Shown: positions 1-64,000 of the stretch, one piece after another
Numbering within the stretch: the stretch's first letter is position 1
How the letters are laid out: the number at the start of each line of letters is the position of its first letter
DNA from: Escherichia coli
Lineage (GTDB): Bacteria > Pseudomonadota > Gammaproteobacteria > Enterobacterales > Enterobacteriaceae
Assembly (NCBI GenBank): GCA_009729775.1
Contig: GCA_009729775.1_4081.1
Direction: 5' to 3' (one strand)
DNA: 64,000 nucleotides
The notes under the pieces: model-generated
What the model saw: only the letters and a program-made list of their open reading frames with translations
Database searches by the model: none
What the model was told of the DNA's origin: nothing
Program-made: the position numbers and the translations under genes

Positions 1-497
1 TCAATATCAATGTATTTCCTTGCGATATCTGCGTTTATGGACAAATACAAACTACCACCTGTCCTCTGACTCAGGATTCCATCTATCTGCGATATAGGAT
101 GGTTGTTATTGAGGATAAGCATTATTGTACTTATCTTGTGTGCTAATAACTCTATCTCATTCATAATTTACCTTATGGATTCGGGTGCAATAAATGATCT
201 TGATAACTTAAATGCTCTTGTGATATTGCACTTAAATAATAACTAAAATTTTCAATACCACCCTTTAAATGTATATTGTAATACAACTTAATACTTACTA
301 ATAAAGAATCATTTAAATCATTTATTGCTTTTGTATTAACCACTTTCATTAATGTTCTTCTCTTAAAAATCGTTTGATAGCATAATCTAAATAAAATTCA
401 TAACACATGCTATCTCTGTTCTTTATCCATATTTTGTAATCGGATTTTATATTACTTAACAAATAATTTGTATTAATTGTGTAATAATCTAATCGCC

Positions 498-887
498 CTA
501 ATCGTGCCATTTAATAGGATACTCCTTTCCTTGTACTACATAAGATATAATCCATCCGTAATGAATAGGACTATTCTTTTCTCCTTTAGGAATAAAATAT
601 AAAGATGTACTAGGATTATAACTGAATAAATCATTATTGTCAAATGTAAAATGAGATAACGTTATCTTCCTTGTACTTGGACTAATAACATTCTTAACAC
701 CAAACACGGTATCTTGATATTTCTCTGAAAATTCAAACAATGCATCTGTAATTAAATCATTGAATTCTATACATAATGGTTTAAAAGAACCATCATTATC
801 TTTGAATTCCTTATATAAAGAGCTTCTTGTATTCAAAAGAAATATTACTTTTTTAAGATCCTGAACTATTTCTGGATTCATATTCAT
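498..887 (-). CDS. hypothetical protein (129 aa)
   Basis: ORF-track minus ORF at the distal end of the paralog operon; start may be an internal Met. Confidence 0.5.
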   Translation of the reverse strand: MNMNPEIVQDLKKVIFLLNTRSSLYKEFKDNDGSFKPLCIEFNDLITDALFEFSEKYQDTVFGVKNVISPSTRKITLSHFTFDNNDLFSYNPSTSLYFIPKGEKNSPIHYGWIISYVVQGKEYPIKWHD

Positions 888-1119
888 TTATCTCATTCTG
901 TATCTTAAGCATCAAAATTTGCATATTAATTTTTTGTACAAGGTGCTTGATAAATTTCTGTGCCATTTCTTCTTGTTCTTTTGTACCAAGATAAAATAAC
1001 AGATTAAATTCTGATAATCGCAAAGAAAAATCTTCATCACCACCCTTTAAACAAAAATCCCTGTACTTTGTAGCGTACAAATATTGGTTTACCTTTTTAT
1101 AATACCCTGTGTTTTGCAT
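853..1119 (-). CDS. family-A small paralog (88 aa)
   Basis: Contains FYLGTKEQEE variant of the LGTNYQE family motif; packed end-to-end with neighbours. Confidence 0.55.
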   Translation of the reverse strand: MQNTGYYKKVNQYLYATKYRDFCLKGGDEDFSLRLSEFNLLFYLGTKEQEEMAQKFIKHLVQKINMQILMLKIQNEINEYESRNSSGS

Positions 1120-1307
1120 ACTATCTCCGTTCGCAACGAATTTATATAATAATGAACAAATTGTTCTTGTGAACGTGTTCCAAGAAAAATAAACATATCA
1201 AACTCTGTTGTTTTTAAATTCAATGCATCTTTTGTAAAATTCCTGTTGAATTCCCTGTACTTTTGGGTCTTCCATTCTTGATTAATTGTCTTGTATATCG
1301 ATTTCAA
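1089..1307 (-). CDS. family-A small paralog (72 aa)
   Basis: IFLGTRSQEQ motif; overlaps neighbours by a few nt. Confidence 0.55.
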   Translation of the reverse strand: MKSIYKTINQEWKTQKYREFNRNFTKDALNLKTTEFDMFIFLGTRSQEQFVHYYINSLRTEIVCKTQGIIKR

Positions 1308-1608
1308 TGATTCTCCCTGACATACCTTGTATTAGCTTATCATACATATCGAGCATCACTTTTTGAATATTAATTAGTACTGGCATCGTGCAAATATCAA
1401 TGTCGTATACTAAGCTGTACTGGAATAATTCATCTTCCTGCATTTGTACTAAATTAGGTAAAGGATAATTGTCTGCCTCTTCATCCTGATACTTGAAATG
1501 CATAACACCATCCTTTTTGTACAAAAGAATGTCAATATCACCTAACTCTTCTGCATAACCAAAAATACATATACTCGATGTTTTTGCTATATTAAATTTC
1601 ATATACAT
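1282..1608 (-). CDS. family-B protein (108 aa), ELFQYSLVYD motif
   Basis: Shares the acidic-FQYSLVHD motif with 1611, 2230, 2582, 41600, 57592 and 63199. Confidence 0.55.
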   Translation of the reverse strand: MYMKFNIAKTSSICIFGYAEELGDIDILLYKKDGVMHFKYQDEEADNYPLPNLVQMQEDELFQYSLVYDIDICTMPVLINIQKVMLDMYDKLIQGMSGRIIEIDIQDN

Positions 1609-1610
1609 CC

Positions 1611-1925
1611 TTATACATAAATTTGATAGACATTTTGAACAAAATACTTTGGAAGACTACTATATGATATCATCTGCCTTTGTACTTCCTTCATCTCTTC
1701 CAATGTCAATCCCAAAGAATCATCGTGTACTATCATGTACTGAAACTCGTCTTCTTCAGAGATATCAAATAAATTCGGTACTGCAATTATATCAATACCT
1801 ACCATCCAAAAAAAAGAATTATTACTTTTTCTGTACTCAAAAAAATTCAAAGAAGAACCACTCTGTAAATCAGATACCATAATGGAACATTCATCGTTAC
1901 GTACAATACAATTGAATTTACGCAT
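1611..1925 (-). CDS. family-B protein (about 104 aa), DEFQYMIVHD motif
   Basis: Start adjusted to internal Met (MRKFN...) that abuts the stop of the upstream gene (TAATG overlap). Confidence 0.5.
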   Translation of the reverse strand: MRKFNCIVRNDECSIMVSDLQSGSSLNFFEYRKSNNSFFWMVGIDIIAVPNLFDISEEDEFQYMIVHDDSLGLTLEEMKEVQRQMISYSSLPKYFVQNVYQIYV

Positions 1926-2170
1926 TATCTCCACCTCTCTCCGTCTGTACAAGAGTACTGGTACGTTGTCGTTAGGGTAGGGACCATGTTTGTAATGGGC
2001 ATGTTGTTAACAATAACCGTAACAGGCATAAGAATCGTCTCTTCTCTACTCTGTCCTGTCCTTGTGCAATTCATCTTTTGCATTTCATCTGAATCCATGA
2101 AATACAATACAAATGGTGCAATCCCAAGAACAATACACAAGACGATAAGGAAATTTAAAAAATTTAACAT
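1925..2170 (-). CDS. small membrane protein (81 aa)
   Basis: Hydrophobic N-terminal helix MLNFLNFLIVLCIVLGIAPFVLYF. Confidence 0.5.
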   Translation of the reverse strand: MLNFLNFLIVLCIVLGIAPFVLYFMDSDEMQKMNCTRTGQSREETILMPVTVIVNNMPITNMVPTLTTTYQYSCTDGERWR

Positions 2171-2229
2171 AATTTTTACCCTATGATTAACGTTAGTGTA
2201 CTATATCAGTAATGAAAAGTACTATCAAG

Positions 2230-2616
2230 CTAGTATTGCACTGTTCTAATGAAAGTGCCTGAACTCATGGATTTAAGCTTATGAACCTCTTCCTGTATAC
2301 CCTTGATTAACCCTAAAGGTATAGGTACATCATGTACTAAGCTGTACTGAAAGTATTCTTCTTCAGATAAAGTACTAACATCTGGAACTCCAATTTTAGT
2401 TAGATAATCTTGATGTGTTGACCAATAAATTATATCTTCAGTAGAATTGTACTCCCCATATACTGAACAATATTGATGAATATCTTTCCTGTACCCTTGA
2501 GCAATAAAGAACTTATCTACTGCATTACCAGCATTAATAGAATTCACTTCGATTGTCACAGTACTTGAGCTTGTATAACTCTTAATACTCAACTGTGTGT
2601 TCTTCATAATCACCAT
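2230..2616 (-). CDS. family-B protein (128 aa), EEYFQYSLVHD motif
   Basis: ORF-track minus ORF; family motif present. Confidence 0.55.
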   Translation of the reverse strand: MVIMKNTQLSIKSYTSSSTVTIEVNSINAGNAVDKFFIAQGYRKDIHQYCSVYGEYNSTEDIIYWSTHQDYLTKIGVPDVSTLSEEEYFQYSLVHDVPIPLGLIKGIQEEVHKLKSMSSGTFIRTVQY

Positions 2617-2926
2617 TAGGCTCCTGTTTAGATTCTTTCATTAGTACTATCATCTTATGTACTAATGGCATAGGGAACTCTAAATCCCATACTAATGATT
2701 CCTGGAAGTATTCCTCTGGTGATAAAGTACTTAAATCTTTAATATCAACGTGCTTGTATATTTTATTTTCGTAATTAACAAATGATATATATAAATCACT
2801 AACATAAGAATCATAGGTAATTGTGAATGGCTTACCCTTGTAATCCATTACATCTCTACATAGACTACTTTTGATATATGTATGTTCAAATGATTTATAT
2901 ACCTTGAGTTGTATATTAGTTTTCAT
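2582..2926 (-). CDS. family-B protein (114 aa), EEYFQESLVWD motif
   Basis: ORF-track minus ORF; family motif present. Confidence 0.55.
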   Translation of the reverse strand: MKTNIQLKVYKSFEHTYIKSSLCRDVMDYKGKPFTITYDSYVSDLYISFVNYENKIYKHVDIKDLSTLSPEEYFQESLVWDLEFPMPLVHKMIVLMKESKQEPNGDYEEHTVEY

Positions 2927-3191
2927 ATTTCTCTTTATTAGCTTGTTTGGTTTTATAGTGAATTAAATCTATTAATGTAATCAAGTACAACTTCAAAAAG
3001 TACTCTTGATGGTTCGTACCTAATGATACAAAGAATTTATGCTCATAAATTAAAACCTGTTTCACTTCAAAAGGACACTTAATCCTCTGTATAGGTTTAA
3101 GTAAATGGTAGTACTTGTATAATCTATTATGCATTTCTAATTCAGATAGTACTTTCATATTAAACACATACTCCATTAGCTGTAGCATCAC
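2916..3191 (-). CDS. family-A small paralog (91 aa)
   Basis: SLGTNHQEYF motif. Confidence 0.55.
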   Translation of the reverse strand: MMLQLMEYVFNMKVLSELEMHNRLYKYYHLLKPIQRIKCPFEVKQVLIYEHKFFVSLGTNHQEYFLKLYLITLIDLIHYKTKQANKEKYEN

Positions 3192-3381
3192 GTAAAGCTG
3201 TCAAATACTTCTGTACTGCTTGCTCTTGCTTATTTGTACCTAAAAGTATATACATCCATAATTCACTGTAATGTACATCTTGTGTATAAGGGTTGTTGTA
3301 ACTTTTTGATAATATAGCATCAAATTCAGATGCATGAACCCTTGTGAACTTAAGCATATCTTGTTGTGTTATGATTCTCAT
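3160..3381 (-). CDS. family-A small paralog (73 aa)
   Basis: LLGTNKQEQAV motif. Confidence 0.6.
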   Translation of the reverse strand: MRIITQQDMLKFTRVHASEFDAILSKSYNNPYTQDVHYSELWMYILLGTNKQEQAVQKYLTALRDATANGVCV

Positions 3382-3593
3382 ATCTTTTCCTGTATAAGCT
3401 TCTTAAGAATCTCAATATATGAATTAACAGTTCTCTCTTGATGCTGTGTTCCTAAGAGTGTCAGTACTATCATATCTGAACGCAAAAGATTTTTTTCAAG
3501 TTCACTTATATCAGTTCTTGAATCAAGTGCCATATATTTGTGATTATTCTTCCTGAATAGTGCCAAGTACTCTTGATTTGATATTTCCTTCAT
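3378..3593 (-). CDS. family-A small paralog (71 aa)
   Basis: LLGTQHQERTV motif; ATGA-type overlap with neighbour. Confidence 0.6.
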   Translation of the reverse strand: MKEISNQEYLALFRKNNHKYMALDSRTDISELEKNLLRSDMIVLTLLGTQHQERTVNSYIEILKKLIQEKI

Positions 3594-3817
3594 AGTCTAT
3601 CCTTGATGCCATTTAAAAGTGCTCTAATATGCTCATTGACAAAACGCTCTTGGGAATCTGTGTTTAGAGTGAGAAGCATTCTTAAATCTGAACTTTTTAT
3701 ATGATATTCTAAATCATTCTTTGATTCTCGCATAAGTTTCTGAAAGGATGAGAAGTGTAATCCCATGAGTTCAATGTATTCTGCTGTTCCTAGGGGTTTG
3801 TGTATATGTTTGTGCAT
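3590..3817 (-). CDS. family-A small paralog (75 aa)
   Basis: LNTDSQERFV motif. Confidence 0.6.
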   Translation of the reverse strand: MHKHIHKPLGTAEYIELMGLHFSSFQKLMRESKNDLEYHIKSSDLRMLLTLNTDSQERFVNEHIRALLNGIKDRL

Positions 3818-4029
3818 TTTAATTGTATTACCCTTTTGAGTGTATTAATGTAATTATACACATTGGCTTCTTGATAGTTAGTTCCTAGAGTAGCTTGAAC
3901 GTAGATTTCATTTAACTTAATGATTTTATCAGTATCTGGTAGTTTTGATGTGTTAATGGCAAATAACTTCAAAAACAGTCCATTTATGATTGTTAGGTAT
4001 TCTTCTTCTGTAATGATTTTCATTTGCAT
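3790..4029 (-). CDS. family-A small paralog (79 aa)
   Basis: LGTNYQEANV motif. Confidence 0.6.
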   Translation of the reverse strand: MQMKIITEEEYLTIINGLFLKLFAINTSKLPDTDKIIKLNEIYVQATLGTNYQEANVYNYINTLKRVIQLKCTNIYTNP

Positions 4030-4235
4030 TTTCTCAGTACTGATTCTTTAAGTTCATTGATGTAGTCCTCAATGTATTGCTCTTGTAAGTTAGTTCCAAC
4101 ATATAAAAGAACTCTTAAATCGGCTCTAAGTACTTCTTTGTCATCATCATCTATATCAGACAGTGTTATGTTTAAGAATTTACTTGCATTCTCTATAAGT
4201 AATATTACTGAATCACCTTCGCTTAAAATTTTCAT
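4020..4235 (-). CDS. family-A small paralog (71 aa)
   Basis: VGTNLQEQYI motif. Confidence 0.6.
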   Translation of the reverse strand: MKILSEGDSVILLIENASKFLNITLSDIDDDDKEVLRADLRVLLYVGTNLQEQYIEDYINELKESVLRKCK

Positions 4236-4443
4236 AATCTCTTTTTGCTTTCCTCGCCAAAAGGTACATATACGATTCTTCGTATTGTGCTTGATAGTTT
4301 GTGTTTAAGAGTCGAAACAACTTCTGTTCTGCTAGAACGAGTTGCTTATCTTCATAACAACGATAGCGTATCAACTTTTTGTATTCGATGTTGATTACAT
4401 CCATTACTATAAGCCCATGTTCATCATCTGTCAAGTGTTTCAT
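4213..4443 (-). CDS. family-A small paralog (76 aa)
   Basis: LNTNYQAQYE motif. Confidence 0.6.
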   Translation of the reverse strand: MKHLTDDEHGLIVMDVINIEYKKLIRYRCYEDKQLVLAEQKLFRLLNTNYQAQYEESYMYLLARKAKRDYENFKRR

Positions 4444-4669
4444 GTATCTTTTCCTTAATAGTGATTTTAAGAGATTTAATTATACGTTCAACGTGATACT
4501 CCTGTCTATCAGTTCCAAGAAGGTATGGTAGTGCTTGGAATAGAGCTTCCGCATTCTTTTCCTCTGGGGTTTGGTTTGGATCATTAGGAAGTTGATTGGC
4601 ATATCTCTTGGCACTAACTAATCTCTCGACGTATTCATTATATGTTAAGTATATCATTTCATTTTGCAT
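4424..4669 (-). CDS. family-A small paralog (81 aa), near-duplicate of 4659-4895
   Basis: LLGTDRQEYHVERIIKSLKITIKEK; close protein and DNA identity to the next gene. Confidence 0.6.
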   Translation of the reverse strand: MQNEMIYLTYNEYVERLVSAKRYANQLPNDPNQTPEEKNAEALFQALPYLLGTDRQEYHVERIIKSLKITIKEKIHETLDR

Positions 4670-4895
4670 TTACTTTTTCCTTAATAGTAATTTTAAGATA
4701 TTTAATTATACGTTCAATGTGATACTCTTGCCTATCAGTTCCAAGAAGGTATGGTAATCTTTGGAATAAAACTTCTGCACTCCTTTCTGCTGGGGTTTGG
4801 TTTGTGTTGTGAGGAAGTTTATTTGTAAGTCTTTTGGATTTATCTAGTCTTTCTGTTAACTCATCATGTGTTAAGTATATCATTTCCTTTTGCAT
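4659..4895 (-). CDS. family-A small paralog (78 aa), near-duplicate of 4424-4669
   Basis: LLGTDRQEYHIERIIKYLKITIKEK. Confidence 0.6.
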   Translation of the reverse strand: MQKEMIYLTHDELTERLDKSKRLTNKLPHNTNQTPAERSAEVLFQRLPYLLGTDRQEYHIERIIKYLKITIKEKVNAK

Positions 4896-5122
4896 TTAAT
4901 GTTCCTTACGTAAATTGTCTGGATTAAACAATCAATCCACGTTTGAATATATTGGTTTTGATACTGTGTGCCTAAAAGACTCTGCATTTTAAACTCTGCT
5001 TCAAGTTCATATCTCTTTTCTATAGAAAAGCTTAAATGACCATATTCCCTATCGTATCTTCTATGAGCTTCGCCAAGTCTATCAAATCTTTCTGATAATC
5101 TGATGTTATTAATTTTATTCAT
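4880..5122 (-). CDS. family-A small paralog (80 aa)
   Basis: LLGTQYQNQYI motif. Confidence 0.6.
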   Translation of the reverse strand: MNKINNIRLSERFDRLGEAHRRYDREYGHLSFSIEKRYELEAEFKMQSLLGTQYQNQYIQTWIDCLIQTIYVRNIKCKRK

Positions 5123-5409
5123 CGCTCAGTACACCTTAGTGGACGGGTCATTTGATAAAAGTACAGCTTACCTCTGATTTCCATTAGTAATTCATTTAAT
5201 ACGCGTTCTACCTCTTGTTCTTGATAGTTCGTGCCTAACAATGCACCCATCTTTAACTCACGCATCATAATCATCTTCTTACTGTGTTGAATTTCTGGGT
5301 TGTGATAGATTGTATTACGTTTAAGAGTAATTTTTGCCATACGCTCGGTATATTCATCTTTACTTAAATTAATCATTTTCATGTTAATTACCCTTACATT
5401 TATTTTCAA
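5119..5409 (-). CDS. family-A small paralog (ORF 96 aa; likely start at internal Met near 5382)
   Basis: LLGTNYQEQEV motif; internal MKMINLSKDEY matches the family N-terminus. Confidence 0.6.
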   Translation of the reverse strand: MKINVRVINMKMINLSKDEYTERMAKITLKRNTIYHNPEIQHSKKMIMMRELKMGALLGTNYQEQEVERVLNELLMEIRGKLYFYQMTRPLRCTER

Positions 5410-5614
5410 TACTATTCATGAGTTCTATAAGATAGTTTTCTACCTTACCTTCCTGATAGTTAGTCCCTAGGAAGTTGCACAACACGGCTTCTATAATTTT
5501 GATTTTCCTGATATCCGACTTCAATCTTTTGTTATTGAATATTTGAATCCTTATATCTCTGGATGCATTTAAACGTTTTTGATAGTCATGGTAAGTTAAA
5601 TGAATCATTTTCAT
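5384..5614 (-). CDS. family-A small paralog (76 aa)
   Basis: FLGTNYQEGKV motif. Confidence 0.6.
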   Translation of the reverse strand: MKMIHLTYHDYQKRLNASRDIRIQIFNNKRLKSDIRKIKIIEAVLCNFLGTNYQEGKVENYLIELMNSIENKCKGN

Positions 5615-5829
5615 TTACGTTTAACCTCTCGCTGGAGGGCATCAATTAACATTAGTACAGCATTCTCTTGATAGTTTGTTCCTAAGACTGAAAGCATCTT
5701 TATCTCATTTACTAAAATCAACTTCTTTGAGGGTTCAATAATGTGACTATCATAAACGGCCTTACGTGCTGGATAAGTTTTCGCCAGTATAACATAAAAT
5801 TCGTCTTTACTTAAATTAATCATTTGCAT
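5611..5829 (-). CDS. family-A small paralog (72 aa)
   Basis: VLGTNYQENAV motif. Confidence 0.6.
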   Translation of the reverse strand: MQMINLSKDEFYVILAKTYPARKAVYDSHIIEPSKKLILVNEIKMLSVLGTNYQENAVLMLIDALQREVKRK

Positions 5830-6038
5830 TTACTTTTAACCTCTTTCTGTAGAGCGTCAATCCATAGATCTACATACATTTGTTGATAGTTTGTGTCTAT
5901 TAGTGCACCTACATAGAGTTCAGCTACCATTGCGTGCTTTATGTCAATAGGGATGCTCTTATCAGATTGAATCTTTCTCCTTCTGCTTCCACATGTTTTC
6001 AGGAGCCTGATGTATTCAAAACCTTGTAAATTTCTCAT
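5820..6038 (-). CDS. family-A small paralog (72 aa)
   Basis: LIDTNYQQMYV motif. Confidence 0.6.
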   Translation of the reverse strand: MRNLQGFEYIRLLKTCGSRRRKIQSDKSIPIDIKHAMVAELYVGALIDTNYQQMYVDLWIDALQKEVKSKCK

Positions 6039-6250
6039 ATTTTGGATACCACCTTGTTACGTAAGGAACTTAATAATACGTCAGTGTAGATGTTTTGATA
6101 GTTTGTTCCTACGAATGCACCCAACTTCATTTCAGCTATTATAACACATTTGTCCTCTTGTGCAATAGACTTGTCTAAAGAAATACTAACAACTTTCCCT
6201 CTTATAGTTTGTAACCTCCAATGATACTGATACTCATTAAGGATTATCAT
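6035..6250 (-). CDS. family-A small paralog (71 aa)
   Basis: FVGTNYQNIYT motif. Confidence 0.6.
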   Translation of the reverse strand: MIILNEYQYHWRLQTIRGKVVSISLDKSIAQEDKCVIIAEMKLGAFVGTNYQNIYTDVLLSSLRNKVVSKI

Positions 6251-6497
6251 TCTCTCGTCTCCAGATTTCGGTTCTCATGTGTTGGCAGTGTGCATCAATA
6301 TATTGCTCTATCGATCTGGCGATTGCTGTTTTATCAGTGCCTGTCATCAGTACAAGCATCTCTGCCTCACTATGAATTAAACGCATGATATCATAGGGTA
6401 ATATTTCAGATACTGTATCATAGTGTTTGTGTGTCAGTGTCTGCAATAGTTTACAATACATTTTGTGATTTAGTCTTTGTCGCATTGTTTCTTCCAT
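6237..6497 (-). CDS. divergent family-A-like small protein (86 aa)
   Basis: LMTGTDKTAIARSIEQYI in the family motif position. Confidence 0.5.
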   Translation of the reverse strand: MEETMRQRLNHKMYCKLLQTLTHKHYDTVSEILPYDIMRLIHSEAEMLVLMTGTDKTAIARSIEQYIDAHCQHMRTEIWRRENDNP

Positions 6498-6742
6498 TCT
6501 CTTCTGGCTTGACGGGTTTTTTCTGATATTTCGTTTCTCAATGCAGAGATATATCGTAGAGTGAACAGTTCTTGATAGTTAGTCCCTATGAATTTATTAA
6601 GATATACATCAGCGTTGACGATATCAGCTTCACGGGAATTATAAAGTTTATTGTTCGTGCGAAGGGTGTTTAGAAGAGAGAAGAGGGCAGTCTGATACTC
6701 AGTGCTTGATAAAGTTTTCATATTTTTCCACAATTCGTTCAT
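6470..6742 (-). CDS. family-A small paralog (90 aa; start may be internal)
   Basis: FIGTNYQELFT motif. Confidence 0.55.
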   Translation of the reverse strand: MNELWKNMKTLSSTEYQTALFSLLNTLRTNNKLYNSREADIVNADVYLNKFIGTNYQELFTLRYISALRNEISEKTRQARREWKKQCDKD

Positions 6743-6956
6743 TTAGTTTTATCTGTATAAGATCCATTAGTTGTTCAAGATAATCGGTACAATATTTCTC
6801 TTGATATTGGGTTCCCACAAAGTACAGCAACCATAGCTCATGAACTTTAACTTTCATCTCGTTCCATGAAAGTGCATCGTCATCGTAGATTACTCTTGCT
6901 TCTGGGGTGAGCTTTCTAACTCTAATTGAATATTCATCGTCAGTTAAGTGTTTCAT
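6699..6956 (-). CDS. family-A small paralog (85 aa)
   Basis: FVGTQYQEKYC motif. Confidence 0.6.
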   Translation of the reverse strand: MKHLTDDEYSIRVRKLTPEARVIYDDDALSWNEMKVKVHELWLLYFVGTQYQEKYCTDYLEQLMDLIQIKLNERIVEKYENFIKH

Positions 6957-7171
6957 TTACATTTATCCCTTATTAGATTTGTGAGGGCAACTATGTGTGC
7001 AACAACATACTCTTCCTGAAAGTTCGTCCCCAGTACAGCCATCATGCGTATATCGGTGGTGTTTATCCTGTGTTCCCTTACACATAAACCTTCTTTGTGA
7101 GGAAGTGTAAAATATTTGTTTATTGCAGCAATGACAATTTTATTCTTCTCGGTGATACTTAAATGTTTCAT
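6953..7171 (-). CDS. family-A small paralog (72 aa)
   Basis: VLGTNFQEEYV motif. Confidence 0.6.
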   Translation of the reverse strand: MKHLSITEKNKIVIAAINKYFTLPHKEGLCVREHRINTTDIRMMAVLGTNFQEEYVVAHIVALTNLIRDKCK

Positions 7172-7380
7172 AGTTTACTCCTGATATAATTCTGAAGTGC
7201 AATTAAGTATTCCCCTACATAATACACCTGAAAGTCTGTATCAAGGAATGCACCCATAAGTAAATCTTTTTCTAATACCCTTGATAAGTTAAGGTCTGCA
7301 TTTGAAAGGTATATAAGTAAGATTTCACCCTGTGCGGAATTGAAACGTTTCTTATATTCTTCTGGTGTTAAAAAAATCAT
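7168..7380 (-). CDS. family-A small paralog (70 aa)
   Basis: FLDTDFQVYYV motif; close paralog of 7377-7592. Confidence 0.6.
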   Translation of the reverse strand: MIFLTPEEYKKRFNSAQGEILLIYLSNADLNLSRVLEKDLLMGAFLDTDFQVYYVGEYLIALQNYIRSKL

Positions 7381-7592
7381 AATTTGCTCCTGATATATTT
7401 CTCAAGAGATGACAAATACTTTTCCTCATAATACTTCTGATAGTCTGTTCCTAAGAATGCACCCAATAGTATATCATTTTCCAATACCTCGGCTAAGTTT
7501 AAATCAGAAGTCTCTTCGTATATTATGAGGATTTCAAGTTGTCTGGCAGCGATGCGTTCAGTATATTGATATGAGTTTTCTATAATAATCAT
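7377..7592 (-). CDS. family-A small paralog (71 aa)
   Basis: FLGTDYQKYYE motif. Confidence 0.6.
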   Translation of the reverse strand: MIIIENSYQYTERIAARQLEILIIYEETSDLNLAEVLENDILLGAFLGTDYQKYYEEKYLSSLEKYIRSKL

Positions 7593-7798
7593 AATTTACT
7601 CTTTATATCTTCTATTAAAAATCGAATCCATTCTTCAACATAATCTTCCTGATGGTTTGTGTTCAGTACAGCCAACATGCGGATCTCTGCTCTTGCAACT
7701 TCAATTTCAGTTTTAGGAAGGTCTTTGCTGATATCCACCATTAAGTCCATGTATTTCAAGATAAGTCCGAATGATTGGGTTCGTGTTATAGTTTTCAT
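7589..7798 (-). CDS. family-A small paralog (69 aa)
   Basis: VLNTNHQEDYV motif. Confidence 0.6.
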   Translation of the reverse strand: MKTITRTQSFGLILKYMDLMVDISKDLPKTEIEVARAEIRMLAVLNTNHQEDYVEEWIRFLIEDIKSKL

Positions 7799-7995
7799 TG
7801 TTTCCTCGTGGACAATGTTTTATTTTTCAATGTATCCACATATTTCGTTACCCATGCATCCTGATAGTTAGTTCCCAATGTAATCAAAAGGTATAACTCC
7901 ATTCGTTCTACGTGTGAGTCTGTATTATAAATCTTTGTGAAGTTTTTACGTAACAGTGCTTGATATTCTTTTTCGGTTAATTTACGCATTTTCAT
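7795..7995 (-). CDS. family-A small paralog (66 aa)
   Basis: TLGTNYQDAWV motif. Confidence 0.6.
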   Translation of the reverse strand: MKMRKLTEKEYQALLRKNFTKIYNTDSHVERMELYLLITLGTNYQDAWVTKYVDTLKNKTLSTRKQ

Positions 7996-8189
7996 AGTTT
8001 ACTCGTTACATCTTCAATTAAATACCAAATCCAATCGTTGACATACCTTTCCTGAAAGTTAGTTCCAATGAATAGTGCCATAATTAATTCACGCTTATAG
8101 GCAATACCACGGTCATGGGACTTATACATTATCATAGCCATGTTATTGATAAGTCTTTCGTGGTGTTCTGCTTGAGTTAAAATACGCAT
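7992..8189 (-). CDS. family-A small paralog, first gene of the array (about 65 aa)
   Basis: IGTNFQERYV motif; start adjusted to MRILTQ... preceded by AAGGGAG RBS. Confidence 0.6.
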   Translation of the reverse strand: MRILTQAEHHERLINNMAMIMYKSHDRGIAYKRELIMALFIGTNFQERYVNDWIWYLIEDVTSKL

Positions 8190-8438
8190 AGGGACTCCCT
8201 TAAAATTAATATCAATCATATTTTATACGATTTGTATAAAAAGTCAATAACATTTTATTCGTAATACCCCTTTATCGAAGTCGCTAAGGTTACCCGCCCT
8301 TTAGCCCCCTACGCATTTTGCCATAGTCCAATCCCTTTTATTTCAAAAAAGTCAAGGGATTACCTATGCATTTTTTTAACGCATAATTTTAAAAACGCCT
8401 TGACTTTTTTCTGAATCAGTACTAGATCCCTTTACGCA
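8190..8438 (-). promoter_or_regulatory. non-coding leader upstream of the family-A operon with hairpins
   Basis: No ORF; inverted repeat AATCCCTT...AAGGGATT and several TTGAC-like boxes on the minus strand. Confidence 0.3.
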
Positions 8439-8648
8439 TTAATCCTTCGTTACGCTAACGATTATCTGTGTATCCCCGTAGTCCTGCCATACTTCCACGC
8501 CATCCGTCGCCCTGGTTAGTCGTGCTGTCATCTGCTTAACAGTCTTAGGCTTTAGTGGAACCTGTTGCAGTACTGTACGCATAGCATCACTGACGTTATC
8601 ATGTACGCCAGCAATAGTACCTAGAACGCTGTATACTGTATAGAACAT
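8439..8648 (-). CDS. hypothetical protein (69 aa)
   Basis: ATG preceded by AGGAGGG RBS on minus strand. Confidence 0.6.
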   Translation of the reverse strand: MFYTVYSVLGTIAGVHDNVSDAMRTVLQQVPLKPKTVKQMTARLTRATDGVEVWQDYGDTQIIVSVTKD

Positions 8649-8716
8649 ATGTATGCCCTCCTGATATAGTTAAGGCCGCTAGAGAGCGGCCTATGATGTT
8701 TGGTGATGTGTAATGC

Positions 8717-9118
8717 TTATAGTCCTAAGATAGTGCGTGCTTCGTTACGTTCCGTCCATAGCTGCATGATGTGAGCAAGTAAGTCCTTACTAATGTATCC
8801 GGTGTTCATAGCTTCACGGATAGATACATCATAAGCACCGAACCCCGTGCGAACGATACGCACATCATTTAGGTTAGTGTTATAGATACCGCCAAGATCA
8901 ACGGCTTCGAATACTGCATCAACTGAATACTCATTGTTACCATCGTTGAAGTTTTCTAGTGCAATAGTATTGGATACCGCCCAACGTTTGCAGTTTCCAA
9001 TGATGCGGCATTGTTCCGGTTGGAGAGTGCCATTACTTACAGCGTACTCCAGTGCATCTTTACCAAAAGTCCGAGCCAGTACTAAAACGTCAGCGAAGGA
9101 AGTGATTGAGAAGGTCAT
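8717..9118 (-). CDS. hypothetical early protein (133 aa)
   Basis: Start adjusted to MTFSITSF... with AAGGAG RBS; upstream part of the track ORF is the hairpin leader. Confidence 0.65.
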   Translation of the reverse strand: MTFSITSFADVLVLARTFGKDALEYAVSNGTLQPEQCRIIGNCKRWAVSNTIALENFNDGNNEYSVDAVFEAVDLGGIYNTNLNDVRIVRTGFGAYDVSIREAMNTGYISKDLLAHIMQLWTERNEARTILGL

Positions 9119-9172
9119 GATAAAACTCCTTAATTTAGGAGGGAGAACCATTTCCCCCTCTCTATGTAAAAC

Positions 9173-9200
9173 ATTATACTTGATTCTAAGTACTATGCAA
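9173..9200 (-). promoter_or_regulatory. sigma70-type early promoter (minus strand)
   Basis: Minus strand reads TTGCAT-N16-TATAAT, followed by leader hairpin and the gene at 9118. Confidence 0.55.
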
Positions 9201-9207
9201 GTACTTT

Positions 9208-9534
9208 TTACATTTTAATACCTGGATTCAGGTAGCGGTGAGATCCGTATTCTGGATCTGTTTCGGTCCAGTACTGTAAATCTATAGTACCCTTTGCGTT
9301 AATCTTGTCTACTAGCTTATTCATCTTAGTGTAGACTACTTCGCTAGGGATGTAGTGTAATCCTTTATTATAGAAGTAGTGGTTAGCTTCACTATCGTTT
9401 AAGATATAGCGTGCACCGTTTGCGGTTTGTGCAACAATGAAAGAGTATTCTACTTCCCGATCATTACCATCAACAGTAATGCGGTCGAAATTGGTACGGA
9501 TGAAAGCTTTAACGATAGCGATTGAAGTACTCAT
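9208..9534 (-). CDS. hypothetical early protein (108 aa)
   Basis: TAGGAGA RBS upstream of ATG. Confidence 0.65.
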   Translation of the reverse strand: MSTSIAIVKAFIRTNFDRITVDGNDREVEYSFIVAQTANGARYILNDSEANHYFYNKGLHYIPSEVVYTKMNKLVDKINAKGTIDLQYWTETDPEYGSHRYLNPGIKM

Positions 9535-9684
9535 GGTGAATCTCCTAACTTTGTGGGCCGTCGCACCATTGCCGCCCTACGAGATACATTATTGCAGTAC
9601 TGATATACTTTGTCAATACTTTTTTTGAAATAGTTTTGAGTACTGGAATTACATCCACCAGCAGATAGTTACTCACCGTTATGA

Positions 9685-9712
9685 ACTATCTTACAGATAC
9701 TTCTCTGCACCC
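9685..9712 (+). repeat. conserved 28-bp intergenic motif AGATAC...TGCACCCTGTGGGCTAG (copy 1)
   Basis: Read directly; same core in at least 8 intergenic sites. Confidence 0.7.
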
Positions 9713-9739
9713 TGTGGGCTAGTTTTTGTCTATGCGTAT

Positions 9740-9779
9740 ATAATAGCAAAGGGACTGACCGGAGTCAATCCCTTTTTTT
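9740..9779. terminator. stem-loop cassette GGGACTGACCGGAGTCAATCCC with flanking T-run; TTGACT box inside the stem
   Basis: Hairpin 9751-9772, T7 run on plus side; on minus strand TTGACT-N17-TATTAT promoter geometry. Confidence 0.55.
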
Positions 9780-9790
9780 ATTCTTTTTTG

Positions 9791-9991
9791 TTAGATGATT
9801 CTCCAATCTTCTACCAGGATTTTAATATACCGTACCAGTGATTCGAGTGATTCCACTTCCCGATAATCGGTAGCCGTTTGCACGGAACAAGTACAGCCGA
9901 TCAAGCCATTGCCAAGCTCTTTGATCTGTACATCGATGCAGTTGGCTTTTGCTTCATTCAGTACTGCAACCAATTCGTTAGCGATTGACAT
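9791..9991 (-). CDS. hypothetical early protein (66 aa)
   Basis: AGGAG RBS; ORF track. Confidence 0.6.
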   Translation of the reverse strand: MSIANELVAVLNEAKANCIDVQIKELGNGLIGCTCSVQTATDYREVESLESLVRYIKILVEDWRII

Positions 9992-10079
9992 AATGTTTTA
10001 CTCCTAAAGGTGCGGGAGAACTATTCCCCCGCTCTATGTAAAACATTATACATTATCTTGTAGTACTGTCAAATAGTTT

Positions 10080-10337
10080 TTATGAGATATCTTCGATATA
10101 GTCGGCCCATGTCATTTGTTCAGTACTATCGAGTGCACCAGGATTATTTGGATCAAACCATTCGCCATCCCCTAAGTACATTGCAGCGGATACCGCTTTA
10201 TAGCCATTATAGGCGTTATTCCACTGCATAGCACGATAGATATGGCCTTTAATTGGTGTTAGTACTGGTAACGTTTTATGGTCTTCTACGTAGGCTGTAG
10301 CGATTGGATTTACCCGATACGTTTTGAACTGTTCCAT
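10080..10337 (-). CDS. hypothetical early protein (85 aa)
   Basis: AAGGGGA RBS; ORF track. Confidence 0.6.
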   Translation of the reverse strand: MEQFKTYRVNPIATAYVEDHKTLPVLTPIKGHIYRAMQWNNAYNGYKAVSAAMYLGDGEWFDPNNPGALDSTEQMTWADYIEDIS

Positions 10338-10411
10338 GATGTTTCCCCTTTAGTTAGTAAAGTTAATACAACAGTACTATCACGCATTGTCAATAGTACT
10401 GAAATAAAACT

Positions 10412-10636
10412 TTAGATTAGATTATTGATGCCGTTGATGGTAGACTCGCTTTCTTCTTTCTCCCATTGGCGGTAATACTTCCATGCTTCATGATAGGTGG
10501 CGATCAGTTCATCTTTTTGATCCTGAGTACATGCCAGTACTGAATCACTGTAAGCGGTGTTATAGATAGAATCAAATGATTTCTTCTCTTCTGCCAGGGT
10601 AGCTACTTCCCGCATCAGTTCATCAAAGTTAGCCAT
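10412..10636 (-). CDS. hypothetical early protein (74 aa)
   Basis: Start adjusted to MANFDELM...; track ORF N-terminus is leader. Confidence 0.6.
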   Translation of the reverse strand: MANFDELMREVATLAEEKKSFDSIYNTAYSDSVLACTQDQKDELIATYHEAWKYYRQWEKEESESTINGINNLI

Positions 10637-10719
10637 TTTAGTACTCCTTATTAGTGGGGGAGGATATCTCCCCCTATGCAAAACATTATACTTTGTTTTA
10701 CTTACAATGCAAGTACTTT

Positions 10720-10911
10720 TTAAATTTTATTTCCGATATAGTCCGGCCTGTTCTTTTCGGTCATACGCTTAAGCATTTTTTGCATATGGCTTATTGCTTG
10801 TAGTGTATCCTCTTCCAGCGATGAATCAAGATAATCAGGATCATTCTTCACCTTACAATGATTATGATAGCGTAGTACTGCCAGTACTTTTTTAACTTCT
10901 TCAACTGTCAT
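10720..10911 (-). CDS. hypothetical early protein (63 aa)
   Basis: ATGA start-stop overlap with upstream gene (translational coupling). Confidence 0.55.
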   Translation of the reverse strand: MTVEEVKKVLAVLRYHNHCKVKNDPDYLDSSLEEDTLQAISHMQKMLKRMTEKNRPDYIGNKI

Positions 10912-11180
10912 AATAAGTATTCCACTTCGTTTGCTTTCAGGTTAGTATCAATCATCAGTGGCTTTTTGTAGTCCACAAAACGATTAGTTTTTTCGATAGC
11001 GAAGCCCATATAATCCAGCTTGCTTACCGTGCATTCATTCTTAAAAACTTCTTTCGCTGCATTGATGGCTGATTGCAATGTTAACCGACCATCTAAGTTA
11101 ATGTTTCCAAATGATCCACCAGCAGAAGTAGGATTACCGTTCATATCTTTAATGATCATAGTTGCGGAGTAGCTAGACAT
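10908..11180 (-). CDS. hypothetical early protein (90 aa)
   Basis: AAAGGA RBS; ORF track. Confidence 0.6.
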   Translation of the reverse strand: MSSYSATMIIKDMNGNPTSAGGSFGNINLDGRLTLQSAINAAKEVFKNECTVSKLDYMGFAIEKTNRFVDYKKPLMIDTNLKANEVEYLL

Positions 11181-11233
11181 AATTTTGTTTCCTTTTAGTA
11201 TCGGGGAGAACTATTCTCCCCTTGATGTAAACT

Positions 11234-11261
11234 ATTATACAGTACTGATATACTTTGTCAA
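11234..11261 (-). promoter_or_regulatory. sigma70-type early promoter (minus strand)
   Basis: Minus strand reads TTGACA-N16-TATAAT with CAGTACTG abutting the -10. Confidence 0.6.
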
Positions 11262-11264
11262 TAC

Positions 11265-11486
11265 TTAATTACGTTTAAAATGATATGTACCTTTATCATC
11301 CTGTACGCCCCATACTGATTTACCATCAACGCCAGTGAAGCCGGATTGCAATTCAATATGGAAACCATTATTATCAACTACAAAAACTTTTTTATTTTCA
11401 TCCCGATAACATTGATATTCTGAATCAACATTAAAGGCCGCATCATTCAGAAGATTGGAAGCGTAAATGCAAGTCATTGTAGTCAT
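11265..11486 (-). CDS. hypothetical early protein (73 aa)
   Basis: Start adjusted to MTTMTCIY... Confidence 0.6.
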   Translation of the reverse strand: MTTMTCIYASNLLNDAAFNVDSEYQCYRDENKKVFVVDNNGFHIELQSGFTGVDGKSVWGVQDDKGTYHFKRN

Positions 11487-11612
11487 GATTTTATTCCTTA
11501 TTCTTTGAGGGAGAACCATTTCCCCCTCTCGATATAAAACATTATACTTGATTCTAAGTACAATGCAAGTACTTTTTTAAAAATAGTTTTCAGTACTGAA
11601 TACTTATATAAT

Positions 11613-11640
11613 AGATACACTTCCGCACCCTATGGGTCAG
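11613..11640 (+). repeat. conserved 28-bp intergenic motif (copy 2)
   Basis: AGATACACTTCCGCACCCTATGGGTCAG. Confidence 0.7.
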
Positions 11641-11673
11641 TGAGTTATCTCTCAATGAATATATAATAGCAAA

Positions 11674-11701
11674 GGGACTGACTGGAGTCAATCCCTTTTT
11701 T
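11674..11701. terminator. stem-loop cassette GGGACTGACTGGAGTCAATCCC plus T-run
   Basis: Same cassette as 9740-9779. Confidence 0.55.
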
Positions 11702-11709
11702 AATCTTTT

Positions 11710-12294
11710 TTATCGTGTTATAGTTATCGCGTTAACATCACGTTTTTTATAGTACTGATTCCAGATATTGCGGGTTAAACCGTAATCAAGTACTTTAATC
11801 AAGCCGTTGCGATCCTGGCCGATATTCTGTTTTCTGATATCTCTTATCGTTAGTGTGGATAATGTATCATCAACGTGATTGAGAGCATCAGCGAAATGGT
11901 GATGGCGTTCAATAGTGTTACGTTTAATATTGTACTTTAACTCATTACATGCGGTTACGTGCTTTACACTGCCTTTGCTTGCAGTACTCAAACGATCCAT
12001 AACAATAAACAGATTATCAGGATCGCATAAATGCATATGCACCTTGGCAAAGAACTGTTTAAGGTGCGGACGGTCATAATCTAAAAAATTCCATACCTTA
12101 CATTCAGTTTCATTTTGTTCTACACCCGCATCACAATTCGCGACCTTAATCACTAACCGATCATTTAAAGCGAATACAATACGGGAAGAACCCGCACCGA
12201 CGATCTCCAGTCCAGCTAACCGACAAGCTGAAAGGATCTCTTTGTTGGTTTCCATTGCATGAAGTGAACGGATGAATTTAGTATAGTTACGCAT
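11710..12294 (-). CDS. putative protein-kinase-like protein (about 194 aa)
   Basis: Start adjusted to MRNYTKF... with AAGGAG RBS; GAGSSRIVF glycine-loop-like, VIKV lysine, DIRKQNIG catalytic-loop-like and LDYG (DFG-like) motifs. Confidence 0.4.
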   Translation of the reverse strand: MRNYTKFIRSLHAMETNKEILSACRLAGLEIVGAGSSRIVFALNDRLVIKVANCDAGVEQNETECKVWNFLDYDRPHLKQFFAKVHMHLCDPDNLFIVMDRLSTASKGSVKHVTACNELKYNIKRNTIERHHHFADALNHVDDTLSTLTIRDIRKQNIGQDRNGLIKVLDYGLTRNIWNQYYKKRDVNAITITR

Positions 12295-12325
12295 TGTGTT
12301 GACTCCTTGAGTTAATGAAACTATA

Positions 12326-12568
12326 TTACAGTACTTTACTATCAATGGCAACTACTTTTTTTACTTGAACTGCGTGGAATACTTCACGCGTATTTTTAGT
12401 ACTGAATACTTTTGCCGTACCTTGTTCGACCGCAATACGATAGCGACCGTTAACGTCCACCATGTTGATAAAGTCCGGTGTACTGAATGGAGTTACCCGG
12501 CATTTAAGAACGGTTAACAGTTCCACCAGCGTGGTAGTCTCTTTGATACGTTTTTCTAAAGTAATCAT
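12326..12568 (-). CDS. hypothetical early protein (80 aa)
   Basis: Start adjusted to MITLEKR...; TTGACA-N17-TACTAT promoter just upstream. Confidence 0.55.
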   Translation of the reverse strand: MITLEKRIKETTTLVELLTVLKCRVTPFSTPDFINMVDVNGRYRIAVEQGTAKVFSTKNTREVFHAVQVKKVVAIDSKVL

Positions 12569-12625
12569 TTTGTTTTCCCCGTGTTGGTATGCATTCATAG
12601 TACTAAAACATTTGAGTACTGTCAA

Positions 12626-12844
12626 TTAGATAATAGAATATTTCTTTAGTGATAATGCGTCTTCTGTCGGTTGATATTCTACACCGTTCCCGTTATCAAC
12701 CTTAGTGAGTAAACCTTTATCAATGAGTTTTTTGATGGTACGGTTTCCCTGTTGAAAACTAGTGAAGTGTGAATCATTACGAAAGGTATAACCGTGCTTC
12801 ACTGCTTCATCAATAGTTTTCTTTTCGATTTTAGATAATTTCAT
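12626..12844 (-). CDS. hypothetical early protein (72 aa)
   Basis: ORF track; purine-rich RBS. Confidence 0.55.
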   Translation of the reverse strand: MKLSKIEKKTIDEAVKHGYTFRNDSHFTSFQQGNRTIKKLIDKGLLTKVDNGNGVEYQPTEDALSLKKYSII

Positions 12845-12902
12845 TTTGTTTCTCTCTCTCTGTGTTGGTATAGATACATAATACTAAAACATTTGAGTAC
12901 TG

Positions 12903-13157
12903 TCAACGTGATATTAGTTTTATTTTTTTATTGTATTGTTGGTGTTCATATAGATTAATTTTTCCAGTACTCTCGATCACTATTCTATTGTTAGTGTCTA
13001 CATCGATAACACGTAGTTTCCCGTTGCTTAACTTCCTAGGCAATAGACTACCATTAATAAACTCATTAGCAAGCTGTACGGCCTTTGTGATGATTCTCTG
13101 TGGTGCTTTATAGTGTACCCGCAAGATATTATCTTTAGATAGTTGTACCTTCATCAT
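12903..13157 (-). CDS. hypothetical early protein (84 aa)
   Basis: AGGATA RBS. Confidence 0.55.
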   Translation of the reverse strand: MMKVQLSKDNILRVHYKAPQRIITKAVQLANEFINGSLLPRKLSNGKLRVIDVDTNNRIVIESTGKINLYEHQQYNKKIKLISR

Positions 13158-13172
13158 TTTAGTTTATCCTAT

Positions 13173-13197
13173 AAAAAAGGCGGGAACTGAACCCGCC
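13173..13197 (-). terminator. rho-independent terminator
   Basis: GGCGGGTTCAGTTCCCGCC hairpin followed by U-run on the minus strand, just after the stop of 13221-13616. Confidence 0.7.
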
Positions 13198-13220
13198 GTG
13201 TTGTTAGTACTGCAAAGTTA

Positions 13221-13616
13221 TTAGATAACCTGGCGGCGTTTACTGTATACTGTTACACGGTTTCCTTTACGGTCATGACGGATCTCTTTCTGGTTACGAA
13301 TCAGTTCACTTGGACGCTTAAGGTTTGCCAGGTGATCCGCGTGAGTCCATGCATTACTATTCACTTGTACTTGAATATCAGAACCTTCCAAGAAGTCATC
13401 TTGAGCGTTCAGTACTTCAGCCAGTTCTTGAGCTTTCTTCAGTTCTGCTTCAGTAAGTACTGGTTCAGGTGAATTCACAATATCAGAGATCTCTTTGAAC
13501 TGTACCGCCCAGCGTTGTCCTTTCGGTGCATCTTTGCCCATGTCTTTAAATGTTTCACCTTCTTCACGGGCAACGATGCGAGCTTGTTCACGGGTAGCGA
13601 AGAATTTAGTAATCAT
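13221..13616 (-). CDS. hypothetical protein (131 aa), paralog of 25412-25678
   Basis: Shared FATRE-AR-G-TFKDMG and IKHDRKGNRVTVYS blocks. Confidence 0.65.
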   Translation of the reverse strand: MITKFFATREQARIVAREEGETFKDMGKDAPKGQRWAVQFKEISDIVNSPEPVLTEAELKKAQELAEVLNAQDDFLEGSDIQVQVNSNAWTHADHLANLKRPSELIRNQKEIRHDRKGNRVTVYSKRRQVI

Positions 13617-13715
13617 GGTGTACATCCTATTAGTTAAGTTAATTAGTACTACAAGTTAGAGTCTATTATAAAGTACTATCTGGGTAATGTCAAATAGTAC
13701 TTTAAATGGATTCTA

Positions 13716-14039
13716 TTACATGTCTTTCTTACGTTTTACATCGTAGTAACGAACTGTAATTTCTTTGTTGATCTCTTCCTCAATTCTGTGTAGTACTTTC
13801 TCTTTCGGGTTGAAACCTATTACAGTTTCTTTAATGATCTCCAAGCCCGTGTATTCGCCTTGTGTACCGTAACCGTAAGTAAAGGTTTCATGTCCCAGGT
13901 CTTCCCAGCGGTCACCAATCAATGCAGACACGTAGCATGAGTGGTAAGTATTGCCGTGGCTATCAGTCCACCGATTAACTTTAATGTCAAAGGAAGTTAC
14001 AATTTTCATTTCTACTTTCTGGGTAAGGATCATAGCCAT
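13716..14039 (-). CDS. hypothetical protein (107 aa), paralog of 20340-20684
   Basis: Shared GNTY, YGYG and C-terminal VKRKKD motifs. Confidence 0.65.
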   Translation of the reverse strand: MAMILTQKVEMKIVTSFDIKVNRWTDSHGNTYHSCYVSALIGDRWEDLGHETFTYGYGTQGEYTGLEIIKETVIGFNPKEKVLHRIEEEINKEITVRYYDVKRKKDM

Positions 14040-14095
14040 TTTAATTTCTCTCTTTTAGTTAGGAGGGGAACCATTCCCCTGCCTTGATGTAAACT

Positions 14096-14123
14096 ATTAT
14101 ACAGTACTAAGATACTTTGTCAA
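14096..14123 (-). promoter_or_regulatory. sigma70-type early promoter (minus strand)
   Basis: TTGACA-N16-TATAAT on minus strand. Confidence 0.6.
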
Positions 14124-14126
14124 TAC

Positions 14127-14261
14127 TTATTTGTTTTCTTTTCGTAATTTCTTTTCAGCTTCAACTACATTCTTATTTGTGCAAACTACTTCATCGGATA
14201 AATCTAACTTCCATCCAGACAGGGGTTTGGTTTGTTTCTTTGCTGCTTTGTTCGCTTTCAT
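14127..14261 (-). CDS. small Lys-rich protein (44 aa), not in ORF track
   Basis: Hand translation MKANKAAKKQTKPLSGWKLDLSDEVVCTNKNVVEAEKKLRKENK; AAAGGA RBS; own promoter at 14292-14319. Confidence 0.5.
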   Translation of the reverse strand: MKANKAAKKQTKPLSGWKLDLSDEVVCTNKNVVEAEKKLRKENK

Positions 14262-14291
14262 GATGTTTCCTTTTTAATTAAGATGTAAACT

Positions 14292-14319
14292 ATTATACAG
14301 TACTAAGATACTTTGTCAA
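14292..14319 (-). promoter_or_regulatory. sigma70-type early promoter (minus strand)
   Basis: TTGACA-N16-TATAAT, identical cassette to 14096-14123. Confidence 0.6.
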
Positions 14320-14328
14320 TCTATTTTA

Positions 14329-14529
14329 TTAGATAGTTTCCCATTTCATGTTACCCGCTTTACGCTGTGAAACAGGAATAAACATGTTATTAATGTTACT
14401 AATATAACCGACCTGTAAGTCACGCTGTGAACCATATGCCCGACTTGCTGCATTTTTAGCACCGCGTTCTGATTTATAAACGCCGCTGGATACTGTAAAG
14501 CCTACTACACCGAAAGTAAAATGTTTCAT
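14329..14529 (-). CDS. hypothetical early protein (66 aa)
   Basis: AGAGGA RBS; ORF track. Confidence 0.6.
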   Translation of the reverse strand: MKHFTFGVVGFTVSSGVYKSERGAKNAASRAYGSQRDLQVGYISNINNMFIPVSQRKAGNMKWETI

Positions 14530-14595
14530 TTTGTATTCCTCTTTGTGGTTGATGTAAGTATTATACTCGTTTACTTTCTATTGTCAATCTTTTTT

Positions 14596-14668
14596 ATCAG
14601 GGGAGTTTTTCGTATGTCTTACTCCTGGACTACTTAACGGGGTTACTTGTTTCGTTCCCCGTCCTGAT
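14596..14668 (-). promoter_or_regulatory. two-hairpin leader element between tandem promoters (copy 1)
   Basis: CAGGGGAG...CTCCTGG and AACGGGG...CCCCGTC stems; near-identical copy at 25181-25256. Confidence 0.5.
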
Positions 14669-14723
14669 GTAAAACATTATACTTGATTCTAAGTACAATG
14701 CAAGTACTTTTTAAAAATAGTTT

Positions 14724-14888
14724 TCACTTACTCATATTAACAGGCTTAAACGGTGGCAATGTAAGATCATGCGGGGTTAAACTGTCATGCTTTGCCCACA
14801 TACCAGAATCCCTACGGAATAATACCTTATTGTTTTTTATACGATAAAAGTTACCATTATCAGTGTTTTTATACCATACCATTTTCAT
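14724..14888 (-). CDS. small protein (54 aa), not in ORF track
   Basis: Hand translation MKMVWYKNTDNGNFYRIKNNKVLFRRDSGMWAKHDSLTPHDLTLPPFKPVNMSK; AGGAG RBS. Confidence 0.45.
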   Translation of the reverse strand: MKMVWYKNTDNGNFYRIKNNKVLFRRDSGMWAKHDSLTPHDLTLPPFKPVNMSK

Positions 14889-14976
14889 TTACTCCTGGTT
14901 ATGTCGTTATTAAACATTATACGGGGTTATAGATAGTTTGCAATTAGTTTTTCAGTACTAGCCACCAGCATATAAT

Positions 14977-15004
14977 AGATACATTTATGCACCCTGTGGG
15001 CTGA
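14977..15004 (+). repeat. conserved 28-bp intergenic motif (copy 3)
   Basis: AGATACATTTATGCACCCTGTGGGCTGA. Confidence 0.7.
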
Positions 15005-15032
15005 TTTGTTTCTATGCGTATATAATAGCAAA

Positions 15033-15061
15033 GGGACTGACCGGAGTCAATCCCTTTTTTA
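15033..15061. terminator. stem-loop cassette GGGACTGACCGGAGTCAATCCC plus T-run
   Basis: Same cassette as 9740-9779. Confidence 0.55.
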
Positions 15062-15068
15062 ATTCTTT

Positions 15069-15218
15069 TTAAACTTGTTTTGGGTTGCGATATGTGATAG
15101 CGTTCGGGTACATTTGTTTAATGTTATTCCATGCCTGGTTAACATTGTAACCACTTGAGCGAATCAGTTGGTTACTACCGACACCTTGAAACACTACTTC
15201 GAATAAGAATTCTTTCAT
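15069..15218 (-). CDS. small protein (49 aa), not in ORF track
   Basis: Hand translation MKEFLFEVVFQGVGSNQLIR...; GAGGTGA RBS; ATGA overlap with upstream ORF. Confidence 0.45.
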   Translation of the reverse strand: MKEFLFEVVFQGVGSNQLIRSSGYNVNQAWNNIKQMYPNAITYRNPKQV

Positions 15219-15388
15219 GCTTTCACCTCGCGATCTGCTTTACCTTTACGCCACGCTGTTGCTAATTGTTCGCGTTGCCATAAGTCGAGTGATACGTAAA
15301 GTTTTGCATTATCACCCTTCGGATACTCGCCAGTAGTACCAATCCGATAAAACAGATCTTTCAGTACTGATAATTCCACCTGGATCAT
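15215..15388 (-). CDS. small protein (57 aa), not in ORF track
   Basis: Hand translation MIQVELSVLKDLFYRIGTTGEYPKG...; AGGAG RBS; coupled to flanking ORFs by ATGA overlaps. Confidence 0.45.
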   Translation of the reverse strand: MIQVELSVLKDLFYRIGTTGEYPKGDNAKLYVSLDLWQREQLATAWRKGKADREVKA

Positions 15389-15477
15389 TGTATTACTCCT
15401 GATTGTGTTAGTACTTCTACGATGGCATGAATGATCATAAGTACAGCTAACACAACAATCATCGGATTCATTTGCAT
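15385..15477 (-). CDS. small hydrophobic peptide (30 aa), not in ORF track
   Basis: MQMNPMIVVLAVLMIIHAIVEVLTQSGVIQ; AAGGAG RBS 7 nt upstream. Confidence 0.35.
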   Translation of the reverse strand: MQMNPMIVVLAVLMIIHAIVEVLTQSGVIQ

Positions 15478-15496
15478 AAGCTGTACTCCTTATATA

Positions 15497-15709
15497 TTAA
15501 TCTTTCAGCCAATGATCTTGAATGAATTTTTCACAGAATCCCTGTTTCATAGATTCTAACAGGCGTTCACGGTGAGCGGCGGCATATTGCTCAGTACTAT
15601 GCGTTACGCCAGGTTGATAACGTGAAACACCGTCTGGTCCGATATATTGAACATCCCACGGTTTTTCGTTAGTATCAGACCATTTACGAACGATTAGTTG
15701 ACCTTGCAT
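15497..15709 (-). CDS. hypothetical early protein (70 aa)
   Basis: AGAGGA RBS; ORF track. Confidence 0.6.
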   Translation of the reverse strand: MQGQLIVRKWSDTNEKPWDVQYIGPDGVSRYQPGVTHSTEQYAAAHRERLLESMKQGFCEKFIQDHWLKD

Positions 15710-15792
15710 GTTTCTTTCCTCTTAGTGGGGAGAATCATTTCTCCCCTTCATGTAACTTATTATACAGTACTAGATTACATTGTCAATAGTTT

Positions 15793-16116
15793 TTATTCAC
15801 CTTGTTTGAATATAGTTTTCTCCATTGATTCCATGATTGCAACCAATACAGCATGGATCTCACTTAACGCGGCATCACTAAAAGCATTAATGAATAGGCA
15901 ATCATTCTCGCGAATATTTTTAATGTACTTATCAGCAGTGGTTGCGAATTCATTCAACGGCAGATCAAATGCTTTATCCCATAATGGATGGCGTAACTGT
16001 AACAGTACTGGATTATCACGGTCACCAGGTGAGAAAGTGCCTGTAATGAAACATACACCAGGGATACTTTCGAATTGACAACGAACTTCTTTTGTGATAG
16101 TAGTATGAATATACAT
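15793..16116 (-). CDS. hypothetical early protein (107 aa)
   Basis: AGAGGA RBS; ORF track. Confidence 0.6.
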   Translation of the reverse strand: MYIHTTITKEVRCQFESIPGVCFITGTFSPGDRDNPVLLQLRHPLWDKAFDLPLNEFATTADKYIKNIRENDCLFINAFSDAALSEIHAVLVAIMESMEKTIFKQGE

Positions 16117-16143
16117 TTATTTTTATCCTCTATTAAATTAATA

Positions 16144-16332
16144 TTACAGTTTATGAATCAATTCTTTATCCAAGCGATAGCGAACATTATTGATTGTAAC
16201 TGCATTGTTTTTAATGCTACGCTGTACAGGTCCACCAGCAATAACAAACGTTGCCTTATTGCCCCGAACGATGATAGCACTTCCAGGATTACCGAAATCA
16301 TCTTGTACTAAAATGCTTGATAAGTTTTGCAT
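16144..16332 (-). CDS. hypothetical early protein (62 aa)
   Basis: AAGGAAAG RBS; ORF track. Confidence 0.55.
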   Translation of the reverse strand: MQNLSSILVQDDFGNPGSAIIVRGNKATFVIAGGPVQRSIKNNAVTINNVRYRLDKELIHKL

Positions 16333-16411
16333 TTGTCTTTCCTTGTAGTGGGGAGAACTATTCTCCCCTTCATGTAAACAATTATACAGTACTGAAAACT
16401 AATTGCAAGTA

Positions 16412-16768
16412 CTATGATAAAATCATTATAGGATATTCACTATCAATCAGTACTTCAAAACCAAAACTTTCATACCATTCTTTAAGATTAAATGAGTTAT
16501 CTTCTCCCGTATCGCATTCTAAGATGATACAATCTGAATCATCGGCCGCATCAATAAAGGCATTCATTAATTCAGTACCTTCACCGTTACCGCGATTATC
16601 GGGATCAACATAAAGAGAATCAATAAACGCTACACGATCATAATCAAGATCTGGTGCAACAATGCCACGTTTAACAAACCAGTACTGCAATTGTGCTACT
16701 TTGCCTTGTACTTGATAGCCAGTGATCTCACCATTGTCTGTAGTACGCGTGATATGTTGTATACCCAT
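16412..16768 (-). CDS. GNAT-family N-acetyltransferase-like protein (118 aa)
   Basis: RGNGEGTELMNAF matches the acetyl-CoA-binding motif A pattern R-x-x-G-x-G of GNAT enzymes. Confidence 0.5.
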   Translation of the reverse strand: MGIQHITRTTDNGEITGYQVQGKVAQLQYWFVKRGIVAPDLDYDRVAFIDSLYVDPDNRGNGEGTELMNAFIDAADDSDCIILECDTGEDNSFNLKEWYESFGFEVLIDSEYPIMILS

Positions 16769-16831
16769 GATTTCAATCCTCAGTTAAGATATAAAATATT
16801 ATACACTAACTAACAGTACTGTCAATACTTT

Positions 16832-17089
16832 TTATCTCATAGATCTATGCCAACAATTACGCGGTTGACGTTTAAAAATACTATCATGATCCTCCTGGCA
16901 AGTTATGCAGTACTTACATCCCTTAACGGCCTGGCGACGTTTCTCAGGGATTATATCACCGCAGTCGAGGCAATGTATCAGTGATTCTATTTGTGCGTTA
17001 ATTTGCGTTCTAGCGTGGTTAACAGCGGCCTGAATCACTGCGTTAATCTCGTCTTGCTCGGCCCCATCTTTCGTGAATCCTACAGCCAT
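16832..17089 (-). CDS. TraR/DksA-type C4 zinc-finger protein (85 aa)
   Basis: C-x2-C ... C-x2-C (CLDCGDIIPEKRRQAVKGCKYCITCQ) with RR, characteristic of the TraR/DksA zinc finger. Confidence 0.55.
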   Translation of the reverse strand: MAVGFTKDGAEQDEINAVIQAAVNHARTQINAQIESLIHCLDCGDIIPEKRRQAVKGCKYCITCQEDHDSIFKRQPRNCWHRSMR

Positions 17090-17334
17090 TATTTTAACCT
17101 CATTATAAAAATACTATAGTACTGTAATGCGACAATAATATTACTTGTTCTTACTTTTTCCAATCCACATGATACAACATATTCATCCCCATATGTTCGA
17201 AACGAAACACCATGAAAATTTTTATACACTTGCACTTCTAATCATAACCTTTTGTCTAACCAACTGCGTAGAATTATACTACTTTACGCAAATTGATCAA
17301 GTATTGATCAGATCATTTTTTGATCAATATTATA

Positions 17335-17363
17335 CAGTTACATTTGTGCACCCTATGGGTTAG
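17335..17363 (+). repeat. conserved 28-bp intergenic motif (copy 4, variant)
   Basis: CAGTTACATTTGTGCACCCTATGGGTTAG. Confidence 0.6.
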
Positions 17364-17420
17364 TGCCTTGTGTCCGGCTTATGTACTTATTATACAGTAC
17401 TTGATGATATTGTCAATAGT

Positions 17421-17618
17421 TTATTTTAATTTTTTTCTGTCATTGATTAATGCTTTCAGTACTATACTAATAACTTGCAATGATTCATCAATGACTATAA
17501 AATTATTTTCTTTCATTAGATGATAGTTACCATTGATTGTATATTCTAATGAGTACTGTTTACGTTTAATTTTTGATAATGTATCAATTTGTTTTTGTAC
17601 TGATTTCATGCTAATCAT
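17421..17618 (-). CDS. hypothetical protein (65 aa)
   Basis: ORF track only; weak RBS. Confidence 0.35.
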   Translation of the reverse strand: MISMKSVQKQIDTLSKIKRKQYSLEYTINGNYHLMKENNFIVIDESLQVISIVLKALINDRKKLK

Positions 17619-17723
17619 TGTTAAACGTCCTGTAATGCATTCTAACGAGATAAACGGTTTAGTACTGGCATTGTATAGGGTAAATGATTAAAGCCCACCA
17701 GCGTTAACCAGTGGGCTATAATC

Positions 17724-17867
17724 TTACATCTTGCGGATAATCTTAACAGTATCTTTCACCGATTTACCGTCTTGCTGACATTGTTCGATCATCGCGTATT
17801 GTTCTGCGGTCAGATCCTCGCCAGTTTTTGCCAGTACTGCGTCGATGAATGAATCCAGTGCGATCAT
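17724..17867 (-). CDS. small protein (47 aa), not in ORF track
   Basis: Hand translation MIALDSFIDAVLAKTGEDLTAEQYAMIEQCQQDGKSVKDTVKIIRKM; AGAGAG RBS. Confidence 0.45.
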   Translation of the reverse strand: MIALDSFIDAVLAKTGEDLTAEQYAMIEQCQQDGKSVKDTVKIIRKM

Positions 17868-17966
17868 TTTATTTCTCTCTTAGGTTAAGTTAACTACTGT
17901 TGATAAAAGTTATTATACAGTACTATCAAACATTGTCAATAGATTTAATAGTACTGGTAATATATT

Positions 17967-18146
17967 TTAGCGGTAATCGTCGTATGCTTTATTAACCTGG
18001 CGAATGTAACTTTCAAAGGCTTCGTCTACCGTTTCATACTCCCGAACATAATCACCATAGGAAACTACATACATCCCTTTTTGATCTTCAAACGTCATGA
18101 TGATAGAATCCAGTCCGATGATTTCAGTTTTTGCGATAATAGCCAT
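17967..18146 (-). CDS. hypothetical early protein (59 aa)
   Basis: Start adjusted to MAIIAKTEII... Confidence 0.55.
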   Translation of the reverse strand: MAIIAKTEIIGLDSIIMTFEDQKGMYVVSYGDYVREYETVDEAFESYIRQVNKAYDDYR

Positions 18147-18237
18147 TTTAGTATTCCTTAAATTAATATGCGTTGTCTTGATAAAAGTTATTATGCCAGT
18201 ACTATCAAACGTTGTCAATAGTACTGTGATAATATTT

Positions 18238-18450
18238 TTAGTTAATGATAGTCAGTGTAAAATTGTAATCCCCTGCCTGGTATAGTACTTTATCGCCGAA
18301 CGTGCCAACACGTTTCATATTGCAATAGATACCCATAACATTTTTTACATCTTTGATATTCCGAACGCCAGTGATATCCTTGTTGAAATTTTCATGATCA
18401 GAAAATAAAACTTGTTTTGCATTTTTCAGTACAGTGCAGATATTAGCCAT
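18238..18450 (-). CDS. hypothetical early protein (70 aa)
   Basis: AGAGAG RBS; ORF track. Confidence 0.6.
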   Translation of the reverse strand: MANICTVLKNAKQVLFSDHENFNKDITGVRNIKDVKNVMGIYCNMKRVGTFGDKVLYQAGDYNFTLTIIN

Positions 18451-18550
18451 TTCGATTTCTCTCTGTTAGTAGGGAAGTACTGTTACTTCCCGTGCCTTGA
18501 TGTAAACTATTATACAGTACTATAATCTATTGTCAAACTATTTTTTAATA

Positions 18551-18892
18551 TTATTCAAAATCTTCTGGACCGGACTGATAATCATCCTCACCGTATGCAC
18601 TTTCTAACTTCTCGCCAGTGTAATCATCAGTTAGTGAGTCATCCTCATAGTTCACGTCTACGCCCGTGATGTAAAACTGGCTATCGTCTGGATCATTGAA
18701 ATTAATTTTCTGAATGTTTACAATAACTGTATTGATACCCAGGACACAGCCATCAGCCGTTACAAAGTACTGATATTTTTCACATCCACCACTATTGAAA
18801 CCGTAATTGATTTCGGCCCGACCATCATTTAAACGCAGTGCCTGAGCGATGATTTCGTTTTCAAAGTTAGATTGAGCAATTGCAATAGTCAT
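18551..18892 (-). CDS. hypothetical acidic protein (113 aa)
   Basis: AAGGAAA RBS; acidic C-terminus. Confidence 0.6.
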   Translation of the reverse strand: MTIAIAQSNFENEIIAQALRLNDGRAEINYGFNSGGCEKYQYFVTADGCVLGINTVIVNIQKINFNDPDDSQFYITGVDVNYEDDSLTDDYTGEKLESAYGEDDYQSGPEDFE

Positions 18893-19025
18893 GATTCGTT
18901 TCCTTATTACCAGGGGAAACCGTTTCCCCTTGCGATGTAAAACATTATACGCCTATTGATATAGTTTGCAAGTACTTTTTATCAAATACTTTAAAATAGT
19001 TTTCAGTACTCAATCATTATACAAT

Positions 19026-19053
19026 AGATACACTTATGCACCCTGTGGGCTAG
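19026..19053 (+). repeat. conserved 28-bp intergenic motif (copy 5)
   Basis: AGATACACTTATGCACCCTGTGGGCTAG. Confidence 0.7.
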
Positions 19054-19087
19054 TGAGCTATCTCTCAATGAATACATAATAGCAAAA

Positions 19088-19115
19088 TGGCTGACCGAAG
19101 TCAACCACTTTTTTT
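19088..19115. terminator. stem-loop cassette GGCTGACCGAAGTCAACC plus T-run
   Basis: Variant of the cassette that recurs at 45-60 kb. Confidence 0.55.
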
Positions 19116-19252
19116 CATTTATTTTTAGCTTTTAGAATCGCCGCCTTTCGCGTCATGCCTTGCTTGATGTACTCCTTTACTTTCGCTTTACGTGCTTTCG
19201 CTTTATCTGCTTTCGTTTTAGGAGTACTGTAAATTAAACCGTTAGGATTCAT
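19115..19252 (-). CDS. small Lys/Ala-rich protein (45 aa), not in ORF track
   Basis: Hand translation MNPNGLIYSTPKTKADKAKARKAKVKEYIKQGMTRKAAILKAKNK. Confidence 0.4.
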   Translation of the reverse strand: MNPNGLIYSTPKTKADKAKARKAKVKEYIKQGMTRKAAILKAKNK

Positions 19253-19342
19253 TTAAATCACCATAAAGAATAGATAGGTTACTAACAATGCCGCCAGTAC
19301 TGCACCGACCAGGGCCGAACTATAGTAAGCTAATGATTTCAT
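19253..19342 (-). CDS. small hydrophobic peptide (29 aa), not in ORF track
   Basis: MKSLAYYSSALVGAVLAALLVTYLFFMVI; start overlaps stop of 19339-19491 (ATGA). Confidence 0.3.
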   Translation of the reverse strand: MKSLAYYSSALVGAVLAALLVTYLFFMVI

Positions 19343-19491
19343 TTTTTAGCCTGAAAGTAATGTTTAATTTGTGCGGCGGTCAGTGCACAATTACGCAGGA
19401 AGTTTTCTGTATAACTTTTACGAGTACTGAAAGAGTACTGACCTTTCCCGTTACCGATAGTAACATCAAACCGAGCGTTATATTGTTTCAT
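19339..19491 (-). CDS. hypothetical early protein (50 aa)
   Basis: Start adjusted to MKQYNARFDV... Confidence 0.5.
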   Translation of the reverse strand: MKQYNARFDVTIGNGKGQYSFSTRKSYTENFLRNCALTAAQIKHYFQAKK

Positions 19492-19559
19492 TTTGTTTCT
19501 CCTAGTATCGGGGAGAACCATTCCCCCCCTCTATGTAAACAATTATACAGTACTGAAAA

Positions 19560-19880
19560 CTAATTGCAAGTACTTTCTAAGTAATGTTTATAAGCTGAAT
19601 CAACCACTCTTTCGATAACATACGCTAACGGCACGTATCCAACTACATGACTACAATAAAAAGGACTACGATTAGAATCATCGTATGCAAATACTTTTTC
19701 AGGATCTGCATCAATCACATACATATTAACCTTTAAGATGTCTATCTTATCCTGTACAGTAAGCATATTACGCCGCCTTATCAGTACTGGCAACCGGACG
19801 GATACGGGCCATTTCATGGGCTTGTTCCACACTGTAACGCTCATAAAGGCGGCATTCTTCCGGTGTAGGAACAGCATCAA
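19560..19880 (-). CDS. hypothetical protein (up to 106 aa; start uncertain)
   Basis: Track ORF begins at a TTG; internal ATG at 19766 has a GGCGG-type RBS. Confidence 0.45.
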   Translation of the reverse strand: MMLFLHRKNAAFMSVTVWNKPMKWPVSVRLPVLIRRRNMLTVQDKIDILKVNMYVIDADPEKVFAYDDSNRSPFYCSHVVGYVPLAYVIERVVDSAYKHYLESTCN

Positions 19881-19989
19881 TACGTTTCATTGGTTTAATG
19901 ATGCTTTCAACTTCATTCAGTACTTGATTAACGTTCATGGTATAATCCCCAATATAAGCGGCCTAAATCGACCGCTAACGATGTTTTGA

Positions 19990-20259
19990 TTAATAGGTGT
20001 ATGGTTGACGCTCAAACAATGATTGCACGTTGTACGCCCCGCTAATGGGCTTTGCTGGCAAATCAATTTTATATTGTTCACGCTTAAAAATAATAAAACG
20101 GCAATTGTTTTTAACATCAAAATTGATTGAACGTTCCAATAGCTTTCCTTCGTGTACAAATACAAGATAACCGCTTGCTACTTGTTTTGTAGTACTGGTT
20201 GCAACCATTGACCGACGAACATGAGTACCTGCATCGATTAAAGTACTGATATTTTTCAT
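19990..20259 (-). CDS. hypothetical protein (89 aa)
   Basis: AGAGGA RBS; ORF track. Confidence 0.6.
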   Translation of the reverse strand: MKNISTLIDAGTHVRRSMVATSTTKQVASGYLVFVHEGKLLERSINFDVKNNCRFIIFKREQYKIDLPAKPISGAYNVQSLFERQPYTY

Positions 20260-20339
20260 TTTACTATCCTCTTAATTTGATTTAATTTCTTTCCCCTATG
20301 CAGACACTATATCAAAGTATCTGCATAAAGTAAAGCTAA

Positions 20340-20684
20340 TTAAAGATCTTTTTTGCGTTTAACATCAGTTACCGAACTGTAAACAGTGATATTATTGTCA
20401 CGGCAAAAACGGGAAAGATAAGAACCGCGTAAAAACTCTTTATCTTCCATATTAATAACCTTGCTAAATTCTTCCATTGCTACAGTGTCAAAGTGATCCC
20501 CGTATCCATATTGGAACGGCACGTTTACTACTTCAATAAAATTACCATCAATTTCTACGTCTACACTTAAAGAGAAATAAGTGTTACCATATGAAGCCTG
20601 GAACCAACGCCGAGCGGCAATATGTACAACTTCAACAGAAGACAGGTTGATATTTTGTGCTGAGATAGTGTTGATGTTAGCCAT
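20340..20684 (-). CDS. hypothetical protein (114 aa), paralog of 13716-14039
   Basis: GNTY, YGYG, VKRKKD motifs. Confidence 0.65.
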   Translation of the reverse strand: MANINTISAQNINLSSVEVVHIAARRWFQASYGNTYFSLSVDVEIDGNFIEVVNVPFQYGYGDHFDTVAMEEFSKVINMEDKEFLRGSYLSRFCRDNNITVYSSVTDVKRKKDL

Positions 20685-20770
20685 TTTAATTTCCTCTTAG
20701 TTGTCTTGATAAAATCTATTATGCCAGTACTATCAAACTATGTCAATAGTACTGTGATAATAATTTTACT
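20685..20770 (-). promoter_or_regulatory. 85-bp promoter/RBS cassette, duplicated at 20980-21065
   Basis: Near-identical sequence including TTGACA-type promoter, RBS AGAGGAAA and ATG. Confidence 0.6.
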
Positions 20771-20978
20771 TACTTTGCTTTGATGCTTTATGTTGTGCAA
20801 CTGCCATCACTACATCAGCACGAACAAAGTTAGCAACCGTATCAGTATAATATTTGATTGCATCGTCAATATCTGCGAACATCCGATACATTCCGCACCA
20901 TGATACTTTATAACCCGCTTTCACTTGTTCCAGTTTAACCAGTGAATTGTTTACTTTGATTTTTGTAATGATAGCCAT
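20766..20978 (-). CDS. hypothetical protein (70 aa)
   Basis: AGAGGAAA RBS. Confidence 0.6.
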   Translation of the reverse strand: MAIITKIKVNNSLVKLEQVKAGYKVSWCGMYRMFADIDDAIKYYTDTVANFVRADVVMAVAQHKASKQSK

Positions 20979-20979
20979 T

Positions 20980-21065
20980 TTTGTTTCCTCTTAGTTGTCT
21001 TGATAAAATCTATTATGCCAGTACTATCAATCTATGTCAATAGTACTGTGATAATAATTTTACTT
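20980..21065 (-). promoter_or_regulatory. 85-bp promoter/RBS cassette, second copy
   Basis: Direct repeat of 20685-20770. Confidence 0.6.
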
Positions 21066-21203
21066 ACTTTTTGCTTTCTTTATTGCTTCCACCTGGTCGG
21101 CCCACTCTTTACCCCATACTTGAGCGTTATAGTGATACTGACAAAGAGCAACGCCCCGTTTCAAACCAGTGATAGATTTTTTACCACATTGACAAGTTTT
21201 CAT
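21060..21203 (-). CDS. small Cys-rich protein (47 aa), not in ORF track
   Basis: Hand translation MKTCQCGKKSITGLKRGVALCQYHYNAQVWGKEWADQVEAIKKAKSK; AAGAGGAAA RBS; possible Zn-binding C-x-C...C-x-Y-H. Confidence 0.45.
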   Translation of the reverse strand: MKTCQCGKKSITGLKRGVALCQYHYNAQVWGKEWADQVEAIKKAKSK

Positions 21204-21288
21204 TTTTAGTTTCCTCTTAGTGGGGAGAATCATTTCTCCCCTTGATGTAATGTATTATACTTTATCCGATTTACTTTGCAAGTACTTT

Positions 21289-21516
21289 TTAGTTTAATTC
21301 ATCCAGGCATAAGATACGATCTACGCCGAGATCCGTTAAGCTAATGGTTGGCACTTGATAGGTTTCAATGTATTCTACACTAGCCCACTGACCGAACTCA
21401 TTCACCGCCCAGGTATTCATTGCAAAATGTAATTCCGCACCTTTCTTATTAGTAATTACAGCAACAGTAGAAGAATTGCCAGTAGTACCAGATACGCGAG
21501 TGATTACGATAGCCAT
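21289..21516 (-). CDS. hypothetical protein (75 aa)
   Basis: AGGAA RBS; ORF track. Confidence 0.6.
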   Translation of the reverse strand: MAIVITRVSGTTGNSSTVAVITNKKGAELHFAMNTWAVNEFGQWASVEYIETYQVPTISLTDLGVDRILCLDELN

Positions 21517-21586
21517 TGTTTTGATTCCTATTCAGTAGTTGATGTATGTATTATGTCAGTACTTAAAACTATTGTCAAACTATTTT

Positions 21587-21739
21587 TTAAAGACTATCTA
21601 CGATAGCTGCCGTTTCAATAATAGACTTACCTTTTTTTGAACATGCAATAACTGCTTTAAATTCCTTTGATGACCATTCTTTTTTACTGCATACTAACAT
21701 TACTTGCATAGTGAAACAATCCAGTTCATAAGTATTCAT
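21587..21739 (-). CDS. small protein (50 aa), not in ORF track
   Basis: Hand translation MNTYELDCFTMQVMLVCSKKEWSSKEFKAVIACSKKGKSIIETAAIVDSL; GAGGA RBS. Confidence 0.4.
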   Translation of the reverse strand: MNTYELDCFTMQVMLVCSKKEWSSKEFKAVIACSKKGKSIIETAAIVDSL

Positions 21740-21960
21740 CTTTAAATCCTCAGTTAGTTAAGGTGTCTTGCCTTGATGTAACTAATTATACGCCTTTCTC
21801 TTAATCGTGCAAGTACTTTTTATTACTTTTTGCAAAATACTTTAAACGCTCTCAATCGCATTCTAACGGCCTTAACTCCACCAGCTAGGGCGATGCATCA
21901 GATAATCAGTTTAATGCGTTAGAATCGATTCTATGAGGTGCTGACGGTCTGGAATGCAAT

Positions 21961-21993
21961 AAAAACAAAAAAGCCCACTGCTTATAGTGGGCT
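21961..21993 (-). terminator. rho-independent terminator
   Basis: AGCCCACT-loop-AGTGGGCT hairpin with long U-run on the minus strand, after the stop of 22015-22497. Confidence 0.7.
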
Positions 21994-22014
21994 AGTGATT
22001 CAGTACTTTAAATG

Positions 22015-22497
22015 TTATGCTTCAATTTTGCGGTGAGATTCGATCCATTCCTCGCGAGTCATACCGCTTTCTTTGATAGCATCCAGTACTACCGCAATGC
22101 AGTTACCGCGTACAGGAATCAAATGTTCTTCCCCGTTATCAAGGACAACCGTAACACGTTCTTGAATCCATTTTTTAGGCTTAGATTCCGGCTTATCTTC
22201 ACCGTACTTAACCGCCAGGGCTTTATGTGCCATTTCAATAACCACTTCCAGATCTAAACCAGACACCGCCGCCTGAATACTTTCTATTGTTGCTTGCAGT
22301 TCTGCTTCACGGGCTTTTTTCTGTTCTTCCAGTTCTGCTACCTTTTTGGCTTGTAGTTCTTTCGCTTCACTGTAAGCAATGTTAAAATTGTTGCGTACTG
22401 CTTTCATGGTATCATTATCCAGGTCAGCCAGCAATTCAGCAGCAATCACAGTATCGTTAGAAATCAGTGCTTTCAGAAATGATTTTACATTAGCCAT
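22015..22497 (-). CDS. putative H-NS-like nucleoid-associated protein (160 aa)
   Basis: Start adjusted to MANVKSF... (GAGGA RBS); N-terminal coiled-coil-like region, C-terminus LDNGEEHLIPVRGNCIAVVLDAIKESGMTREEW parallels the H-NS DNA-binding core [34 protein letters not shown]. Confidence 0.4.
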   Translation of the reverse strand: MANVKSFLKALISNDTVIAAELLADLDNDTMKAVRNNFNIAYSEAKELQAKKVAELEEQKKAREAELQATIESIQAAVSGLDLEVVIEMAHKALAVKYGEDKPESKPKKWIQERVTVVLDNGEEHLIPVRGNCIAVVLDAIKESGMTREEWIESHRKIEA

Positions 22498-22684
22498 TTT
22501 ATAAATCCTCAATTAAAGTTTAAGTTAGTTTATCAAAGTTTGTTTGACGTGTCCAGTTTTTCATTCGACTTACTGGCGGTCTACTTAATGTTCCCCGTCT
22601 TGATGTAATACATTCTACGCTTTTCCCTGGTAATGTCAACTACTTTTTTAAAACTATTTTCAAAGTATACCAGTACTACGATAA

Positions 22685-22720
22685 TACAAAAACAAAAAAG
22701 CCCACTGTTTAAGGTGGGCT
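22685..22720 (-). terminator. rho-independent terminator
   Basis: AGCCCAC-loop-GTGGGCT hairpin plus U-run on minus strand after 22738-23037. Confidence 0.7.
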
Positions 22721-22737
22721 AGTGATTCAGTACTAGA

Positions 22738-23037
22738 TTATAAACAGTTAATTACTCCGGTGTGCGTTACTTTCTCAGTATCCATCACAGTGACCGAACC
22801 GCGTTTAGTACTGGCATCATAATAAATTGTTGTGCTACCGTTTTTGTCTTCTTCATGGAACGGGCCGTTTTTAAATGCTTCCGGCTGGATCTCTAAATCC
22901 TTTAATACAATCTCGCCAGTTCTTTCATCGGTCATTGCAACAGTGCACTGAATGAATTTTTCACTACTTACATCTAATGACGCATTAACAGCGAAAGAGG
23001 AAACAGATAAAGCCAGGGCGATGATTGCAATTTTCAT
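22738..23037 (-). CDS. secreted small protein with signal peptide (99 aa)
   Basis: N-terminus MKIAIIALALSVSSFAVNAS; AAGGATA RBS. Confidence 0.6.
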   Translation of the reverse strand: MKIAIIALALSVSSFAVNASLDVSSEKFIQCTVAMTDERTGEIVLKDLEIQPEAFKNGPFHEEDKNGSTTIYYDASTKRGSVTVMDTEKVTHTGVINCL

Positions 23038-23121
23038 TTGATTATCCTTAGTTACCAGGGGGAACCGCTCCCCCTTGCTATGTAAAATATTATACAGTAC
23101 TAAAAACTAATTGCAAGTACT

Positions 23122-23358
23122 TTATGATTTTTTATAAAACATTTCGGCAGTGATATTTTTACCCGTTGGCTGTACTTTATCCAGAATTTTTTGATGCCCT
23201 GGCCGTCCAAATGAATATGATCCGTAAACCGTAAACCAGTAGTTACCCTCAGTGTTTACATGTACAGCACAATAGGGAACGCCCCGCGATTCATCACTAG
23301 TAAAGTGTGCTACCGTTCCCGTTACATTCGAAGTCGTTGATTTGATTTGTTCAAGCAT
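23122..23358 (-). CDS. hypothetical protein (78 aa)
   Basis: AAGGAATA RBS; ORF track. Confidence 0.6.
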   Translation of the reverse strand: MLEQIKSTTSNVTGTVAHFTSDESRGVPYCAVHVNTEGNYWFTVYGSYSFGRPGHQKILDKVQPTGKNITAEMFYKKS

Positions 23359-23466
23359 TTTCTTATTCCTTAGTTACCAGGGGAACCGCTCCCCTATGCA
23401 AAACATTATACGCGTTTAAAAACTATTGTCTAGTATTTTAATAAAAAGTATTTGAAAAATAGTTGT

Positions 23467-23495
23467 TGACAAGTGCATCCAGTACTGGCATAATA
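23467..23495 (+). promoter_or_regulatory. plus-strand sigma70-type promoter driving a short non-coding transcript
   Basis: TTGACA-N17-CATAAT on the plus strand; no plus-strand ORF follows. Confidence 0.45.
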
Positions 23496-23519
23496 CTTAC
23501 ATAAAGACGAGATAGTCAC

Positions 23520-23548
23520 TAACCCACAGGGTGCATAGATCCGTCTAT
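23520..23548 (-). repeat. conserved 28-bp intergenic motif (copy 6, inverted orientation)
   Basis: Plus strand reads CTAACCCACAGGGTGCATAGATCCGTCTA, reverse complement of the core. Confidence 0.65.
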
Positions 23549-23565
23549 TAAATGATTCAGTACTG

Positions 23566-23593
23566 CAAAATAAAGGGGATCAATTGATCCCCT
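23566..23593 (-). terminator. rho-independent terminator
   Basis: Perfect palindrome GGGGATCAATTGATCCCC followed by U-run on minus strand after 23599-23820. Confidence 0.7.
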
Positions 23594-23598
23594 CTGTA

Positions 23599-23820
23599 TT
23601 ACTTAGTAAGGTATAAACAGAAGTCACCTTTATTTGCTACGCCGCCAGTGTAACGCGATGAATAGTTAGAAACGTCCTGGACTTCTGCTATTACCAGTGT
23701 ATCATCATTCAATTCGTCGCAGAAGCAAACGGCTGGATCTTTTACGCCGATATTGTCGGCATGTTCCCGCATAGATTTAACCAGTGCTTCAAGTTGGGAA
23801 AGAGTAGTGATATTAGCCAT
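23599..23820 (-). CDS. hypothetical protein (73 aa)
   Basis: Start adjusted to MANITTLSQ...; GAGGAAAA RBS. Confidence 0.6.
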   Translation of the reverse strand: MANITTLSQLEALVKSMREHADNIGVKDPAVCFCDELNDDTLVIAEVQDVSNYSSRYTGGVANKGDFCLYLTK

Positions 23821-23907
23821 TTTATTTTCCTCATTACCAGGGAGAACCATTTTCTCCCCTCTATGTAAACCATTATACAGTACTAAAAACTAATTGCAAG
23901 TACTTTT

Positions 23908-24111
23908 TTAATTTAATTGCTTTAAAACATACTCAAAGACACCACGCACATCATTGATCATCGCCTGGCGGTTAGCAGGTAACGCATCAGGATCGCCACT
24001 ATCCCAGGCATTGATAAAACTCCCCAAATCATGATAGATTTTATTCTGTAAGCCGATCAACTGCAATTCTTTTTCTTCAAGCTCTTTGATACGTTCAATT
24101 AAATCACTCAT
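23908..24111 (-). CDS. hypothetical protein (67 aa)
   Basis: Start adjusted to MSDLIERIKELEEK...; AAGGA RBS. Confidence 0.55.
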   Translation of the reverse strand: MSDLIERIKELEEKELQLIGLQNKIYHDLGSFINAWDSGDPDALPANRQAMINDVRGVFEYVLKQLN

Positions 24112-24128
24112 TATATAATCCTTAGTAC

Positions 24129-24410
24129 TTAATTGTAAGATCCGCAACGGTCGCAGTAGTGCCCCTCGTCATCGTCAACGAATTGACCAACGAAATTATC
24201 TACTTTCGCTTTCAGGTTATTATAATCGTTTTCTACTTCCTTTAAACGCTTCTGGTAGTATTCCAGTGCTTTAAGATATGCCGCATCAGTAGTTTTCTCC
24301 TGCATAGCTAAATTCATGCCACGCGTTTCATCATAAAGCCAATAACCATCAGTACATTGGCTAATAGACAATGACTTGCTTAACACTGTATAGTTAATTA
24401 CTTTGCTCAT
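24129..24410 (-). CDS. hypothetical protein (93 aa)
   Basis: Start adjusted to MSKVINYTVL... Confidence 0.55.
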   Translation of the reverse strand: MSKVINYTVLSKSLSISQCTDGYWLYDETRGMNLAMQEKTTDAAYLKALEYYQKRLKEVENDYNNLKAKVDNFVGQFVDDDEGHYCDRCGSYN

Positions 24411-24500
24411 TAGATAACCCTCAGTAAAGGCGGGAACCACTCCCCGCCTCGATATAAAGTATTATACGCTTTTAAACTTAGTATGCAAGTACTTTTTAAA

Positions 24501-25112
24501 TTAATATGCGATAGATTCTACTACATCGTCGATAACGTTAAATTGATATTCGTTACCCTCAATCAGTCCTACAATGTTTTCAGTAGTAAACTGGTCTTCA
24601 TAAGCATTTTCTAAATCACGGTACAGCTTACAAGATAATTCTCGGATAGTATCAGTCAGTAAGTTTTCCAGATCCTCAGCTAATGCAGCCTGTTTTACAG
24701 TTAAATCAGTGTAGCGAGTATCAACGCAACCGCCTACCGTGTTTTCGTGAGCGTAGCGTGATTGGGAACGTTCTACACTCATTTCCAAATCATCTTCGTT
24801 CAACAGGTGACGGATGGAACGATATTTCGTTAACGCCTTAACCTTGCGTAAAAACTTCTCAGCGTCAACGTGGTCAGTACTGATTGATGCACCGTCACCT
24901 TGCGACCAAAAACCACTGTATTGCAATTCAGCTTCATCTATGCCGTATTCTGGCAGTACTGTTTCTTTATAGTATTCCAGTACTGATTCAGCAAAGAAAT
25001 TATCCTCACTTGCACGTTCCCGATCCCGAACCAGTTCGATAGCCGCCGCTTGTTGTTCTGCGTTCAGTTCAGAAAAATCCATAACGAAAGTAGTAGTAGT
25101 GATAGTTTTCAT
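24501..25112 (-). CDS. hypothetical acidic protein (203 aa)
   Basis: GAGGG RBS; ORF track. Confidence 0.65.
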   Translation of the reverse strand: MKTITTTTFVMDFSELNAEQQAAAIELVRDRERASEDNFFAESVLEYYKETVLPEYGIDEAELQYSGFWSQGDGASISTDHVDAEKFLRKVKALTKYRSIRHLLNEDDLEMSVERSQSRYAHENTVGGCVDTRYTDLTVKQAALAEDLENLLTDTIRELSCKLYRDLENAYEDQFTTENIVGLIEGNEYQFNVIDDVVESIAY

Positions 25113-25180
25113 TTTGTAACCCTCATTCAGTAGTTGATGTAAGTATTATACGCTTTTAAAAACAATTGTCAAACTATTTT

Positions 25181-25256
25181 ATCAGGGGAGTTTTTCGTGT
25201 GCCTTACTCCTGGGCTACTTAACGGGAAGTTACTTATTTCGTTCCCCGTCCTGATG
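25181..25256 (-). promoter_or_regulatory. two-hairpin leader element between tandem promoters (copy 2)
   Basis: Near-identical to 14596-14668. Confidence 0.5.
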
Positions 25257-25325
25257 TAAAACATTATACGCCTTTAAACATAGTTTGCAAGTACTTTTTG
25301 AAAATAGTTTTTATCTCTTTCATAT

Positions 25326-25353
25326 AGATACATTCCCGCACCCTATGGGCTAT
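25326..25353 (+). repeat. conserved 28-bp intergenic motif (copy 7)
   Basis: AGATACATTCCCGCACCCTATGGGCTAT. Confidence 0.65.
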
Positions 25354-25411
25354 CGCCTTGTGTCCGGCTTGTAAGTATTATCTCACTAAGCCGGATAACG
25401 GTCAAGTACTT

Positions 25412-25678
25412 TTATTCAAGTACTGCAATCTTTTTAGTACTGTATACAGTAACGCGGTTGCCCTTTCGGTCGTGCTTTATTTCTACCACTCGACGCGATA
25501 CACTATCAGGACTTTTTAAAACCGATCTCCAGTACTGAATTGATCGGGCTGTACTTTGCTTTACTACGGCCCAACGTTTACCACGTTCAGAATGTACGCC
25601 CATATCTTTAAACGTCGCCCCGTCCTGGCGTGCGGCAATCCGAGCAAGTTCACGCGTTGCAAAGTATATAATATTCAT
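25412..25678 (-). CDS. hypothetical protein (88 aa), paralog of 13221-13616
   Basis: Start adjusted to MNIIYFATRELARI...; shared IKHDRKGNRVTVYS block. Confidence 0.6.
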   Translation of the reverse strand: MNIIYFATRELARIAARQDGATFKDMGVHSERGKRWAVVKQSTARSIQYWRSVLKSPDSVSRRVVEIKHDRKGNRVTVYSTKKIAVLE

Positions 25679-25760
25679 GCTGTTACCCCTATCGTTGTTG
25701 TATAAAAGAAATCTATTATAAAGTACTATCACCGTGCAATAGTACTTTTAATCTATTCTC

Positions 25761-26000
25761 TTACATTCCAACCATCGCCGCACGGATCGCAGTAGTGCTA
25801 TACTTAAAGCCGTCCGGTGTTTTATCTTGTCCAGTCTGTTCTAAAAATAGCATCATATGACGGGCCGCATCATTACGATTAGTGTTAGCGGCAATAAAGT
25901 CCTGGGCCAACCGGTATAATGATTCGTCGTTATTAATCCAAAGGCTTACATTCCATTGAGTTTTGTTTTTGTGACCTAAGAACATTTTTGATTTAGCCAT
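25761..26000 (-). CDS. hypothetical protein (79 aa)
   Basis: Start adjusted to MAKSKMFLGHKN...; AGAGGA RBS. Confidence 0.55.
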   Translation of the reverse strand: MAKSKMFLGHKNKTQWNVSLWINNDESLYRLAQDFIAANTNRNDAARHMMLFLEQTGQDKTPDGFKYSTTAIRAAMVGM

Positions 26001-26093
26001 TTTTTTAATCCTCTTATATAGTGGGGAACTATTCCCCACCTGATGTAAAACATTATACGCTTTTAAACTTAGTTTGCAAGTACTTTATTAAAC

Positions 26094-26456
26094 TTATTCG
26101 TAAATCTTTCCACTATCAGCCCATACCAGGAAACGAGGCATATTATCCCATGCATCTTGTTTTAAATTTAAACCGTGTAATACTTCTGTACTTTCCATTC
26201 CTGGTACTGGTTTACTATACACCGCGAACATTTCGCCCATGTACTGATAAGCCATCGTTAAATCACTGGCGATCATCTTATGAATCATCGCATCAAGCAT
26301 CACGGTAGCGGCGTATTGTTCACGCTTAAGCGGTAACATTGCAATAAGTTCCCGATAAGCTGAAATGTGAATTTTTACCGTTTCAGCCGGAAGATCTTTC
26401 ATCTCTTCACGGAAGTTAACCAGGTTAGCAATAATTTTAGTGATTTGAGTAGCCAT
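26094..26456 (-). CDS. hypothetical protein (120 aa)
   Basis: Start adjusted to MATQITKIIANLV...; AGAGAG RBS. Confidence 0.6.
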   Translation of the reverse strand: MATQITKIIANLVNFREEMKDLPAETVKIHISAYRELIAMLPLKREQYAATVMLDAMIHKMIASDLTMAYQYMGEMFAVYSKPVPGMESTEVLHGLNLKQDAWDNMPRFLVWADSGKIYE

Positions 26457-26762
26457 CGTTTTAATCTCTCTTAAAGTGTAGCGGGAAGTGTTCCCGCTCT
26501 CGATGTAAAACATTATACGCCTATCGGGATAGTATGCAAGTACTTTCTACTAATACTTTTAAAATAGTTTTCTTTCTATATAGGAGTACTATCATTCAGT
26601 ACTGAATCAACCAAATCACTACTATACCCCATAAAACGGCCTCAGCCGCTTTCTAACGCATTAATACACCTAAGCTATACATTTGCACCGCCACCAGCTA
26701 ACCAGGGCTTTATAGGCCGTTTAAGGGCGTTAAATTATTTTCAATTATTTTGTTTTTAGCTA

Positions 26763-26790
26763 TTGACTCAGTACAAAAAAAGCGTATAAT
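26763..26790 (+). promoter_or_regulatory. plus-strand sigma70-type promoter in non-coding hub
   Basis: TTGACT-N16-TATAAT; no ORF downstream. Confidence 0.45.
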
Positions 26791-26977
26791 TACTACATAG
26801 ACGCGAGAAAGCGGATACCCCAGGGGGTGGGAAGATCCGTCCAAAATTCATATAATTTAAAAAGGATACACTCCCGCACCTTAGCAGGTCATAGCACTTT
26901 CTCAGTACTGAATCATAGTACCATAGTACGCCCCTGGATGGCAAGCAAATTAATTAAAACTTTTTACATCCAGGGTA

Positions 26978-27005
26978 TTGCTTTATTTTTCCAGTACTGT
27001 ATAAT
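26978..27005 (+). promoter_or_regulatory. plus-strand promoter-like element in non-coding hub
   Basis: TTGCTT-N16-TATAAT followed by motif copy 8. Confidence 0.35.
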
Positions 27006-27029
27006 AGTTTCATCAAGTCGAGAAAGACT

Positions 27030-27057
27030 CAAGCCCACCGGGTGCATAGTTGTATCT
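27030..27057 (-). repeat. conserved 28-bp intergenic motif (copy 8, inverted orientation)
   Basis: Plus strand reads CAAGCCCACCGGGTGCATAGTTGTATCT. Confidence 0.65.
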
Positions 27058-27102
27058 AAAATTCAGTACTGAATTATTTTTTAAAAATATCCATCCAGGC
27101 GG

Positions 27103-27131
27103 TTGACATATCCATCAAAAAGATAGATAAT
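27103..27131 (+). promoter_or_regulatory. plus-strand sigma70-type promoter reading into the iteron block
   Basis: TTGACA-N17-GATAAT; followed by GGGGAAACCATCCCC hairpin. Confidence 0.45.
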
Positions 27132-27224
27132 GATTCCAGATTCAGAAAAATCTAACTCCAGATACTGCGGGGAAACCATCCCCACGCGGTAGGGGAACTA
27201 TTGGAAAAAACAAAATAAAAATTT

Positions 27225-27400
27225 TGATTTAGCCGTCTGTACTTCCAGACGTGTAACCATCTAGCCGTTTAGCCGTCCAAACGTCTAGCCATCCAGCCGC
27301 CTAGAGGGATAGCCATCTTTACTTCCAGACTTCTGGAGGGCTAGACATATCTACGTCCAAAATCCACCCAGGGTAACTACGCCCAAAATCCGTCAGTACT
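27225..27400. repeat. iteron-like cluster of short direct repeats
   Basis: TAGCCGT/TAGCCAT repeated at least 5 times, ACTTCCAGAC twice, CCAAAATCC twice, within about 180 bp of non-coding DNA. Confidence 0.6.
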
Positions 27401-27942
27401 ATACTATAGATCTATCTTTTGAAAGGGAGTATTCAGTACTGCCACAATAGCCCTCACTGTTACTGTAGGAGGATGAAGACTATCATGTAGTACTGAATAC
27501 TGTTAGAGGGAATCCACCAGCTTGTGCTGGTGGCATAATGCATTAGATTAAAATCAGTACTGACACCATTCTGTTAATATCAGTACTGTTTATATTACGA
27601 AAAAAGAGGTTATAAAAAGATGTACCACCCATAGGAGGAACTATCCTTTCAGTACTGTCTCACGACAGGAGGTAGAGTGAATGAATTGTTTGCGGCAACT
27701 CATCTCTCTATGTAGAACATTATACAGTACTGAATCATAATGTCAATAGCTTTCTTTCATTATTCAGTACTGAAATCGTATAATCTGTATCGCTACAAAA
27801 CTCATTATATCCCACAAATCCTATATGTCCCAACGTAAATTTCAACTTTCGAAGATCCAACTTTTATTTCATAGGTACTCCAAATTTTTTACGATCCAGA
27901 TTTAGGATGGAGTACTAACCAACTTTTTGCTGGAGCCTCAAG

Positions 27943-27990
27943 GGGTAATTGAATTTTACCCCGAATGGTAAAGGGGTAATTGAAATTAAG
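27943..27990. repeat. GGGGTAATTGAA direct repeat with embedded hairpin
   Basis: GGGGTAATTGAATTTTACCCC inverted repeat followed by a second GGGGTAATTGAA. Confidence 0.5.
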
Positions 27991-28009
27991 GTGAAAGTAA
28001 TAATTCAGT

Positions 28010-28260
28010 ACTAATCATTGCGTGATTACTTTTGATTACATTTGATGTAATTTGCAAAATGGAAAAGGAGCTTGGAAACTACAAAGTACGGCAGACTTCC
28101 TCTGCCTACTTAGTGGCATATCAGTACTGCTACGTTCTTGATTAAACGTGAACATTCCTGTACTCTAGTACTCACTACTGATCACTACAGTGATTATAAA
28201 TGATTACTTAAATGTTTATATATGATTACTTATGACTACCTATGATTACGGGGTTTAGCC
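28010..28260. repeat. cluster of TGATTAC heptamer repeats
   Basis: At least 7 copies of TGATTAC (or TGACTAC) in about 250 bp of non-coding DNA. Confidence 0.55.
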
Positions 28261-28363
28261 TGGGGAGAATCCTAGTGATCGCATTTGTCCAGGCTGAATT
28301 TTAACAATTCGCCTGTACATAAAGGTTGTTCACTAGGAGCTTCCCCTGTCTACTTGTGTTTAA

Positions 28364-28555
28364 TTACTTCCTATATATAAGCATTAAGATATAGTAGTAC
28401 TGATTATACTGTACATTCTCTTTAATATTATAAGGGTCTATCGCAATCTCGGTACATCTGTTAAATGCATATCTATTAAATGCCAGTGGAATTATAGATC
28501 TAATCCATACTTGTTCATTTTCTTTTAGTTTACTTATATAGAAGTTTTTATACAT
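28364..28555 (-). CDS. family-C small paralog (63 aa)
   Basis: One of about 10 tandem about 65-aa ORFs; MYKNFY start, C-terminal LIYRK. Confidence 0.5.
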   Translation of the reverse strand: MYKNFYISKLKENEQVWIRSIIPLAFNRYAFNRCTEIAIDPYNIKENVQYNQYYYILMLIYRK

Positions 28556-28570
28556 AGTATTCTCTATTAA

Positions 28571-28753
28571 TTAATATGATAGTACTAGTGTTAGTACTGA
28601 GCACAATTGTTCTTTATAGTTCTTAGGGTATATAGAATCTTTTATGCACTCATTGAAGTGCCATAGGTATAATCTTGGGTCGCATTCTTTATATATTCTT
28701 ACGGGGACGAATGTTAGTTTTCGTATATAGAATTCTTTATGTTCTTTATTCAT
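28571..28753 (-). CDS. family-C small paralog (about 60 aa)
   Basis: Start adjusted to MNKEHKEFY... Confidence 0.5.
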   Translation of the reverse strand: MNKEHKEFYIRKLTFVPVRIYKECDPRLYLWHFNECIKDSIYPKNYKEQLCSVLTLVLSY

Positions 28754-28754
28754 A

Positions 28755-28943
28755 TTAGTACCTGAATATAAGTAGGATAGTGTTATATAGCTGGTCATAT
28801 GTACTACTATTTTCTATACTTCGTTCTATGCAGTTATTGAATCCCAGTACTGCCAAATCGTTATCCAGGGGGACTTTGTATCTGGCGTAGTGTTCAAAAA
28901 TGCTGGGGAGAAATTGTTTGTAGTATTCTTTGTGGTTATTCAT
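28755..28943 (-). CDS. family-C small paralog (62 aa)
   Basis: MNNHKEYY start. Confidence 0.55.
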   Translation of the reverse strand: MNNHKEYYKQFLPSIFEHYARYKVPLDNDLAVLGFNNCIERSIENSSTYDQLYNTILLIFRY

Positions 28944-28944
28944 A

Positions 28945-29127
28945 TTAGTACCTGAATGTTAGCATTACTACGTAGTACAGCATATATGGATTATCATCGT
29001 ATATGAGCGTGTACTTAGTACATTGTTGGAACATTATCTTTGCGTGATCTTTTATTCCTATTGGTTCTGTTGGTATATGGTGCTGGAGATGCATAGGGAT
29101 TTTATCCCTGTAGTATTCTTTATGCAT
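28945..29127 (-). CDS. family-C small paralog (about 60 aa)
   Basis: Start adjusted to MHKEYYRDK... Confidence 0.5.
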   Translation of the reverse strand: MHKEYYRDKIPMHLQHHIPTEPIGIKDHAKIMFQQCTKYTLIYDDNPYMLYYVVMLTFRY

Positions 29128-29779
29128 AGTTTGTAATATACGTAATGAGGTGATGCATTTTCTTATTAGTACTGATAAGTTCCTGTACATGTTTTGTTAG
29201 TTTGTACGCGTTTTTATAGAGTCCTGGATTATCGATTACAGTACTGTACATGAATTCTTCTTCTGGTGTTAATTCTTTGTTTTGTAGTTCTTTTAGGAAT
29301 TGCAGTACTGTATCAGTTTCGTTAGTACGTTGCTTTTGGAAGAAGTGCATGTTATCGTGTATTTTTTCTGAACCCATGCAGTACATATCGCCGATTTGGA
29401 ATTGTGCAGTACTGATATCATGGGTGCTATTACAATTCCCGAAGAAGTATACATTCCCGAAAGATAGAATTATAGTGCACGGGATATTATCCATGTGTAT
29501 ATAGATAGATGCATTCTTTAGTGCTTTTGTGCTGGTATTAGTACTCAATACTTTTAAATCAGTATTATAGATATTAATAAAAGCAAGAGCTATATTATTT
29601 TTCTTCAAGTACGATTTGAGGTTCTTAGATACGAGAACATTTCTGGATTTTTTCTTTTTATTTCGTTTCTTTAGTACATTTGGGTGATACATATATGCAG
29701 ATGTAATAGATTCTGCTTGAATACTGTTGAGGTACTTAAAGTGCTTAAGGTATTGTTTGCTGTGTGCATTAAGTTTCAT
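29120..29779 (-). CDS. hypothetical protein (219 aa) embedded in family-C array
   Basis: ORF track; no recognisable motif. Confidence 0.55.
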   Translation of the reverse strand: MKLNAHSKQYLKHFKYLNSIQAESITSAYMYHPNVLKKRNKKKKSRNVLVSKNLKSYLKKNNIALAFINIYNTDLKVLSTNTSTKALKNASIYIHMDNIPCTIILSFGNVYFFGNCNSTHDISTAQFQIGDMYCMGSEKIHDNMHFFQKQRTNETDTVLQFLKELQNKELTPEEEFMYSTVIDNPGLYKNAYKLTKHVQELISTNKKMHHLITYITNYA

Positions 29780-29977
29780 TTGGTTTCCTTTATACAGATG
29801 CCAGGGCGAGGATTTCCCTGTAGGGATTATCTTGTGTTAGTACAGCATAAATGCAGCTATTGAGATTAATATTTTTAGTACTTTTTGTTCCTAGGTTGTA
29901 GTACTTCACGAAGGTGTCGTACATGAAACGGTCGTTAATGCTTATTCTTTCTATATAGTATTCTTGCATAGTGTACC

Positions 29978-30160
29978 TTAAATAGCGATTAGTTTCATTA
30001 CTTCTCTGTATGTATACTTTTCGTTTTGTGCATCTCTTGTGACGACATATAGGAAGGTGTGTTTATCTTTTTTGTTCCCGCAATTGTAGAAAATATTGAA
30101 CTTATTGAAGTTGAATCTTTCGGCGTGTTGTAGTTTAGTTAAATAGAATTCTATGTTCAT
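29978..30160 (-). CDS. family-C small paralog (60 aa)
   Basis: MNIEFY start; KYTYREVMKLIAI C-terminus like 30169-30354. Confidence 0.5.
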   Translation of the reverse strand: MNIEFYLTKLQHAERFNFNKFNIFYNCGNKKDKHTFLYVVTRDAQNEKYTYREVMKLIAI

Positions 30161-30168
30161 TTTATTCC

Positions 30169-30354
30169 TTACATTTCAATAAGTTTCAGTACTGCTCGGT
30201 ACGTGTACTTAGTTGTCAGTGCTTCTTTAATAGAAATACAGAAGTAATGTTGTTTGTCTCTTATACTGCCGCGTTTGTAGTACCACACATGGGAGTTGTG
30301 ACTGTACTTGTCTCTGTCGGATAGTTGTTGGTAGTAGTAGCTTATATGATTCAT
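30169..30354 (-). CDS. family-C small paralog (61 aa)
   Basis: KYTYRAVLKLIEM C-terminus. Confidence 0.5.
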   Translation of the reverse strand: MNHISYYYQQLSDRDKYSHNSHVWYYKRGSIRDKQHYFCISIKEALTTKYTYRAVLKLIEM

Positions 30355-30406
30355 TGTAATGCAATTATCCTTACTATATTAAAGTACTCGATCCTTGGTG
30401 TACTTT

Positions 30407-30601
30407 TTAGAACTTAAAGATGAGGTTCAGGATAGAGCGGTACTTAGTTGCAGGGAACGTATGTTCTATTGCATCACGTGTCTCCATCCTGAAATCGTAA
30501 TTGTAATATAGATTATTCTTTCTCATAGGTCGTGCTAAAGAGAATGATAGCTGTTCTTGCTTGTGTAGTTTACTACAATAGAAATCTTTATGATTATTCA
30601 T
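30407..30601 (-). CDS. family-C small paralog (64 aa)
   Basis: MNNHKDFY start. Confidence 0.55.
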   Translation of the reverse strand: MNNHKDFYCSKLHKQEQLSFSLARPMRKNNLYYNYDFRMETRDAIEHTFPATKYRSILNLIFKF

Positions 30602-30803
30602 AGAAGTAGATTAGTCCTATTAAACCTGAGTACATAATATTTTTGTTATTGCATTCGATTGCTTCTAGAGTACTACGTATACAATTATTAAAGCAATCTC
30701 TACCGAAGTGAGTATTGGTACTTACAGGTGATACACTCCTTAGAAACAATTGTTCTTCGTTGCTAAGGTATTTGGTGTAGAATTCTTTATGTTCAGTATT
30801 CAT
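30594..30803 (-). CDS. family-C small paralog (69 aa)
   Basis: MNTEHKEFY start. Confidence 0.55.
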   Translation of the reverse strand: MNTEHKEFYTKYLSNEEQLFLRSVSPVSTNTHFGRDCFNNCIRSTLEAIECNNKNIMYSGLIGLIYFYE

Positions 30804-30804
30804 A

Positions 30805-31008
30805 TTAGTGCTCGATTAATAGGGTCAGGATATAATAGTATTGCATACTTTCTGCCCCTTGTAAAGCATTTCTTATTTTATTATTCCTGTACGAGTTCAG
30901 GAGTTTAGGACAACGTTTGTAGTCTATAAAAGTATTTTGTGTATACAGTAGGCTTTCTCGTAGACCTTTTGTTGGTAGTGCATCGATGTAGTACTGTTCA
31001 ATGTTCAT
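30805..31008 (-). CDS. family-C small paralog (67 aa)
   Basis: MNIEQYY start. Confidence 0.5.
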   Translation of the reverse strand: MNIEQYYIDALPTKGLRESLLYTQNTFIDYKRCPKLLNSYRNNKIRNALQGAESMQYYYILTLLIEH

Positions 31009-31232
31009 ATAGATAGCAGTACTAAGATTTTTGATAATTGTTTATTGCTATCCCCGCAGATGTTGCTGTGTAAAATACTCACAATGAGGGTATCAATTGC
31101 ATTGTTCATCATAAGGGTGCATCCTGGACTATTATAATTTTTTAGCTCAATTAGCCACGAACTATCCGCGAGAAATTCCCCGTACTCTAGTTCATTTAGA
31201 GTATTGAGGTAGTACTTAAGAGTATTTGTCAT
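31005..31232 (-). CDS. family-C-like small protein (75 aa)
   Basis: ORF track; first gene of the minus-strand array, divergent from the RCC1 block. Confidence 0.5.
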   Translation of the reverse strand: MTNTLKYYLNTLNELEYGEFLADSSWLIELKNYNSPGCTLMMNNAIDTLIVSILHSNICGDSNKQLSKILVLLSI

Positions 31233-31334
31233 GTGTAGTTCTCCTTATATTCCTTCTATAGTACACCAGTACTGAAAGGATGTCAAGGGTTTTCTTTATG
31301 GGGTAAATATGATATAATGAATAAGGAGGGATTT

Positions 31335-32483
31335 ATGTTACCTTTTGCAAGAATGATGAATTACGGGAATATTGCCCCTGGTGATGATGGACGTTTTAAA
31401 ATATATTCCAGTGATTCCATGTATCTTCATGATACTTATACTGATAAGTTGTATGCATCTTCTGCGACGAATTGGGGTACTGGAACAGGTGTAGCATCGA
31501 GTAAATTTATTCTTTGTGCGGAGAATGTTAAACGAGTTCTATTGGAAGATAACAGTAGTGATTGTCAATTGTACGAAGAGAAAGGTACGGGAAAAGTTTT
31601 TATCACTGGCAACACGAAGGCATTCACTGGTGTAACTGATAGAAAAACTTTGTGGACGGAATGTACTACGTGGATAACATCAGGTGGTATTAATGTTTCT
31701 GATATAAAATACATGAGTAGTTTTAATGATATGAAGGTAAATTTGATAACAAACGATGGTACATTGTATTGTTGTGGAGCTAACAATAACTCTAACCTAT
31801 CATCATTTGGTGATGGTACAAACATTAATTCTTTTAACACATTCAAAAGGGTAGATACTATAACTTCGGTTAAAAAGGCAGTTGGTAACATATACCTAAA
31901 AGAAGATAATACTTTATGGGGTTGTGGTTTTAACTATTACTATCAGTTAGGTACAGGCAATCAAACTTCTATTACTGGGGTGACGATGATTGCTTCGGAT
32001 GTTATAGATTTTGATGTAAGTTATCAGAGTACATTTTTTATTAAATCAGATAATAATTTGTACGCATGTGGTAAACAGTTCGGTGCACAATACGGGAACG
32101 AATTTGGCACAGGTGGTACTTCTTCATCTACAGATATACAATACAAAACTCCAACATTATTGAGTTCAGGAGTTTATACTTTATATACTTGTGTTAGTAA
32201 CATGGCATCTCATATTGTCAAAAAAGATGAAGTTATGTATGCATCTGGTTCGAATGGGTTTGGTCAATTAGGTGTTGGTAATAATATTAATCAGTACTCC
32301 TATACTCCTTCGTATACTTCTTTTAATAGTTCGTGTGATTTGGTACGCAGTCCATCTGGATCACTTATACTTACGGATACTGGAAAATTATATTATTGTG
32401 GCCCTGCAATATTAGTAATGGGGGGAATTGCTGGACAAAACATTCTTAGTTATACAGAAGTAGATATGTCATTTATACAATGA
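31335..32483 (+). CDS. RCC1-like beta-propeller repeat protein, paralog 1 (382 aa)
   Basis: Start at MLPFARM with AAGGAGGG RBS; repeated G-x-N-x-x-GQLG-x-G type motifs. Confidence 0.75.
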   Translation: MLPFARMMNYGNIAPGDDGRFKIYSSDSMYLHDTYTDKLYASSATNWGTGTGVASSKFILCAENVKRVLLEDNSSDCQLYEEKGTGKVFITGNTKAFTGVTDRKTLWTECTTWITSGGINVSDIKYMSSFNDMKVNLITNDGTLYCCGANNNSNLSSFGDGTNINSFNTFKRVDTITSVKKAVGNIYLKEDNTLWGCGFNYYYQLGTGNQTSITGVTMIASDVIDFDVSYQSTFFIKSDNNLYACGKQFGAQYGNEFGTGGTSSSTDIQYKTPTLLSSGVYTLYTCVSNMASHIVKKDEVMYASGSNGFGQLGVGNNINQYSYTPSYTSFNSSCDLVRSPSGSLILTDTGKLYYCGPAILVMGGIAGQNILSYTEVDMSFIQ

Positions 32484-32491
32484 ATTAATAT

Positions 32492-32520
32492 GCCAGTACT
32501 TGATACTGGCTTTTCTTATT
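32492..32520 (+). terminator. rho-independent terminator of RCC1 cassette
   Basis: GCCAGTActtgaTACTGGC hairpin followed by T-run; repeated after every paralog. Confidence 0.7.
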
Positions 32521-32533
32521 GTATTAAATATAG

Positions 32534-32556
32534 TATAATGAATAAAGGAGGGAATT
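32534..32556 (+). promoter_or_regulatory. conserved cassette promoter/RBS (TATTAAATATAGTATAATGAATAAAGGAGG)
   Basis: TATAAT box and AAGGAGG RBS conserved upstream of each RCC1-like gene; promoter class not resolved. Confidence 0.5.
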
Positions 32557-33666
32557 ATGTTACCTTTTGCAAGGATGGTTAAGTACGGAAATATTGTACC
32601 TGGTCCTAAAAATATAATTAAAGTTGGTGCTTCTACACAAGGACAATTCTTATTGACTGATTCACATGATTTATATTACATAGGTAGAAATCAAGGTGGT
32701 GAATCTGGAAATGGTAATACCAACACGGTATCTTCATGGATATTAGTAAGTGCAGATGTTTCTAATTTTTTCGTGGGTGATCGTACACTTGTTATTATTA
32801 AAAATGATAATACGATATGGACATCAGGTCAAACGTACTGGTTCTCATCTTCTACAACTACTTCTTACAGTACTGTATTAGTTGAAAGAACTAATTGGTT
32901 TACCAATGCTATACCAGTAAGTGAAATTGCTAATATTGTATGTACAAATGGTTTAATATTTGTACTTAGCACTAATTCAGTACTCTATGGTGCAGGAGAT
33001 AATGGATATCGTGGTTCTTTGGGTATTGGTTCCTCATCAATTTACACATTAACTCAATGTGCTACGAACGTTCGTAAAGTAATGACCAATGCGAATGATA
33101 GTATGTATCTTACATTAGATAATAAGCTATATAGTTCTGGATGGAATAGTAGTGGGCAGCATGGTACGGGGAACCAAACACAAATTAACACTTGGGGATT
33201 GCGTAGTTCTGGTGTAATCGATGCAGCCATTGGTGGTAATGCATTAAATTACTATAATGGTACATCATATTTCGTATGTGGTCAAACTCCAAACTTTCTT
33301 AGTTCAGGTACGACTACATTCCGTGCAGTTCCTGTAAGTACCTTGCCTAATAGTTCTCCATTGTTTATGACGAATTCACCTGCCTTAAATACTGCTACAC
33401 AAATGGTAATTACTAGTACATATCAGAAGGGTGTTGGGGCGAACCGTGGTTTGGGATTAAACAATTCCCAAACTGGTGCTATATATAGTGCTACCAATTT
33501 ACAATTACCCGTTGAAGTTAGTGAGATTAGGGATGTTCTTTTTAGTGATGGTTTGACATCGTTATTAACCAAAAATGGAGATGTGTATAGTACTGGATCG
33601 TATTACGCCATTCCAGGTGCAATCGAGGATGTTGCAGTCTTTACTAAAATTGATTTACCAAAATAA
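32557..33666 (+). CDS. RCC1-like beta-propeller repeat protein, paralog 2 (369 aa)
   Basis: MLPFARMVKYGNIVP start; SGWNSSGQHGTGN and similar repeats. Confidence 0.75.
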   Translation: MLPFARMVKYGNIVPGPKNIIKVGASTQGQFLLTDSHDLYYIGRNQGGESGNGNTNTVSSWILVSADVSNFFVGDRTLVIIKNDNTIWTSGQTYWFSSSTTTSYSTVLVERTNWFTNAIPVSEIANIVCTNGLIFVLSTNSVLYGAGDNGYRGSLGIGSSSIYTLTQCATNVRKVMTNANDSMYLTLDNKLYSSGWNSSGQHGTGNQTQINTWGLRSSGVIDAAIGGNALNYYNGTSYFVCGQTPNFLSSGTTTFRAVPVSTLPNSSPLFMTNSPALNTATQMVITSTYQKGVGANRGLGLNNSQTGAIYSATNLQLPVEVSEIRDVLFSDGLTSLLTKNGDVYSTGSYYAIPGAIEDVAVFTKIDLPK

Positions 33667-33673
33667 CATAATG

Positions 33674-33704
33674 CCAGTACTTGATACTGGCTTTTATTTT
33701 TTGA
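33674..33704 (+). terminator. rho-independent terminator of RCC1 cassette
   Basis: GCCAGTACTTGATACTGGC plus T-run. Confidence 0.7.
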
Positions 33705-33736
33705 TTAAATATAGTATAATGAATAAAGGAGGAATT

Positions 33737-43723: not shown

Positions 43724-44061
43724 TAGTACCTCGCATCAGGAACTTTAGCACGTAACTTATGAACGACTGGGAACAACAACAAACTTACATATGCAATAGT
43801 TGAACCCCAATAGAATACTAATACAATTGGTTCACCATTAGAACGGAAACCTCTACTAATCATTGAGTAGTGAATAATAGGCATAATCATCGCCATACCA
43901 AACCATGCGTGTAATTTTAATTGCAGCATGTTATCAGCGATGAATACTGAAATTGGTCGTTTGAAGAACCACATCAGAAAGTAGAATCCAGCACTAATAA
44001 TATAGTACATGGTACTAACTTTCATATACCACGGCAGTAAGTGTAAAAAATATTCCATCAT
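43723..44061 (-). CDS. small membrane protein paralog (112 aa)
   Basis: WFFKRP motif after first helix. Confidence 0.6.
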   Translation of the reverse strand: MMEYFLHLLPWYMKVSTMYYIISAGFYFLMWFFKRPISVFIADNMLQLKLHAWFGMAMIMPIIHYSMISRGFRSNGEPIVLVFYWGSTIAYVSLLLFPVVHKLRAKVPDARY

Positions 44062-44405
44062 TCCTCCGGTATCTTGTTTCGAAGGTCAATCATAACACAA
44101 CAAAGTTTAATGATCAAGTGAAAAACTACACATATCATACCAATTGTTCCATAAACGACTGAAAAAGCAGGTAGTGCTTTTCCGGCTAGAACAGCCACAA
44201 TACATGCAATCAATGTTGATGCAAACAACGATTGATTAATGAAAGAATTCATAAAATCTTCACCATTACGCTTATAGAATTGTCGTTTAAAATACCATCC
44301 TAGAAACATAACTACCCAAAATGTTACATAACCTGTTAGAATAATCCCTGCAATTGAATGTGCAACTGGACTACTCCTTAAAAACTCAAGATAAGCTTCA
44401 AACAT
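44058..44405 (-). CDS. small membrane protein paralog (115 aa)
   Basis: WYFKRQFYKRNGEDF motif. Confidence 0.6.
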   Translation of the reverse strand: MFEAYLEFLRSSPVAHSIAGIILTGYVTFWVVMFLGWYFKRQFYKRNGEDFMNSFINQSLFASTLIACIVAVLAGKALPAFSVVYGTIGMICVVFHLIIKLCCVMIDLRNKIPEE

Positions 44406-44743
44406 TAGAAGTCTCCGCGAATTTTATCTCTACCATGAATAATGAGATGGATTAAGTATACAACTAACCAAATGAACAACCCAAAGAATACAATATATTG
44501 TGAGATTGAGTTCAAGTGAGGATTGGCACAATAAATTAAGTGTGCCATAAGACCAACAATTGCAAACAAACCTTGAACAAGTGTGTAAAGAACTAGTGAT
44601 GAATTCCTCACTGGATACAGTTTAAAAACAATTTTCTTTTTAAAATACCACAGTACTACAACCAGTGCATGATAAAAGAAAAAACCAAAAAGATAAATCA
44701 AAGTAATACTAAGCATTGTATCTGACTTAAAGAATGTTAACAT
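44405..44743 (-). CDS. small membrane protein paralog (112 aa)
   Basis: Close paralog of 44743-45084 (WYFKKKIVFKLY, C-terminal RDKIRGDF). Confidence 0.65.
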   Translation of the reverse strand: MLTFFKSDTMLSITLIYLFGFFFYHALVVVLWYFKKKIVFKLYPVRNSSLVLYTLVQGLFAIVGLMAHLIYCANPHLNSISQYIVFFGLFIWLVVYLIHLIIHGRDKIRGDF

Positions 44744-45084
44744 TAGAAATCCCCTTTAATTCTATCACGAGCTTTAATAATAAAGTATATGCTACATACC
44801 AACAACCACACCATTAGACCTGAAAACACAAGATATTGTGTAATGTGTGGTGTATTATCAATTTGTAACATGTAAATCGCATATGTCATCACACCAAATA
44901 AAATAAACCCACCTTGGATAATACTATATAAAACTAAGACTACATTATCATCCGAATACAATTTAAAAACAATTTTCCTTTTAAAATACCACAGACTAAT
45001 TACAATTGAATGATAACACAAAAATACAAACATGTAAATTAGCGTGATACCAAGCATTGTATCTGAATTAAAAAACTCAAGCAT
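44743..45084 (-). CDS. small membrane protein paralog (113 aa)
   Basis: WYFKRKIVFKLY, C-terminal RDRIKGDF. Confidence 0.65.
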   Translation of the reverse strand: MLEFFNSDTMLGITLIYMFVFLCYHSIVISLWYFKRKIVFKLYSDDNVVLVLYSIIQGGFILFGVMTYAIYMLQIDNTPHITQYLVFSGLMVWLLVCSIYFIIKARDRIKGDF

Positions 45085-45151
45085 ATCGTATCTCCGGTGG
45101 TGAATATTAAGTTATAGTACTACACGTTGTTAGTACTGTCAATACATGTAA

Positions 45152-45925
45152 TTAAATTTTCTCAAGGAACATATTATCTGCCATTGACTCCCAATCGTAT
45201 GGGAATTTATTATACAGACCAGCGATAAGTACTGGCATACGCAGAGAAGGTGAACGCAGCTTTTCTTCGTTGTTCAGCATCCAGTTTAAGATAGCTTTAC
45301 AACCATTTTTATTAACCCCATTGTTCTCAAGAATATTAGTCTTGTTCATGATGTTCTCAATGTGAATCATAACTTCTTCGTTAGTGAACAGTTGAAGATC
45401 AACAAAGATACTACGAGTAATCAGTGCATCAATGTGTGGTGCTAAACTGCTTTTACCTTTAGCAATCTGTGACAGGTTTTTGTTCGTCAGGAAGATTACC
45501 TTCCCACGGAATTCAAACTGCTTAGGAATACCCTGCTGTTCCAGGTACTTCCCAGAAGTTGCATAAGATACAACCCGCTTCTCTGAAGTATCCAGTACTG
45601 CTTTGAGCAAGTCAATGTTGGTTTCATCGCTGAAGATATCAACGTCATCAAGTAACAGTACTGATGCGGCATGACGTGAACGATACAGTGCTTCGTACAG
45701 ACCCATAGTGGTTACTTTACCGCTGATCTTTTTATAGTCGATTTCAAAGTTATCATCAGCTTTCTGTAAACGCTGGTCAACGTTATAAGTTTTACCAACG
45801 CCACCTTTACCAGATACAATCAGGGAATTGATTGAATTAGCTTGGGTATCAAGTAAACATTCCAAAGCTGCCATCATACTGTTGAAGTTCTTTTCGATTT
45901 GGATTGCTTTCTCTGTACGGGTCAT
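45152..45925 (-). CDS. P-loop NTPase (257 aa), deviant Walker A KGGVGKT
   Basis: SGKGGVGKTY Walker A, LLLDDVD Walker B-like, FLTN sensor-like; ParA/MinD-like or AAA-like, exact family not resolved. Confidence 0.55.
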   Translation of the reverse strand: MTRTEKAIQIEKNFNSMMAALECLLDTQANSINSLIVSGKGGVGKTYNVDQRLQKADDNFEIDYKKISGKVTTMGLYEALYRSRHAASVLLLDDVDIFSDETNIDLLKAVLDTSEKRVVSYATSGKYLEQQGIPKQFEFRGKVIFLTNKNLSQIAKGKSSLAPHIDALITRSIFVDLQLFTNEEVMIHIENIMNKTNILENNGVNKNGCKAILNWMLNNEEKLRSPSLRMPVLIAGLYNKFPYDWESMADNMFLEKI

Positions 45926-45953
45926 GTCTTTATCCTCTTGAGTTGATGAAATG

Positions 45954-45990
45954 ATTATAGCAAAAAAGGCCGACTAGTGTCAACCCTTTT
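45954..45990 (-). terminator. dual terminator/promoter stem-loop cassette
   Basis: On minus strand: hairpin GGGTTGACactaGTCGGCC plus U-run; TTGACA inside the stem and TATAAT 18 nt downstream. Confidence 0.6.
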
Positions 45991-46131
45991 GTTTAGCTAT
46001 TTGGTCACCAACTCACCAGTACATTGATACTCATATGTGACTTGTGTTTGTACACATCCTAATGGTCGTTGATCTGAACACGTAGTCGTTGAGCCGCCGA
46101 AAATCTCGGCTCCTTCATATCCCCATTTCTG

Positions 46132-46326
46132 TCAACGTTTAACTGCACTATTCAATCCTTGATTTAAATCAATTACTGGAATTTCGGAACGTTGGTCAAA
46201 TGCGTATCCTAATCTGATTACACCATCAGCTTTACTCCCACCAACTGGATATAAATCTTTTTTTACTGTACATCCAGACATAATTGTCACACCTACTAAT
46301 ACTAAAATGGATAACATCTTTTTCAT
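46132..46326 (-). CDS. small lipoprotein (64 aa)
   Basis: Signal peptide with lipobox-like VTIMSGC. Confidence 0.55.
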   Translation of the reverse strand: MKKMLSILVLVGVTIMSGCTVKKDLYPVGGSKADGVIRLGYAFDQRSEIPVIDLNQGLNSAVKR

Positions 46327-46341
46327 TATGATTCCTCATTT

Positions 46342-47481
46342 TTATAAAATGACTTCACCAAAAATACCATTGATATCACGTTCAATGATGTATTCACCTT
46401 CATGTTCAGCTAAGAACTTTTTAATGGCTTCGTTAACTTTAGGACGATGAATGTTGTTGAATGTTTCAGTGCAACCATCTCCCTTTTCATAATAACCTTT
46501 ATTATATAGTTTACCACATAACGCAATTGTATGTATTATTATTTCCAATTCTCTAGCAAGTTTCCCACCCACATTCTTATGAAATAAAATGGAAATTTCA
46601 TTACTCCAAAAATTATCTACTTTATATATTTTTTTATAAGATAAGTTTTGTGGACTTAATCTTGCTTTAATAGTTTTGTTTGTAATACCAGCTTTATCCG
46701 AATTTTTTGCATAATCATTGTGAATATAAAATCTTCCAGGCTTGGAAGTTTTAAATCCTTTTACTGCACACGTGGGACAACCAGAACCAGACAGATGTGA
46801 ATTTGGTGTTTGTTGAAATTCACCATGTTCTTTGCATATTATAATAGAGGTTACTTGGTTGTTAATGTAGTCATATAAAGAATAATCATACTTATTTCCG
46901 TGTATAAGATGTGATTTTTTTATAAATTCACCTAAAGTTTGTTTTAAAGTTTGTTTCGTGCATTCTTGACAACCAATTTTACCAGTAGCTAAGTCAGTAA
47001 TTGTGGGTTTTTTTATATCACCACAATCATTACATACTACTTCAATTTTAGTTCTACTAGGAAGTCTAGAGTTAAACGAAGTTATTCCACTATAAGTAAA
47101 TTTATCATAACCATATTTTTTGTTGATGACACTAATATGATTAATGGTGTAATATGGAATATTAATAATATTGTAAAAAATCTTACCATTAAATCCCTGC
47201 CTAATAAAATTCGTGCAGGTGGCTCCAATAACTAACATACCATCGTTATTCACTACAAGTTTGGTTTTTGATTTAGATATATAATCTTGTGATCTATTGA
47301 TATAGAATCCAAGAACTCTTGGATCATTTATTTCACCCATAATACTAATAGGATCTTGAGCAATGTTGGATTTTTTTACAAAATTTATATCTTCGGCTTT
47401 CATCCACTCAAAAAGCATTCCATGCTCTTCATAAAAATAAACTTTTTCACCATCTTCATTAAAATAGTACTGTTCAAACAT
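46342..47481 (-). CDS. Zn-ribbon protein with GIY-YIG-like segment, possible nuclease / homing-endonuclease-like (379 aa)
   Basis: Duplicated KYxYD...C-x2-C / GCPTC cysteine motifs and GRFYI-x10-AGIT-x6-R resembling GIY-YIG; function tentative. Confidence 0.35.
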   Translation of the reverse strand: MFEQYYFNEDGEKVYFYEEHGMLFEWMKAEDINFVKKSNIAQDPISIMGEINDPRVLGFYINRSQDYISKSKTKLVVNNDGMLVIGATCTNFIRQGFNGKIFYNIINIPYYTINHISVINKKYGYDKFTYSGITSFNSRLPSRTKIEVVCNDCGDIKKPTITDLATGKIGCQECTKQTLKQTLGEFIKKSHLIHGNKYDYSLYDYINNQVTSIIICKEHGEFQQTPNSHLSGSGCPTCAVKGFKTSKPGRFYIHNDYAKNSDKAGITNKTIKARLSPQNLSYKKIYKVDNFWSNEISILFHKNVGGKLARELEIIIHTIALCGKLYNKGYYEKGDGCTETFNNIHRPKVNEAIKKFLAEHEGEYIIERDINGIFGEVIL

Positions 47482-47710
47482 TACTTAAAACTCCTTTCCA
47501 GTACTGAACCCGTCCAGCACCATTAATCTTAGCCTGAATCTTATCTTTTTCGACAAGACCTTCTTTGTAATCGATGGAAGTATTATCGCACTTAATTACA
47601 TCCAAGTCAAGTACTTCTTGGGTAGTTAATGATGTATTATCTGCGATTTGTTGTAGAGTAATTACATCAGTACCGAAGTATTCTGCTAAACGTATAAAAG
47701 ATAGTTTCAT
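47474..47710 (-). CDS. small HTH-like protein (78 aa)
   Basis: ITLQQIADNTSLTTQEVLDL resembles a helix-turn-helix; overlaps start of the 379-aa ORF. Confidence 0.4.
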   Translation of the reverse strand: MKLSFIRLAEYFGTDVITLQQIADNTSLTTQEVLDLDVIKCDNTSIDYKEGLVEKDKIQAKINGAGRVQYWKGVLSNV

Positions 47711-47734
47711 GTATTACCTCTCGTTTCGATAAAA

Positions 47735-47767
47735 TAATTATAGCAAAAAGGGCTGACCGAAGTCAAC
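47735..47767 (-). terminator. dual terminator/promoter stem-loop cassette
   Basis: GGGTTGACttcgGTCAGCCC with UUCG loop, U-run, TTGACT in stem and TATAAT 18 nt downstream (minus strand). Confidence 0.6.
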
Positions 47768-47775
47768 CCTTTATG

Positions 47776-48135
47776 TTATTCTAAGTCACTCATAGTACTA
47801 ATAGTTAATCCCATTTCTTCTGCAATGTTGCATAGCAAACCAACAGCATTACGAAGAATATCAGTGTTGTCCACCGAGAATGATGAGTTTTCATTTACAG
47901 TTGAAGACTCAATGTAGTACTCAAAATAACGAGAAGTTGAACGCACAACTTTAACACCTTCATACTTCTGTAGTTCAGAGTTGACACGTTCGATGAGTAA
48001 ATCTTCCAGTGCTCGATAGTCACCATTCATTCCACGTTTCCACCCATCAGCAGGACGGAAATAAAAAGTTTTTGTACGTTGAATTGTTGAGATTGTTAGT
48101 GGGTTGTATTCCGCGATTTCACTTAAAGATGTCAT
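47776..48135 (-). CDS. hypothetical protein (119 aa)
   Basis: ORF track. Confidence 0.6.
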   Translation of the reverse strand: MTSLSEIAEYNPLTISTIQRTKTFYFRPADGWKRGMNGDYRALEDLLIERVNSELQKYEGVKVVRSTSRYFEYYIESSTVNENSSFSVDNTDILRNAVGLLCNIAEEMGLTISTMSDLE

Positions 48136-48241
48136 GTTGTATTCCTCATTTGGTGATGTACATAATACAGAAATATAGAACAGGTGTCAATGTTTATACC
48201 TCAAATATCCAAATACTTTGGTGTAGCACATACTACATCAA

Positions 48242-48436
48242 CTAATCCTCGCTGAAGACAACAATAAGGAATGACACGAACAATGCCGCATAACAAGGAG
48301 CTATCTTCATGTACCACGGGACTTCATAATACCATGTACCCAATTCATCCCACGAAAAGAGTATACTCAAACCGAAGCCGATTAGCGATAGTACAATAAA
48401 AGAAATCCAGAAACGCTTTGAATATACTAATAACAT
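48242..48436 (-). CDS. small membrane protein (64 aa)
   Basis: Two hydrophobic helices. Confidence 0.5.
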   Translation of the reverse strand: MLLVYSKRFWISFIVLSLIGFGLSILFSWDELGTWYYEVPWYMKIAPCYAALFVSFLIVVFSED

Positions 48437-48474
48437 ATTATGTTCCTTTGTGTGACCGAAGTCAATCCTTTCCT

Positions 48475-48990
48475 TTAATAATTATTCATTTCATCTTTGA
48501 TTTGTTCTTCAATTTCGTCAAACATATCAGTACTAGATTCTATATTACTACTTACGTTCTGCATATCTTTAACGTACTGTGGACATTCAACATCAGTAAA
48601 CTTATACCACGTAGGCTTCATCTGGAGCTTCTCAATCAAACGATCACGAGACATTTTAATCTCTGACTCCGTTGGTACGTAGTCATTACAAAACTCAGCA
48701 GGGAAGCCGCTAATGTCGTTTACTTCAGTGTTTTGAATCTTCATACCACGACGCAGACATTCGTTGACAATATCAATATGACGCTTCTGTAAGTACAGTA
48801 ACTTGTCGTAGAAAAATGTTACATGACCTGAACCTAACAGATAAGTACTGTTAATTTTGAAATCACGTACACGCTTACGTGCTTGAACGTGTTTTTGTAC
48901 AGCACCAAATACACGTGGGAGTTCACGATATTCAGCCATCAGATGTTGGTCAGCAAGTTCTTTAACGTGTACTAAGTTAATGCGTGTCAT
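48475..48990 (-). CDS. denV: endonuclease V (pyrimidine-dimer DNA glycosylase/AP lyase), T4 DenV homolog (171 aa)
   Basis: N-terminus [31 protein letters not shown]...KRVRDFKI...[10 protein letters not shown]...PTWYK is near-identical in pattern to T4 endonuclease V. Confidence 0.9.
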
Positions 48991-49018
48991 GTATTCATCC
49001 TCTCGTTTCGATGAAATG

Positions 49019-49051
49019 ATTATAGCAAAAAGGGCCGACTGAAGTCAACCC
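49019..49051 (-). terminator. dual terminator/promoter stem-loop cassette
   Basis: Hairpin GGGTTGACttcaGTCGGCCC, U-run, TTGACT-N18-TATAAT on minus strand, upstream of denV. Confidence 0.6.
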
Positions 49052-49144
49052 TTTTTTTCTTTCAATCAAACATAGTCTACCAGAATGTACCATGCGATGG
49101 TGATTAGAACAAAGAATCATACACTTCTTCATTGTTTAATCCAT

Positions 49145-49414
49145 TTATTCAACAATCCCCAACTTCACAATCTCATACCCGTCCAGATAGCCGTAGGAAC
49201 ACTCAGGTGTTTCATAAGATGAACCATCATGGATGCCTTGGCATTGACTTTTGGAATTCTCAAGCAATCGTTGCAGTACTGATACGTCATCAAGAACGTA
49301 ATACAAGTTAGCATATAGGTCCGTTACAATACAGTACTCCAACATATCAAATGTATCAATCGAAATTTCAACCTTAGCAAATCGTTTCTTTTCTTTATTA
49401 TACAGTGCGTACAT
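49145..49414 (-). CDS. hypothetical protein (about 89 aa)
   Basis: Start adjusted to MYALYNKEKKRF... abutting the stop of the upstream gene. Confidence 0.5.
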   Translation of the reverse strand: MYALYNKEKKRFAKVEISIDTFDMLEYCIVTDLYANLYYVLDDVSVLQRLLENSKSQCQGIHDGSSYETPECSYGYLDGYEIVKLGIVE

Positions 49415-49415
49415 A

Positions 49416-49787
49416 TTAATCTCCATAATCAAGTTTAACTAACTTACCACCCAGATACCCAAAGTTTTCTGGCTTCGCATCTGAATAGAAGAAGTCAGTA
49501 CTTAACTCTGAATTCAATGCTAAAGCACACAACTCCACCCAAAATAAACCCCTATGTTGTACTGGCTTACAACGTTTCTGTACAGTTACTAGTCCAGTAC
49601 ATGATGACCACAACGTAGGGCAGATACTACTATCACTACGATTGGAGTACTGCATCCACGAACGTTCATTGAGGTTAGCTATCATCCCTGTTAAGAATAG
49701 CTTCCAACTTTTAAAGGTTGGAATCTTGATAGCATATTCCCCAATGAGGATAACAGTTCGGGTTGCACCTTTCAAATCTATATTCAT
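49416..49787 (-). CDS. putative kinase-like protein, truncated form (123 aa)
   Basis: EYAIKIP lysine motif, SDAKPEN catalytic-loop-like and KLDYG DFG-like motif at the very C-terminus. Confidence 0.35.
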   Translation of the reverse strand: MNIDLKGATRTVILIGEYAIKIPTFKSWKLFLTGMIANLNERSWMQYSNRSDSSICPTLWSSCTGLVTVQKRCKPVQHRGLFWVELCALALNSELSTDFFYSDAKPENFGYLGGKLVKLDYGD

Positions 49788-49791
49788 AATG

Positions 49792-49968
49792 TTAGTACGA
49801 ATCAGATTCCCAGTACTCGATTGCTTCTTTCAGCAATTCTTTAGCACGTTGTTTTGCAATGCGAGCGGGGAACTGATATGTGTACATTAACTGACGCTTC
49901 ACTTCATTCAGTGAAAGCTGTTCATGGTACAGTGCATCCATCAGTCGATTACGAGTACGTAGTTTCAT
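49792..49968 (-). CDS. small basic protein (58 aa), not in ORF track
   Basis: Hand translation MKLRTRNRLMDALYHEQLSLNEVKRQLMYTYQFPARIAKQRAKELLKEAIEYWESDSY; AAGGATA RBS. Confidence 0.45.
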   Translation of the reverse strand: MKLRTRNRLMDALYHEQLSLNEVKRQLMYTYQFPARIAKQRAKELLKEAIEYWESDSY

Positions 49969-49979
49969 ATAAGTTATCC

Positions 49980-50534
49980 TTATTTCAAAGAATCATAGTA
50001 AGCAGTGTCAAAGATTGGAGTCATAATAACATAGTCAATACGGTCAATGTAAGTTGAACTCCACATTTCTGGTTTGTCATATAACTGACGCTCGCGTTCA
50101 TTCATACGAGTCAGTACTTCTTCCAATTTACTACGTGAATCCATCAATGTATTACTCGAACCATAAGTGAAGTACTCAGTCCAATGATATTCATATTCAG
50201 TACTGATAGATTGAATAGTACCATCTTTGAAATGAGCTAAGGCATAACCTTTCTCTACAAAGTTATCAGGTGGAAGAACACCATCTGGATTAGTTTTCAA
50301 TGCTTGTGCTAACTTTTCTTTAATTTCAGTTAACGTGCATACTGAACGAATGTTCTTCAGGTTTGATACTTGAAAATCACTGTACTTTCCAAAGAAAAAG
50401 ACACGCCAATCTTTAGGTTCATTATCAGATACGTTAGCATCAGGGTGATAGGCGAGTAAACGAAGAAGGCCAGCTTTGTGACCGTTAATGTAGATTTCAT
50501 GGATGTGGTTAGCAGTTTTCTTAAAAGTAATCAT
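49980..50534 (-). CDS. hypothetical protein (184 aa)
   Basis: ORF track. Confidence 0.65.
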   Translation of the reverse strand: MITFKKTANHIHEIYINGHKAGLLRLLAYHPDANVSDNEPKDWRVFFFGKYSDFQVSNLKNIRSVCTLTEIKEKLAQALKTNPDGVLPPDNFVEKGYALAHFKDGTIQSISTEYEYHWTEYFTYGSSNTLMDSRSKLEEVLTRMNERERQLYDKPEMWSSTYIDRIDYVIMTPIFDTAYYDSLK

Positions 50535-50610
50535 GGTAGTTCCTCGATTGTAGGGATGAGAAGTTCATCCCCTTGATAAGCATTATACAGTACTGAATGT
50601 GTTTGTCAAC

Positions 50611-51006
50611 TCAAAATAAATTCATTTCATGTGCGTATTGTGGTTCAAGATAAGATAAGTTTTTGAAACTGTCTTTCAATTCTGCATCATCTACGTACAC
50701 AGTACCAGGTACATTCCCCATAGTGAAGCCAACCCAAACAGTCATGTTTCCAGTTCCTAAGCGGGGCATTGATAGCGTCCCGTCAGGTGAAACATCAAAC
50801 GCTACACTAAAGTCATTCGTTACAACTTCCGACCCATTTTCCAGAATAATACAACCACGTTCTTTAAGCTTCTGAATGTGGATAGCAGCCTCTACAGCAC
50901 GTTTAAAGTTATAATAAGACTCTTTATCCTCGAACATTGATTGTTTAACCAGACGCTTGTTTAGCTCGGTTACTTTGTGCATTTGACGCATTACTTCAAC
51001 TCCCAC
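50611..51006 (-). CDS. hypothetical protein (131 aa)
   Basis: ORF track. Confidence 0.6.
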   Translation of the reverse strand: MGVEVMRQMHKVTELNKRLVKQSMFEDKESYYNFKRAVEAAIHIQKLKERGCIILENGSEVVTNDFSVAFDVSPDGTLSMPRLGTGNMTVWVGFTMGNVPGTVYVDDAELKDSFKNLSYLEPQYAHEMNLF

Positions 51007-51245
51007 AGTTGTAGAATTTCATAAGAGCCTGGTGGTGCTGGATTGATAATCTCAGGGTATTCAGTACTGTTAGGATTACCACCAGCATTGAACTCAGCAA
51101 GTAATAATTCGAGTTCATTCCTATCATGTACAACAAACACGCAATATCCAGTTCCTTCTTCAAGAACTGTAGTTGACCCCGCACAATCCCATACGGTATC
51201 AATACATAATAATTCTTTAGTGTTTTTATTACGCAACGCAAACAT
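50991..51245 (-). CDS. hypothetical protein (84 aa)
   Basis: Preferred over the overlapping 50996-51298 frame because of protein-like composition. Confidence 0.45.
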   Translation of the reverse strand: MFALRNKNTKELLCIDTVWDCAGSTTVLEEGTGYCVFVVHDRNELELLLAEFNAGGNPNSTEYPEIINPAPPGSYEILQLWELK

Positions 51246-51254
51246 ATATGTCTC

Positions 51255-51599
51255 CTATCGATTCGGCATATTCTTTCGTAGTCGCAAGAGAAATTCAACC
51301 ACTGACCATGTTGTAATGAAGGCTATATAAGTTGCAAGGAATCCAGTAAGAATAAATGCAACCAGCGTACTACCATTTGGGGAATCAGTTTTAATGCCGA
51401 TGACACCATCGGCTACAGTGAAACATGTAGCCATTAATGTGTAACCTACGTACAACACAAAGAAAAACTCATTCTCCATTGAAGGATAGAAACGGTTAAA
51501 CACTTTATAAAATTTAAAGTACAGTAGGATTATACCAACAAAGGCATAGAATGTAAACAGTGTTGTTATAATATATGAGATTAGGTTCAAATTATACAT
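51255..51599 (-). CDS. small membrane protein paralog (about 114 aa)
   Basis: LYFKFYKVFNRFYP motif; C-terminal LRLRKNMPNR. Confidence 0.6.
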   Translation of the reverse strand: MYNLNLISYIITTLFTFYAFVGIILLYFKFYKVFNRFYPSMENEFFFVLYVGYTLMATCFTVADGVIGIKTDSPNGSTLVAFILTGFLATYIAFITTWSVVEFLLRLRKNMPNR

Positions 51600-51600
51600 A

Positions 51601-51948
51601 TCAACGCTCCGGTAGATTATCACGTAATGTTTTAATTCGATGATACATTTTCATACCAATATTACCAAAGATACCATATCCAAGTACTAAAATGTATGCA
51701 ATAAGCATAGTAATAATTACTATAGTGCCAAAACTATAATGTACACTACTGATACCCATTGTAGTTTCAACGATTATTTGAGAAACTGAAAGAATCAAAA
51801 GTACAACTACAATTGGATGATTTGGGTACATTCGGTTGAACAACGTTTTGTACTTAAAGAAGCACAGTACTCCACCGAATAAGAAGTACACAATGTAAAT
51901 GCAAGCAACAGCATAGGCAAACATGTTAGTGTAATAAATCATTACCAA
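51601..51948 (-). CDS. small membrane protein paralog (115 aa)
   Basis: CFFKYKTLFNRMYP; C-terminal LRDNLPER. Confidence 0.6.
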   Translation of the reverse strand: MVMIYYTNMFAYAVACIYIVYFLFGGVLCFFKYKTLFNRMYPNHPIVVVLLILSVSQIIVETTMGISSVHYSFGTIVIITMLIAYILVLGYGIFGNIGMKMYHRIKTLRDNLPER

Positions 51949-51951
51949 TCC

Positions 51952-52290
51952 TTACTTTTCAGGGATATTAGAACGCCATATATCAATGCGATGAACTAGT
52001 CCAAAGAACAACCATACTGGAACGGCAGCTATCATAACAAAAAATGAAAACCCAGTCAACACCGATACCAGATTTAATTCATCAGTACTATACCCACATA
52101 TCAGTACTTCTAATATTCCCCACGTACATGCACAAAACATCAAGAATGAAATTGGGGCATCATAGTAGATACGTTCATATAAAGTAGTGTATCGGAAGAA
52201 TGCAATAATGTAGCAAAACATATAATACACCCAAACCAAAGATACTACATAAAATGATACTTTGTTTATTAATTCAAAATATTGTTCCAT
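51952..52290 (-). CDS. small membrane protein paralog (112 aa)
   Basis: AFFRYTTLYERIYY; C-terminal WRSNIPEK. Confidence 0.6.
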   Translation of the reverse strand: MEQYFELINKVSFYVVSLVWVYYMFCYIIAFFRYTTLYERIYYDAPISFLMFCACTWGILEVLICGYSTDELNLVSVLTGFSFFVMIAAVPVWLFFGLVHRIDIWRSNIPEK

Positions 52291-52292
52291 TT

Positions 52293-52574
52293 TTACCCCA
52301 ATATATATTCAGAGAGTAATGTATTAGCTTCATCTTTGTTCTTAAGGTAATACATGTAATATAGATTCGGTTCACCATCTTTAGAACTCAAATCGAAGTA
52401 CTTTAAACTATGTACTTTCATAGTAAAAACAAATAATGACTTAAAACCAATCTCACCGTACTTAATAAACAGTTCATCCAAATGAATGTAACTTTTTGAT
52501 TGTGATAGTTCTTTCACATCGGCTTCAATTTCATCTAAACGAATCTTGCCAATTAAGTTTTTAAATGAACGCAT
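52293..52574 (-). CDS. hypothetical protein (93 aa)
   Basis: ORF track. Confidence 0.55.
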   Translation of the reverse strand: MRSFKNLIGKIRLDEIEADVKELSQSKSYIHLDELFIKYGEIGFKSLFVFTMKVHSLKYFDLSSKDGEPNLYYMYYLKNKDEANTLLSEYILG

Positions 52575-52578
52575 TATT

Positions 52579-52992
52579 TTATCCTTTTACACAATTTGTC
52601 ATAATGTAAACACGTTTAATAAAAGAACTTTCATACACGTACTTCAACTTGCCATTCTCACGTAAGCGGTGGAAAACATCACCTTTGTTAGTACTCCATG
52701 TGGAACCAGTACTAGCATCGACATTAGCCATCGACCCACTGGTTACATTAATACCGTACTTAAAACTAAAAGTATCCCCGTCTTCAACTAATGTCACAGG
52801 TGCACTACGTTCATGTTCAAATACAAGTTTAGAACCAATCATCTCATATGATTTCAATTTACACTTCATTACACCCATTTCATCTTGAGTGGGGAGATTT
52901 CTTTCAAATATATCAGACACTTCGTTTGCAGAAGCAAATGAACTCATTGTCATTAATACAATACTAGTTACAATTAAAATAATATTTTTCAT
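52579..52992 (-). CDS. secreted protein with signal peptide (137 aa), paralog of 53761-54180
   Basis: Signal peptide MKNIILIVTSIVLMTMSSFASA; shared GD-FSF-Y ... VF-R-RE-G-LKYVYES block. Confidence 0.65.
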   Translation of the reverse strand: MKNIILIVTSIVLMTMSSFASANEVSDIFERNLPTQDEMGVMKCKLKSYEMIGSKLVFEHERSAPVTLVEDGDTFSFKYGINVTSGSMANVDASTGSTWSTNKGDVFHRLRENGKLKYVYESSFIKRVYIMTNCVKG

Positions 52993-53049
52993 AGTGTATT
53001 TGTCTCTTTGTTTATGGTTTATTAAGAATACACCAGAACATCAGTTCTG

Positions 53050-53691
53050 TCAATAAAAAACTGGATCTTCTTCAGTAATTGGTATTTCTCTACGCACATC
53101 ACACGAAAGAGGATCAGTAATGAATACATTCCCATCTTTATCCATCATCACATTACTTGAATGAATGTCTGGTACAAAACGCCCGTGAAATTCTTTCATG
53201 ATGTTAGCAGCGACCGTTGCAATAGCAATCTCTTCAGAATTTCCACGCATATCATTCACTGAAGTTGCGTACTGACCAGCATGTGCATACGAATACAAAT
53301 CACCAATTTTAGTACTAACAAAGTCATCATAATTATTTTTTTGTTTAATTATAGGATAGTACTTGTCCATCTCATACCATCCAAAGTTTCCTTGTTCGTT
53401 TGCACTGTAGATCACTGGAAGAAACTTGGTTCCTGCGTTTTCAATGCAGTACTTTGCATAAGCACGAAAACCATCCCAGCGTGAAGTGGTTACTTTAAAT
53501 GCACGCCCAGGATAGTTTTTATGTTCAACTACTACAGAGTACATCCCCATTCCAAGCAAAGTAAGTTCAGCAGCTTTAACTTGTGGAAAGATTACGCGTT
53601 CAGCATAAGGAATATCAAACTCCATCGCACAACGAGTTTTTGATGGACGCAAAATGTCAATTAAAGTTTTGAATATTTCTTGCTTAGTCAT
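53050..53691 (-). CDS. putative kinase-like protein (about 213 aa)
   Basis: Start adjusted to MTKQEIFK...; FVPDIHSSNVMMDKDGNVFITDP resembles the catalytic loop and metal-binding D of small-molecule/atypical kinases. Confidence 0.35.
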   Translation of the reverse strand: MTKQEIFKTLIDILRPSKTRCAMEFDIPYAERVIFPQVKAAELTLLGMGMYSVVVEHKNYPGRAFKVTTSRWDGFRAYAKYCIENAGTKFLPVIYSANEQGNFGWYEMDKYYPIIKQKNNYDDFVSTKIGDLYSYAHAGQYATSVNDMRGNSEEIAIATVAANIMKEFHGRFVPDIHSSNVMMDKDGNVFITDPLSCDVRREIPITEEDPVFY

Positions 53692-53719
53692 TACTTTATC
53701 CTCTGTAGTTAATATCAAC

Positions 53720-53753
53720 ATCATAACAAAAAAGGCTGACCGAAGTCAACCCT
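53720..53753 (-). terminator. dual terminator/promoter stem-loop cassette
   Basis: GGTTGACttcgGTCAGCC hairpin, U-run, TTGACT-N18-TATGAT on minus strand. Confidence 0.55.
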
Positions 53754-53760
53754 TTTATTA

Positions 53761-54180
53761 TCATTTACAGTTTTCTATAACTATTGCACGTTTTAGTATT
53801 TTACTTTCATAAACATACTTAAGATGACCTTCTTCACGAATACGATTGAACACATATCCTAGTTTATCTTTTAGTACTGAAGCGGTATCAATGTCAAGAT
53901 TAACTTCAACCCCTCCTGTTAATTTAACTTTATATGTAAAGCTAAAAGCATCACCAGATTCAACCAATGGGACTACTTGTTCATACGTATTCAACATAAC
54001 TCGTTCATCATCAACTAAATTATATATTACTATATCACAAGTTTTTACCCCAATTTCCTCTAAGGTAGGAGCATTGTCTACTATAACATCTTTTACTGTA
54101 TTTGCAACCTGTTTAGCATCTGCTGCATATACATTAAAACTAAAAAGTACTAAAATAATACTTAAAAAAATCTTTTTCAT
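53761..54180 (-). CDS. secreted protein with signal peptide (139 aa), paralog of 52579-52992
   Basis: Signal peptide MKKIFLSIILVLFSFNVYA. Confidence 0.65.
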   Translation of the reverse strand: MKKIFLSIILVLFSFNVYAADAKQVANTVKDVIVDNAPTLEEIGVKTCDIVIYNLVDDERVMLNTYEQVVPLVESGDAFSFTYKVKLTGGVEVNLDIDTASVLKDKLGYVFNRIREEGHLKYVYESKILKRAIVIENCK

Positions 54181-54189
54181 TATATATCC

Positions 54190-54519
54190 TTATTTTATTT
54201 TACACGTCATATCGGGTTGTGCTGGTTTATTATTTTTAAACGGATTAGGTTTTTTATCTTTCTTTTTATCTTTTAAAGGTTTTTTGTCTTCTTTTTTATC
54301 TTTATCTTTGTCTTTTTTATTGTTATCAGGTTCGGTTGGAGTATTACATTGTGCTGGTGATGGGTTCGTCGGGTTACAGCTATTGTCGGGTGGGAGTTTT
54401 ACTTCTTTACAATTGTAAAATAGTAAACTTTTATTTGTGGTTAAATTATGAAAACGATAGTTACGTTCATTATTATAATAAATTTTTTTAGTACTTTCAA
54501 TGTCATTACACATTGCCAC
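54190..54519 (-). CDS. Lys/Asp-rich low-complexity protein (109 aa)
   Basis: KKDKDKDKKEDKKPLKDKKKDKKP run. Confidence 0.45.
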   Translation of the reverse strand: MAMCNDIESTKKIYYNNERNYRFHNLTTNKSLLFYNCKEVKLPPDNSCNPTNPSPAQCNTPTEPDNNKKDKDKDKKEDKKPLKDKKKDKKPNPFKNNKPAQPDMTCKIK

Positions 54520-54523
54520 GGAA

Positions 54524-54775
54524 TCACCGAAACTCTTTTTCTATTCCGAGTACATCCGTCTTACGCTCAGATAGTATACCTGAAGTATATGAATCTTTGT
54601 TGTCAAACGCATTAAATCCAATAGTTCTGTCGGTGTCGTGTATTATTCCTTTTGTGTATGAGGTAGTATAGAACTCCCCATTTCTGAAATCCTGCCTTGC
54701 TACGGAGCAATGATAATCTGCACCATAAGCAGTACTGGAAAATAATACAATTCCAAATATAATATATTTTTTCAT
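54524..54775 (-). CDS. secreted small protein with signal peptide (83 aa)
   Basis: MKKYIIFGIVLFSSTAYGA. Confidence 0.6.
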   Translation of the reverse strand: MKKYIIFGIVLFSSTAYGADYHCSVARQDFRNGEFYTTSYTKGIIHDTDRTIGFNAFDNKDSYTSGILSERKTDVLGIEKEFR

Positions 54776-54802
54776 TGTAATCCTCTTCTTAATTCCTCTT
54801 TT

Positions 54803-54834
54803 GTATTTACAAAAAAAGGCTGACCGAAGTCAAC
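54803..54834 (-). terminator. dual terminator/promoter stem-loop cassette
   Basis: GGTTGACttcgGTCAGCC hairpin plus U-run; TTGACT in stem. Confidence 0.55.
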
Positions 54835-54845
54835 CTTTAGTTTTA

Positions 54846-56390
54846 TCATTTACCGTATTTGCTCATGATGTCCTTTTCCCAATGAGTTACGTTACCGTTA
54901 TCGTAATCTTTAAAGGAATTATCAAGAGTAGTTAATGCATATTCGTATGCTTCAGGTGATTCAATGTCAACATCATCAGCACCATTTACTAAATCAGTCC
55001 ATGCTTTTTGTAGTTTACGAGCATTTTTACCAACATTACTTTTAATCCAACTAATGTTTTTGTTGATACTCTTATTATCAGCACCAGCTTTTTTACCAAT
55101 ATCGGATATCCACATCATTAGCTTTTGGAGTTCATGAATGGAGTTGTCGTTCATTTCACGATCTTTAGCCAATTCTGCTTCCATGCCATCAGTATCAGTA
55201 CCATCTTTAGAACCTACATCAATTCCATGTTTAGCTAATAGTTTACCAAGTTCAAAGAATGCTGCCTCAGCAGGGAAGTCATAACCTTTGTCTTTGTAGT
55301 TGTTCCATGCACTATCAAACTCATCTACAAATCGGTTGGCATAATCTGGATTGTCCACGAGAGCTTTGTACACTGCCATTGCATGTTCAAATCCTTCTTT
55401 GTCAGAACCAAACTCTCCCATTTCTGGACGATGAATGTAACCATCCATATCAACAGTATCAGGTAAATCATCATGAGATGTTTCAGCATCTTTCTGGTCA
55501 ACTGCACCTTCTTCATCTGCACGAACTAAGTAACCATCTTTTGATACTTTCTCACCATGTTCAGCTTCATACTTTTTCATAGTATTGAATGCAGAATTCA
55601 TAACAGTGATGAATCGAGACTTCTCACCTGGTGAGTAAGAATCTAATGCTGCTTTAATAGCATCATGTACTAATTGAATCTTATCATCTTTGCCTTCAAG
55701 ACGATTTTCTAACTTAGCAAGAACATTCTTAACTTGCTGGGCGTTAGCACGGTCTTCTTTACCTATACGGTTAACAGTATGGAGGATGCTTTCAAGACTT
55801 GCTTCTTCAGCAGTCGCTTCTTCTTGACCTTCAAGTGCACGCATGATAGTACTGAATACTTCAGTTGGTTCAGTACTGGTATTTCCACTCATTGCATCAA
55901 GTACAGCTTGTGCTTTGACTTTTAATTCTTCTTTAGGTACAGATTGCAATTCTTTCACAATACCTTGGATAAGTTGTGGTTTATTAGCAAAAATCTTACC
56001 TAACTTATCAGACAATTCTTTGACAGGGTTAACCGCCTTTGGTGCTTCTTGTTTTGGTTCTTCTTTCGCAGGAGCAGACTTTTCTTTTTCTTCACGTTCC
56101 ATATCAGCTAGGCGTTGTTTTTGTGTAGCATTAAGAAGTCCCAATGAATTAACATAACGTAGCTTTTCTAGCTCAGTCATGTTCTCAGTACTCTTAACTT
56201 CACCTGCTTCTGCGTTTGCTTTACCAGCTAGACCAGTTCCTTGGTTACGTGATCCACGTGAACCTTGACCTGCTTGATAACTATTTGGTCGGCGGTTGCG
56301 TTCACTCCATTTATCAGAGTGACCAGCCATGTTACCACCATTTTTATCAGTAAAATTACTTGGCATTTGATTTCTCTCCATAGATTTCAT
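54846..56390 (-). CDS. large charged protein (514 aa), function unknown
   Basis: ORF track; N-terminal LEKLRYVNSLGLLNATQKQRL block shared with 56636-57019. Confidence 0.7.
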   Translation of the reverse strand: MKSMERNQMPSNFTDKNGGNMAGHSDKWSERNRRPNSYQAGQGSRGSRNQGTGLAGKANAEAGEVKSTENMTELEKLRYVNSLGLLNATQKQRLADMEREEKEKSAPAKEEPKQEAPKAVNPVKELSDKLGKIFANKPQLIQGIVKELQSVPKEELKVKAQAVLDAMSGNTSTEPTEVFSTIMRALEGQEEATAEEASLESILHTVNRIGKEDRANAQQVKNVLAKLENRLEGKDDKIQLVHDAIKAALDSYSPGEKSRFITVMNSAFNTMKKYEAEHGEKVSKDGYLVRADEEGAVDQKDAETSHDDLPDTVDMDGYIHRPEMGEFGSDKEGFEHAMAVYKALVDNPDYANRFVDEFDSAWNNYKDKGYDFPAEAAFFELGKLLAKHGIDVGSKDGTDTDGMEAELAKDREMNDNSIHELQKLMMWISDIGKKAGADNKSINKNISWIKSNVGKNARKLQKAWTDLVNGADDVDIESPEAYEYALTTLDNSFKDYDNGNVTHWEKDIMSKYGK

Positions 56391-56413
56391 TTTTTCTCTA
56401 TGTCTATATTTAT

Positions 56414-56444
56414 AGTATAAAGAAAAGGCTGACCGAAGTCAACC
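56414..56444 (-). terminator. dual terminator/promoter stem-loop cassette
   Basis: GGTTGACttcgGTCAGCC hairpin; TTGACT-N17-TATACT on minus strand. Confidence 0.55.
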
Positions 56445-56452
56445 TTATTTTG

Positions 56453-56566
56453 TTACTTAGATTGTTCTTGTGCAGGTGGATTTACTTTTTGATCCACTAC
56501 ATAGAATACACCACCAACCAGAACTGCGGCGATGAGTGCAGCAACTACAAATTTCAAACCTTGCAT
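56453..56566 (-). CDS. small membrane peptide (37 aa), not in ORF track
   Basis: Hand translation MQGLKFVVAALIAAVLVGGVFYVVDQKVNPPAQEQSK; GAGGT RBS; sits between two cassettes. Confidence 0.5.
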   Translation of the reverse strand: MQGLKFVVAALIAAVLVGGVFYVVDQKVNPPAQEQSK

Positions 56567-56595
56567 ATATGATACCTCAGTTATATTGAGAAGTT

Positions 56596-56629
56596 ATGAT
56601 ACAACAAAGGGCTGACCTTAGTCAACCCC
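56596..56629 (-). terminator. dual terminator/promoter stem-loop cassette (variant loop)
   Basis: GGGGTTGACtaagGTCAGCCC hairpin; T-run on plus side, TTGACT-N18-TATCAT on minus. Confidence 0.5.
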
Positions 56630-56635
56630 TTTTTA

Positions 56636-57019
56636 TTACTTCTTGAACTTATGTTTTTCACTTTCGATTGCATTCACGATTTCATCATGAATTTTACGAA
56701 GATTGTGAGTTTTCTTGAGAGAATCATGCAATGCACGGAATGCAGAGTGTACAGTTGCTTTAAAGTGCTCTTTAGGAGTTACTTTAAGTTTCTCGATAAT
56801 ATCACGTACATAGATTGGGTGATCCTCAAACACACGATTAAGCTCATGACCTAGTGATTCTAGGCTAAATGCTTTTTCACGGGATGGACGATCATGTGCA
56901 AGACTTTGGTCTGGTTTTAGAAGACCTAGTGAATCTAGATACTTGTGCTTATGTGCATTGTCTAGACCAGAAATATCAACATCATGTGATGGATCTTTCT
57001 TATTCCATTTATCAACCAT
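56636..57019 (-). CDS. hypothetical protein (127 aa)
   Basis: HKHKYLDSLGLLKPDQ block similar to N-terminus of the 514-aa protein. Confidence 0.6.
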   Translation of the reverse strand: MVDKWNKKDPSHDVDISGLDNAHKHKYLDSLGLLKPDQSLAHDRPSREKAFSLESLGHELNRVFEDHPIYVRDIIEKLKVTPKEHFKATVHSAFRALHDSLKKTHNLRKIHDEIVNAIESEKHKFKK

Positions 57020-57134
57020 TTTTATAACTCCTATAAGAGATAAATTTTACTATAATATTTATAGTTCCGTTGTCATTTATATCGAATGACATAAAACATT
57101 ATATCATAATAAGAATGGTTGTCCCAAAGTTAAA

Positions 57135-57578
57135 TTAGTACTGATCAAGTTCAGATGTAAAAATGAATGCATCCATGTCTTCCAACGTAAGTTTTAAGTC
57201 TGGTACATACTTAAGAATAACGCACTCTGGCTTCTTAATAGCAGCTTGATAAGCAGCAATGGCAAGGGATTCCAACTGCTGTGCTGTATAATTTTTACGT
57301 TCTGCATTAAAAACTTTGTTTTTGATATCACCACCTGGGAGTTTTTCAAACTCACGCATAACTGCGGTAAGAACATCGTCAGCAGTGTTACTATATACCC
57401 ATTGGGGTAATTGCATTACATTATAAATCACACCACTATCATCCATCAAAGAGATCCATTTGTACCCATCACTAGCACTGAACAAACGCCCTTTTAGTAC
57501 TGTGTTATTAGTTAAATTTACAAATGCAAAAATATCTTGTTCGTTAAGTTCAATACTATTAACATTTACCCAACTCAT
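57135..57578 (-). CDS. hypothetical protein (about 147 aa)
   Basis: Start adjusted to MSWVNVNSIEL... Confidence 0.55.
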   Translation of the reverse strand: MSWVNVNSIELNEQDIFAFVNLTNNTVLKGRLFSASDGYKWISLMDDSGVIYNVMQLPQWVYSNTADDVLTAVMREFEKLPGGDIKNKVFNAERKNYTAQQLESLAIAAYQAAIKKPECVILKYVPDLKLTLEDMDAFIFTSELDQY

Positions 57579-57591
57579 TACGATTCCCCAT

Positions 57592-58188
57592 TCATAAATC
57601 ACGAACAATATTCATTAAACACAATTTAGGTTTTATAGCATTCAACACCCATATGCATTCTTTGTAAGTAGCTATTATATCATCTAAATGCTCAGTTACA
57701 ATGCTTTCTTGAAAATATTCTTCATCATTGAGCTTTGCTAATTTAGTAACATCACACGTAGGCACTATAGGTCTGGATTGTACACCCATTCCATTATTGA
57801 TATTAGTGAAATGTACAAAATGGTACTTCACAACACCTTTATCTAGATTTATTATACATGACAAATTTTCCAACTCAGTTAGCTTTTTATTACAAGTAAC
57901 ATTAATGAAACCAGCATTATAGGCTCTATAATCATCTACTGATATCTCAAGATCATTACGCTCAAATATAAGTGAGATGAGTTGGTCGAGTGGTTTGACA
58001 TTCATATATTTTAATGAATTTACGTATGATACTTCAATCTTAGATGAAATTATCTTTTTACTAAGTGCAGTTAAATCTTTGTTAGATTTAACTGTTAAAA
58101 CAATAGGTTTAAACCTAGAACTTTTGTTCTTTTTTGATACTTTAAAACGACCTTTACGATTCATAATTTCCTCAATTAATAATTTCAC
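57592..58188 (-). CDS. family-B-like protein (198 aa), EEYFQESIV motif
   Basis: ORF track; family motif. Confidence 0.6.
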   Translation of the reverse strand: MKLLIEEIMNRKGRFKVSKKNKSSRFKPIVLTVKSNKDLTALSKKIISSKIEVSYVNSLKYMNVKPLDQLISLIFERNDLEISVDDYRAYNAGFINVTCNKKLTELENLSCIINLDKGVVKYHFVHFTNINNGMGVQSRPIVPTCDVTKLAKLNDEEYFQESIVTEHLDDIIATYKECIWVLNAIKPKLCLMNIVRDL

Positions 58189-58393
58189 ATTTAACGTGTG
58201 GTTTATATAGCATAATTAACCCATTTTTAAGTACAATGATTGTTGCTCTGTTAGTAATCGAAACGTTTTTAATTATACTTTTTTTATATGTTTCAACATA
58301 TTTCTCTTCATAATTTATACATTTAACATATTCTTTTTGTTTAGCACTTACAACAGTACTGAATAATATCAGTACAAGTACTATATATTTCAT
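58172..58393 (-). CDS. secreted small protein with signal peptide (73 aa)
   Basis: MKYIVLVLILFSTVVSA. Confidence 0.55.
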   Translation of the reverse strand: MKYIVLVLILFSTVVSAKQKEYVKCINYEEKYVETYKKSIIKNVSITNRATIIVLKNGLIMLYKPHVKCEIIN

Positions 58394-58445
58394 TACTATA
58401 CCTTATAAACAAAAAGGAATTCATTTAAGAATTCCTATTTTACAA

Positions 58446-58739
58446 TCATTTATCTAACATACCATTGTGCAAACGTTCATATACTTCAGTTCGACGCAAA
58501 TTAACAATATCTTCTGCGTATTTTAATGTAAATGCCCATGCTTTTGGATGTACGTTAAGCTTCATACGAATTCGATTTTTCATCAACTCTCCACTTAAAC
58601 GAATAAATTCGTGTACACCACGACTACCGTATTCAGTAATTAAATCATTAATGTACATATCACGAAGAGTTTCATCTGCACATTCTTTAACCATTTCTAC
58701 GTCAGCGACGATGCTTTCATTAACTGAAGTACTGATCAT
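58446..58739 (-). CDS. hypothetical protein (97 aa)
   Basis: ORF track. Confidence 0.55.
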   Translation of the reverse strand: MISTSVNESIVADVEMVKECADETLRDMYINDLITEYGSRGVHEFIRLSGELMKNRIRMKLNVHPKAWAFTLKYAEDIVNLRRTEVYERLHNGMLDK

Positions 58740-58751
58740 TTTTAATTTACC

Positions 58752-59018
58752 TTATTTAAATTCGACTGTAATTTTATCACCTTCAACTACGAACTTACAG
58801 TTGTAGCGACGTGCCATATCCATGTACATATGCTCAGAGTACCAAGGAACATCAATAATCGGATGCTCTGCATATTGTAGAACTTCACGGTCGCCCACTG
58901 TAGTAATGATGAAAGGAATGTTCATCTCTCGTAAAAACAGTTCAGCACCAGGAGAACGATTAATAAATTCAGTATCATTACGTAAAGTAAATCCATTATA
59001 TTGTAATTTAAGCTTCAT
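58752..59018 (-). CDS. hypothetical protein (88 aa)
   Basis: ORF track. Confidence 0.55.
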   Translation of the reverse strand: MKLKLQYNGFTLRNDTEFINRSPGAELFLREMNIPFIITTVGDREVLQYAEHPIIDVPWYSEHMYMDMARRYNCKFVVEGDKITVEFK

Positions 59019-59032
59019 ATGTTATCCTCTAT

Positions 59033-59377
59033 TCAATACCATTCTTTAAAACCATTAAGTTCGGCTACGTGAGTGATTATAACACATATAACATTCAGGT
59101 CAAGTATAATTTGATCATAATTTAATTTTATACGATCATCATTATATGCTCTAAAAACTACATCGTAATCAAAGAAATTTGCGTTTTCATCATTCATTGA
59201 AACGATTCGGTATCTACGTCTTCCATCTGTATTGAATATAGTTAAACACTGTTGAAACTTTCTCATTAACTGTTTAGATAGGATATTATAATATTCAATA
59301 TCTTTTTGTGAATTACGTGGGTCATCAGGAAGATAGAATGAAACAAATTTCTTTAATTCTATTTGAGTTTTATCCAT
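59033..59377 (-). CDS. hypothetical protein (114 aa)
   Basis: ORF track. Confidence 0.55.
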   Translation of the reverse strand: MDKTQIELKKFVSFYLPDDPRNSQKDIEYYNILSKQLMRKFQQCLTIFNTDGRRRYRIVSMNDENANFFDYDVVFRAYNDDRIKLNYDQIILDLNVICVIITHVAELNGFKEWY

Positions 59378-59810
59378 ATATTACCTCATTTGTTTCTCTT
59401 TTACTTTGTCGGAACTCATCCTTTGCTTCCTTAACTGACATGATACGAACTAATTTAGCACTACCGCAATAGTACTGAACCTGATTACGACCAATGTCTA
59501 CATGGTGGTCTGGAACTTCATATACAGATATAGCAAACCCAGCACGATGCAATTTACCCAAGTCCATAGTGAAGAATCTGAACAAATCTTTCAAACTTTG
59601 ACAGCCAAATACCCATCCACTTTTGATTGAATAGATCCCATCCTCAGTTGGTTCAGGTTGGAATTGAGAAGGTGTAGTCATAAGCAAACGGTCAAATCCA
59701 TTTTTAGTACTGTATCTGGTTGAATACCGTGCAAACGGACCTACAGTTCGTGCAGGATCTAAGTTAGGTTCAATGTAACTAAATTTAAGTTCAAAACGAT
59801 ATACATACAT
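59370..59810 (-). CDS. hypothetical protein (146 aa)
   Basis: ORF track. Confidence 0.6.
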   Translation of the reverse strand: MYVYRFELKFSYIEPNLDPARTVGPFARYSTRYSTKNGFDRLLMTTPSQFQPEPTEDGIYSIKSGWVFGCQSLKDLFRFFTMDLGKLHRAGFAISVYEVPDHHVDIGRNQVQYYCGSAKLVRIMSVKEAKDEFRQSKRETNEVIYG

Positions 59811-59838
59811 AATTAAAATCCTCTAATTTATTAAGAGA

Positions 59839-59870
59839 ATTATAACAAAAAAGGCTGACCGAAGTCAACC
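59839..59870 (-). terminator. dual terminator/promoter stem-loop cassette
   Basis: GGTTGACttcgGTCAGCC hairpin; TTGACT-N18-TATAAT on minus; stop codon of upstream gene lies in the stem. Confidence 0.55.
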
Positions 59871-60056
59871 TTTGTTTTGAAGTTCTTGAACTAATTGTCG
59901 TACTTCGTTAATATTTTTACACTGCTTTACAGTGAAGTAATCATACTTACGACCATAGGTTCTTGGGTCATCACCTTCCATATACTGCTGCACATCAAAG
60001 ATTTGTAAGTAGGGATGCTGCATAACACGAATATTACCACCTTGATAAATCAACAT
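59865..60056 (-). CDS. hypothetical protein (about 63 aa)
   Basis: Start adjusted to MLIYQGGNIRV... Confidence 0.45.
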   Translation of the reverse strand: MLIYQGGNIRVMQHPYLQIFDVQQYMEGDDPRTYGRKYDYFTVKQCKNINEVRQLVQELQNKG

Positions 60057-60060
60057 AATA

Positions 60061-60411
60061 TCAATCCTTATATTTACACAAGCCACCAAAACTAGTTTCT
60101 TTAGCACCACGACGCATCATAACTAATTTAGCATATTGTGTACCATTACTATCTTCATATACATCTACTTCAATAAACGCTAAGAAGTTAGGATCTGTGT
60201 CGTTAGAAAACTCAGTGAAGCTAATGTCGCCCACTGTATGCTCTTTAACAAACGTATATGATTGTCCATCAATATATACAATATCTCGATCGTCACTATC
60301 ACCTTGATAGATATGTTTAATATTACCATCTGTACAAACTAAACCTTCCAATGGTTCAGCATATGACAATCCACACATTAACATACATACAAAAAATAAA
60401 ATAATTTTCAT
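60061..60411 (-). CDS. secreted protein with signal peptide (116 aa), paralog of 60802-61161
   Basis: MKIILFFVCMLMCGLSYA signal; shared central block. Confidence 0.6.
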   Translation of the reverse strand: MKIILFFVCMLMCGLSYAEPLEGLVCTDGNIKHIYQGDSDDRDIVYIDGQSYTFVKEHTVGDISFTEFSNDTDPNFLAFIEVDVYEDSNGTQYAKLVMMRRGAKETSFGGLCKYKD

Positions 60412-60413
60412 GA

Positions 60414-60791
60414 TTATTTTCCTCCAACGTTAAGTGATTTCTTGTACTGATATTCTTTATAAGTACTATACCATATATCACCAACGTAAATCAAGTACCA
60501 CGTAGCAGGATAAAGAGCCAATCCAGTACTGATGTATACGAACTTTTGGTCAAGGACATCAAATACATACAGAAGGAAAGTTACTCCCATAATGCAAGAA
60601 CAAATTAACCACAAGTTATAAGCAATCGAATCGCAAGCAAAAATAGAATCAAGCTTAGAAATTAGGACATATTTGTTTGTTAACATGAAATGAATTACTG
60701 CAACTAAACAATATCCTGCCATAAAAATAGAAATTAAAAAAGACAGAATAATTGGAATATTCAACAACAAAAGTAAAATAGTGTTTACCAT
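60414..60791 (-). CDS. multi-pass membrane protein (125 aa)
   Basis: Hydrophobic helices. Confidence 0.6.
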   Translation of the reverse strand: MVNTILLLLLNIPIILSFLISIFMAGYCLVAVIHFMLTNKYVLISKLDSIFACDSIAYNLWLICSCIMGVTFLLYVFDVLDQKFVYISTGLALYPATWYLIYVGDIWYSTYKEYQYKKSLNVGGK

Positions 60792-60801
60792 TTTTTAAGT
60801 C

Positions 60802-61161
60802 CTATATTTCACAGTGTAAGTTCAATTTATCTATATCTAGGTCACGGCGTACCGATGAGTCCAAGTAAATTACTATATAGATATCACCATTACCAGTTCT
60901 TGGGTCTACAATTAATATTACGTTTGCTAATGTACCAGAATCATCTCTATAAGTCGAGATTTTTTTATTACCGATAATACTTTCTACTTTAAAACGATAA
61001 ATCACACCATCAACAACTATATTTTTACCATTTCTAGGGTCGTTAGTCAATACATGCCACGTTCCCTTAGTACTACGACAATATGTTTCTGCTGGTGCAC
61101 CATAACTAAAACATGAAAATAATGCACACACAAGTGCTATTAATTTTATATAACTCTTCAT
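60802..61161 (-). CDS. secreted protein with signal peptide (119 aa)
   Basis: MKSYIKLIALVCALFSCFSYGA signal. Confidence 0.6.
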   Translation of the reverse strand: MKSYIKLIALVCALFSCFSYGAPAETYCRSTKGTWHVLTNDPRNGKNIVVDGVIYRFKVESIIGNKKISTYRDDSGTLANVILIVDPRTGNGDIYIVIYLDSSVRRDLDIDKLNLHCEI

Positions 61162-61239
61162 AACAAACCTCTAACGAGAAATACTTCTGTACTATATATA
61201 TGTACAGAAGTATTTAATACTATAGAGATATTTTCACTG

Positions 61240-61566
61240 TTACATCTTATTCGTGAACTTGAATTTGATAATATCAATCCAAATTTTAACATTTCCTGCA
61301 AATAGTGCTTTGATTAGCCACATAATTGCAACAAAGTTCTCAACTAAATCCAAAGTTTTAACTACTGCACCGAGTGGGAAGATAAAACTCAAAACCCATA
61401 CAATTACTGAAACCACAACGACTGTATAGAAAATACGCACAATCGGTGAATCAAGCATAAACAACTCAGAGAACTCTTTTTTATCATTATCATCAGTAAT
61501 AAAGCATTCGTAAACCAGAAGCCAAATCAGAATTAAAGACGGAATTGAAATTAGTACTGATAGCAT
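61240..61566 (-). CDS. membrane protein (108 aa)
   Basis: Hydrophobic helices. Confidence 0.55.
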   Translation of the reverse strand: MLSVLISIPSLILIWLLVYECFITDDNDKKEFSELFMLDSPIVRIFYTVVVVSVIVWVLSFIFPLGAVVKTLDLVENFVAIMWLIKALFAGNVKIWIDIIKFKFTNKM

Positions 61567-61623
61567 ATTTTTTACCTCAAGTTTAAGTGTTAAGTTTCAG
61601 ACTACAGGAACCATTATACAGTA

Positions 61624-61866
61624 CTACGAACGTTTGTCAACATTTGTTTCTTCAATAAGCATAAGATAACTTAACACGAAGAGTAATACCGAAATAATAT
61701 CAATAACTGTAAAGCTCACTGGAATGATAATAGACACCAGTACTAATGCCACGTTTAGCAAGAATACAGTAGTGAGATCTACCATCGTTCGTCTAGTGGC
61801 TAATGCCACTAGTGTAGGATAGAACATAAACAATAGTGCGACAACAAAACTTAGTACTAGATACAT
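61624..61866 (-). CDS. small membrane protein (80 aa)
   Basis: Two to three hydrophobic helices. Confidence 0.55.
   Translation of the reverse strand: MYLVLSFVVALLFMFYPTLVALATRRTMVDLTTVFLLNVALVLVSIIIPVSFTVIDIISVLLFVLSYLMLIEETNVDKRS

Positions 61867-64000: not shown

Follow-up and report, generated by a model that had tools for sequence, protein, structure and literature searches.

Three very small kinase-like proteins in a jumbo coliphage sequence, one of them from a widespread phage family that ends at the DFG motif

Can a protein chain that stops soon after its DFG-type motif be a complete member of the protein-kinase-like superfamily, or is it a piece of something larger? The question is posed by three genes, here called A, B, and C, in a stretch of 64,000 nucleotides (hereafter, the window) deposited as Escherichia coli DNA. 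The window is 95–98% identical to the Asteriusvirus jumbo coliphages 121Q, G17, Sharanji, and PBECO4, and its origin is a giant E. coli phage, an Asteriusvirus of the 121Q/G17/PBECO4-like type. The three genes are as follows.

11710–12294, minus strand: gene A, 194 aa, orthologue of 121Q gp308 and of Sharanji WNN14351.1
49416–49787, minus strand: gene B, 123 aa, orthologue of 121Q gp215
53050–53691, minus strand: gene C, 213 aa, orthologue of 121Q gp205 and of Sharanji WNN14432.1

The initial annotation had proposed small kinase-like proteins at exactly these coordinates, and three real open reading frames are present there. Their translations carry the expected motifs in kinase order, with two amendments to what had been described: C has D-P-L in place of D-Y/F-G, and the supposed glycine-rich loop of B, G-A-T-R, holds one Gly and is hardly glycine-rich. 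The statement that all three lack a canonical C-lobe holds, as the chains end 1 (B), 18 (C), and 22 (A) residues past the DFG-type motif, which leaves each of them without an activation segment (DFG...APE), helix F, or GHI subdomain. What the chains do contain are the elements of the protein-kinase-like (PKL) superfamily fold, namely five N-lobe strands and helix C, followed by helix E, the catalytic loop, and the strands that bear the DFG motif. The kinase-like fold claimed for the three was likewise borne out, in the case of A by profile matches to known structures and by homology to the B family (see below). A regular expression for the catalytic loop plus DFG-like motif matches 3 of the 364 stop-to-stop ORFs of at least 50 aa, namely A, B, and C, against a mean of 0.05 matches in shuffled ORFs; the expression was written post hoc, with the three sequences already seen, so the independent weight lies with the profile and structure evidence. 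Profile HMMs of the three families found no further paralogues within the window.

How the three proteins relate to one another depends on the sensitivity of the comparison. Pairwise BLASTP among A, B, and C gives no significant match, and the link between A and B appears only with profiles (hhalign 96.4%, E 1e-9, using a broad B-family profile). PHROG 4301 takes in both A (E 1.6e-42) and B (E 8e-44). No sequence link from C to either of them was found, profiles included. On this profile evidence A and B are homologous and form a second lineage, separate from C, and we regard A, B, and C as three separate and intact proteins of very small size within the protein-kinase-like superfamily.

The lineage of C can be named. 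Its motifs lie at these positions.

53545–53553, minus strand: loop GMG
53494–53496, minus strand: Lys66 of AFK
53152–53169, minus strand: catalytic loop DIHSSN
53107–53115, minus strand: DPL, followed by 18 residues
53104–53106, minus strand: Ser at the position of Ser216 in the T7 gp0.7 kinase (T7K)

GenBank records annotate a longer, 224-aa ORF for C that begins at 53724, but 53691 is preceded, at a distance of 8 nt, by a GAGGA ribosome-binding site and all homologues begin at MTK, which marks 53691 as the better start. C matches phrog_15752, which bears the T7 gp0.7 label (‘protein kinase; inhibitor of host transcription...’), at E 2.4e-90, as well as two other kinase PHROGs. A profile of 20 C homologues aligns with residues 61–230 of the 359 in T7 gp0.7 (hhalign 98.6%, E 7e-16), with the motifs in register (DIHSSNVM with DMHSGNIM, ITDPL with ITDPV). 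K77, D186, N191, and D204 (224-aa numbering) are invariant in the 20 C-family sequences; the Ser after D-P-L is replaced by Gly or Ala in most C relatives outside Asteriusvirus. C has no match in the Pfam copy that we searched. T7 gp0.7 itself has none there either, so the empty result reflects a gap in the library, and C homologues carry the precomputed assignment PF27024, an entry that is absent from that copy and that we did not find mentioned in the open-access literature. A search of PDB profiles with the C family returned nothing significant.

The alignment stops short of the shut-off (SO) DNA-binding domain, which is absent from C, in agreement with the published loss of this domain from the T7K homologues of the jumbophages G17 and Munch (PMC13645617). 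That study, a 2026 Nature paper (Bartolec et al.), already reports the jumbophage (G17) clade and finds the Val of the DPV motif to be less conserved in it, and the Sharanji genome paper (PMC11895373) names WNN14432.1 as a T7 kinase homologue. The family assignment of C is thus not new; by its sequence C is a T7K-type kinase domain without the shut-off domain.

Protein A has also been noticed before. Its motifs are as follows.

12181–12198, minus strand: loop GAGSSR
12145–12147, minus strand: Lys50 of VIK
12103–12105, minus strand: Glu64
11824–11841, minus strand: catalytic loop DIRKQN
11779–11787, minus strand: DYG, followed by a 22-residue tail

Several GenBank records label A orthologues ‘serine/threonine-protein kinase’ or ‘putative protein kinase’, and the authors of the Sharanji paper (PMC11895373) describe WNN14351.1 as a second protein kinase whose function was unknown to them. 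In Pfam, A reaches Pkinase and PK_Tyr_Ser-Thr with E-values of 6e-4 to 2e-3, below the curated cut-offs (17.9 and 19.7 bits for PF00069 and PF07714, where the gathering thresholds are 31.7 and 23.1); Pkinase is matched by 7 of the 12 members of its family. Searched against the PDB as a single sequence, A gives 73 matches, and as a profile 55, in both cases all eukaryotic-type kinases; the best profile match is MKK4 (E 2e-4), and the matches span helix E to beyond the DFG motif. PADLOC returned weak matches only, to its PD-T4-6 kinase models. The family is small, with 12 sequences of 191–203 aa, in all of which G35/S36/S37/R38, K50, E64, D152, N157, D170, and G172 are invariant, and the second residue past the catalytic Asp is R, S, N, or T, a variability also seen in atypical kinases. 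This evidence is weak but consistent, and suggests that A is what its annotation says, a putative kinase.

What, then, is B, the shortest of the three? Its features lie at these positions.

49758–49769, minus strand: loop GATR
49725–49727, minus strand: Lys21 of AIK
49665–49667, minus strand: Glu41
49464–49481, minus strand: catalytic loop DAKPEN
49422–49430, minus strand: DYG, followed by one residue and the stop codon

An HMM search that covered 1.84 billion representatives of 50%-identity clusters exhaustively found 1,206 relatives of B at E ≤ 1e-3, of which 639 at E ≤ 1e-10, nearly all of the 1,206 being 110–135 aa long. The 14 close homologues (45–66% identity) are 118–127 aa, and all 14 end one residue past L-D-(Y/F/A)-G; among the matches listed, the chain ends 0–1 residue past the motif in 88 of 123 family members with a recognisable motif. 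Among GenBank phage records, 118 contain a member of the family, nearly always labelled ‘hypothetical’; they come from Asteriusvirus, T4-like phages, Aeromonas and Pseudomonas jumbo phages, kuraviruses, and PaMx25-like siphoviruses. No kinase model, nor any covering model, in Pfam matched 132 family members, and the longer ones gave no informative fusion domain, one weak ABC1 match aside. NCBIfam yielded nothing useful, a PDB profile search with the family gave nothing significant, and PHROG 4301 is annotated as of unknown function. Our search of the open-access literature found neither a described family of phage mini-kinases nor PHROG 4301, although this is absence of evidence. Within the databases and literature searched, the B family thus has neither a functional name nor a description as kinase-like and ending at DFG.

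Across 132 diverse B-family sequences only three columns are invariant, Lys21, Glu41, and Asp120, and a further seven (G7, R10, P23, G34, N38, G65, and G110) are more than 90% conserved. The catalytic loop takes two forms, D-x-K-x-x-N in 77 sequences, including B itself, and E-x-K-x-x-S in 41; positions 103 (D or E) and 108 (N or S) co-vary, with almost no mixed forms. Such a paired swap, in which the catalytic Asp changes together with the Asn that binds Mg, is unusual.

This variation bears on whether B is an enzyme at all. Conceivably it is a module that binds or hydrolyses ATP, or else a pseudokinase: a catalytically dead protein or ATP-binding decoy that binds a host protein, for instance a defence sensor or a host kinase partner. 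The latter idea draws on the loss of helix F and the rest of the C-lobe, which normally anchors the catalytic and regulatory spines, on the roughly one third of the family that has Glu/Ser for the catalytic Asp/Asn, unusual for active kinases, and on the general knowledge that many small phage proteins are stoichiometric inhibitors. But the invariant trio is the ATP/Mg triad of Lys, Glu, and DFG Asp, the catalytic-loop Lys is retained in 120 of 140 sequences, and D/N and E/S change jointly, as expected of a constrained active site and not of independent decay. Given this conservation pattern we hold a pseudokinase role to be quite improbable. The invariant trio and the two co-varying loop forms point to a working nucleotide/Mg2+ site that is under selection, not to a decayed remnant.

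Is B whole? The initial annotation had noted an out-of-frame ORF directly after it, which is as described, and had taken B to be possibly split or truncated.

49145–49414, minus strand: 89-aa ORF downstream of B, phrog_8563, a family unrelated to B

This ORF begins 1 nt past the B stop codon, in another frame, with a GGAG ribosome-binding site inside the last codons of B, an arrangement that could suggest a split or frameshifted kinase, of which B would be the N-terminal half and whose C-lobe would be supplied by the ORF or by recoding. Against this, a length of about 120 aa and an end right past D-Y-G are kept across the 1,206 clusters, and the 89-aa ORF does not look like a kinase lobe but resembles a neighbouring small paralogue-like ORF. 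Nor is it found beside B homologues in other phages, and the gene that follows one distant B homologue does not resemble it; the genes after distant homologues are unrelated or absent. In a Salmonella lambdoid prophage the homologue stands alone between Rz and Nu1, with about 400 nt without a conserved ORF before Nu1, and it is solitary also in a kuravirus-like contig. When all neighbouring ORFs at 35 loci were clustered, no partner family was common across lineages besides denV, which recurs in two. We reject a split, truncated, or recoded B on the grounds of the conserved length and C-terminus, the unrelated phrog_8563 ORF, the standalone homologues, and the lack of a common neighbour, and we give that reading next to no credence. 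B is an intact gene.

AlphaFold models B with high confidence (pLDDT 90.3, pTM 0.80), and the model matches kinases over about 110 of the 123 residues, in the order beta1–3, helix C, beta4–5, helix E, catalytic loop, two short strands, and DYG. Modelled in this way, B has a kinase-like fold with five N-lobe strands, helix C, helix E, the catalytic loop, and two short strands, ending at DYG, and its family may represent the smallest kinase-like domain on record. Fold matches in BFVD are small uncharacterised phage proteins of 117–210 aa, among them a Ralstonia phage ‘protein kinase domain-containing protein’ and a 194-aa RaK2 protein that equals in length, and is possibly identical with, the RaK2 orthologue of A.

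The model does not by itself single out a protein substrate, as kinases of small molecules and of RNA are just as near to it in structure. B, and possibly A, might then phosphorylate small molecules or nucleic acids, or serve as an ATPase switch, with RNA, nucleotides, or a signalling molecule as its target; kinase-like folds that are not protein kinases are known, for example Bud32 in KEOPS and the archaeal tRNA 2'-kinase ArkI. B has no protein-substrate-binding lobe whatever, and some of its gene neighbours would suit a non-protein substrate. In the window the B-family gene lies just upstream of a homologue of the endonuclease V gene denV (48475–48990), on the same strand, as it does at five loci in contigs of PaMx25-like Pseudomonas siphophages; between these and the window denV is 38% and B about 29% identical, and the two are the only independent lineages with the pair, which could be a co-transferred cassette or a coincidence. 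In phage JS10 (2477–3854 of that locus) the gene stands 1 nt upstream of the RNA ligase gene rnlB, and in Tequatrovirus G4507 (2001–2842) and PhiZZ30 (2001–2841) it stands between ipI and a tRNA cluster; adjacency to rnlB and tRNA genes in these T4-like hypervariable regions is a weak lead towards an RNA-related substrate. The B loop D-A-K-P-E-N has, on the other side, the form of eukaryotic-type protein kinases, the best PDB sequence matches of B, though not significant, are all TTK, and B neighbourhoods are hypervariable and differ by lineage, with no neighbour conserved across the 35 loci. We consider a non-protein substrate unlikely but a serious alternative, and the most plausible of the departures from a protein-kinase-like role considered here.

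The best explanation overall, which we judge probable, is that A, B, and C are three intact mini-kinases in which the ATP/Mg site has been kept and the activation segment and helical C-lobe are absent, and for which we infer phosphotransfer. Each has kept its ATP-binding N-lobe along with the catalytic loop and the Asp that binds magnesium, but has no activation segment and no substrate-binding C-lobe, and all three would most likely serve as ATP-dependent phosphotransferases in host takeover or anti-defence. C probably works in the manner of T7K, by analogy with which it would phosphorylate host (and phage) proteins early in infection, on Ser, Thr, and Tyr with little sequence preference, so as to take over the host and disarm its defence systems, though untethered from DNA. 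A and B are predicted to bind ATP-Mg and then to transfer or hydrolyse the gamma-phosphate. With no substrate lobe, B might be promiscuous at an open active site, or might be completed by self-association or by a host partner, and the same choice between open-site promiscuity and a need for self-association or a host partner would apply to A. We know of no precedent for an autonomous enzyme with a kinase core that lacks helix F. A bolder proposal, tentative and to our minds possible rather than probable, is that the B family is an autonomous, active ‘half-kinase’, the smallest functional protein-kinase-like enzyme known, which ends at the DFG motif without a C-lobe, works through an open site or borrows a host protein as its lobe, and represents a widespread, unrecognised phage strategy for manipulating the host or its defences. 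The family does range over jumbo, T4-like, kuravirus-like, lambdoid, and PaMx25-like phages. In the virion proteome paper on phAPEC6 we found no mention of a protein kinase.

When might these genes be expressed? Directly upstream of C lies a hairpin with promoter-like hexamers.

53720–53752, minus strand: hairpin GGGTTGAC-TTCG-GTCAGCCT, directly upstream of gene C

It embeds a -35 hexamer, TTGACT, followed after 18 nt by TATGAT and then by the GAGGA ribosome-binding site of C, and by its match to consensus is a putative terminator/promoter-like element. A hairpin of the form GGRTTGAC-TYCR-GTCAGYCC recurs twelve times on the minus strand of the window, with 0 copies expected by chance.

9752–9771, 11675–11694, 15034–15053, 19088–19107, 47750–47769, 48449–48468, minus strand: hairpin copies 1–6
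49032–49051, 53733–53752, 54817–54836, 56426–56445, 56609–56628, 59852–59871, minus strand: hairpin copies 7–12

The 5' arm holds the -35-like TTGACT, and after at least some of the copies come a T-run and a -10-like hexamer; downstream of gene A the arrangement is TTGACT-17-TATTAT. The repeated element looks like a combined terminator and early-promoter cassette, and T4-type phages have promoter-stem-loop elements of a similar kind. Early expression of A, B, and C may be suggested by consensus promoter-like matches, but such matches are no more numerous than chance.

Several other features of the window and of the B family deserve record. Gene C is flanked by two paralogous proteins (52579–52992 and 53761–54180, both minus strand) of 137 and 139 aa, 39% identical (E 1e-32), with signal-peptide-like N-termini; a PHROG search gave no match for one and a weak match only for the other. 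Three tandem small ORFs (51255–51623, 51601–51948, and 51952–52290, minus strand) encode hydrophobic, multi-pass membrane-like proteins of 112–122 aa that have in common an F-x-R-x-Y-P motif and an N-x-P-E/N-R/K end, the last two being 24% identical (E 6e-11). A 109-aa ORF (54190–54519, minus strand) contains the Lys/Asp-rich low-complexity stretch KKDKDKDKKEDKKPLKDKKKDKK. Between the 89-aa ORF and denV, a 45-aa ORF (48995–49132, minus strand) with C-S-N-H-H-R-M-V-H looks like the remnant of an HNH endonuclease, and the related phages JP4 and UB have an annotated HNH endonuclease somewhere in the region that matches 48000–56000. The sign of the GC skew flips at about 28 kb and about 42 kb, which suggests a plus-strand-coded block at 28–42 kb between flanks that, in the stretches examined, have the sign of minus-strand coding. 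No tRNA genes were found anywhere in the window. Outside it, a metagenomic protein of 1,073 aa (P0071) consists of about 16 tandem repeats of some 50–60 residues, each matching the middle of the B-family profile (positions 51–101); this could reflect a tandem DNA repeat that was wrongly assembled or translated, or else a repeat protein built from a B-family fragment.

Promiscuous phosphorylation by phage kinases such as T7K disarms many bacterial defence systems (PMC13645617), and here one phage carries a T7K-type domain together with two members of a second, unannotated kinase-like lineage. C being known and A an annotated but uncharacterised putative kinase, the new part is the B family. Were B active, the lower size limit for a working kinase-like fold would fall to the N-lobe plus catalytic loop, without helix F or activation segment, which would be of interest for kinase evolution, minimal enzyme design, and phage counter-defence, and more than a thousand clusters of ‘hypothetical’ phage proteins would gain a functional label. 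Were it inactive, there would still be a large family of pseudokinase-like modules that preserve the ATP site.

Comparison with known systems sets the two lineages apart. The canonical protein kinase domain of Pfam (PF00069, PF07714) is matched by neither B nor C. C and T7K have in common a G-x-G loop, a (V/F)-K-V lysine, D-x-H-S-x-N-(I/V)-M, I-T-D-P in place of DFG, and a Ser after D-P-x, at the position of the autoinhibitory Ser216 of T7K; homologues of T7K occur elsewhere too, for example Salmonella phage JSS1_004. The two differ in length (213 versus 359 aa), C having no C-terminal shut-off/DNA-binding domain, and in the motif itself, D-P-L in C and D-P-V in T7K. Profile comparison detected no relationship of A or B to T7K (E 0.014 and 0.022). 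The entry for PHROG 4301 includes A and B members, but records neither their kinase-like nature nor the conserved truncation at the DFG end. Bud32/PRPK, the Rio kinases, and the archaeal RNA kinase ArkI, with which we found no sequence similarity, keep a helical remnant of the C-lobe and differ from B in gene context and organism. The OspG/NleH and HopBF1 proteins, minimal effector kinases of bacteria with no detectable sequence relationship to B, are type III effectors that work in eukaryotic cells, where OspG needs a host partner, whereas B is a phage protein. These effectors keep helices past the DFG motif; B stops one residue beyond it and is some 40–50 residues shorter.

What the first reader, a model, noticed from the sequence alone, without database searches (positions are those of the whole stretch)
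14127..21739. Unannotated small ORFs (29-57 aa) with good ribosome-binding sites, including a translationally coupled three-gene mini-operon
Hand translation reveals plausible genes missing from the 60-aa-cutoff track: 14127-14261 and 19115-19252 (Lys/Ala-rich, 44-45 aa), 14724-14888, 17724-17867, 21060-21203 (Cys-rich), 21587-21739, and the chain 15385-15477 / 15215-15388 / 15069-15218 linked by ATGA overlaps. Outside this span the same holds for 49792-49968 and 56453-56566. Small proteins of this kind are frequent host-takeover effectors.
Basis: seen in the sequence. Interest (0 to 1): 0.4.

Follow-up and report, generated by a model that had tools for sequence, protein, structure and literature searches.

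The report
Small early genes, jumbo phage repeat
The short open reading frames are real but ordinary: they are tiny genes of a 121Q/PBECO4-type jumbo coliphage, already listed as hypothetical proteins in related genomes, mostly in the early-expressed terminal-repeat block, and their functions are still unknown.

Summary
All eleven ORFs exist on the minus strand with an ATG and a stop, and both ATGA overlaps in the 15069-15477 chain are real. The window is an Asteriusvirus (121Q/PBECO4-like) jumbo coliphage. The ORFs look like genuine genes. Their Shine-Dalgarno strength equals that of the longer genes (median -6.0 kcal/mol, against +0.4 for same-size antisense ORFs). Differences from relatives fall 61/31/134 by codon position, and pN/pS is 0.28 in the claimed frame against 1.0-2.3 in unrelated frames.

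"Unannotated" is true only relative to the 60-aa track. Ten have annotated orthologues in deposited relatives, the eleventh (14127-14261) is called on jumbo-phage contigs filed under E. coli, and five are in PHROG families of unknown function.

Nine lie in the region equivalent to the ~21-kb direct terminal repeat. This is an array of about 52 tiny genes, each behind a near-consensus sigma-70 promoter, in cassettes that are gained and lost between relatives. That supports early expression and makes host-takeover or anti-defence roles plausible by analogy with T5 and SPO1. No function was found. The two outlying ORFs belong to other gene blocks. Ordinary and already known; low interest.

The parts
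14127..14261 (-). ORF A, 44 aa, basic (net +6). An accessory cassette with its own promoter and SD.
   Evidence: ATG and stop, SD AAGGAAA at -5.6 kcal/mol. No hit in deposited phages. 44-aa homologues at 95% and 82% identity occur at the same locus on ~350-kb contigs filed as E. coli. The frame is kept over 20 nt differences, pN/pS is 0.53, and one AAG->CGT change gives K->R.
14282..14320 (-). Promoter of ORF A (TTGACA-N16-TATAAT, 12/12). It is one copy of a 39-bp exact direct repeat; the other copy is at 14086-14124, just downstream of A.
14724..14888 (-). ORF B, 54 aa. An accessory cassette.
   Evidence: SD AGGAG at -6.2. Promoter TTGCAA-N16-TATAAT at 14916-14943. Annotated in PBECO4 as AGC34927.1. 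6 nt differences give 1 aa change, pN/pS 0.05.
15385..15477 (-). C1, 30-aa single-pass hydrophobic peptide. Second gene of the four-gene operon 15709->15069.
   Evidence: SD AAGGAG at -8.8. Maximum 17-aa hydropathy 2.89. Annotated as 121Q_298, G17_00022 and JP4_CDS0297. pN/pS 0.22. Missing from some relatives.
15215..15388 (-). C2, 57 aa. ATGA overlap with C1. Predicted three-helix protein.
   Evidence: phrog_10572. pN/pS 0.29. Homologues at 35-57% identity across Rak2-like phages of Klebsiella, Yersinia, Pectobacterium, Erwinia, Cronobacter and Serratia; within the annotated terminal repeats of Muenster and CBB. AF2 pLDDT 84, no PDB neighbour.
15069..15218 (-). C3, 49 aa. ATGA overlap with C2. 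Last gene of the operon.
   Evidence: phrog_37188. 23 nt differences give 9 aa changes, pN/pS 0.23. Klebsiella phage homologues at 56-58% identity lie upstream of C2 rather than downstream.
15030..15057 (-). Intrinsic terminator ending the operon that begins at the promoter at 15759-15786 (12/12).
   Evidence: 12-bp stem, UCCG loop.
17089..17235 (-). Its stop overlaps the start of the DksA-like gene (TAATG).
   Evidence: Annotated in relatives (121Q_293 and others). 5 of 6 nt differences are at codon position 3, pN/pS about 0.05.
17724..17867 (-). ORF D, 47 aa, acidic. A monocistronic unit.
   Evidence: Promoter 12/12 at 17912-17939. Terminator-like hairpin at 17690-17716. phrog_34103. Annotated as 121Q_291. 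pN/pS 0.09.
19339..19491 (-). E0, true length 50 aa. First gene of a second coupled mini-operon. The 60-aa ORF to 19521 starts at an ATG in the loop of the 5'-UTR hairpin.
   Evidence: Relatives annotate 153 nt. SD AGGAGA precedes the ATG at 19491. pN/pS about 0.1. Hairpin at 19510-19529.
19253..19342 (-). ATGA overlap with E0; its stop abuts the ATG of E.
   Evidence: Annotated in JP4, phAPEC6, fEgEco12 and WPEC3. pN/pS 0.26. Hydropathy 2.52.
19115..19252 (-). ORF E, 45 aa, very basic (net +12, pI 10.6). Last gene of the mini-operon, followed by the terminator at 19084-19111.
   Evidence: phrog_29913. Annotated as 121Q_287. pN/pS 0.16-0.19 with true orthologues. Terminator.
21060..21203 (-). 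ORF F, 47 aa, with C4, C6, C21 and H24.
   Evidence: Promoter at 21254-21281, 5'-UTR hairpin at 21222-21241, SD GAGGAAA. Annotated as 121Q_280. 16 nt differences give 3 aa changes, pN/pS 0.12. 86% identical homologue in the rV5-like phage EmilieFrey. AF2 pLDDT 83: short hairpin plus two helices, no PDB neighbour.
21587..21739 (-). ORF G, 50 aa.
   Evidence: Promoter TTGCAC-N17-TATAAT at 21785-21812. SD GAGGA at -5.9. Annotated as 121Q_278 and G17_00041. 22 nt differences give 10 aa changes, pN/pS 0.32.
49792..49968 (-). ORF H, 58 aa. Lies inside a tightly packed conserved operon outside the terminal repeat.
   Evidence: phrog_38182. Annotated as 121Q_213 and JP4_CDS0193. Homologues at 50-58% identity in jumbo phages EJP2, SE_PL and Erwinia Hallingskeid.
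56453..56566 (-). ORF I, 37-aa single-pass membrane peptide. Lies between two intrinsic terminators (56606-56629 and 56423-45) in the late/structural region.
   Evidence: Annotated as PBECO4 gp324, phAPEC6 gp036c and 121Q_200. Only 2 nt differences, both synonymous. Neighbours gp035c and gp037c are virion proteins by MS, while gp036c is not listed (PMC7247149). A TATAAATA late-type promoter follows at 56407-56414.
8290..28110 (-). Region equivalent to the long direct terminal repeat. About 52 minus-strand genes (median about 72 aa) and about 36 sigma-70-type promoters.
   Evidence: The vB_Ec-M-J annotated DTR (1-21525) maps to window 28110 down to about 8290. DTRs of 20,993 bp (fEgEco12, confirmed by restriction mapping; PMC13070987) and 20,668 bp (Sharanji). 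Promoter counts. Gene sizes.

Best explanation
The ORFs are genuine small protein-coding genes of an Asteriusvirus-type jumbo coliphage.

Nine of the eleven belong to a dense, one-directional array of about 52 tiny genes. This array fills the region equivalent to the phage's ~21-kb direct terminal repeat. There, almost every gene or two-to-four-gene operon sits in a compact cassette. A cassette has an AT-rich tract, a near-consensus sigma-70 promoter (TTGACA-N16/17-TATAAT), often a G-run/C-run 5'-UTR hairpin, a Shine-Dalgarno site and the gene. Operons end in an intrinsic terminator.

Inferred mechanism: unmodified host RNA polymerase transcribes these units as soon as the DNA enters the cell. 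Translation starts at strong SD sites, or by stop-start coupling (ATGA, TAAATG, TAATG) within operons. The products act early as accessory factors, for example in host takeover, anti-defence or superinfection exclusion.

As to what the proteins are:
- C1 and E2 are single-pass membrane peptides.
- E is a very basic peptide.
- F is a possible zinc-knuckle protein with two helices.
- C2 is a three-helix protein conserved across the whole Rak2-like clade.
- A and B are dispensable cassettes gained or lost by recombination between the repeated promoters.

H and I are also real genes but belong elsewhere: H to a conserved operon, and I, a membrane peptide, to the late structural region.

Shown: ORF integrity, SD strength, promoters and terminators by consensus, purifying selection, placement in the repeat by homology, and cassette polymorphism. 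Inferred: early timing, and every statement about function.
For: - ORFs and overlaps are present.
- SD strength equals that of the long genes and is far above background.
- There are 9 perfect and 5 one-mismatch sigma-70 promoters in 10 kb, all on the minus strand. At up to 2 mismatches the window holds 86 minus-strand and 20 plus-strand sites.
- Variable sites fall 61/31/134 by codon position (chi-square p = 7e-17). pN/pS is 0.28 in frame against 1.0-2.3 in frames that do not share wobble positions. Per-gene values are 0.05-0.32, with E at 0.16-0.19 and E0 at about 0.1 and A at 0.53.
- Orthologues are annotated independently by several pipelines, and five are in PHROG families.
- C2 and H are conserved at 35-58% identity in other genera.
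- F is shared at 86% identity with an unrelated rV5-like phage.
- Terminal-repeat placement rests.
- Five cassettes occur in eight presence/absence combinations in the slot holding A and B, and A is flanked by a 39-bp exact promoter repeat.
- The literature already reads RpoD-promoter blocks of short ORFs in the Rak2-like phage CBB, extending into its terminal repeat, as early host-takeover genes (PMC5259590).
Against: - There is no transcript, ribosome or peptide evidence for any of these genes. The only proteomics in this phage group is of virions, and none of these proteins is listed there.
- No similarity to any protein of known function was found in Pfam, NCBIfam, PHROGs, PDB sequences or PDB folds.
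- ORF A has weak selection evidence (pN/pS 0.53, three variants only).
- ORF I rests on two synonymous differences and has no recognisable promoter of its own.
- The 5'-UTR hairpin shows almost no covariation.
- The C2-C3 coupling is not conserved in Klebsiella phages, so the mini-operon is not an obligate functional unit.
- The terminal-repeat boundaries are placed by homology, not measured for this genome.
Confidence: 0.8

Rival explanations
1. Some or all of the ORFs are chance reading frames in regulatory spacer DNA. Gene callers propagate them, and they look conserved only because the DNA of close relatives is similar.
For: Chance ORFs of this length are common in this AT-rich DNA: 39 antisense ATG ORFs of 25-60 aa occur in the block. 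Pipelines do call spurious ORFs here, for example 33-34-aa TTG ORFs laid over a repeated non-coding element. ORF I has only two informative differences, and ORF A has pN/pS 0.53.
Against: Substitutions are concentrated at codon position 3, and pN/pS is low only in the claimed frame and its wobble-sharing antisense frame, which contains stops. SD strength matches real genes. Each ORF fits exactly between a promoter and the next unit. C2, C3, H and F keep their frame at 35-86% protein identity in other genera or phage types.
Confidence: 0.04
2. The shortest coupled ORFs (C1, E2, perhaps E0) work as leader or coupling ORFs. Their translation, not their peptide product, sets the expression of the downstream genes.
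For: They overlap or abut the next gene (ATGA, TAAATG). E2 and E have weak SD sites of their own, at -2.5 and -2.8, so their translation probably depends on upstream ribosomes. C1 is absent from several relatives without loss of C2 and C3.
Against: The peptide sequences are themselves conserved (pN/pS 0.22 and 0.26). Both keep a 17-20-residue hydrophobic segment typical of a membrane anchor. Similar 35-42-aa single-TM genes stand alone with their own RBS in the terminal repeat of Klebsiella phage Muenster.
Confidence: 0.07
3. The variable cassettes, A and B in particular, are translated ORFans. They persist through promoter-mediated recombination, like PeSL-type mobile cassettes, and contribute little or nothing to infection. 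They are not host-directed effectors.
For: A and B are each present in only a minority of relatives. The slot that holds them shows eight cassette combinations. A is bounded by a 39-bp exact promoter repeat. A is weakly constrained, especially in its N-terminal third. Neither has a family or domain match.
Against: B shows 1 aa change for 6 nt differences. A's C-terminal 30 residues are nearly invariant, including a three-nucleotide conservative K->R codon change. Both keep strong promoters and SD sites, which would decay without selection.
Confidence: 0.12

Closest known systems
Annotated hypothetical proteins of Asteriusvirus relatives: 121Q genes 300/299/298, 291, 287, 280, 278, 213, 200; PBECO4 AGC34927 and gp324; PHROGs 37188, 10572, 34103, 29913, 38182
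   Same: Direct orthologues at 80-100% protein identity, at the same positions with the same overlaps.
   Different: Nothing of substance. This genome carries a cassette combination (B, g66, A) not seen in the 18 relatives compared. ORF A is missing from the deposited phage records and is found only on phage contigs filed under E. coli.
Host-takeover module in the terminal redundancy of Bacillus phage SPO1 (PMC6873191, PMC10531801)
   Same: A cluster of about two dozen or more mostly small genes in a long terminal repeat, driven by strong host-sigma promoters.
   Different: No sequence similarity. Different host and phage lineage. The takeover activities known for SPO1 proteins are untested here.
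Pre-early genes in the ~10-kb terminal repeat (first-step-transfer DNA) of phage T5/BF23 (bioRxiv 10.64898/2026.04.02.716235; PMC10644984)
   Same: Small genes inside a long direct terminal repeat, read by host sigma-70 RNA polymerase at the very start of infection.
   Different: Two-step DNA transfer is not known for Asteriusvirus. No homology to A1, A2, Dmp or other T5 pre-early proteins was seen in the family searches.
PeSL (promoter-early stem-loop) cassettes of the hyperplastic regions of T4-type phages (PMC2839356, PMC4122927)
   Same: The intergenic units have an AT-rich tract, a near-perfect sigma-70 promoter, a G-run/C-run stem-loop and SD-ATG. They flank ORFans that differ between close relatives, with breakpoints compatible with recombination between the repeats.
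   Different: Here the stem-loop usually lies in the transcribed 5' UTR without a U-tract, so terminator function is doubtful. Separate canonical terminators end the operons. Mini-circle formation and promoter or terminator activity are untested. The phage is not a T4-type phage in the strict sense.
Predicted early region of the Rak2-like phage vB_PcaM_CBB (PMC5259590)
   Same: The same clade. RpoD-like promoters are concentrated on blocks of short hypothetical ORFs and extend into the terminal repeat. The authors interpret these as early host-takeover genes. A C2 homologue lies in CBB's repeat.
   Different: Only 18 such promoters were reported for all of CBB, whereas this window has about 36 in 20 kb at up to 2 mismatches. 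Most of the individual genes are not shared.

Membership tests
Bona fide protein-coding gene | Intact ORF with a start codon and a ribosome-binding site or translational coupling | tested here: met
   Ten of twelve have SD at or below -5 kcal/mol; the other two (E, E2) are stop-start coupled.
Bona fide protein-coding gene | Frame-specific purifying selection in relatives | tested here: met
   Pooled pN/pS is 0.28, and codon-position counts are 61/31/134. Weak for A (0.53). Uninformative for I (2 differences). H was uninformative (1 difference) but is supported by distant homologues.
Bona fide protein-coding gene | Direct evidence of translation (peptides or ribosome footprints) | not testable with these tools
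   Only virion proteomes exist for this group, and none of these proteins is listed there.
PHROG families 37188, 10572, 34103, 29913, 38182 | Full-length significant match to the family HMM | tested here: met
   E-values 6e-27 to 5e-45 for C3, C2, D, E and H. A, B, C1, F and G had no PHROG match. E2 and I were not scanned.
PeSL-type regulatory cassette (T4-type phages) | Near-consensus sigma-70 promoter with an AT-rich upstream tract, ending in SD and ATG | tested here: met
PeSL-type regulatory cassette (T4-type phages) | Associated stable stem-loop with G and C tracts | tested here: met
   About 15 copies with folding energy of -12 to -16 kcal/mol. The sequence is conserved but with almost no covariation.
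PeSL-type regulatory cassette (T4-type phages) | Flanks ORFans that are inserted, deleted or replaced between close relatives | tested here: met
   (five cassettes, eight combinations). (39-bp exact repeat flanking A).
PeSL-type regulatory cassette (T4-type phages) | Stem-loop acts as a terminator or attenuator; recombination yields mini-circles | not testable with these tools
   Needs reporter assays and inverse PCR, as in PMC2839356. Most hairpins here lack a U-tract.
Terminal-repeat host-takeover module (SPO1 / T5 pre-early type) | Located inside the long direct terminal repeat | tested here: met
   By homology to the annotated or measured repeats of vB_Ec-M-J, fEgEco12, Sharanji and Muenster. 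Not measured for this genome.
Terminal-repeat host-takeover module (SPO1 / T5 pre-early type) | Sequence or fold similarity to characterised takeover proteins | tested here: not met
   No hits above threshold in Pfam, NCBIfam or known-function PHROGs. For D and F, none among PDB sequences; for C2 and F, none among PDB folds.
Terminal-repeat host-takeover module (SPO1 / T5 pre-early type) | Expression in the first minutes and shut-off or redirection of host functions | not testable with these tools
   Needs time-course RNA-seq and expression or deletion phenotypes.
Zinc-finger / zinc-knuckle protein (ORF F) | Four invariant metal ligands in a knuckle-plus-helix geometry | tested here: inconclusive
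   C4, C21 and H24 are invariant, but C6 is Tyr in one cluster of 17 sequences. The Pfam C2HC match is far below threshold. The AF2 model shows a short hairpin plus helices, with no structural neighbour.

The most novel reading that the evidence does not exclude
The terminal-repeat block of Asteriusvirus may be a T5/SPO1-style first-wave host-takeover and anti-defence arsenal, built from recombining promoter cassettes. In that reading, the tiny proteins flagged here would be previously uncharacterised effectors with specific host targets. Candidates are the clade-wide three-helix C2, the membrane peptides C1 and E2 paired with soluble partners in coupled mini-operons, the basic peptide E, and the Cys/His protein F, which is also carried by rV5-like phages.
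Probability: 0.35. Interest if true: 0.45.

Novelty: already known. Interest (0 to 1): 0.15.

Why it matters
As a discovery it matters little. The genes are already in public annotations as hypothetical proteins, and blocks of tiny early genes behind host-type promoters are a textbook feature of large virulent phages.

Practically, it shows that a 60-aa cut-off hides about 40% of the genes in this part of the genome (13 of about 31 between 14 and 22 kb). It also shows that hairpin-loop ATGs inflate some ORFs.

If anyone wants to mine jumbo coliphages for new host-targeting or anti-defence peptides, the best-supported starting points are C2, which is conserved across the Rak2-like clade and always found in the terminal repeat where one is annotated, F, which is shared with an unrelated phage type, and the two coupled mini-operons.

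Tried and rejected
- Paralogy of D and G (a shared helix-turn-helix-like "GKS" motif). A weak tblastn hit between D and the 121Q version of G (27% identity, E = 0.002 in a tiny database) was not reproduced by direct BLASTP of the window's D and G. Dropped.
- Domain and family searches for ten proteins in Pfam (E up to 1), NCBIfam and PHROGs gave only sub-threshold noise or unknown-function PHROGs. Examples are Radical_SAM_N2, T3SS_ATPase_C, ZNF512_C2HC, Clr5, aureocin A53 and a KPN_01571-family 30-mer.
- PDB sequence searches for F and D found nothing meaningful.
- AF2 plus Foldseek against the PDB for F and C2 gave confident small models but no neighbour with E < 1.
- A scan of IMG/VR for more relatives around the acetyltransferase returned only 121Q itself.
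- A tblastn search for ORF A in deposited phages found no match. It was rescued by the large protein collection.
- Covariation support for the 5'-UTR hairpin: only one of six pairs shows compensatory changes, so the structure is not claimed as proven.
- An Rfam scan of the whole window found no family.
- Paralogy among the block's ~52 proteins: only three weak pairs, none involving the flagged ORFs.
- The CMSTMSU record (UNVERIFIED) shows frameshifts in several of these genes. I treated these as sequence-quality artefacts and excluded the record.

Full report
**What the window is.** A megablast of 14000-22000 finds 97 phage records. The best are the ~350-kb jumbo coliphages SP27, JP4, E9.1, fEgEco12, PBECO4 and 121Q (genus Asteriusvirus, Rak2-like), at about 90% identity in patchy pieces. 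No record is identical, so relatives at a useful distance are available for testing conservation.

**Observation.** All eleven coordinate pairs give intact minus-strand ORFs with an ATG and a stop. The chain 15385-15477 / 15215-15388 / 15069-15218 is linked by two true ATGA overlaps. Length alone is not evidence here, because 39 antisense ATG ORFs of 25-60 aa occur in the same block.

**Is it more than chance? Three independent tests say yes.**
1. Ribosome-binding sites. Duplex energy with the 16S 3' end has a median of -6.0 kcal/mol for the candidates. That is identical to the 41 minus-strand ORFs of 60 aa or more. Same-size antisense ORFs give +0.4 and all minus-strand ATGs give -1.5 (p about 1e-6). 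The two weak sites (E and the extra gene E2) are exactly those that overlap or abut the preceding stop codon.
2. Promoters. In 13-23 kb there are nine perfect TTGACA-N16/17-TATAAT sites and five with one mismatch, all on the minus strand. At up to two mismatches the window has 86 minus-strand and 20 plus-strand sites. A, B, D, F and G each have their own promoter. The C chain shares the promoter at 15759-15786 with the upstream 70-aa gene and ends at the terminator at 15030-15057. E lies in a second operon, from the promoter at 19542-19569 to the terminator at 19084-19111.
3. Selection. Orthologues were taken from up to twelve relatives. Variable sites fall 61/31/134 by codon position (p = 7e-17). 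pN/pS is 0.28 in the claimed frame, against 1.0-2.3 in frames that do not share wobble positions. Per gene: B 0.05, D 0.09, F 0.12 (16 nt differences, 3 aa), C1 0.22, C3 0.23, C2 0.29, G 0.32, and E 0.16-0.19 once non-orthologous N-termini are excluded.

**ORF A.** It has no match in deposited phages. It does have 44-aa homologues at 95% and 82% identity, at the same locus on ~350-kb contigs filed as E. coli. The frame survives 20 nt differences, including an AAG->CGT Lys->Arg codon. pN/pS is only 0.53, and the N-terminal third evolves quickly.

**ORFs H and I.** H differs by a single synonymous change among close relatives but has 50-58% identical homologues in other jumbo-phage genera. I is nearly invariant, with two synonymous differences. 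It is the least tested.

**Annotation status.** The ORFs are missing only from the 60-aa track. The orthologues annotated as hypothetical proteins are:
- 121Q genes 300/299/298 (the chain), 291 (D), 287 (E), 280 (F), 278 (G), 213 (H) and 200 (I).
- PBECO4 AGC34927 (B) and gp324 (I).
- phAPEC6 gp036c (I).

Equivalents are also called in JP4, G17, SP27, fEgEco12, WPEC3, Turkey5 and vB_Ec-M-J. C3, C2, D, E and H fall in PHROGs 37188, 10572, 34103, 29913 and 38182, all of unknown function.

**Genomic context.**
- The annotated 21,525-bp direct terminal repeat of vB_Ec-M-J aligns to window 28,110 down to about 8,290.
- The fEgEco12 orthologues lie at 1.8-15.1 kb, inside its 20,993-bp repeat confirmed by restriction mapping. 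Sharanji has a 20,668-bp repeat.
- The homologous genome end at about 28.1 kb coincides with the GC-skew reversal.
- All nine in-span ORFs therefore sit in the terminal-repeat equivalent and are transcribed inward from the end.
- The block holds about 52 genes with a median of about 72 aa, so the flagged ORFs are the lower tail of a continuous size distribution, not a special class.

**Cassette architecture.** The intergenic units have an AT-rich tract, a near-perfect sigma-70 promoter, in about 15 cases a GGGGAGAA...TTCTCCCC-type hairpin (-12 to -16 kcal/mol), then SD and ATG. They closely resemble the PeSL cassettes of T4-type hyperplastic regions (PMC2839356, PMC4122927). The hairpin copies hardly covary, and most lack a U-tract.

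As with PeSLs, gene content is polymorphic. The slot between C3 and the 107-aa gene holds five cassettes (B, g66, x91, A, x60). They always appear in that order, but in eight presence/absence combinations across the genomes compared. The window's B-g66-A combination is not seen in any relative. A is bracketed by a 39-bp exact repeat of the promoter.

**What the proteins are.**
- C1, E2 and I are single-pass hydrophobic peptides (hydropathy 2.5-2.9).
- E is very basic (net +12).
- F has C4, C6, C21 and H24. Three are invariant, and C6 is Tyr in one cluster. It models at pLDDT 83 as a short hairpin plus two helices. It recurs at 86% identity in the rV5-like phage EmilieFrey, among T7 gp0.6- and gp1.1-like small genes.
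- C2 models as three helices at pLDDT 84. It is conserved at 35-57% identity in Klebsiella, Yersinia, Pectobacterium, Erwinia, Cronobacter and Serratia jumbo phages, and it lies inside the annotated terminal repeats of Muenster and CBB.
- C3 reaches Klebsiella phages. There it lies upstream of C2 with a gene between them, so the coupled arrangement is genus-specific.
- No protein matches Pfam or NCBIfam at a credible level. D and F have no PDB sequence match, and C2 and F have no PDB fold match.

**H and I are different cases.** H is packed inside a conserved operon outside the repeat. I lies between two intrinsic terminators among virion-protein genes and just upstream of a TATAAATA late-type promoter. 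Its neighbours, but not I itself, were found in phAPEC6 virions.

**Interpretation.**
- Shown: these are real, selected, well-signalled small genes, and nine of them sit in the terminal-repeat block with host-type promoters.
- Inferred by analogy only: their roles. The analogies are T5 pre-early genes (bioRxiv 10.64898/2026.04.02.716235; PMC10644984), the SPO1 host-takeover module (PMC6873191; PMC10531801) and the authors' own reading of CBB (PMC5259590).

- E2 (19253-19342, 29 aa) is a missed gene. Together with E0 and E it forms a second coupled three-gene mini-operon.
- E0 is really 50 aa, starting at 19491. The 60-aa reading starts at an ATG in the loop of the 5'-UTR hairpin.
- The same applies to the alternative 57-aa reading of F from 21233.
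- A 48-aa GTG-start gene (17089-17235) overlaps the DksA-like gene's start and is clearly coding.
- In all, 13 of about 31 genes between 14 and 22 kb are shorter than 60 aa.

**Verdict.** The claim that these genes are unannotated or novel is not supported, and their function is unresolved. This is an ordinary, already catalogued feature of this phage group, so interest is low.

Noticed in passing
window minus strand, cores at 9707-9718, 11625-11636, 14989-15000, 17348-17359, 19038-19049, 25338-25349; plus-strand copy 23523-23534: A repeated ~110-nt intergenic element. Most copies follow an operon terminator hairpin (AAAAAAGGGATTGAC-TCCG-GTCAGTCCCTTT). All contain the invariant 12-mer CCCAYAGGGTGC, followed about 10 nt later by a -10-like box. 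There are 8 hits against 0.11 expected, and no Rfam match. Some pipelines-34-aa TTG ORFs on it (sharing 'AHRVHKCIY'), which are probably spurious. It may be an activator-dependent (middle-type) promoter or a protein-binding site.
   Followed up: partly
window ~26400-28110: By homology to vB_Ec-M-J position 1, the physical genome end maps to about 28,110. This is exactly where the GC skew and gene orientation reverse. The adjoining ~1.7 kb has no annotated genes in the relative and only poor ORFs here.
   Followed up: partly
window 21233 and 19521 (minus strand): ATG codons sit in the loop of the conserved 5'-UTR hairpin (GGGGAGAA-ATGA-TTCTCCCC). They create false N-terminal extensions, so F reads as 57 aa instead of 47 and E0 as 60 instead of 50. 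Some database entries use the long forms.
   Followed up: yes
window 17089-17235 (-): A 48-aa GTG-start gene whose stop overlaps the start of the DksA/TraR-like zinc-finger gene (TAATG).
   Followed up: yes
window 12903-13157 (-): The orthologue of this 84-aa gene carries a precomputed Pfam ParE_like (PF24732) hit. That would be a toxin-like fold in the early block.
   Followed up: no
window 22738-23037 (-): A 99-aa protein with an N-terminal signal-peptide-like sequence. Its orthologue in fEgEco12 is annotated 'protein spackle' (a superinfection-exclusion factor in T4). This is consistent with exclusion functions being encoded in the block.
   Followed up: no
L024 (MZ501063, phage EmilieFrey/Bas61) 2501-2659: ORF F has an 86% identical homologue in an unrelated ~147-kb rV5-like coliphage. 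There it sits in a run of tiny genes that includes T7 gp0.6-like and gp1.1-like proteins. This points to horizontal exchange of small early genes between coliphage lineages.
   Followed up: partly
NC_019526.1 (Klebsiella phage RaK2) 238064-238189: The C3 homologue (58% identity) has no annotated feature in the RaK2 reference genome. This is a genuine example of a small gene missing from a public annotation.
   Followed up: no
window 13716-14039 vs 20340-20684, and 13221-13616 vs 25412-25678 (-): Paralogous gene pairs within the terminal-repeat block, at 31% and 34% identity.
   Followed up: no
L015 (MH494197, phage CMSTMSU): This UNVERIFIED record shows frameshifts in several otherwise conserved small genes (C2, E, F) and sparse annotation. 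It is probably a sequence-quality problem rather than biology.
   Followed up: partly

Follow-up and report, generated by a model that had tools for sequence, protein, structure and literature searches.

Promoter-early stem-loops (PeSLs) are mobile regulatory cassettes of T4-type phages (PMC2839356, PMC4122927) and have been described as composite promoter-terminator motifs (PMC4122927). In T7 and the other Studiervirinae, the spacer between the early promoters A1 and A2 is part of a non-coding 'internalisation signal' region (PMC11863960). The sequence of this spacer appears in the open-access literature in construct tables only, and no function is described there for it or for the leader hairpins of Asteriusvirus. 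Nor did the open-access literature searched, or Rfam, yield a description of the RNA motif of the A1-A2 spacer discussed below. Structured RNAs close to early promoters are found in HK022, where putL and putR yield nascent RNAs of ~70 nt with two hairpins, made just after the promoters and present in two copies per genome. In the E. coli rrn operons, hairpins lie between two strong promoters, P1 and P2, placed in tandem ~120 bp apart. Stem-loops at the very 5′ end stabilise E. coli mRNAs, that of the ompA 5′ UTR being an example.

The element considered here lies in the early region of an Asteriusvirus (121Q/PBECO4-like) jumbo coliphage, represented by a window of 64 kb (the whole stretch of DNA that was analysed). 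It is a promoter-proximal leader structure inside a mobile promoter cassette, an arrangement of a known kind. In architecture the locus resembles the PeSLs: repeated units of promoter and hairpin border small early genes in a plastic region and coincide with gene gain, loss and replacement between genomes. It differs from them in that its hairpins lie past the predicted transcription start (+1), have no U-tract and carry sequence-conserved loops, and in the phage families that host it; the two are set side by side by description. The outline of the put RNAs is also shared, whereas a search of the whole HK022 genome with a covariance model of the motif (R1, described below) reaches a best E of 0.35 and indicates no relatedness to putL or putR. 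The put loops and linker are not known to resemble those of the window element. As in the ompA-type stabilisers, the predicted 5′ end of the window RNA is paired from the first nucleotide, but such hairpins need no conserved loop, whereas the window element keeps 7 + 4 + 6 invariant unpaired bases.

Strong tandem promoters at the rrn spacing, with hairpins between them, are likewise present at this locus, and T7-like phages add an rrn-type boxA. In contrast, the model search gives no match in the rrnB leader, 5,426 E. coli genomes searched by BLAST contain no copy of the element, and no rrn-type boxA is found in sense orientation in the 64-kb window. One exact rrn-type boxA, TGCTCTTTAACAA, does occur at 60239-60251 (+), an exact 13-mer being expected ~0.002 times in the window; it lies far from the element, is antisense to the local minus-strand ORF and is therefore probably not a functional antiterminator site. 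Phages of the Kayfunavirus type have an rrn-type boxA before their first gene, and their A1 leader (L034, 63-117; L005 and L068, 445-500) aligns weakly with the first ~50 nt of the E. coli rrnB P1 transcript (L036), scoring 30 against 18.2 ± 2.2 for shuffles. Judged by such sequence likeness, the early control region of T7-like phages may have been modelled on, or captured from, the host rRNA promoter region.

Copies of the element and their promoters

The window is 97-99% identical to Asteriusvirus 121Q, PBECO4, phAPEC6 and ~40 others, and its genes between ~9 and 28 kb lie on the minus strand. Two full copies of the element are found there, copy A at 14596-14668 (-; 73 nt) and copy B at 25181-25255 (-; 75 nt). 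Both had been located by a preliminary description of this DNA, which placed the start of copy B correctly and its end one base too far, at 25256. The copies are 91% identical (69/76), and their differences are confined to the hairpin loops, a variable linker position and a 2-nt insertion in the first hairpin (H1). The duplicated unit is larger than the element alone: it measures ~205-215 bp, is 84-88% identical, and runs from ~40 bp upstream of the P1 promoter, beyond its -35, as far as the start codon, taking in the element and P2. A 20-base core pattern occurs three times in the 64-kb window against 0.01 expected, which excludes chance as the source of the repeat. The pattern match at 22552-22591 (-) exposes a third, degenerate copy (copy C) that the preliminary description had missed.

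Each full copy is organized, along the minus strand, as P1, a 7-nt discriminator, the element, 8 nt, P2, a ribosome-binding site and ATG. The element itself consists of a closing stem that encloses H1, a linker and a second hairpin (H2). In copy A, the 5′ strand of the closing stem occupies 14663-14668, H1 14637-14662, the linker UAAGUAGUCCA 14626-14636, H2 14602-14625 and the 3′ strand of the closing stem 14596-14601 (all -). The corresponding parts of copy B lie at 25250-25255, 25222-25249, 25211-25221, 25187-25210 and 25181-25186 (-).

As the preliminary description held, two minus-strand promoters flank each of these copies. P1 of copy A (14676-14703, -) combines a -35 hexamer TTGCAT (14698-14703) and a -10 hexamer TATAAT (14676-14681) across a 16-nt spacer. 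Its predicted +1 is the A at 14668, after the 7-nt discriminator, set by analogy with T7 A1, A2 and A3, for which the same spacing gives starts at 498, 626 and 750 of the T7 sequence (L035). By this rule the P1 start coincides with the first base of the element. P2 of copy A (14560-14587, -) matches the consensus at 12/12 positions (TTGACA 14582-14587, 16-nt spacer, TATAAT 14560-14565); the spacer sequence, AATAGAAAGTAAAC, is similar to the one in T7 A3, a marginal likeness by local alignment (27 against 19.2 ± 2.5 for shuffles). The gene served encodes 66 aa (14329-14529, -; phrog_7744). Copy B has a comparable P1 (25263-25290, -; TTGCAA-16-TATAAT, predicted +1 at 25255) and P2 (25145-25172, -; TTGACA-16-TATAAT, 12/12 match), and serves a gene of 203 aa (24501-25112, -; phrog_5162), unrelated to that of copy A, again as previously stated.

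An extra promoter, P0 (25377-25405, -; TTGACC-17-GATAAT, 10/12 match, with TG before the -10), lies upstream of copy B, making this a locus of three tandem promoters. The P0 leader (25330-25365, -) has GGACAC..GGCGA(A)TAGCC in common with the 5′ hairpin of the T7 A1 leader, a likeness (20 against 11.7 ± 1.9 for shuffles, z ~4) that is suggestive only. Following this resemblance, P0-P1-P2 may correspond piece by piece to T7 A1-A2-A3.

Copy C (22532-22604, -) has the linker UAAGUAGACCG at 22577-22587 and H2 at 22553-22576, the latter with a CCAG/CUGG stem and the loop UAAGUCGAAUGAAAAA. The 3′ half of its H1 is absent; a closing pairing AUCAAG/UUUGAU is possible, with a local hairpin competing. 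Its sole promoter (22612-22639, -; TTGACA-16-TAGAAT) has a predicted +1 at 22604. There is no P2, and the element continues directly into the 5′ UTR of the next gene (22015-22497, -; 160 aa, phrog_27871). Pfam and PHROG scans of the three downstream genes return only families without assigned function, bar a weak match (E 7e-4) of the copy C gene to head scaffolding. For that lack of assigned function in their families, these genes offer no clue to the element.

The surrounding early region contains many other promoters and repeats. Between 9000 and 28500 (-) there are >25 near-consensus sigma70 promoters, 13 of them perfect TTGACA-N16/17-TATAAT; behind most of the promoters lie a short hairpin of the GGGGAgaaccaTCCCC type, in the leader, and a single small ORF. 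An 8-bp palindrome, CAGTACTG, sits just upstream of the -10 in many early promoters (for example at 10372-10401, 18190-18226, 20718-20754 and 21012-21048, -), and several promoters lie inside a 30-nt inverted repeat, CAGTACTAT-TGACAAT..-ATAGTACTG; to the eye, palindrome and inverted repeat look like the operator of a putative repressor. A 28-nt perfect hairpin, AAAGGGATTGACTCCGGTCAGTCCCTTT followed by GCTATTAT, recurs at 9748-9775, 11671-11698, 15030-15057 and 19084-19111 (-), and its stem holds a -35-like TTGACT. A related repeat, AAAAAGGCTGACCGAAGTCAACCCTTT, recurs at 45943-59878. The 28-nt repeat could serve as terminator and promoter in one, or represent another class of promoter. Two dispersed series of direct repeats occupy 3006-7486 and 31267-40078, one built of ~430-bp units (family D9, 10 copies) and the other of ~1.2-2.5 kb units (families D4 and D6); both series are probably the sign of paralogous gene arrays.

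Fold, covariation and homology with the T7 A1-A2 spacer

The minimum free energy fold of the transcribed strand is a three-way junction in copies A and B. In both, AUCAGG and CCUGAU form the closing stem, on which H1 (ACGGGG/CCCCGU) stacks directly. An 11-nt linker, UAAGUAGNCCA, holds the invariant UAAGUAG and leads to H2 (GGAGU/ACUCC), whose 14-nt loop becomes a 16-nt UAAG-N6-GAAAAA if the last U-A pair is left open. Fold energies are -21 kcal/mol for copy A (z -3.2) and -19.4 kcal/mol for copy B (z -1.6). Linker and H2 loop are unpaired in the ensemble with a probability >0.9, and removal of the closing stem costs 5.4-6.1 kcal/mol. The closing stem is identical wherever it has been compared, so that covariation cannot test it and its support is thermodynamic.

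The two stems proposed in the preliminary description fare differently. That of AACGGGG with CCCCGT is H1 and is backed by compensatory changes across phage lineages. In the other, which ended in CTCCTGG, the GGAG/CUCC core is supported, as H2, and the CAGG/CCUG part is not: in the predicted fold this segment more likely pairs with the far 5′ end as the closing stem.

Several other identities were considered and dropped. An intrinsic terminator is rejected, the terminator scan omitting the element and its 3′ flank (AUAAAAAAG or AUAAAAUAG) being an A-run, not a U-run; a terminator role of PeSL type falls likewise, the hairpins lying after the predicted +1 and being followed by an A-run. Inspection of the sequence disposed of a hammerhead core, a sigma70 pause element and CRISPR-repeat mimicry, for which the order of the GGGG/CCCC stem is reversed. 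Stops in two frames only speak against a three-frame stop barrier, and the lack of an ATG against a leader peptide.

The core of the element, H1-linker-H2, has its match in the A1-A2 spacer of T7. The T7 sequence, identified by its agreement with the A1-A3 fragment in Table 1 of PMC11863960, carries the motif at 533-587 as CCGG-GGUCAA-CCGG A UAAGUAG AC A GCCUG-AUAAGUCGCACGAAAAA-CAGGU, abutting the -35 of A2. Covariance model R1, built from 18 distinct T7-like sequences and no window sequences, detects all three window copies: copy C at 30.2 bits (E 1.6e-5), copy A at 29.6 bits (E 2e-5) and copy B at 25.4 bits (E 2.3e-4), with E-values computed over 103 kb. Beyond these it finds no significant match in the window, the next best having E 0.69. 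A second model, R2, run with filters off, scores copies A, B and C at 55.7, 52.4 and 40 bits and finds nothing else in the window. Detection holds in both directions between the T7-like and window groups. Alignment of the window cassette with T7 A1-A3 by sequence only is marginal (z ~3-4), and the significance of the homology therefore derives from the structure-aware model.

The features that define the motif in T7-like phages recur in the window. Copies A and B have H1 immediately 5′ to the linker, and UAAGUAG is present in all three window copies and in 40/40 aligned matches. H2 is a stem of 4-5 bp with a loop of 14-17 nt that starts with (A)UAAG and ends with GAAAAA; its stem sequence, GGAG/CUCC or CCAG/CUGG, differs from that of the T7-likes yet pairs. 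In T7 as in copies A and B, the motif is on the sense strand with a strong sigma70 promoter before it and another after it, while copy C has the upstream one only. The P2 spacers of the window also resemble those of A2 and A3 (GAAGTAAAC). The window element is, on these grounds, homologous to the T7-type A1-A2 leader motif.

The two settings are distinct in other respects. The motif of the T7-likes, the best-conserved block of their ~200-nt A1-A2 region, begins ~35-40 nt past +1 behind a separate 5′ hairpin, which the window copies lack; these instead add the closing stem from +1 and so form a three-way junction. The boxA and RNase III site found downstream in T7-like phages are also missing from the window copies, and no long duplex of RNase III type lies downstream of copies A and B. 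T7 has the motif once, at the genome end, whereas the window has 2-3 copies before individual small genes.

Base pairing was assessed in a combined alignment of 40 matches (26 distinct). Standard pairs form in 93.9% of cells, against 75% after column shuffles and ≤54% with slid partners, figures biased towards structure by the fitting of the alignment to the model. Changes on both sides occur in five of nine pairs. H1 is found as CCGG/CCGG, CCAG/CUGG, CGGG/CCCG and ACGGGG/CCCCGU, and the H2 stem as CCUG/CAGG, CUUG/CAAG, CCAG/CUGG and GGAG/CUCC. Of the four H2 stem pairs beside the loop, three differ on both sides when the T7-likes are compared with the window, yet linker and loop are kept; the invariant unpaired bases noted above are those shared across phage families. 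The copies of the jumbo phages, Vequintavirinae and Justusliebigvirus are 86-100% identical among themselves and thus represent one lineage, so that independent covariation events are few. G.U pairs also occur in the stems and fit the sense strand only.

Both hairpins show RNA-type covariation, on the sense strand and directly after a sigma70 promoter. Of the two identities offered there, a structured RNA leader is borne out by the transcribed strand, the start at the predicted P1 +1, the covariation of both hairpins and recognition by a T7-like model. A protein-binding site, taken as a DNA site, fits poorly: the stems covary, the gap between H2 and the -35 of P2 ranges from 2 to 35 nt among lineages, and one copy, copy C, has no P2. 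The variable gap and copy C also imply that the element is not simply an upstream element of P2.

Distribution and exchange of the cassette

The conservation in related genomes on which the preliminary description had made its proposal depend is found well beyond Asteriusvirus. BLAST identifies the P1-element-P2 unit in Justusliebigvirus muut, outra and EmilieFrey and in Vequintavirinae A73, W70, A7_1 and A5-4, at 86-94% identity; in each case a consensus promoter has its predicted +1 at the start of the element, and a second promoter follows. A pattern scan of IMG/VR recovers the motif in 32 T7-like contigs of 37-45 kb, always between the first and second promoters for host polymerase. In all, 510 phage records of 36-45 kb carry it, from ~ten genera of Enterobacterales (Escherichia, Klebsiella, Salmonella, Yersinia, Enterobacter, Citrobacter, Serratia and others). 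The P1-element-P2 architecture is conserved in four phage lineages. A metagenome scan adds two contigs only, with an identical element and the downstream gene known from the Asteriusvirus vB_Ec-M-J, and no new variants.

Searches for known RNAs and for bacterial copies were negative. Rfam 15 yields no match at the element in the early region of the window (E up to 10) or at the homologous loci of T7, Peacock, A73, A7_1 and muut, and ARAGORN finds no tRNA or tmRNA genes in the 64-kb window. Among 185,579 bacterial species, each represented by one genome, 28 pattern matches occur and none is a genuine bacterial copy: 27 are chance matches in coding sequence without the stems, and one is a T7-like fragment. 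Accordingly, the element does not belong to the hosts or their prophages.

Phage families exchange the promoter-element-promoter unit as a cassette. Positions 14164-14674 of vB_Ec-M-J (L069) and 1490-2003 of muut (L001) are 95.7% identical over 516 bp, a segment that comprises the element, P2 and a gene of 276 nt and is shared by an Asteriusvirus and a Justusliebigvirus, members of different subfamilies. At copy A, homology between the window and vB_Ec-M-J ends right after P2, and the 276-nt gene is absent from the window. Many Asteriusvirus genomes match the window across a 180-bp cassette only. This gene gain and loss beside the unit and the matches limited to the cassette are the behaviour of PeSL cassettes, and repeat families D1-D16 add a further PeSL-like feature. 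The region of vB_Ec-M-J that corresponds to the early region is a 21.5-kb direct terminal repeat; all three element copies fall inside it, oriented with transcription. Other early genes are 81-84% identical between Vequintavirinae A7_1 and the window. Unrelated virulent coliphages are seen to draw on a common pool of early-gene cassettes.

Function of the element

The reading preferred here is that the element is a cis-acting, promoter-proximal leader RNA of P1 transcripts, to which a probability of about 0.5 is given. P1 transcripts would start at the first base of the closing stem, which would hold the 5′ triphosphate end in a duplex and protect the long mRNA isoform against 5′-end-dependent decay; a paired 5′ end has this effect on E. 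coli mRNA. The invariant single-stranded linker and H2 loop may form a docking site for a factor common to Enterobacterales, candidates being an RNA-binding protein and RNA polymerase together with its elongation factors. The mark would be confined to transcripts from P1 or A1, and P2 would give the same mRNA without it, so that the element would distinguish two transcript classes.

The main rival to the cis-acting leader is unlikely but accounts well for the tandem promoters. P1 would make the folded 75-nt RNA for its own sake, as a trans-acting small RNA or decoy, and P2 would be the real promoter of the gene. Release would be by processing in the AU-rich tract past the closing stem, as by the RNase III cut at R0.3 in T7, and in early infection the free RNA would sequester a host factor or imitate one. 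A second full promoter after the element, and the restriction of the element to some transcripts only, would both follow. The junction is compact and stable with its invariant loops exposed, it is made from very strong early promoters that in a relative lie in a terminal-repeat early region, and the motif is absent from the host genomes searched. Phage RNA mimics of antitoxins are known, pseudo-ToxI providing a precedent, and the separation of the T7 leader from the 0.3 mRNA by RNase III fits the same scheme. However, neither a terminator nor a U-tract follows the element, the processing site is putative, copy C is a plain 5′ UTR without P2, and no complementarity to any target was found. It is improbable that the element is a generic 5′ stabiliser and nothing else, in which case the loops would be conserved through shared ancestry or a DNA-level role. 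Nearly every early promoter at 9-28 kb does have a leader hairpin behind it, the closing stem begins at the predicted +1, and the stabilising effect of 5′-terminal stem-loops is established for ompA. A plain stabiliser, though, would not show three of four H2 pairs replaced on both sides yet linker and loop kept, and the T7-like motif stands some 35-40 nt past +1, behind a hairpin of its own.

The two remaining explanations concern DNA and the elongating polymerase. An element acting in duplex form as part of P2, with the GAAAAAC A-tract and its neighbours serving as a UP-like element, a bend, a spacer or a limiter of interference, is a long shot. T7 has AAAAACAGG at about -46 to -38 of A2, the position of a proximal UP subsite in the UP element consensus, reportedly that of Estrem 1998; nearly all lineages have P2 behind the motif, and related words (TAAG, ATAAGG, GAAACAAAAC) persist in the T7 A2-A3 spacer, where no H2 stem is evident. 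Against it stand the distance from A-tract to -35, which runs from ~7 to ~40 nt, the presence of the motif without P2 in copy C, and the compensatory changes in two stems, which a duplex DNA role leaves unexplained. Very unlikely is an RNA of the put kind, whose nascent hairpins would bind the transcribing polymerase and make pausing or termination ineffective, so that P1 transcripts would extend far downstream and P2 transcripts stop at the first terminator. Its appeal lies in the put-like outline (two hairpins in ~70 nt, placed immediately behind early promoters, in few copies), in terminator-like hairpins among the early genes of the window, and in the rrn-type boxA further downstream in the same leader of T7-likes. 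The model nevertheless finds nothing in HK022, where E is at best 0.35, and the window is without a sense-orientation boxA. T7 A1 transcripts, moreover, stop at the early terminator TE in vitro, in conflict with such a role.

For the cis-acting leader RNA, T7 narrows what a shared function could be. RNase III cuts the leader off the T7 0.3 mRNA, and a purely mRNA-stabilising role therefore cannot be the function in common. The T7 deletion D111, said to remove A2 and A3, is viable, so that the motif may be dispensable in the laboratory. Since P2 makes element-free mRNA, the element cannot be required for expression of the downstream gene.

On a wider and more tentative view, H1-UAAGUAG-H2 would be an unrecognised functional RNA family common to T7-like phages and three other phage groups. 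If so, the motif would be made within the first ~100 nt of T7 A1-type transcripts in >500 Studiervirinae genomes, and its presence in Justusliebigvirus, Vequintavirinae and jumbo Asteriusvirus would be due to cassette exchange. The RNA would bind a host factor through its invariant loops, as a polymerase modifier or an early decoy, and the 'non-coding' promoter spacer of T7 would gain a function of its own. The tandem-promoter cassette, sometimes with a gene, crosses phage families at ~96% nucleotide identity, and its exchange extends the PeSL idea, that regulatory cassettes are recombination handles, beyond T4-type phages. Few pieces of phage DNA are used as widely as T7 A1-A3, which is regarded as promoters plus spacer; synthetic constructs with A1 fragments may unintentionally include part of the motif RNA. 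A covarying motif in T7 A1-A3, common to three unrelated phage groups, would point to an overlooked layer of early-infection control.

Follow-up and report, generated by a model that had tools for sequence, protein, structure and literature searches.

The systems closest to the locus reported here are the promoter-early stem-loops (PeSLs) of T4-type phages, which were described by Arbiol et al. 2010 (PMC2839356) and Comeau et al. 2014 (PMC4122927). PeSLs are composites of about 100 bp, in which an AT tract contains the stop codon of the upstream gene, and which also include a sigma-70 promoter, a stem-loop, a Shine-Dalgarno (SD) site, and a start codon. The position of the stem-loop varies, in that it may surround the -35 or follow the -10, and it is often made of a G-run and then a C-run (PMC2839356, PMC4122927). 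ORF192 of RB49 lies between two PeSLs, whereas phi1 has one PeSL (PMC2839356, PMC4122927).

The stretch of DNA that we analyzed (64,000 nucleotides, hereafter the window) matched, with an identity of about 90%, Asteriusvirus jumbo coliphages including A4, 121Q, PBECO4, phAPEC6, and G17. Its cassettes were similar to the T4-type PeSLs in anatomy, in their location (before small genes without known function, within a hyperplastic region), and in that relatives differ by single genes, with two flanking cassettes in one phage and one in the other. They differed in that the phage is a 350-kb Asteriusvirus distant from T4, that the array fills a long direct terminal repeat, whereas T4-type PeSLs occupy gaps between the core modules of circularly permuted genomes, that most cassettes carry AGTACT boxes, and that the modules are common to Vequintavirinae and phi92-type phages. 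For the PeSLs of RB49 and phi1, experiments demonstrated promoter activity, terminator activity, and mini-circles, whereas the cassettes of the window are known from sequence. 121Q, PBECO4, RaK2, and jumbo phages are absent from the two PeSL papers (PMC2839356, PMC4122927), two recent Asteriusvirus genome papers (including PMC13070987) do not mention promoters, and the searchable literature held nothing relevant on PeSL shuffling in Asteriusvirus. RaK2-like phages share only some T4 core genes (PMC5259590). Judged by their composition, the cassettes of the window are PeSL-type elements in a new lineage, outside the T4-type myoviruses to which the original description was limited.

Hendrix and colleagues reportedly described the morons of lambdoid phages as independent promoter-gene-terminator units whose insertion separates two genes that adjoin each other in a relative. 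Likewise, one gene studied here, g70, forms together with its promoter an extra predicted unit that separates direct neighbors of phAPEC6, G17, and fEgEco12. Morons, however, are usually isolated insertions with unrelated flanks, whereas here a whole region consists of promoter-gene units and two cassette copies bound the insertion. The pre-early region of phage T5 holds many small genes of the host-takeover type with strong sigma-70 promoters, inside a long direct terminal repeat. Like this region, the array has small genes with sigma-70 promoters and lies in a long terminal repeat, but there is no sequence relationship, and the two-step DNA transfer is a feature of T5. We know of no description of the T5 pre-early region as a shuffling array of repeated cassettes.

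We consider it probable that the two paired cassettes examined below, A and B, are members of a large family of composite cassettes in the Asteriusvirus terminal repeat, which undergoes PeSL-type modular shuffling at the shared cassettes.

The cassette array in the terminal repeat

The array was located as follows.

8287 to 28110, minus strand: cassette array, about 55 small genes in about 19.8 kb

The array coincides with the direct terminal repeat (about 20 kb) of Asteriusvirus genomes. Position 1 of fEgEco12 corresponds to 28110 of the window and the end of the fEgEco12 repeat to about 8287, which is also the position where the record ends of G17, WPEC3, and E9.1 map. The repeat of fEgEco12 was determined to be 20,993 bp by PhageTerm and restriction digests (PMC13070987), and terminal repeat sizes of Asteriusvirus are found in PMC13070987, PMC11895373, and PMC6563267. 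Since the window is continuous through both 8287 and 28110, its source record would be a collapsed or permuted assembly.

Thirteen perfect minus-strand sites (12/12, TTGACA-16/17-TATAAT) were found in the array. A predicted promoter of the sigma-70 type of its own, matching at least 9/12, was present for 34 of the 50 called array genes, 19 of them at 11/12 or better. At least one AGTACT box was found in 25 of these 34 promoters, and in 21 array cassettes the -10 was separated from the SD by a G-run/C-run hairpin. The homologous region of G17 has annotated ARNOLD terminators; Rfam and tRNA scans of the whole window gave no matches. In the related phage CBB, sigma-70-type promoters were predicted upstream of short unknown genes in a region suspected to be early (PMC5259590). 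The original prediction called the present region early as well, and we infer the same, as plausible, from the sigma-70 consensus promoters and the location in the direct terminal repeat. Each small gene would be its own transcription unit, read by the host RNA polymerase right after DNA entry. A cassette occupies the interval between two successive small genes, including the stop codon of the first and the start codon of the second; its AT-rich tract is followed by a predicted host sigma-70 promoter close to the consensus, then by a stem-loop or palindrome, an SD site, and the ATG.

Besides the cassettes, an element of about 115 nt was present in four minus-strand copies (9650-9800, 11575-11725, 14935-15085, and 18975-19125). 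It contains a 12-bp hairpin (AAAGGGATTGACTCCGGTCAGTCCCTTT) around a TTGACT -35, a T-run, TATTAT, and a conserved GCCCACAGGGTGC stretch. The fourth copy had two compensatory base-pair changes, and the class with the 12-bp stem received a terminator-like flag. Rfam gave no match to the element, which may combine a terminator with a promoter or represent a small RNA. Immediately beyond the terminal repeat, six minus-strand genes of 65-72 aa (6953-8189) are joined by 4-nt start/stop overlaps and lack individual promoters; the similarity in size suggests a tandem family. This stretch contains almost no AGTACT.

Cassettes A and B and the genes behind them

The features of the locus and the two other palindromic promoters of the array are listed below.

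20685 to 20776, minus strand: cassette A, promoter and 5ʹ-UTR of g114
20741 to 20746, minus strand: -35 of cassette A (TTGACA), with a 17-nt spacer to the -10
20718 to 20723, minus strand: -10 of cassette A, in the extended -10 TGgCATAAT
20726 to 20731 and 20748 to 20753, minus strand: AGTACT boxes of cassette A
20692 to 20698, minus strand: SD of cassette A (AAGAGGA), with the ATG of g114 at 20682-20684
20766 to 20768, minus strand: stop codon of g70, inside the AT tract of cassette A
20340 to 20684, minus strand: g114, 114 aa, phrog_6246 (a PHROG without known function), behind cassette A
20979 to 21070, minus strand: cassette B, promoter and 5ʹ-UTR of g70, with the same parts as A
21035 to 21040, minus strand: -35 of cassette B
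21012 to 21017, minus strand: -10 of cassette B
21020 to 21025 and 21042 to 21047, minus strand: AGTACT boxes of cassette B
21060 to 21062, minus strand: stop codon of g57, inside cassette B
20766 to 20978, minus strand: g70, 70 aa, phrog_35559 (a PHROG without known function), between cassettes B and A, optional
21060 to 21203, minus strand: g57/g47 (g57 in the text), small and Cys-rich, upstream of cassette B, optional
21204 to 21290, minus strand: hairpin-type cassette for g57, which in PBECO4 and E9.1 precedes g70 instead
18147 to 18248, minus strand: cassette C, a third copy (about 80% identical), predicted to drive g59, with a 5ʹ-UTR module unlike those of A and B
17967 to 18146, minus strand: g59, the gene behind cassette C
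10338 to 10413, minus strand: fourth palindromic promoter with AGTACT arms, upstream of an 85-aa gene (10080-10337)

The original prediction that a near-identical stretch is present twice was confirmed: 99 of 103 bases were identical between 20674-20776 and 20968-21070, which form direct repeats with an offset of 294 nt. Within the first interval that it gave, 20685-20770, 83 of 86 bases were identical to the partner (mismatches at 20688, 20689, and 20737); the second, 20980-21065, was one base out of register. The similarity ends abruptly at about 20777 and about 20673, namely two codons inside the upstream genes and a few codons inside the downstream genes. When the 100 nt upstream of the 50 called array genes were compared in all 1225 pairs, A and B were the closest pair (97/103), followed by a runner-up with 87/103, and the median was 60%. 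The likeness of A and B exceeds chance and the background of the cassette family.

Read from 5ʹ to 3ʹ on the minus strand, the two cassettes have the sequence AAAGTAAGTAAAATTATTATCA-CAGTACTAT-TGACA-TAG(T/A)TTG-ATAGTACTG-GCATAAT-AGATTTTATCAAGACAAC-TAAGAGGAAA-(TT/CA)AAA-ATGGCT. Each begins with an AT-rich tract in which the upstream gene ends (its last two codons and stop codon), continues with TTGACA, 17 nt, and the extended -10, and ends with a leader of about 27 nt, AAGAGGA, and ATGGCT 7 nt on. AAAGTAAGTAAAATTATTAT is an AT-rich stretch on the 5ʹ side of the -35 in both. The predicted promoter of A and of B matched the sigma-70 consensus at 11 of 12 positions, in addition to the extended -10 TGgCATAAT. 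The hairpin-type cassette at 21204-21290 is ordered as AGTACT, TTGCAA, 16 nt, TATAAT, GGGGAGAAatgaTTCTCCCC, and the SD stretch ACTAAGAGGAAAC.

The whole promoter of A and B lies inside a long imperfect palindrome that spans the -35 and the -10, with CAGTACTAT and ATAGTACTG as the core arms. Folded as a single strand and compared with shuffles, the palindrome gave a dG of -20.4 kcal/mol in cassette A (z = -4.6) and -20.3 kcal/mol in cassette B (z = -5.1). No U-run follows the stem, and it was not flagged as a terminator in the scan. Among the loci compared, the arms were nearly invariant, with a compensatory change only in one variant copy (W70). Two AGTACT boxes, 22 bp apart, bracket the -35 in each of A, B, and C, and the arms may represent either a base-pairing hairpin or two copies of an AGTACT protein site, both of which fit. 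A LexA-box reading of CAGTACTGTATAAT was rejected, as the right half-site had no match. A stem-independent pattern scan of IMG/VR for further cassettes of the A/B type returned 121Q itself only.

The copies do precede two different genes as predicted, g114 and g70, which belong to different PHROG families (6246 and 35559). The idea of a cassette "used twice", if taken as tandem duplication of a unit, did not hold, because g70 is unrelated to its neighbors; no similarity was found between g70 and g114, g57, or g59. We also considered g70 and g59 as paralogs, both of which start with MAII-K, but BLASTP gave no alignment and the PHROGs differ, the first few codons alone being shared. For the ten genes around A and B, Pfam gave no family, and nine of the ten matched only PHROG families of unknown function. 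g70 was found in only 21 phage records, three of them of phages of about 137-145 kb including the Vequintavirinae phage W70, and the g114 allele was found in 142 records, mostly of 145-150-kb phages of the phi92/Phapecoctavirus/Justusliebigvirus type. The genes behind A, B, and C all start with ATGGCTA (20670-20684, 20964-20978, and 18132-18146; Met-Ala-Ile/Asn-Ile) and are mutually unrelated, indicating that the shared sequence reaches a few codons into the genes. The common start could be a recombination scar or a result of selection for efficient initiation.

Two pairs of dispersed paralogs had been predicted in addition, involving the following genes besides g114.

13716 to 14039, minus strand: g107, 107 aa, phrog_6246, paralog of g114, behind a hairpin-type cassette
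13221 to 13616, minus strand: 131-aa protein, phrog_8127, paralog of 25412-25678
25412 to 25678, minus strand: 88-aa protein, phrog_8127, paralog of 13221-13616

Both pairs were recovered by alignment. g107 and g114 were 31% identical (E = 8e-11) with GNTY, YGY, and VKRKKD invariant, and the phrog_8127 proteins were 34% identical with a 45-aa gap (E = 8e-20) and shared HDRKGNRVTVYS. Their use as evidence of cassette-mediated duplication, however, was not supported: the identity of 31-34% is between proteins, no DNA similarity was found, and the cassettes upstream are of unlike types. g107 is preceded by a hairpin-type promoter (14040-14130), and g114 by the palindromic type (20685-20776). The pairs are either old paralogs or the result of separate acquisitions. 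Among relatives, the g114 slot was also found replaced by a third member of the phrog_6246 family, with breakpoints at the conserved 3ʹ end coding VKRKKDL and in the cassette.

AGTACT in the window and in a related genus

AGTACT was found 260 times in the window against 22.4 expected, and its extended form CAGTACTG 58 times against 0.8 expected. The expectation was taken from dinucleotide shuffles and codon-level tests; an order-4 Markov model was uninformative, as the sub-words are themselves enriched. The terminal repeat showed an excess of about 20-fold, and 28-64 kb one of about 9-fold. In relatives, AGTACT was retained more often than control hexamers, both in genes (83% vs 67%) and in intergenic regions (92% vs 73%). 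In long ORFs, Ser-Thr was encoded as AGT-ACT 59 times (17.9 expected), Val-Leu as GTA-CTn 51 times (20.5 expected), and Tyr as TAC in 20 of 23 fitting contexts (8.1 expected). Synonymous codon choice thus creates AGTACT in all three frames. AGTACT was also the top over-represented hexamer in 50 kb of core genes (1-50000) of Klebsiella phage RaK2, which belongs to a different genus (119 vs 12.0).

We take AGTACT to be a clade-wide DNA signal. Possible roles are the site of a clade-specific DNA-binding protein, a self-marking signal, or a recombination/nicking site. It is quite unlikely, in our estimate, that CAGTACTG and AGTACT are sites of a putative DNA-binding or nicking protein of the RaK2-like clade that would mark phage DNA throughout the genome and, at the promoters of the terminal repeat, both switch early transcription and seed cassette exchange; if this protein-targeted reading were true, the array would be a regulated gene-exchange platform, beyond a passive substrate of homology. 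The searchable literature contained no description of AGTACT or CAGTACTG in these phages.

Ten copies of CAGTACTG lie in 26597-27772, inside a non-coding stretch of about 1.6 kb with which the terminal repeat physically ends, and one more lies just past the repeat end at 28122-28129. Outside the repeat, AGTACT pairs also occur as stems of terminator-like hairpins, in the form of GCCAGTACT-loop-AGTACTGGC and then a T-run, at the positions below.

32495, 36178-36190, 38652-38665, 39937, and 42279-42294: hairpins with AGTACT stems, outside the repeat

Gene exchange among relatives

At the locus of A and B, relatives were arranged in the following ways, where gX is the gene behind the last cassette.

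g75, hairpin cassette with g57, B with g70, A with gX: the window, A4, and 121Q
g57, single cassette with gX, without g70: phAPEC6, G17, and fEgEco12
hairpin cassette with g70, cassette with gX, without g57: PBECO4 and E9.1

gX was g114 in the window, A4, phAPEC6, and E9.1, and a 107-aa allele, 34-35% identical to g114, in G17, PBECO4, 121Q, and fEgEco12. Nearly all combinations of g57, g70, and g114 or the 107-aa allele were found among six relatives, and these three binary characters (presence of g57, presence of g70, and the allele of gX) therefore assort almost freely. In phAPEC6, one stretch of 106 bp aligned with both A and B, which is the signature of two cassettes versus one. In PBECO4 and E9.1, the junction of the hairpin cassette and g70 lay in a 13-18-bp overlap at the ribosome-site stretch ACTAAGAGGAAAC. 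From the seven genomes compared, the g70 event may have been either an insertion or a deletion.

Nucleotide identity also varied from gene to gene: g114 was 98.8% identical to A4 and phAPEC6, g70 was at best 90.1% identical (A4), and g57 was 97.9% identical to 121Q. The T/A difference in the spacer between A and B was swapped in A4 relative to the window, indicating that A and B are still exchanging sequence. The 5ʹ-UTR module of g114 has a short leader in the window and a longer leader in A4. The cassettes, too, are mosaic.

Breakpoints of homology were then collected across the array from chained BLAST matches of 8200-27000 of the window against six relatives. Forty of the 48 distinct breakpoints fell into intergenic cassettes or were no more than 12 nt away from the end of a gene, a zone that makes up 35.6% of the sequence (binomial p = 1.4e-11), and most of the remaining eight were within about 25 nt of a gene end. 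At nine indel loci, the matches on both sides of the junction overlapped by 45-106 bp, namely a duplicated cassette, while about eight further junctions overlapped by 18 bp or less, which is microhomology and not homology of cassette length. The closest relative switched 29 times over 49 adjacent gene pairs. Identity of the array to any single relative ranged from about 77% to 100%, or the gene was absent (45 of 350 gene-by-relative cells had no match with seven relatives), and the best relative covered at most 61% of 7000-29000. The anatomy of the cassettes, the polymorphism among relatives, the breakpoint positions, and the mosaicism are direct observations. The cassette-mediated shuffling of the original prediction was upheld in that cassettes are the boundaries at which genes were gained, lost, or swapped (40/48 breakpoints, six relatives), but not with the paralog pairs as its evidence.

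A second case with two promoter cores was found in the array.

14086 to 14320, minus strand: two promoter cores, 14086-14124 and 14282-14320, 39/39 identical
14127 to 14261, minus strand: 44-aa Lys-rich gene between the two cores

This gene was absent from all seven relatives, and would be either a very recent gain of a module or a new gene.

As to the mechanism, what we infer about promoter activity, the timing of expression, and the recombination pathway is based on sequence. The similarity of 45-106 bp among cassettes would serve as portable homology for recombination-dependent replication, joining genomes or positions in register, and promoter-gene modules would thereby be inserted, deleted, or replaced with the genes left intact. 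The pair of A and B would then be the footprint of a module insertion, or of the joining of two arrangements through a cassette common to both. Unequal crossing-over within the ACTAAGAGGAAAC stretch, between a genome with g57, cassette, and gX and one with g70, cassette, and gX, would give exactly the arrangement of the window in a single event. An inserted circle carrying g70 and one cassette would give the same product. Ongoing exchange between A and B would keep the copies at about 96% identity.

The cassettes could instead be bystanders of random illegitimate or microhomology recombination, of which only the products with intact genes and promoters survive, with their similarity explained by constraint on a strong promoter and ribosome site and by occasional gene conversion. 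We regard such an explanation by selection only as unlikely. Random recombination followed by loss of broken genes would likewise enrich breakpoints at gene boundaries, sequence is conserved throughout the cassette family in the promoter hexamers, the SD, and the initial transcribed stretch TTACATCAA, and about eight junctions overlap by just 1-18 bp, usually at the SD/ATG or a stop codon. These microhomology junctions leave room for cassettes that merely mark the sites of tolerated exchange. On the other hand, nine junctions have duplicated stretches of 45-106 bp, and the match of A and B at 97 of 103 positions includes spacer and leader positions that differ freely among the other cassettes (median of 60%), for which functional constraint does not account. 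The spacer difference swapped in A4 also points to homologous exchange. The long duplicated junctions and the A/B identity of about 97% therefore favor cassettes that cause the exchanges.

Exchange might also begin at the boxes themselves, if a phage protein recognizing the AGTACT palindrome nicks or pairs DNA there. The authors of the PeSL study left "homologous or site-specific recombination" open (PMC4122927), and here two AGTACT boxes lie 22 bp apart around the -35 in A, B, and C, with at least one box in 25 of the 34 array promoters, and the hexamer is 10-20-fold over-represented and under selection. AGTACT is, however, equally enriched inside genes and in terminator stems, where breakpoints do not cluster; 46 of the 110 array boxes but only 8 of the 48 breakpoints are inside genes. 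With no candidate enzyme identified either, we find site-specific exchange very unlikely. Tandem duplication of a 294-bp unit with later divergence of its coding part, or an assembly artefact, would fit the direct repeats 294 bp apart, but is extremely improbable: g70 has no similarity to g114, g57, or g59, the likeness stops sharply at the cassette edges, the same arrangement is present in the independently sequenced A4 and 121Q, and g70 stands behind a different promoter in PBECO4, E9.1, and W70.

If PeSL-type shuffling at shared cassettes is true, the model would extend from T4-type phages of 160-250 kb to jumbo phages of 350 kb, and the long terminal repeat would be the main site of gene turnover in the latter. 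This would explain the strain-specific mosaic of small unknown genes that makes up about 20 kb of these genomes. The array would also provide a set of about 35 predicted strong and compact natural promoter/RBS parts for E. coli.

Promoter-gene modules would further circulate between unrelated coliphage lineages, namely Asteriusvirus, Vequintavirinae, and phi92-type phages. Such circulation is relevant to the therapeutic use of these phages and to the mining of small early genes for host-takeover or anti-defense functions. In W70 (Vequintavirinae, 137 kb), about ten genes of the window recurred in another order, at 70-94% nucleotide identity and with matching cassette types, and the A-type cassette after its g70 preceded a different gene. 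A 78-aa gene of the window (23122-23358) was 94.3% identical in DNA to W70 and 80.4% identical to 121Q, an Asteriusvirus, which points to recent exchange between unrelated phage lineages.

What the first reader, a model, noticed from the sequence alone, without database searches (positions are those of the whole stretch)
22015..22497. Phage-encoded H-NS-like protein
The 160-aa protein has an N-terminal helical, Lys/Glu-rich region and a C-terminus LDNGEEHLIPVRGNCIAVVLDAIKESGMTREEW that parallels the H-NS DNA-binding domain. A phage H-NS mimic or competitor could remodel host nucleoid silencing or protect AT-rich phage DNA.
Basis: inference. Interest (0 to 1): 0.55.

Follow-up and report, generated by a model that had tools for sequence, protein, structure and literature searches.

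The report
Jumbo-phage early H-NS-like nucleoid protein
This giant E. coli phage carries, near the end of its genome, an early gene for a distant relative of the bacterial DNA-silencing protein H-NS, with a changed DNA-contact loop, which probably lets the AT-rich phage interfere with the host's silencing of foreign DNA.

Summary
The ORF is real: window 22015-22497, minus strand, 160 aa. It has its own sigma70-like promoter, RBS and terminator, and dN/dS is 0.15. It is 100% identical to phage 121Q gp277, annotated "hypothetical".

No Pfam, NCBIfam or PDB sequence search names the query. The H-NS reading still holds:
- Profile-profile comparison of the phage family with an H-NS family alignment gives 92-95% probability (E 6e-8 to 6e-7). 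It is collinear from helix 3 through the C-terminal domain.
- Both domains align in register, and crossed and shuffled controls fail.
- Klebsiella-phage orthologs pass Pfam Histone_HNS_N.
- The AF2 model has H-NS's order of elements.

Differences from H-NS: the canonical TWTGQGRTP loop is not conserved. An invariant Gly-Asn (RGN in the query) sits where H-NS has Gly113-Arg114, as in MvaT Gly-Asn100. The linker is also much less basic.

The family occurs across the six RaK2-like jumbo-phage genera or lineages sampled. The gene lies 2-7 kb from the record start, inside the ~20-kb terminal repeat wherever one is annotated.

Verdict: a divergent phage branch of the H-NS family. DNA binding and effects on silencing are inferred, not shown.

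The parts
22612..22639 (-). Sigma70-type promoter TTGACA-16 nt-TAGAAT (11 of 12 matches), about 115 nt upstream of the start codon.
   Evidence: It is one of a dense minus-strand array of consensus sigma70 promoters between 13.6 and 27.8 kb, which implies early transcription by host RNA polymerase. That timing is inferred.
22506..22510 (-). Ribosome-binding site GAGGA, 8 nt before the ATG.
   Evidence: Read directly from the sequence.
22015..22497 (-). CDS of the H-NS-like protein, 160 aa plus the TAA stop.
   Evidence: 100% identical to 121Q gp277; dN/dS 0.15.
22207..22497 (-). N-terminal oligomerisation-type domain, residues 1-97. It has two short helices (2-12, 16-23), a long helix (28-77), a turn with invariant Gly80 (GLDLE), and a fourth helix (83-97).
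   Evidence: AF2 model. hhalign places residues 24-88 on H-NS 19-77, with G80 on H-NS G69. Orthologs hit Pfam PF22470 above its threshold. Helices 1-2 and the turn plus helix 4 are the best-conserved N-terminal segments.
22159..22206 (-). Flexible linker, residues 98-113 (YGEDKPESKPKKWIQE). It has low pLDDT and is only weakly basic.
   Evidence: pLDDT is 59 for residues 101-110.
22018..22158 (-). C-terminal H-NS/MvaT-type domain, residues 114-160: beta-hairpin (114-118, 124-128), loop, helix 135-144, helix 148-155.
22102..22110 (-). Codons for Arg130-Gly131-Asn132, the predicted minor-groove loop. It aligns with H-NS Gln112-Gly113-Arg114.
   Evidence: G131 and N132 are invariant in 27 family members that are 22-100% identical to the query. 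MvaT Asn100 superposes on H-NS Arg114 and is needed for repression (PMC4466236).
21962..21993 (-). Intrinsic terminator (8-bp stem, 5 G-C pairs, T-run) 22 nt after the stop codon. A near-identical copy at 22699-22720 ends the upstream gene.

Best explanation
The gene encodes a divergent, phage-specific member of the H-NS family of nucleoid-associated proteins.

Shown by computation: it has the full H-NS layout. This is an N-terminal helical domain with the two oligomerisation regions, a flexible linker, and a small beta-hairpin/loop/helix C-terminal domain. It is a monocistronic unit with a host-type sigma70 promoter. Wherever a terminal repeat is annotated, its orthologs lie inside that ~20-kb direct repeat, a few kb from the left genome end.

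Inferred: it is made early by host RNA polymerase. It self-associates through the conserved helix 1-2 and Gly80-turn/helix 4 surfaces. It contacts the minor groove of AT-rich DNA with the invariant Gly131-Asn132 loop (Arg130-Gly-Asn in this phage), which has H-NS's loop length but an MvaT-like Asn in place of Arg114.

The phage DNA is about 31-39% GC in a host of about 51% GC, so it is a prime H-NS substrate. The protein most likely occupies AT-rich DNA in competition with, or mixed into, host H-NS/StpA filaments, and so resets xenogeneic silencing in the phage's favour. This would mean counter-silencing of phage early promoters and/or buffering of the host H-NS pool.
For: Homology to H-NS:
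- hhalign of family versus H-NS family gives probability 92.2%, 93.8% and 94.6% (E 6e-7, 1.8e-7, 6.5e-8).
- Each domain aligns with its own counterpart, while crossed, reversed and shuffled controls fail.
- Pfam Histone_HNS_N is matched above threshold by the K64-1 and Muenster orthologs.
- The H-NS HMM ranks this ORF first of 584 window ORFs.

Structure:
- The order of predicted elements is identical to H-NS.
- H-NS 1hnr ranks 2 of 350,542 chains in Foldseek.

Functional constraint:
- G131-N132, G80 and G122 are invariant or nearly so across 27 members from six or more phage genera or lineages.
- Conservation peaks in helices 1-2, the turn plus helix 4, and the C-terminal domain.
- dN/dS is 0.15.
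- Asn at this loop position is a proven DNA-reading residue in MvaT (PMC4466236).

Timing and position:
- The promoter, RBS and terminator are, and the consensus sigma70 promoter array is.
- Orthologs lie in the direct terminal repeat or within 2-7 kb of the record start in Muenster, CBB, fENko-Kae01, vB_Ec-M-J and fEgEco12; BF and XbC2 lie about 2 kb from the record start with no repeat annotated.
- The ortholog is absent from the 62-protein phAPEC6 virion proteome table.

Host independence: the Xanthomonas-phage and Erwinia-phage orthologs are 90% identical. That argues the conserved target is DNA or self-association rather than one host's H-NS.
Against: - No sequence-versus-HMM method recognises the query. 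Pfam, NCBIfam and PDB phmmer/hmmsearch give nothing for H-NS. PF00816 is matched by 0 of 27 members.
- The canonical H-NS DNA-binding residues W109, T110, G111, R114 and P116 are not conserved.
- Linker plus C-terminal domain has net charge -3 in the query, against +2 to +5 in H-NS. Basic linker residues are known to matter for H-NS DNA binding (my own knowledge of the H-NS literature).
- No experimental data exist on expression timing, DNA binding or interaction with H-NS.
Confidence: 0.55

Rival explanations
1. Dominant-negative H-NS poison. The N-terminal domain co-oligomerises with host H-NS/StpA. The weakly basic linker and the Arg114-to-Asn head bind DNA poorly, so mixed filaments fall apart and silencing of phage DNA collapses. 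This would work like H-NST or T7 gp5.5, without DNA binding by the phage protein itself.
For: - The N-terminal domain is H-NS-like.
- The linker plus C-terminal domain is acidic or neutral, in contrast to H-NS.
- Arg114 and the TWTG/P residues are lost.
- Phages are known to target H-NS oligomerisation (T7 5.5, cited in PMC6606824).
Against: - A pure poison would not need a C-terminal domain; H-NST lacks one (PMC7074111). Here the C-terminal domain is as conserved as the oligomerisation sites, and its loop Gly-Asn is invariant.
- Orthologs 90% identical to each other serve phages of Xanthomonas and Erwinia. I expect those hosts' H-NS-like proteins to differ greatly, but I did not check this here.
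Confidence: 0.2
2. Stealth or silencer role. The protein is a working H-NS substitute. It keeps H-NS-silenced host loci, such as CRISPR-Cas and AT-rich defence islands, repressed while 350 kb of AT-rich phage DNA titrates host H-NS. This is as proposed for plasmid Sfh and for phage EPV1 H-NS.
For: - It has the full two-domain H-NS architecture.
- It has an early, high-dosage position in the terminal repeat.
- There is precedent in the hypotheses for Sfh and EPV1 (PMC7074111; PMC3097231).
Against: - The changed DNA-reading loop and the less basic linker predict a specificity or affinity different from host H-NS. That makes faithful substitution at host loci less likely.
- Nothing here shows which DNA is bound.
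Confidence: 0.15
3. Not an H-NS relative. It would be a generic coiled-coil protein, for example a scaffold or assembly factor, with an unrelated small C-terminal domain, and the H-NS signals would be coiled-coil and composition artefacts.
For: - There is a weak PHROG hit to head scaffolding proteins (phrog_206, E 7e-4).
- No direct HMM hit to H-NS exists for the query.
- The fold-search statistics are weak.
Against: - The non-coiled-coil C-terminal domain aligns on its own (P 2.2e-5), while column shuffles of the same composition score no more than 15 against 26 observed.
- The alignment is collinear across both domains.
- Two different fold-search programs put H-NS-family DNA-binding domains at rank 1 and rank 2.
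- The gene lies in an early-gene array far from the structural genes, and its ortholog is absent from the phAPEC6 virion proteome.
Confidence: 0.07

Closest known systems
H-NS / StpA of Enterobacterales (Pfam PF22470 + PF00816)
   Same: - The order of elements is the same: helix 1, helix 2, long helix 3, Gly-turn, helix 4, linker, beta-hairpin, loop, two helices.
- The profile-profile alignment is collinear.
- These positions are conserved in both: G80 = G69, the NG(E) beta-turn G122 = G104, G131 = G113, and W/F151-I152 = F133-L134.
- The DNA-binding loop has the same length, with an ungapped alignment over 33 columns.
   Different: - Identity is about 16-27%.
- No Pfam or NCBIfam hit exists for the query.
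- The TWTGQGRTP core is replaced by [LIM]-P-x-x-G-N.
- Arg114 becomes an invariant Asn.
- The linker is far less basic: linker plus C-terminal domain is -3 against +4.
- The protein is longer (160 aa, and up to 248 aa in relatives, through helix 3 and N-terminal extensions).
- It is encoded by a lytic jumbo phage.
MvaT/MvaU of Pseudomonas (2mxe/2mxf)
   Same: - A Gly-Asn sits at the tip of the DNA-binding loop. MvaT Asn100 occupies the place of H-NS Arg114 and is required for repression (PMC4466236).
   Different: - The C-terminal domains share no detectable sequence-profile similarity (P 0.15).
- The MvaT loop is two residues shorter than that of H-NS (PMC4466236).
- MvaT's strongly basic 'lysine network' (core charge +2 to +7) is absent here.
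- Whether an Arg80-equivalent exists (perhaps Arg114 or Arg130) is unknown.
Horizontally acquired H-NS paralogs: plasmid Sfh/Sfx/Acr2 and phage EPV1 H-NS
   Same: It is a full-length H-NS-type protein carried by an AT-rich mobile element. The expected role is modulation of xenogeneic silencing (PMC7074111; PMC3097231).
   Different: - Those paralogs are close, readily recognisable H-NS homologs. Plasmid paralogs are 35-67% identical to H-NS and keep the G-x-G-R/K motif. EPV1's is closely related to its host's hns.
- This family is far more divergent and appears phage-specific.
- tblastn with E. coli H-NS finds no genuine phage record among 50,697.
Phage anti-H-NS proteins (T7 gp5.5, T4 Arn/MotB, LUZ24 Mip) and truncated H-NST / Ler
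   Same: The likely biological goal is the same: escaping or re-programming H-NS-family silencing of AT-rich foreign DNA early in infection. T7 5.5 and H-NST are covered in PMC6606824; the rest is from my own knowledge.
   Different: - gp5.5, Arn and Mip are unrelated folds that bind H-NS or MvaT.
- H-NST has only the N-terminal domain.
- Ler keeps the RGR DNA-binding head on a different N-terminus.
- Here both H-NS-type domains are present.

Membership tests
H-NS family (Pfam Histone_HNS_N PF22470 + Histone_HNS PF00816) | Direct HMM match of the query to the N-terminal oligomerisation-domain model PF22470. | tested here: not met
   The query does not hit PF22470 at E <= 10. The 66%-identical relative P0021 reaches only E 0.22.
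H-NS family (Pfam Histone_HNS_N PF22470 + Histone_HNS PF00816) | N-terminal domain homologous to the H-NS oligomerisation domain, judged at family level by orthologs and profile-profile comparison. | tested here: met
   - The K64-1 and Muenster orthologs score 27.1 and 25.5 bits against a gathering threshold of 24.5. Muenster is 37% identical to the query with tblastn E 2e-11; K64-1 is 38% identical with E 5e-9.
- hhalign N-terminal versus N-terminal gives P 4.7e-4, with shuffles reaching at most 15.2 against 24.8 observed.
- The helix order and lengths match.
H-NS family (Pfam Histone_HNS_N PF22470 + Histone_HNS PF00816) | C-terminal DNA-binding domain recognised by the PF00816 HMM. | tested here: not met
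   None of 27 family members hits PF00816 at E <= 1. Family profiles do not retrieve H-NS chains from PDB sequences.
H-NS family (Pfam Histone_HNS_N PF22470 + Histone_HNS PF00816) | C-terminal domain with the H-NS fold (beta-hairpin, loop, helix, short helix) and remote homology to it. | tested here: inconclusive
   It leans positive.
- hhalign C-terminal versus C-terminal gives probability 76%, P 2.2e-5, and the full-length comparison reaches 94.6%.
- Foldseek rank 2 is 1hnr, but at E 1.5.
- The scores are limited by the 47-residue domain size.
H-NS family (Pfam Histone_HNS_N PF22470 + Histone_HNS PF00816) | Core DNA-binding motif T-W-T/S-G-Q/R-G-R-x-P, the AT-hook-like Q/RGR. | tested here: not met
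   The aligned segment is L-I-P-V-R-G-N-C-I. Only Gly113 (G131) is kept, and an Arg sits at the Gln112 position. Arg114 becomes an invariant Asn.
H-NS family (Pfam Histone_HNS_N PF22470 + Histone_HNS PF00816) | Basic flexible linker between the two domains. | tested here: inconclusive
   A low-pLDDT linker is present, with a KPESKPKK patch. Net charge of linker plus C-terminal domain is -3, against +2 to +5 in 14 H-NS proteins.
H-NS family (Pfam Histone_HNS_N PF22470 + Histone_HNS PF00816) | Binding and bridging of AT-rich DNA, oligomerisation, and gene silencing. | not testable with these tools
   This needs EMSA or ITC, SEC-MALS or two-hybrid assays, hns complementation, and ChIP-seq.
MvaT/MvaU family | Sequence-profile similarity to MvaT-family proteins. 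| tested here: not met
   hhalign against seven MvaT/MvaU proteins gives P 0.15 for the C-terminal domain and P 0.002 (probability 13%) for the N-terminal and full-length comparisons.
MvaT/MvaU family | 'AT-pincer' head: Gly-Asn at the loop tip plus an Arg arm and a lysine network. | tested here: inconclusive
   Gly-Asn is present and invariant at the position structurally equivalent to MvaT G99-N100 and H-NS G113-R114. The lysine network is absent.

The most novel reading that the evidence does not exclude
The family could be a third, phage-evolved type of minor-groove reading head. It would be R/x-G-N on an H-NS-length loop, a hybrid of the H-NS AT-hook-like motif and the MvaT AT-pincer. Made from one of the genes nearest the genome end, it would polymerise on the incoming AT-rich genome as a phage-specific chromatin coat. 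That coat would exclude host H-NS, and perhaps nucleases, while staying permissive for transcription. This would be a protein-coat counterpart, in RaK2-like jumbo phages that are not known to form a nucleus, of the phage nucleus of chimalliviruses.
Probability: 0.12. Interest if true: 0.8.

Novelty: new variant of a known kind. Interest (0 to 1): 0.55.

Why it matters
H-NS-type xenogeneic silencing is a general barrier to AT-rich foreign DNA. The known phage answers are small inhibitors such as T7 gp5.5, T4 Arn and LUZ24 Mip. Recognisable H-NS genes are almost absent from phage genomes: tblastn with E. coli H-NS found no genuine phage among 50,697 records.

Here a highly diverged but complete H-NS-type protein is conserved across the six RaK2-like jumbo-phage genera or lineages I sampled, whose hosts include Escherichia, Klebsiella, Salmonella, Erwinia, Serratia, Pectobacterium and Xanthomonas. 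It sits a few kb from the genome end, inside the terminal repeat wherever one is annotated. It is annotated 'hypothetical' almost everywhere, and both PHROG families that hold it are listed as 'unknown function'.

If it binds DNA, its invariant Gly-Asn head would be a natural experiment linking the H-NS and MvaT recognition modes. It would also give a handle on how 350-kb AT-rich phages, several of them therapy candidates, start gene expression in H-NS-containing hosts.

Tried and rejected
**Searches that found no H-NS link**
- Direct family searches on the query found no H-NS: Pfam, NCBIfam, PDB phmmer.
- Family HMMs against PDB sequences gave only noise: ApeA, designed helical proteins and ClpX for the 14-member full-length profile, and actinohivin and ApeA for the C-terminal profile.
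- Foldseek of the full-length model against PDB gave nothing significant. I read that as the flexible two-domain model and tiny targets defeating the search, so I modelled the C-terminal domain alone.
- The afdb50 fold library was unavailable.
- The search for related loci with the family alignment failed because no conserved 7-10 column stretch exists.
- The word-indexed profile search added few members.
- The exhaustive phmmer search of 1.84 billion representatives found only 12 clusters at E <= 1e-3. The family is therefore small, and the contigs I inspected are phage-like arrays of small ORFs.

**Ideas rejected**
- Membership of the MvaT family, because there is no C-terminal profile similarity.
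- A structural or scaffold role, because the phrog_206 hit is weak and the ortholog is absent from the phAPEC6 virion proteome.
- A neighbouring Hha-like partner gene as on IncX plasmids, because no flanking ORF has an informative Pfam hit.
- A second paralog in the window, because none was found.

**Literature**
Literature searches found no paper linking H-NS to RaK2-like or Asteriusvirus phages.
Full report
**1. The observation**

It encodes 160 aa (MANVKSFLKAL...ESHRKIEA), and the quoted C-terminal peptide is residues 119-151.

It is a self-contained transcription unit:
- a TTGACA-16-TAGAAT promoter at 22639-22612;
- GAGGA 8 nt before the ATG;
- a GC-rich hairpin with a T-run at 21993-21972.

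A near-identical terminator at 22720-22699 closes the upstream gene.

The protein is 100% identical to gp277 of Escherichia phage 121Q. It is 82-97% identical in other Asteriusvirus phages, where it is always annotated "hypothetical protein". dN/dS against the phAPEC6 ortholog is 0.15. It is a real, constrained gene.

**2. What direct searches say**

- Pfam gives no H-NS hit for the query, only sub-threshold noise.
- NCBIfam gives nothing.
- PDB sequence searches with the protein or with family profiles do not retrieve H-NS.
- PHROGs place it in phrog_27871 and, more distantly, phrog_20181. Both are "unknown function".

By ordinary annotation standards, then, it is an orphan.

**3. Evidence that it is nevertheless an H-NS-family protein**

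(a) The Klebsiella phage orthologs K64-1 gp430 and Muenster gp011 pass the gathering threshold of Pfam Histone_HNS_N (27.1 and 25.5 bits against 24.5) over residues 12-71. Muenster is 37% identical to the query with tblastn E 2e-11; K64-1 is 38% identical with E 5e-9. The Muenster GenBank record notes an HHpred hit of 97.2% probability to NP_417155.1. I confirmed that this accession is StpA, the E. coli H-NS paralog.

(b) I built a 20-member and later a 27-member alignment of the phage family. I also built a 14-member H-NS alignment spanning chromosomal H-NS and divergent IncH and IncX plasmid paralogs.
- Profile-profile comparison gives probability 92.2-94.6% and E 6e-7 to 6.5e-8. The alignment is collinear over 87-117 columns, from helix 3 through the Gly-turn, helix 4, the linker and the whole C-terminal domain.
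- Split by domain, C-terminal versus C-terminal gives P 2.2e-5 and N-terminal versus N-terminal gives P 4.7e-4.
- The crossed comparisons give 0.06 and 0.33.
- Reversed profiles score 12-16.
- None of 100 column shuffles per comparison reached the observed scores: maxima were 17.8, 14.9 and 15.2 against 48.1, 26.0 and 24.8.

(c) In the reverse direction, an HMM of the H-NS alignment ranks this ORF first among all 584 stop-to-stop ORFs of the window, at E 0.018 against 1.0 for the next. Pairwise BLASTP against E. coli H-NS aligns residues 88-152 with H-NS 74-134.

(d) The AlphaFold2 model (mean pLDDT 83) has the following elements:
- helices 2-12 and 16-23;
- a long helix 28-77;
- a turn;
- helix 83-97;
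- a low-confidence linker;
- strands 114-118 and 124-128;
- a loop;
- helices 135-144 and 148-155.

This is the order and roughly the size of H-NS helices 1-4, linker, beta-hairpin, loop and two helices. The comparison with H-NS rests on my knowledge of structures 3NR7, 1HNR and 2L93.

(e) Fold searches:
- In Foldseek the H-NS DNA-binding domain 1hnr ranks second of 350,542 chains, with 43 columns and 23% identity.
- Each score is weak in absolute terms, as expected for a 47-residue domain.
- Two programs still converged on the same fold family.
- The full-length model found nothing.

**4. How it differs from H-NS**

The H-NS core motif TWTGQGRTP is not kept. Over an ungapped alignment the query has LIPVRGNCI.

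Across 27 family members that are 22-100% identical to the query, the only invariant residues besides Met1 are Gly80, Gly131 and Asn132. Gly80 aligns with H-NS Gly69 at the helix 3/helix 4 turn. Gly131 and Asn132 align with H-NS Gly113 and Arg114. Gly122, Arg148 and Ile152 are nearly invariant.

In MvaT, Asn100 of loop KGGNH superposes on H-NS Arg114 and inserts into the minor groove as part of the "AT-pincer". N100A abolishes repression (PMC4466236). The phage family therefore combines an H-NS-length loop with an MvaT-like Asn. The query also keeps Arg130 at the Gln112 position, giving "RGN".

By sequence the family is related to enterobacterial H-NS and not to MvaT: C-terminal profile P is 0.15.

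The linker plus C-terminal domain has net charge -3 in the query and -5 to +4 across the family. It is +2 to +5 in H-NS and +3 to +8 in MvaT.

Conservation is highest in helices 1-2 (39%), the turn plus helix 4 (41%) and the C-terminal domain (41%). It is lowest in helix 3 (26%) and the linker (22%). That is the pattern expected if two oligomerisation surfaces and a ligand-binding head are the functional parts.

**5. Distribution and genomic position**

The exhaustive search of 1.84 billion representative proteins found only 12 clusters at E <= 1e-3. The metagenomic contigs that carry members are arrays of small same-strand ORFs without Pfam hits.

Among isolates the family occurs in the following:
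- Asteriusvirus;
- Alcyoneusvirus (RaK2, K64-1, Muenster);
- Mimasvirus (CBB, XbC2);
- Eneladusvirus (BF, pEa_SNUABM phages);
- the Munch/SE_PL/7t3/fENko-Kae01 group;
- EJP2, Hallingskeid, Kaldavass and Xanthomonas phage XaC1.

The gene is BF_0001, XbC2_1, CBB_3 and Munch_006. It lies 2-7 kb from the record start of these genomes.

It lies inside the annotated direct terminal repeat of CBB, Muenster, fENko-Kae01 and vB_Ec-M-J. In fEgEco12 it sits at 6.1 kb, and the 20,993-bp repeat was confirmed by restriction digests (PMC13070987). Genomes assembled with both repeats carry it twice.

Synteny with a 203-aa "YeeU-like" gene is kept between Asteriusvirus and Alcyoneusvirus.

In the window the gene lies in a minus-strand array of small genes. 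Eleven perfect and many near-perfect sigma70 consensus promoters precede these genes.

The phAPEC6 ortholog gp528 is not among the 62 virion proteins detected by mass spectrometry.

The window is 31-39% GC. fEgEco12 is 35.8% GC and Muenster is 31.9% GC, against a Klebsiella host of about 57.7%.

**6. Mechanism**

Shown:
- homology and architecture;
- the conserved loop;
- host-type promoter signals;
- the terminal-repeat position;
- non-virion status.

Inferred:
- The protein is made early by host RNA polymerase.
- It oligomerises through the conserved N-terminal surfaces.
- It reads the minor groove of AT-rich DNA with the R-G-N loop.
- It thereby competes with, or mixes into, host H-NS/StpA filaments on the AT-rich phage genome. 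This would counter silencing of the phage's AT-rich sigma70 promoters and/or buffer the host H-NS pool.

I prefer a DNA-binding role over a pure H-NS poison for two reasons. A poison needs no C-terminal domain (H-NST has none; PMC7074111), yet here the loop tip is the most conserved feature of the protein. Also, orthologs 90% identical to each other serve a Xanthomonas phage and an Erwinia phage, which suggests a host-independent target such as DNA.

The weakly basic linker and the loss of Arg114 keep the poison model alive. The stealth or silencer model (as proposed for Sfh and EPV1 H-NS) is a variant of the DNA-binding model that I cannot separate from it here.

**7. Comparison with what is known, and novelty**

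Horizontally acquired H-NS paralogs are well known on plasmids and genomic islands. One phage case, EPV1, has been discussed (PMC7074111, PMC3097231). Those paralogs are close homologs that keep the G-x-G-R/K motif.

tblastn with E. coli H-NS finds no genuine phage among 50,697 records. In the searchable library no paper links H-NS to RaK2-like, Asteriusvirus or Alcyoneusvirus phages. This includes the large comparative study of jumbo phages. The only prior hints are database notes: "DNA-binding protein" for K64-1, and the StpA HHpred note for Muenster.

I therefore class it as a new variant of a known kind. It is a deeply diverged, phage-specific H-NS subfamily with a Gly-Asn head. It is not a canonical family member, because it fails the PF00816 HMM and the QGR motif tests.

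**8. Verdict**

The function is plausible but untested.

- Interest: 0.55.
- Confidence that it is a genuine H-NS-family homolog: about 0.85.
- Confidence in the full stated mechanism: 0.55.

Noticed in passing
window 13600-27800, minus strand: Eleven perfect sigma70 consensus promoters (TTGACA, 16-17 nt, TATAAT; 12 of 12 matches) lie here, all on the minus strand, along with many 10-11 of 12 matches. Roughly one precedes each small ORF. This looks like a host-RNA-polymerase early-gene array.
   Followed up: partly
window 21972-22006 and 22699-22733, minus strand: The H-NS-like gene is bracketed by two near-identical elements of about 35 nt, GTACTGAATCACTAGCCCAC...GTGGGCTTTTTTGTTTTT. Each is a terminator hairpin with the same 20-nt leader, and there are exactly two copies in the window.
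   Followed up: partly
window 31317-41203, plus strand: Eight consecutive ORFs of 358-449 aa are paralogs of one another (23-45% identity, E down to 1e-42). They contain RCC1-like beta-propeller repeats. In phAPEC6 the similarly placed genes carry RCC1-repeat notes in GenBank, and the paper's virion proteome table lists gp003, gp005 and gp007 as 'DNA condensation protein'. That label seems to come from the RCC1 name only.
   Followed up: partly
window 24501-25112, minus strand: This 203-aa ORF is 45% identical to Muenster gp006, annotated 'YeeU-like antitoxin'. It stays syntenic with the H-NS-like gene across genera, but it has no Pfam hit here.
   Followed up: partly
window about 28000-31000: GC skew flips from about -0.12 to +0.15 and gene orientation switches from minus to plus at this point. 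By comparison with fEgEco12, where the ortholog sits 6.1 kb from the left end, the physical genome terminus or repeat boundary may lie near here. I did not verify this.
   Followed up: no
residues 105-160 of the protein (window 22018-22185), compared with PDB 9hxd residues 282-338: Family profiles repeatedly give a weak, non-significant match (E 0.04-0.3) to a segment of the E. coli antiviral defence protein Ec2ApeA. The matching pattern is W-x-x-E-x-[IV]-V-V-x-x-NGE-x-I-x-I. It may be chance.
   Followed up: no
PHROG library (not in the window): E. coli H-NS itself falls in phrog_10171, which is labelled 'unknown function'. The query hits that PHROG weakly and in register (E 0.32, residues 27-86 against profile positions 9-74). 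PHROG-based annotation therefore cannot name H-NS-like phage proteins.
   Followed up: yes
window 22738-23037, minus strand: The gene directly upstream encodes a 99-aa protein with an N-terminal signal-peptide-like sequence (MKIAIIALALSVSSFAVNA). It has no Pfam hit.
   Followed up: no
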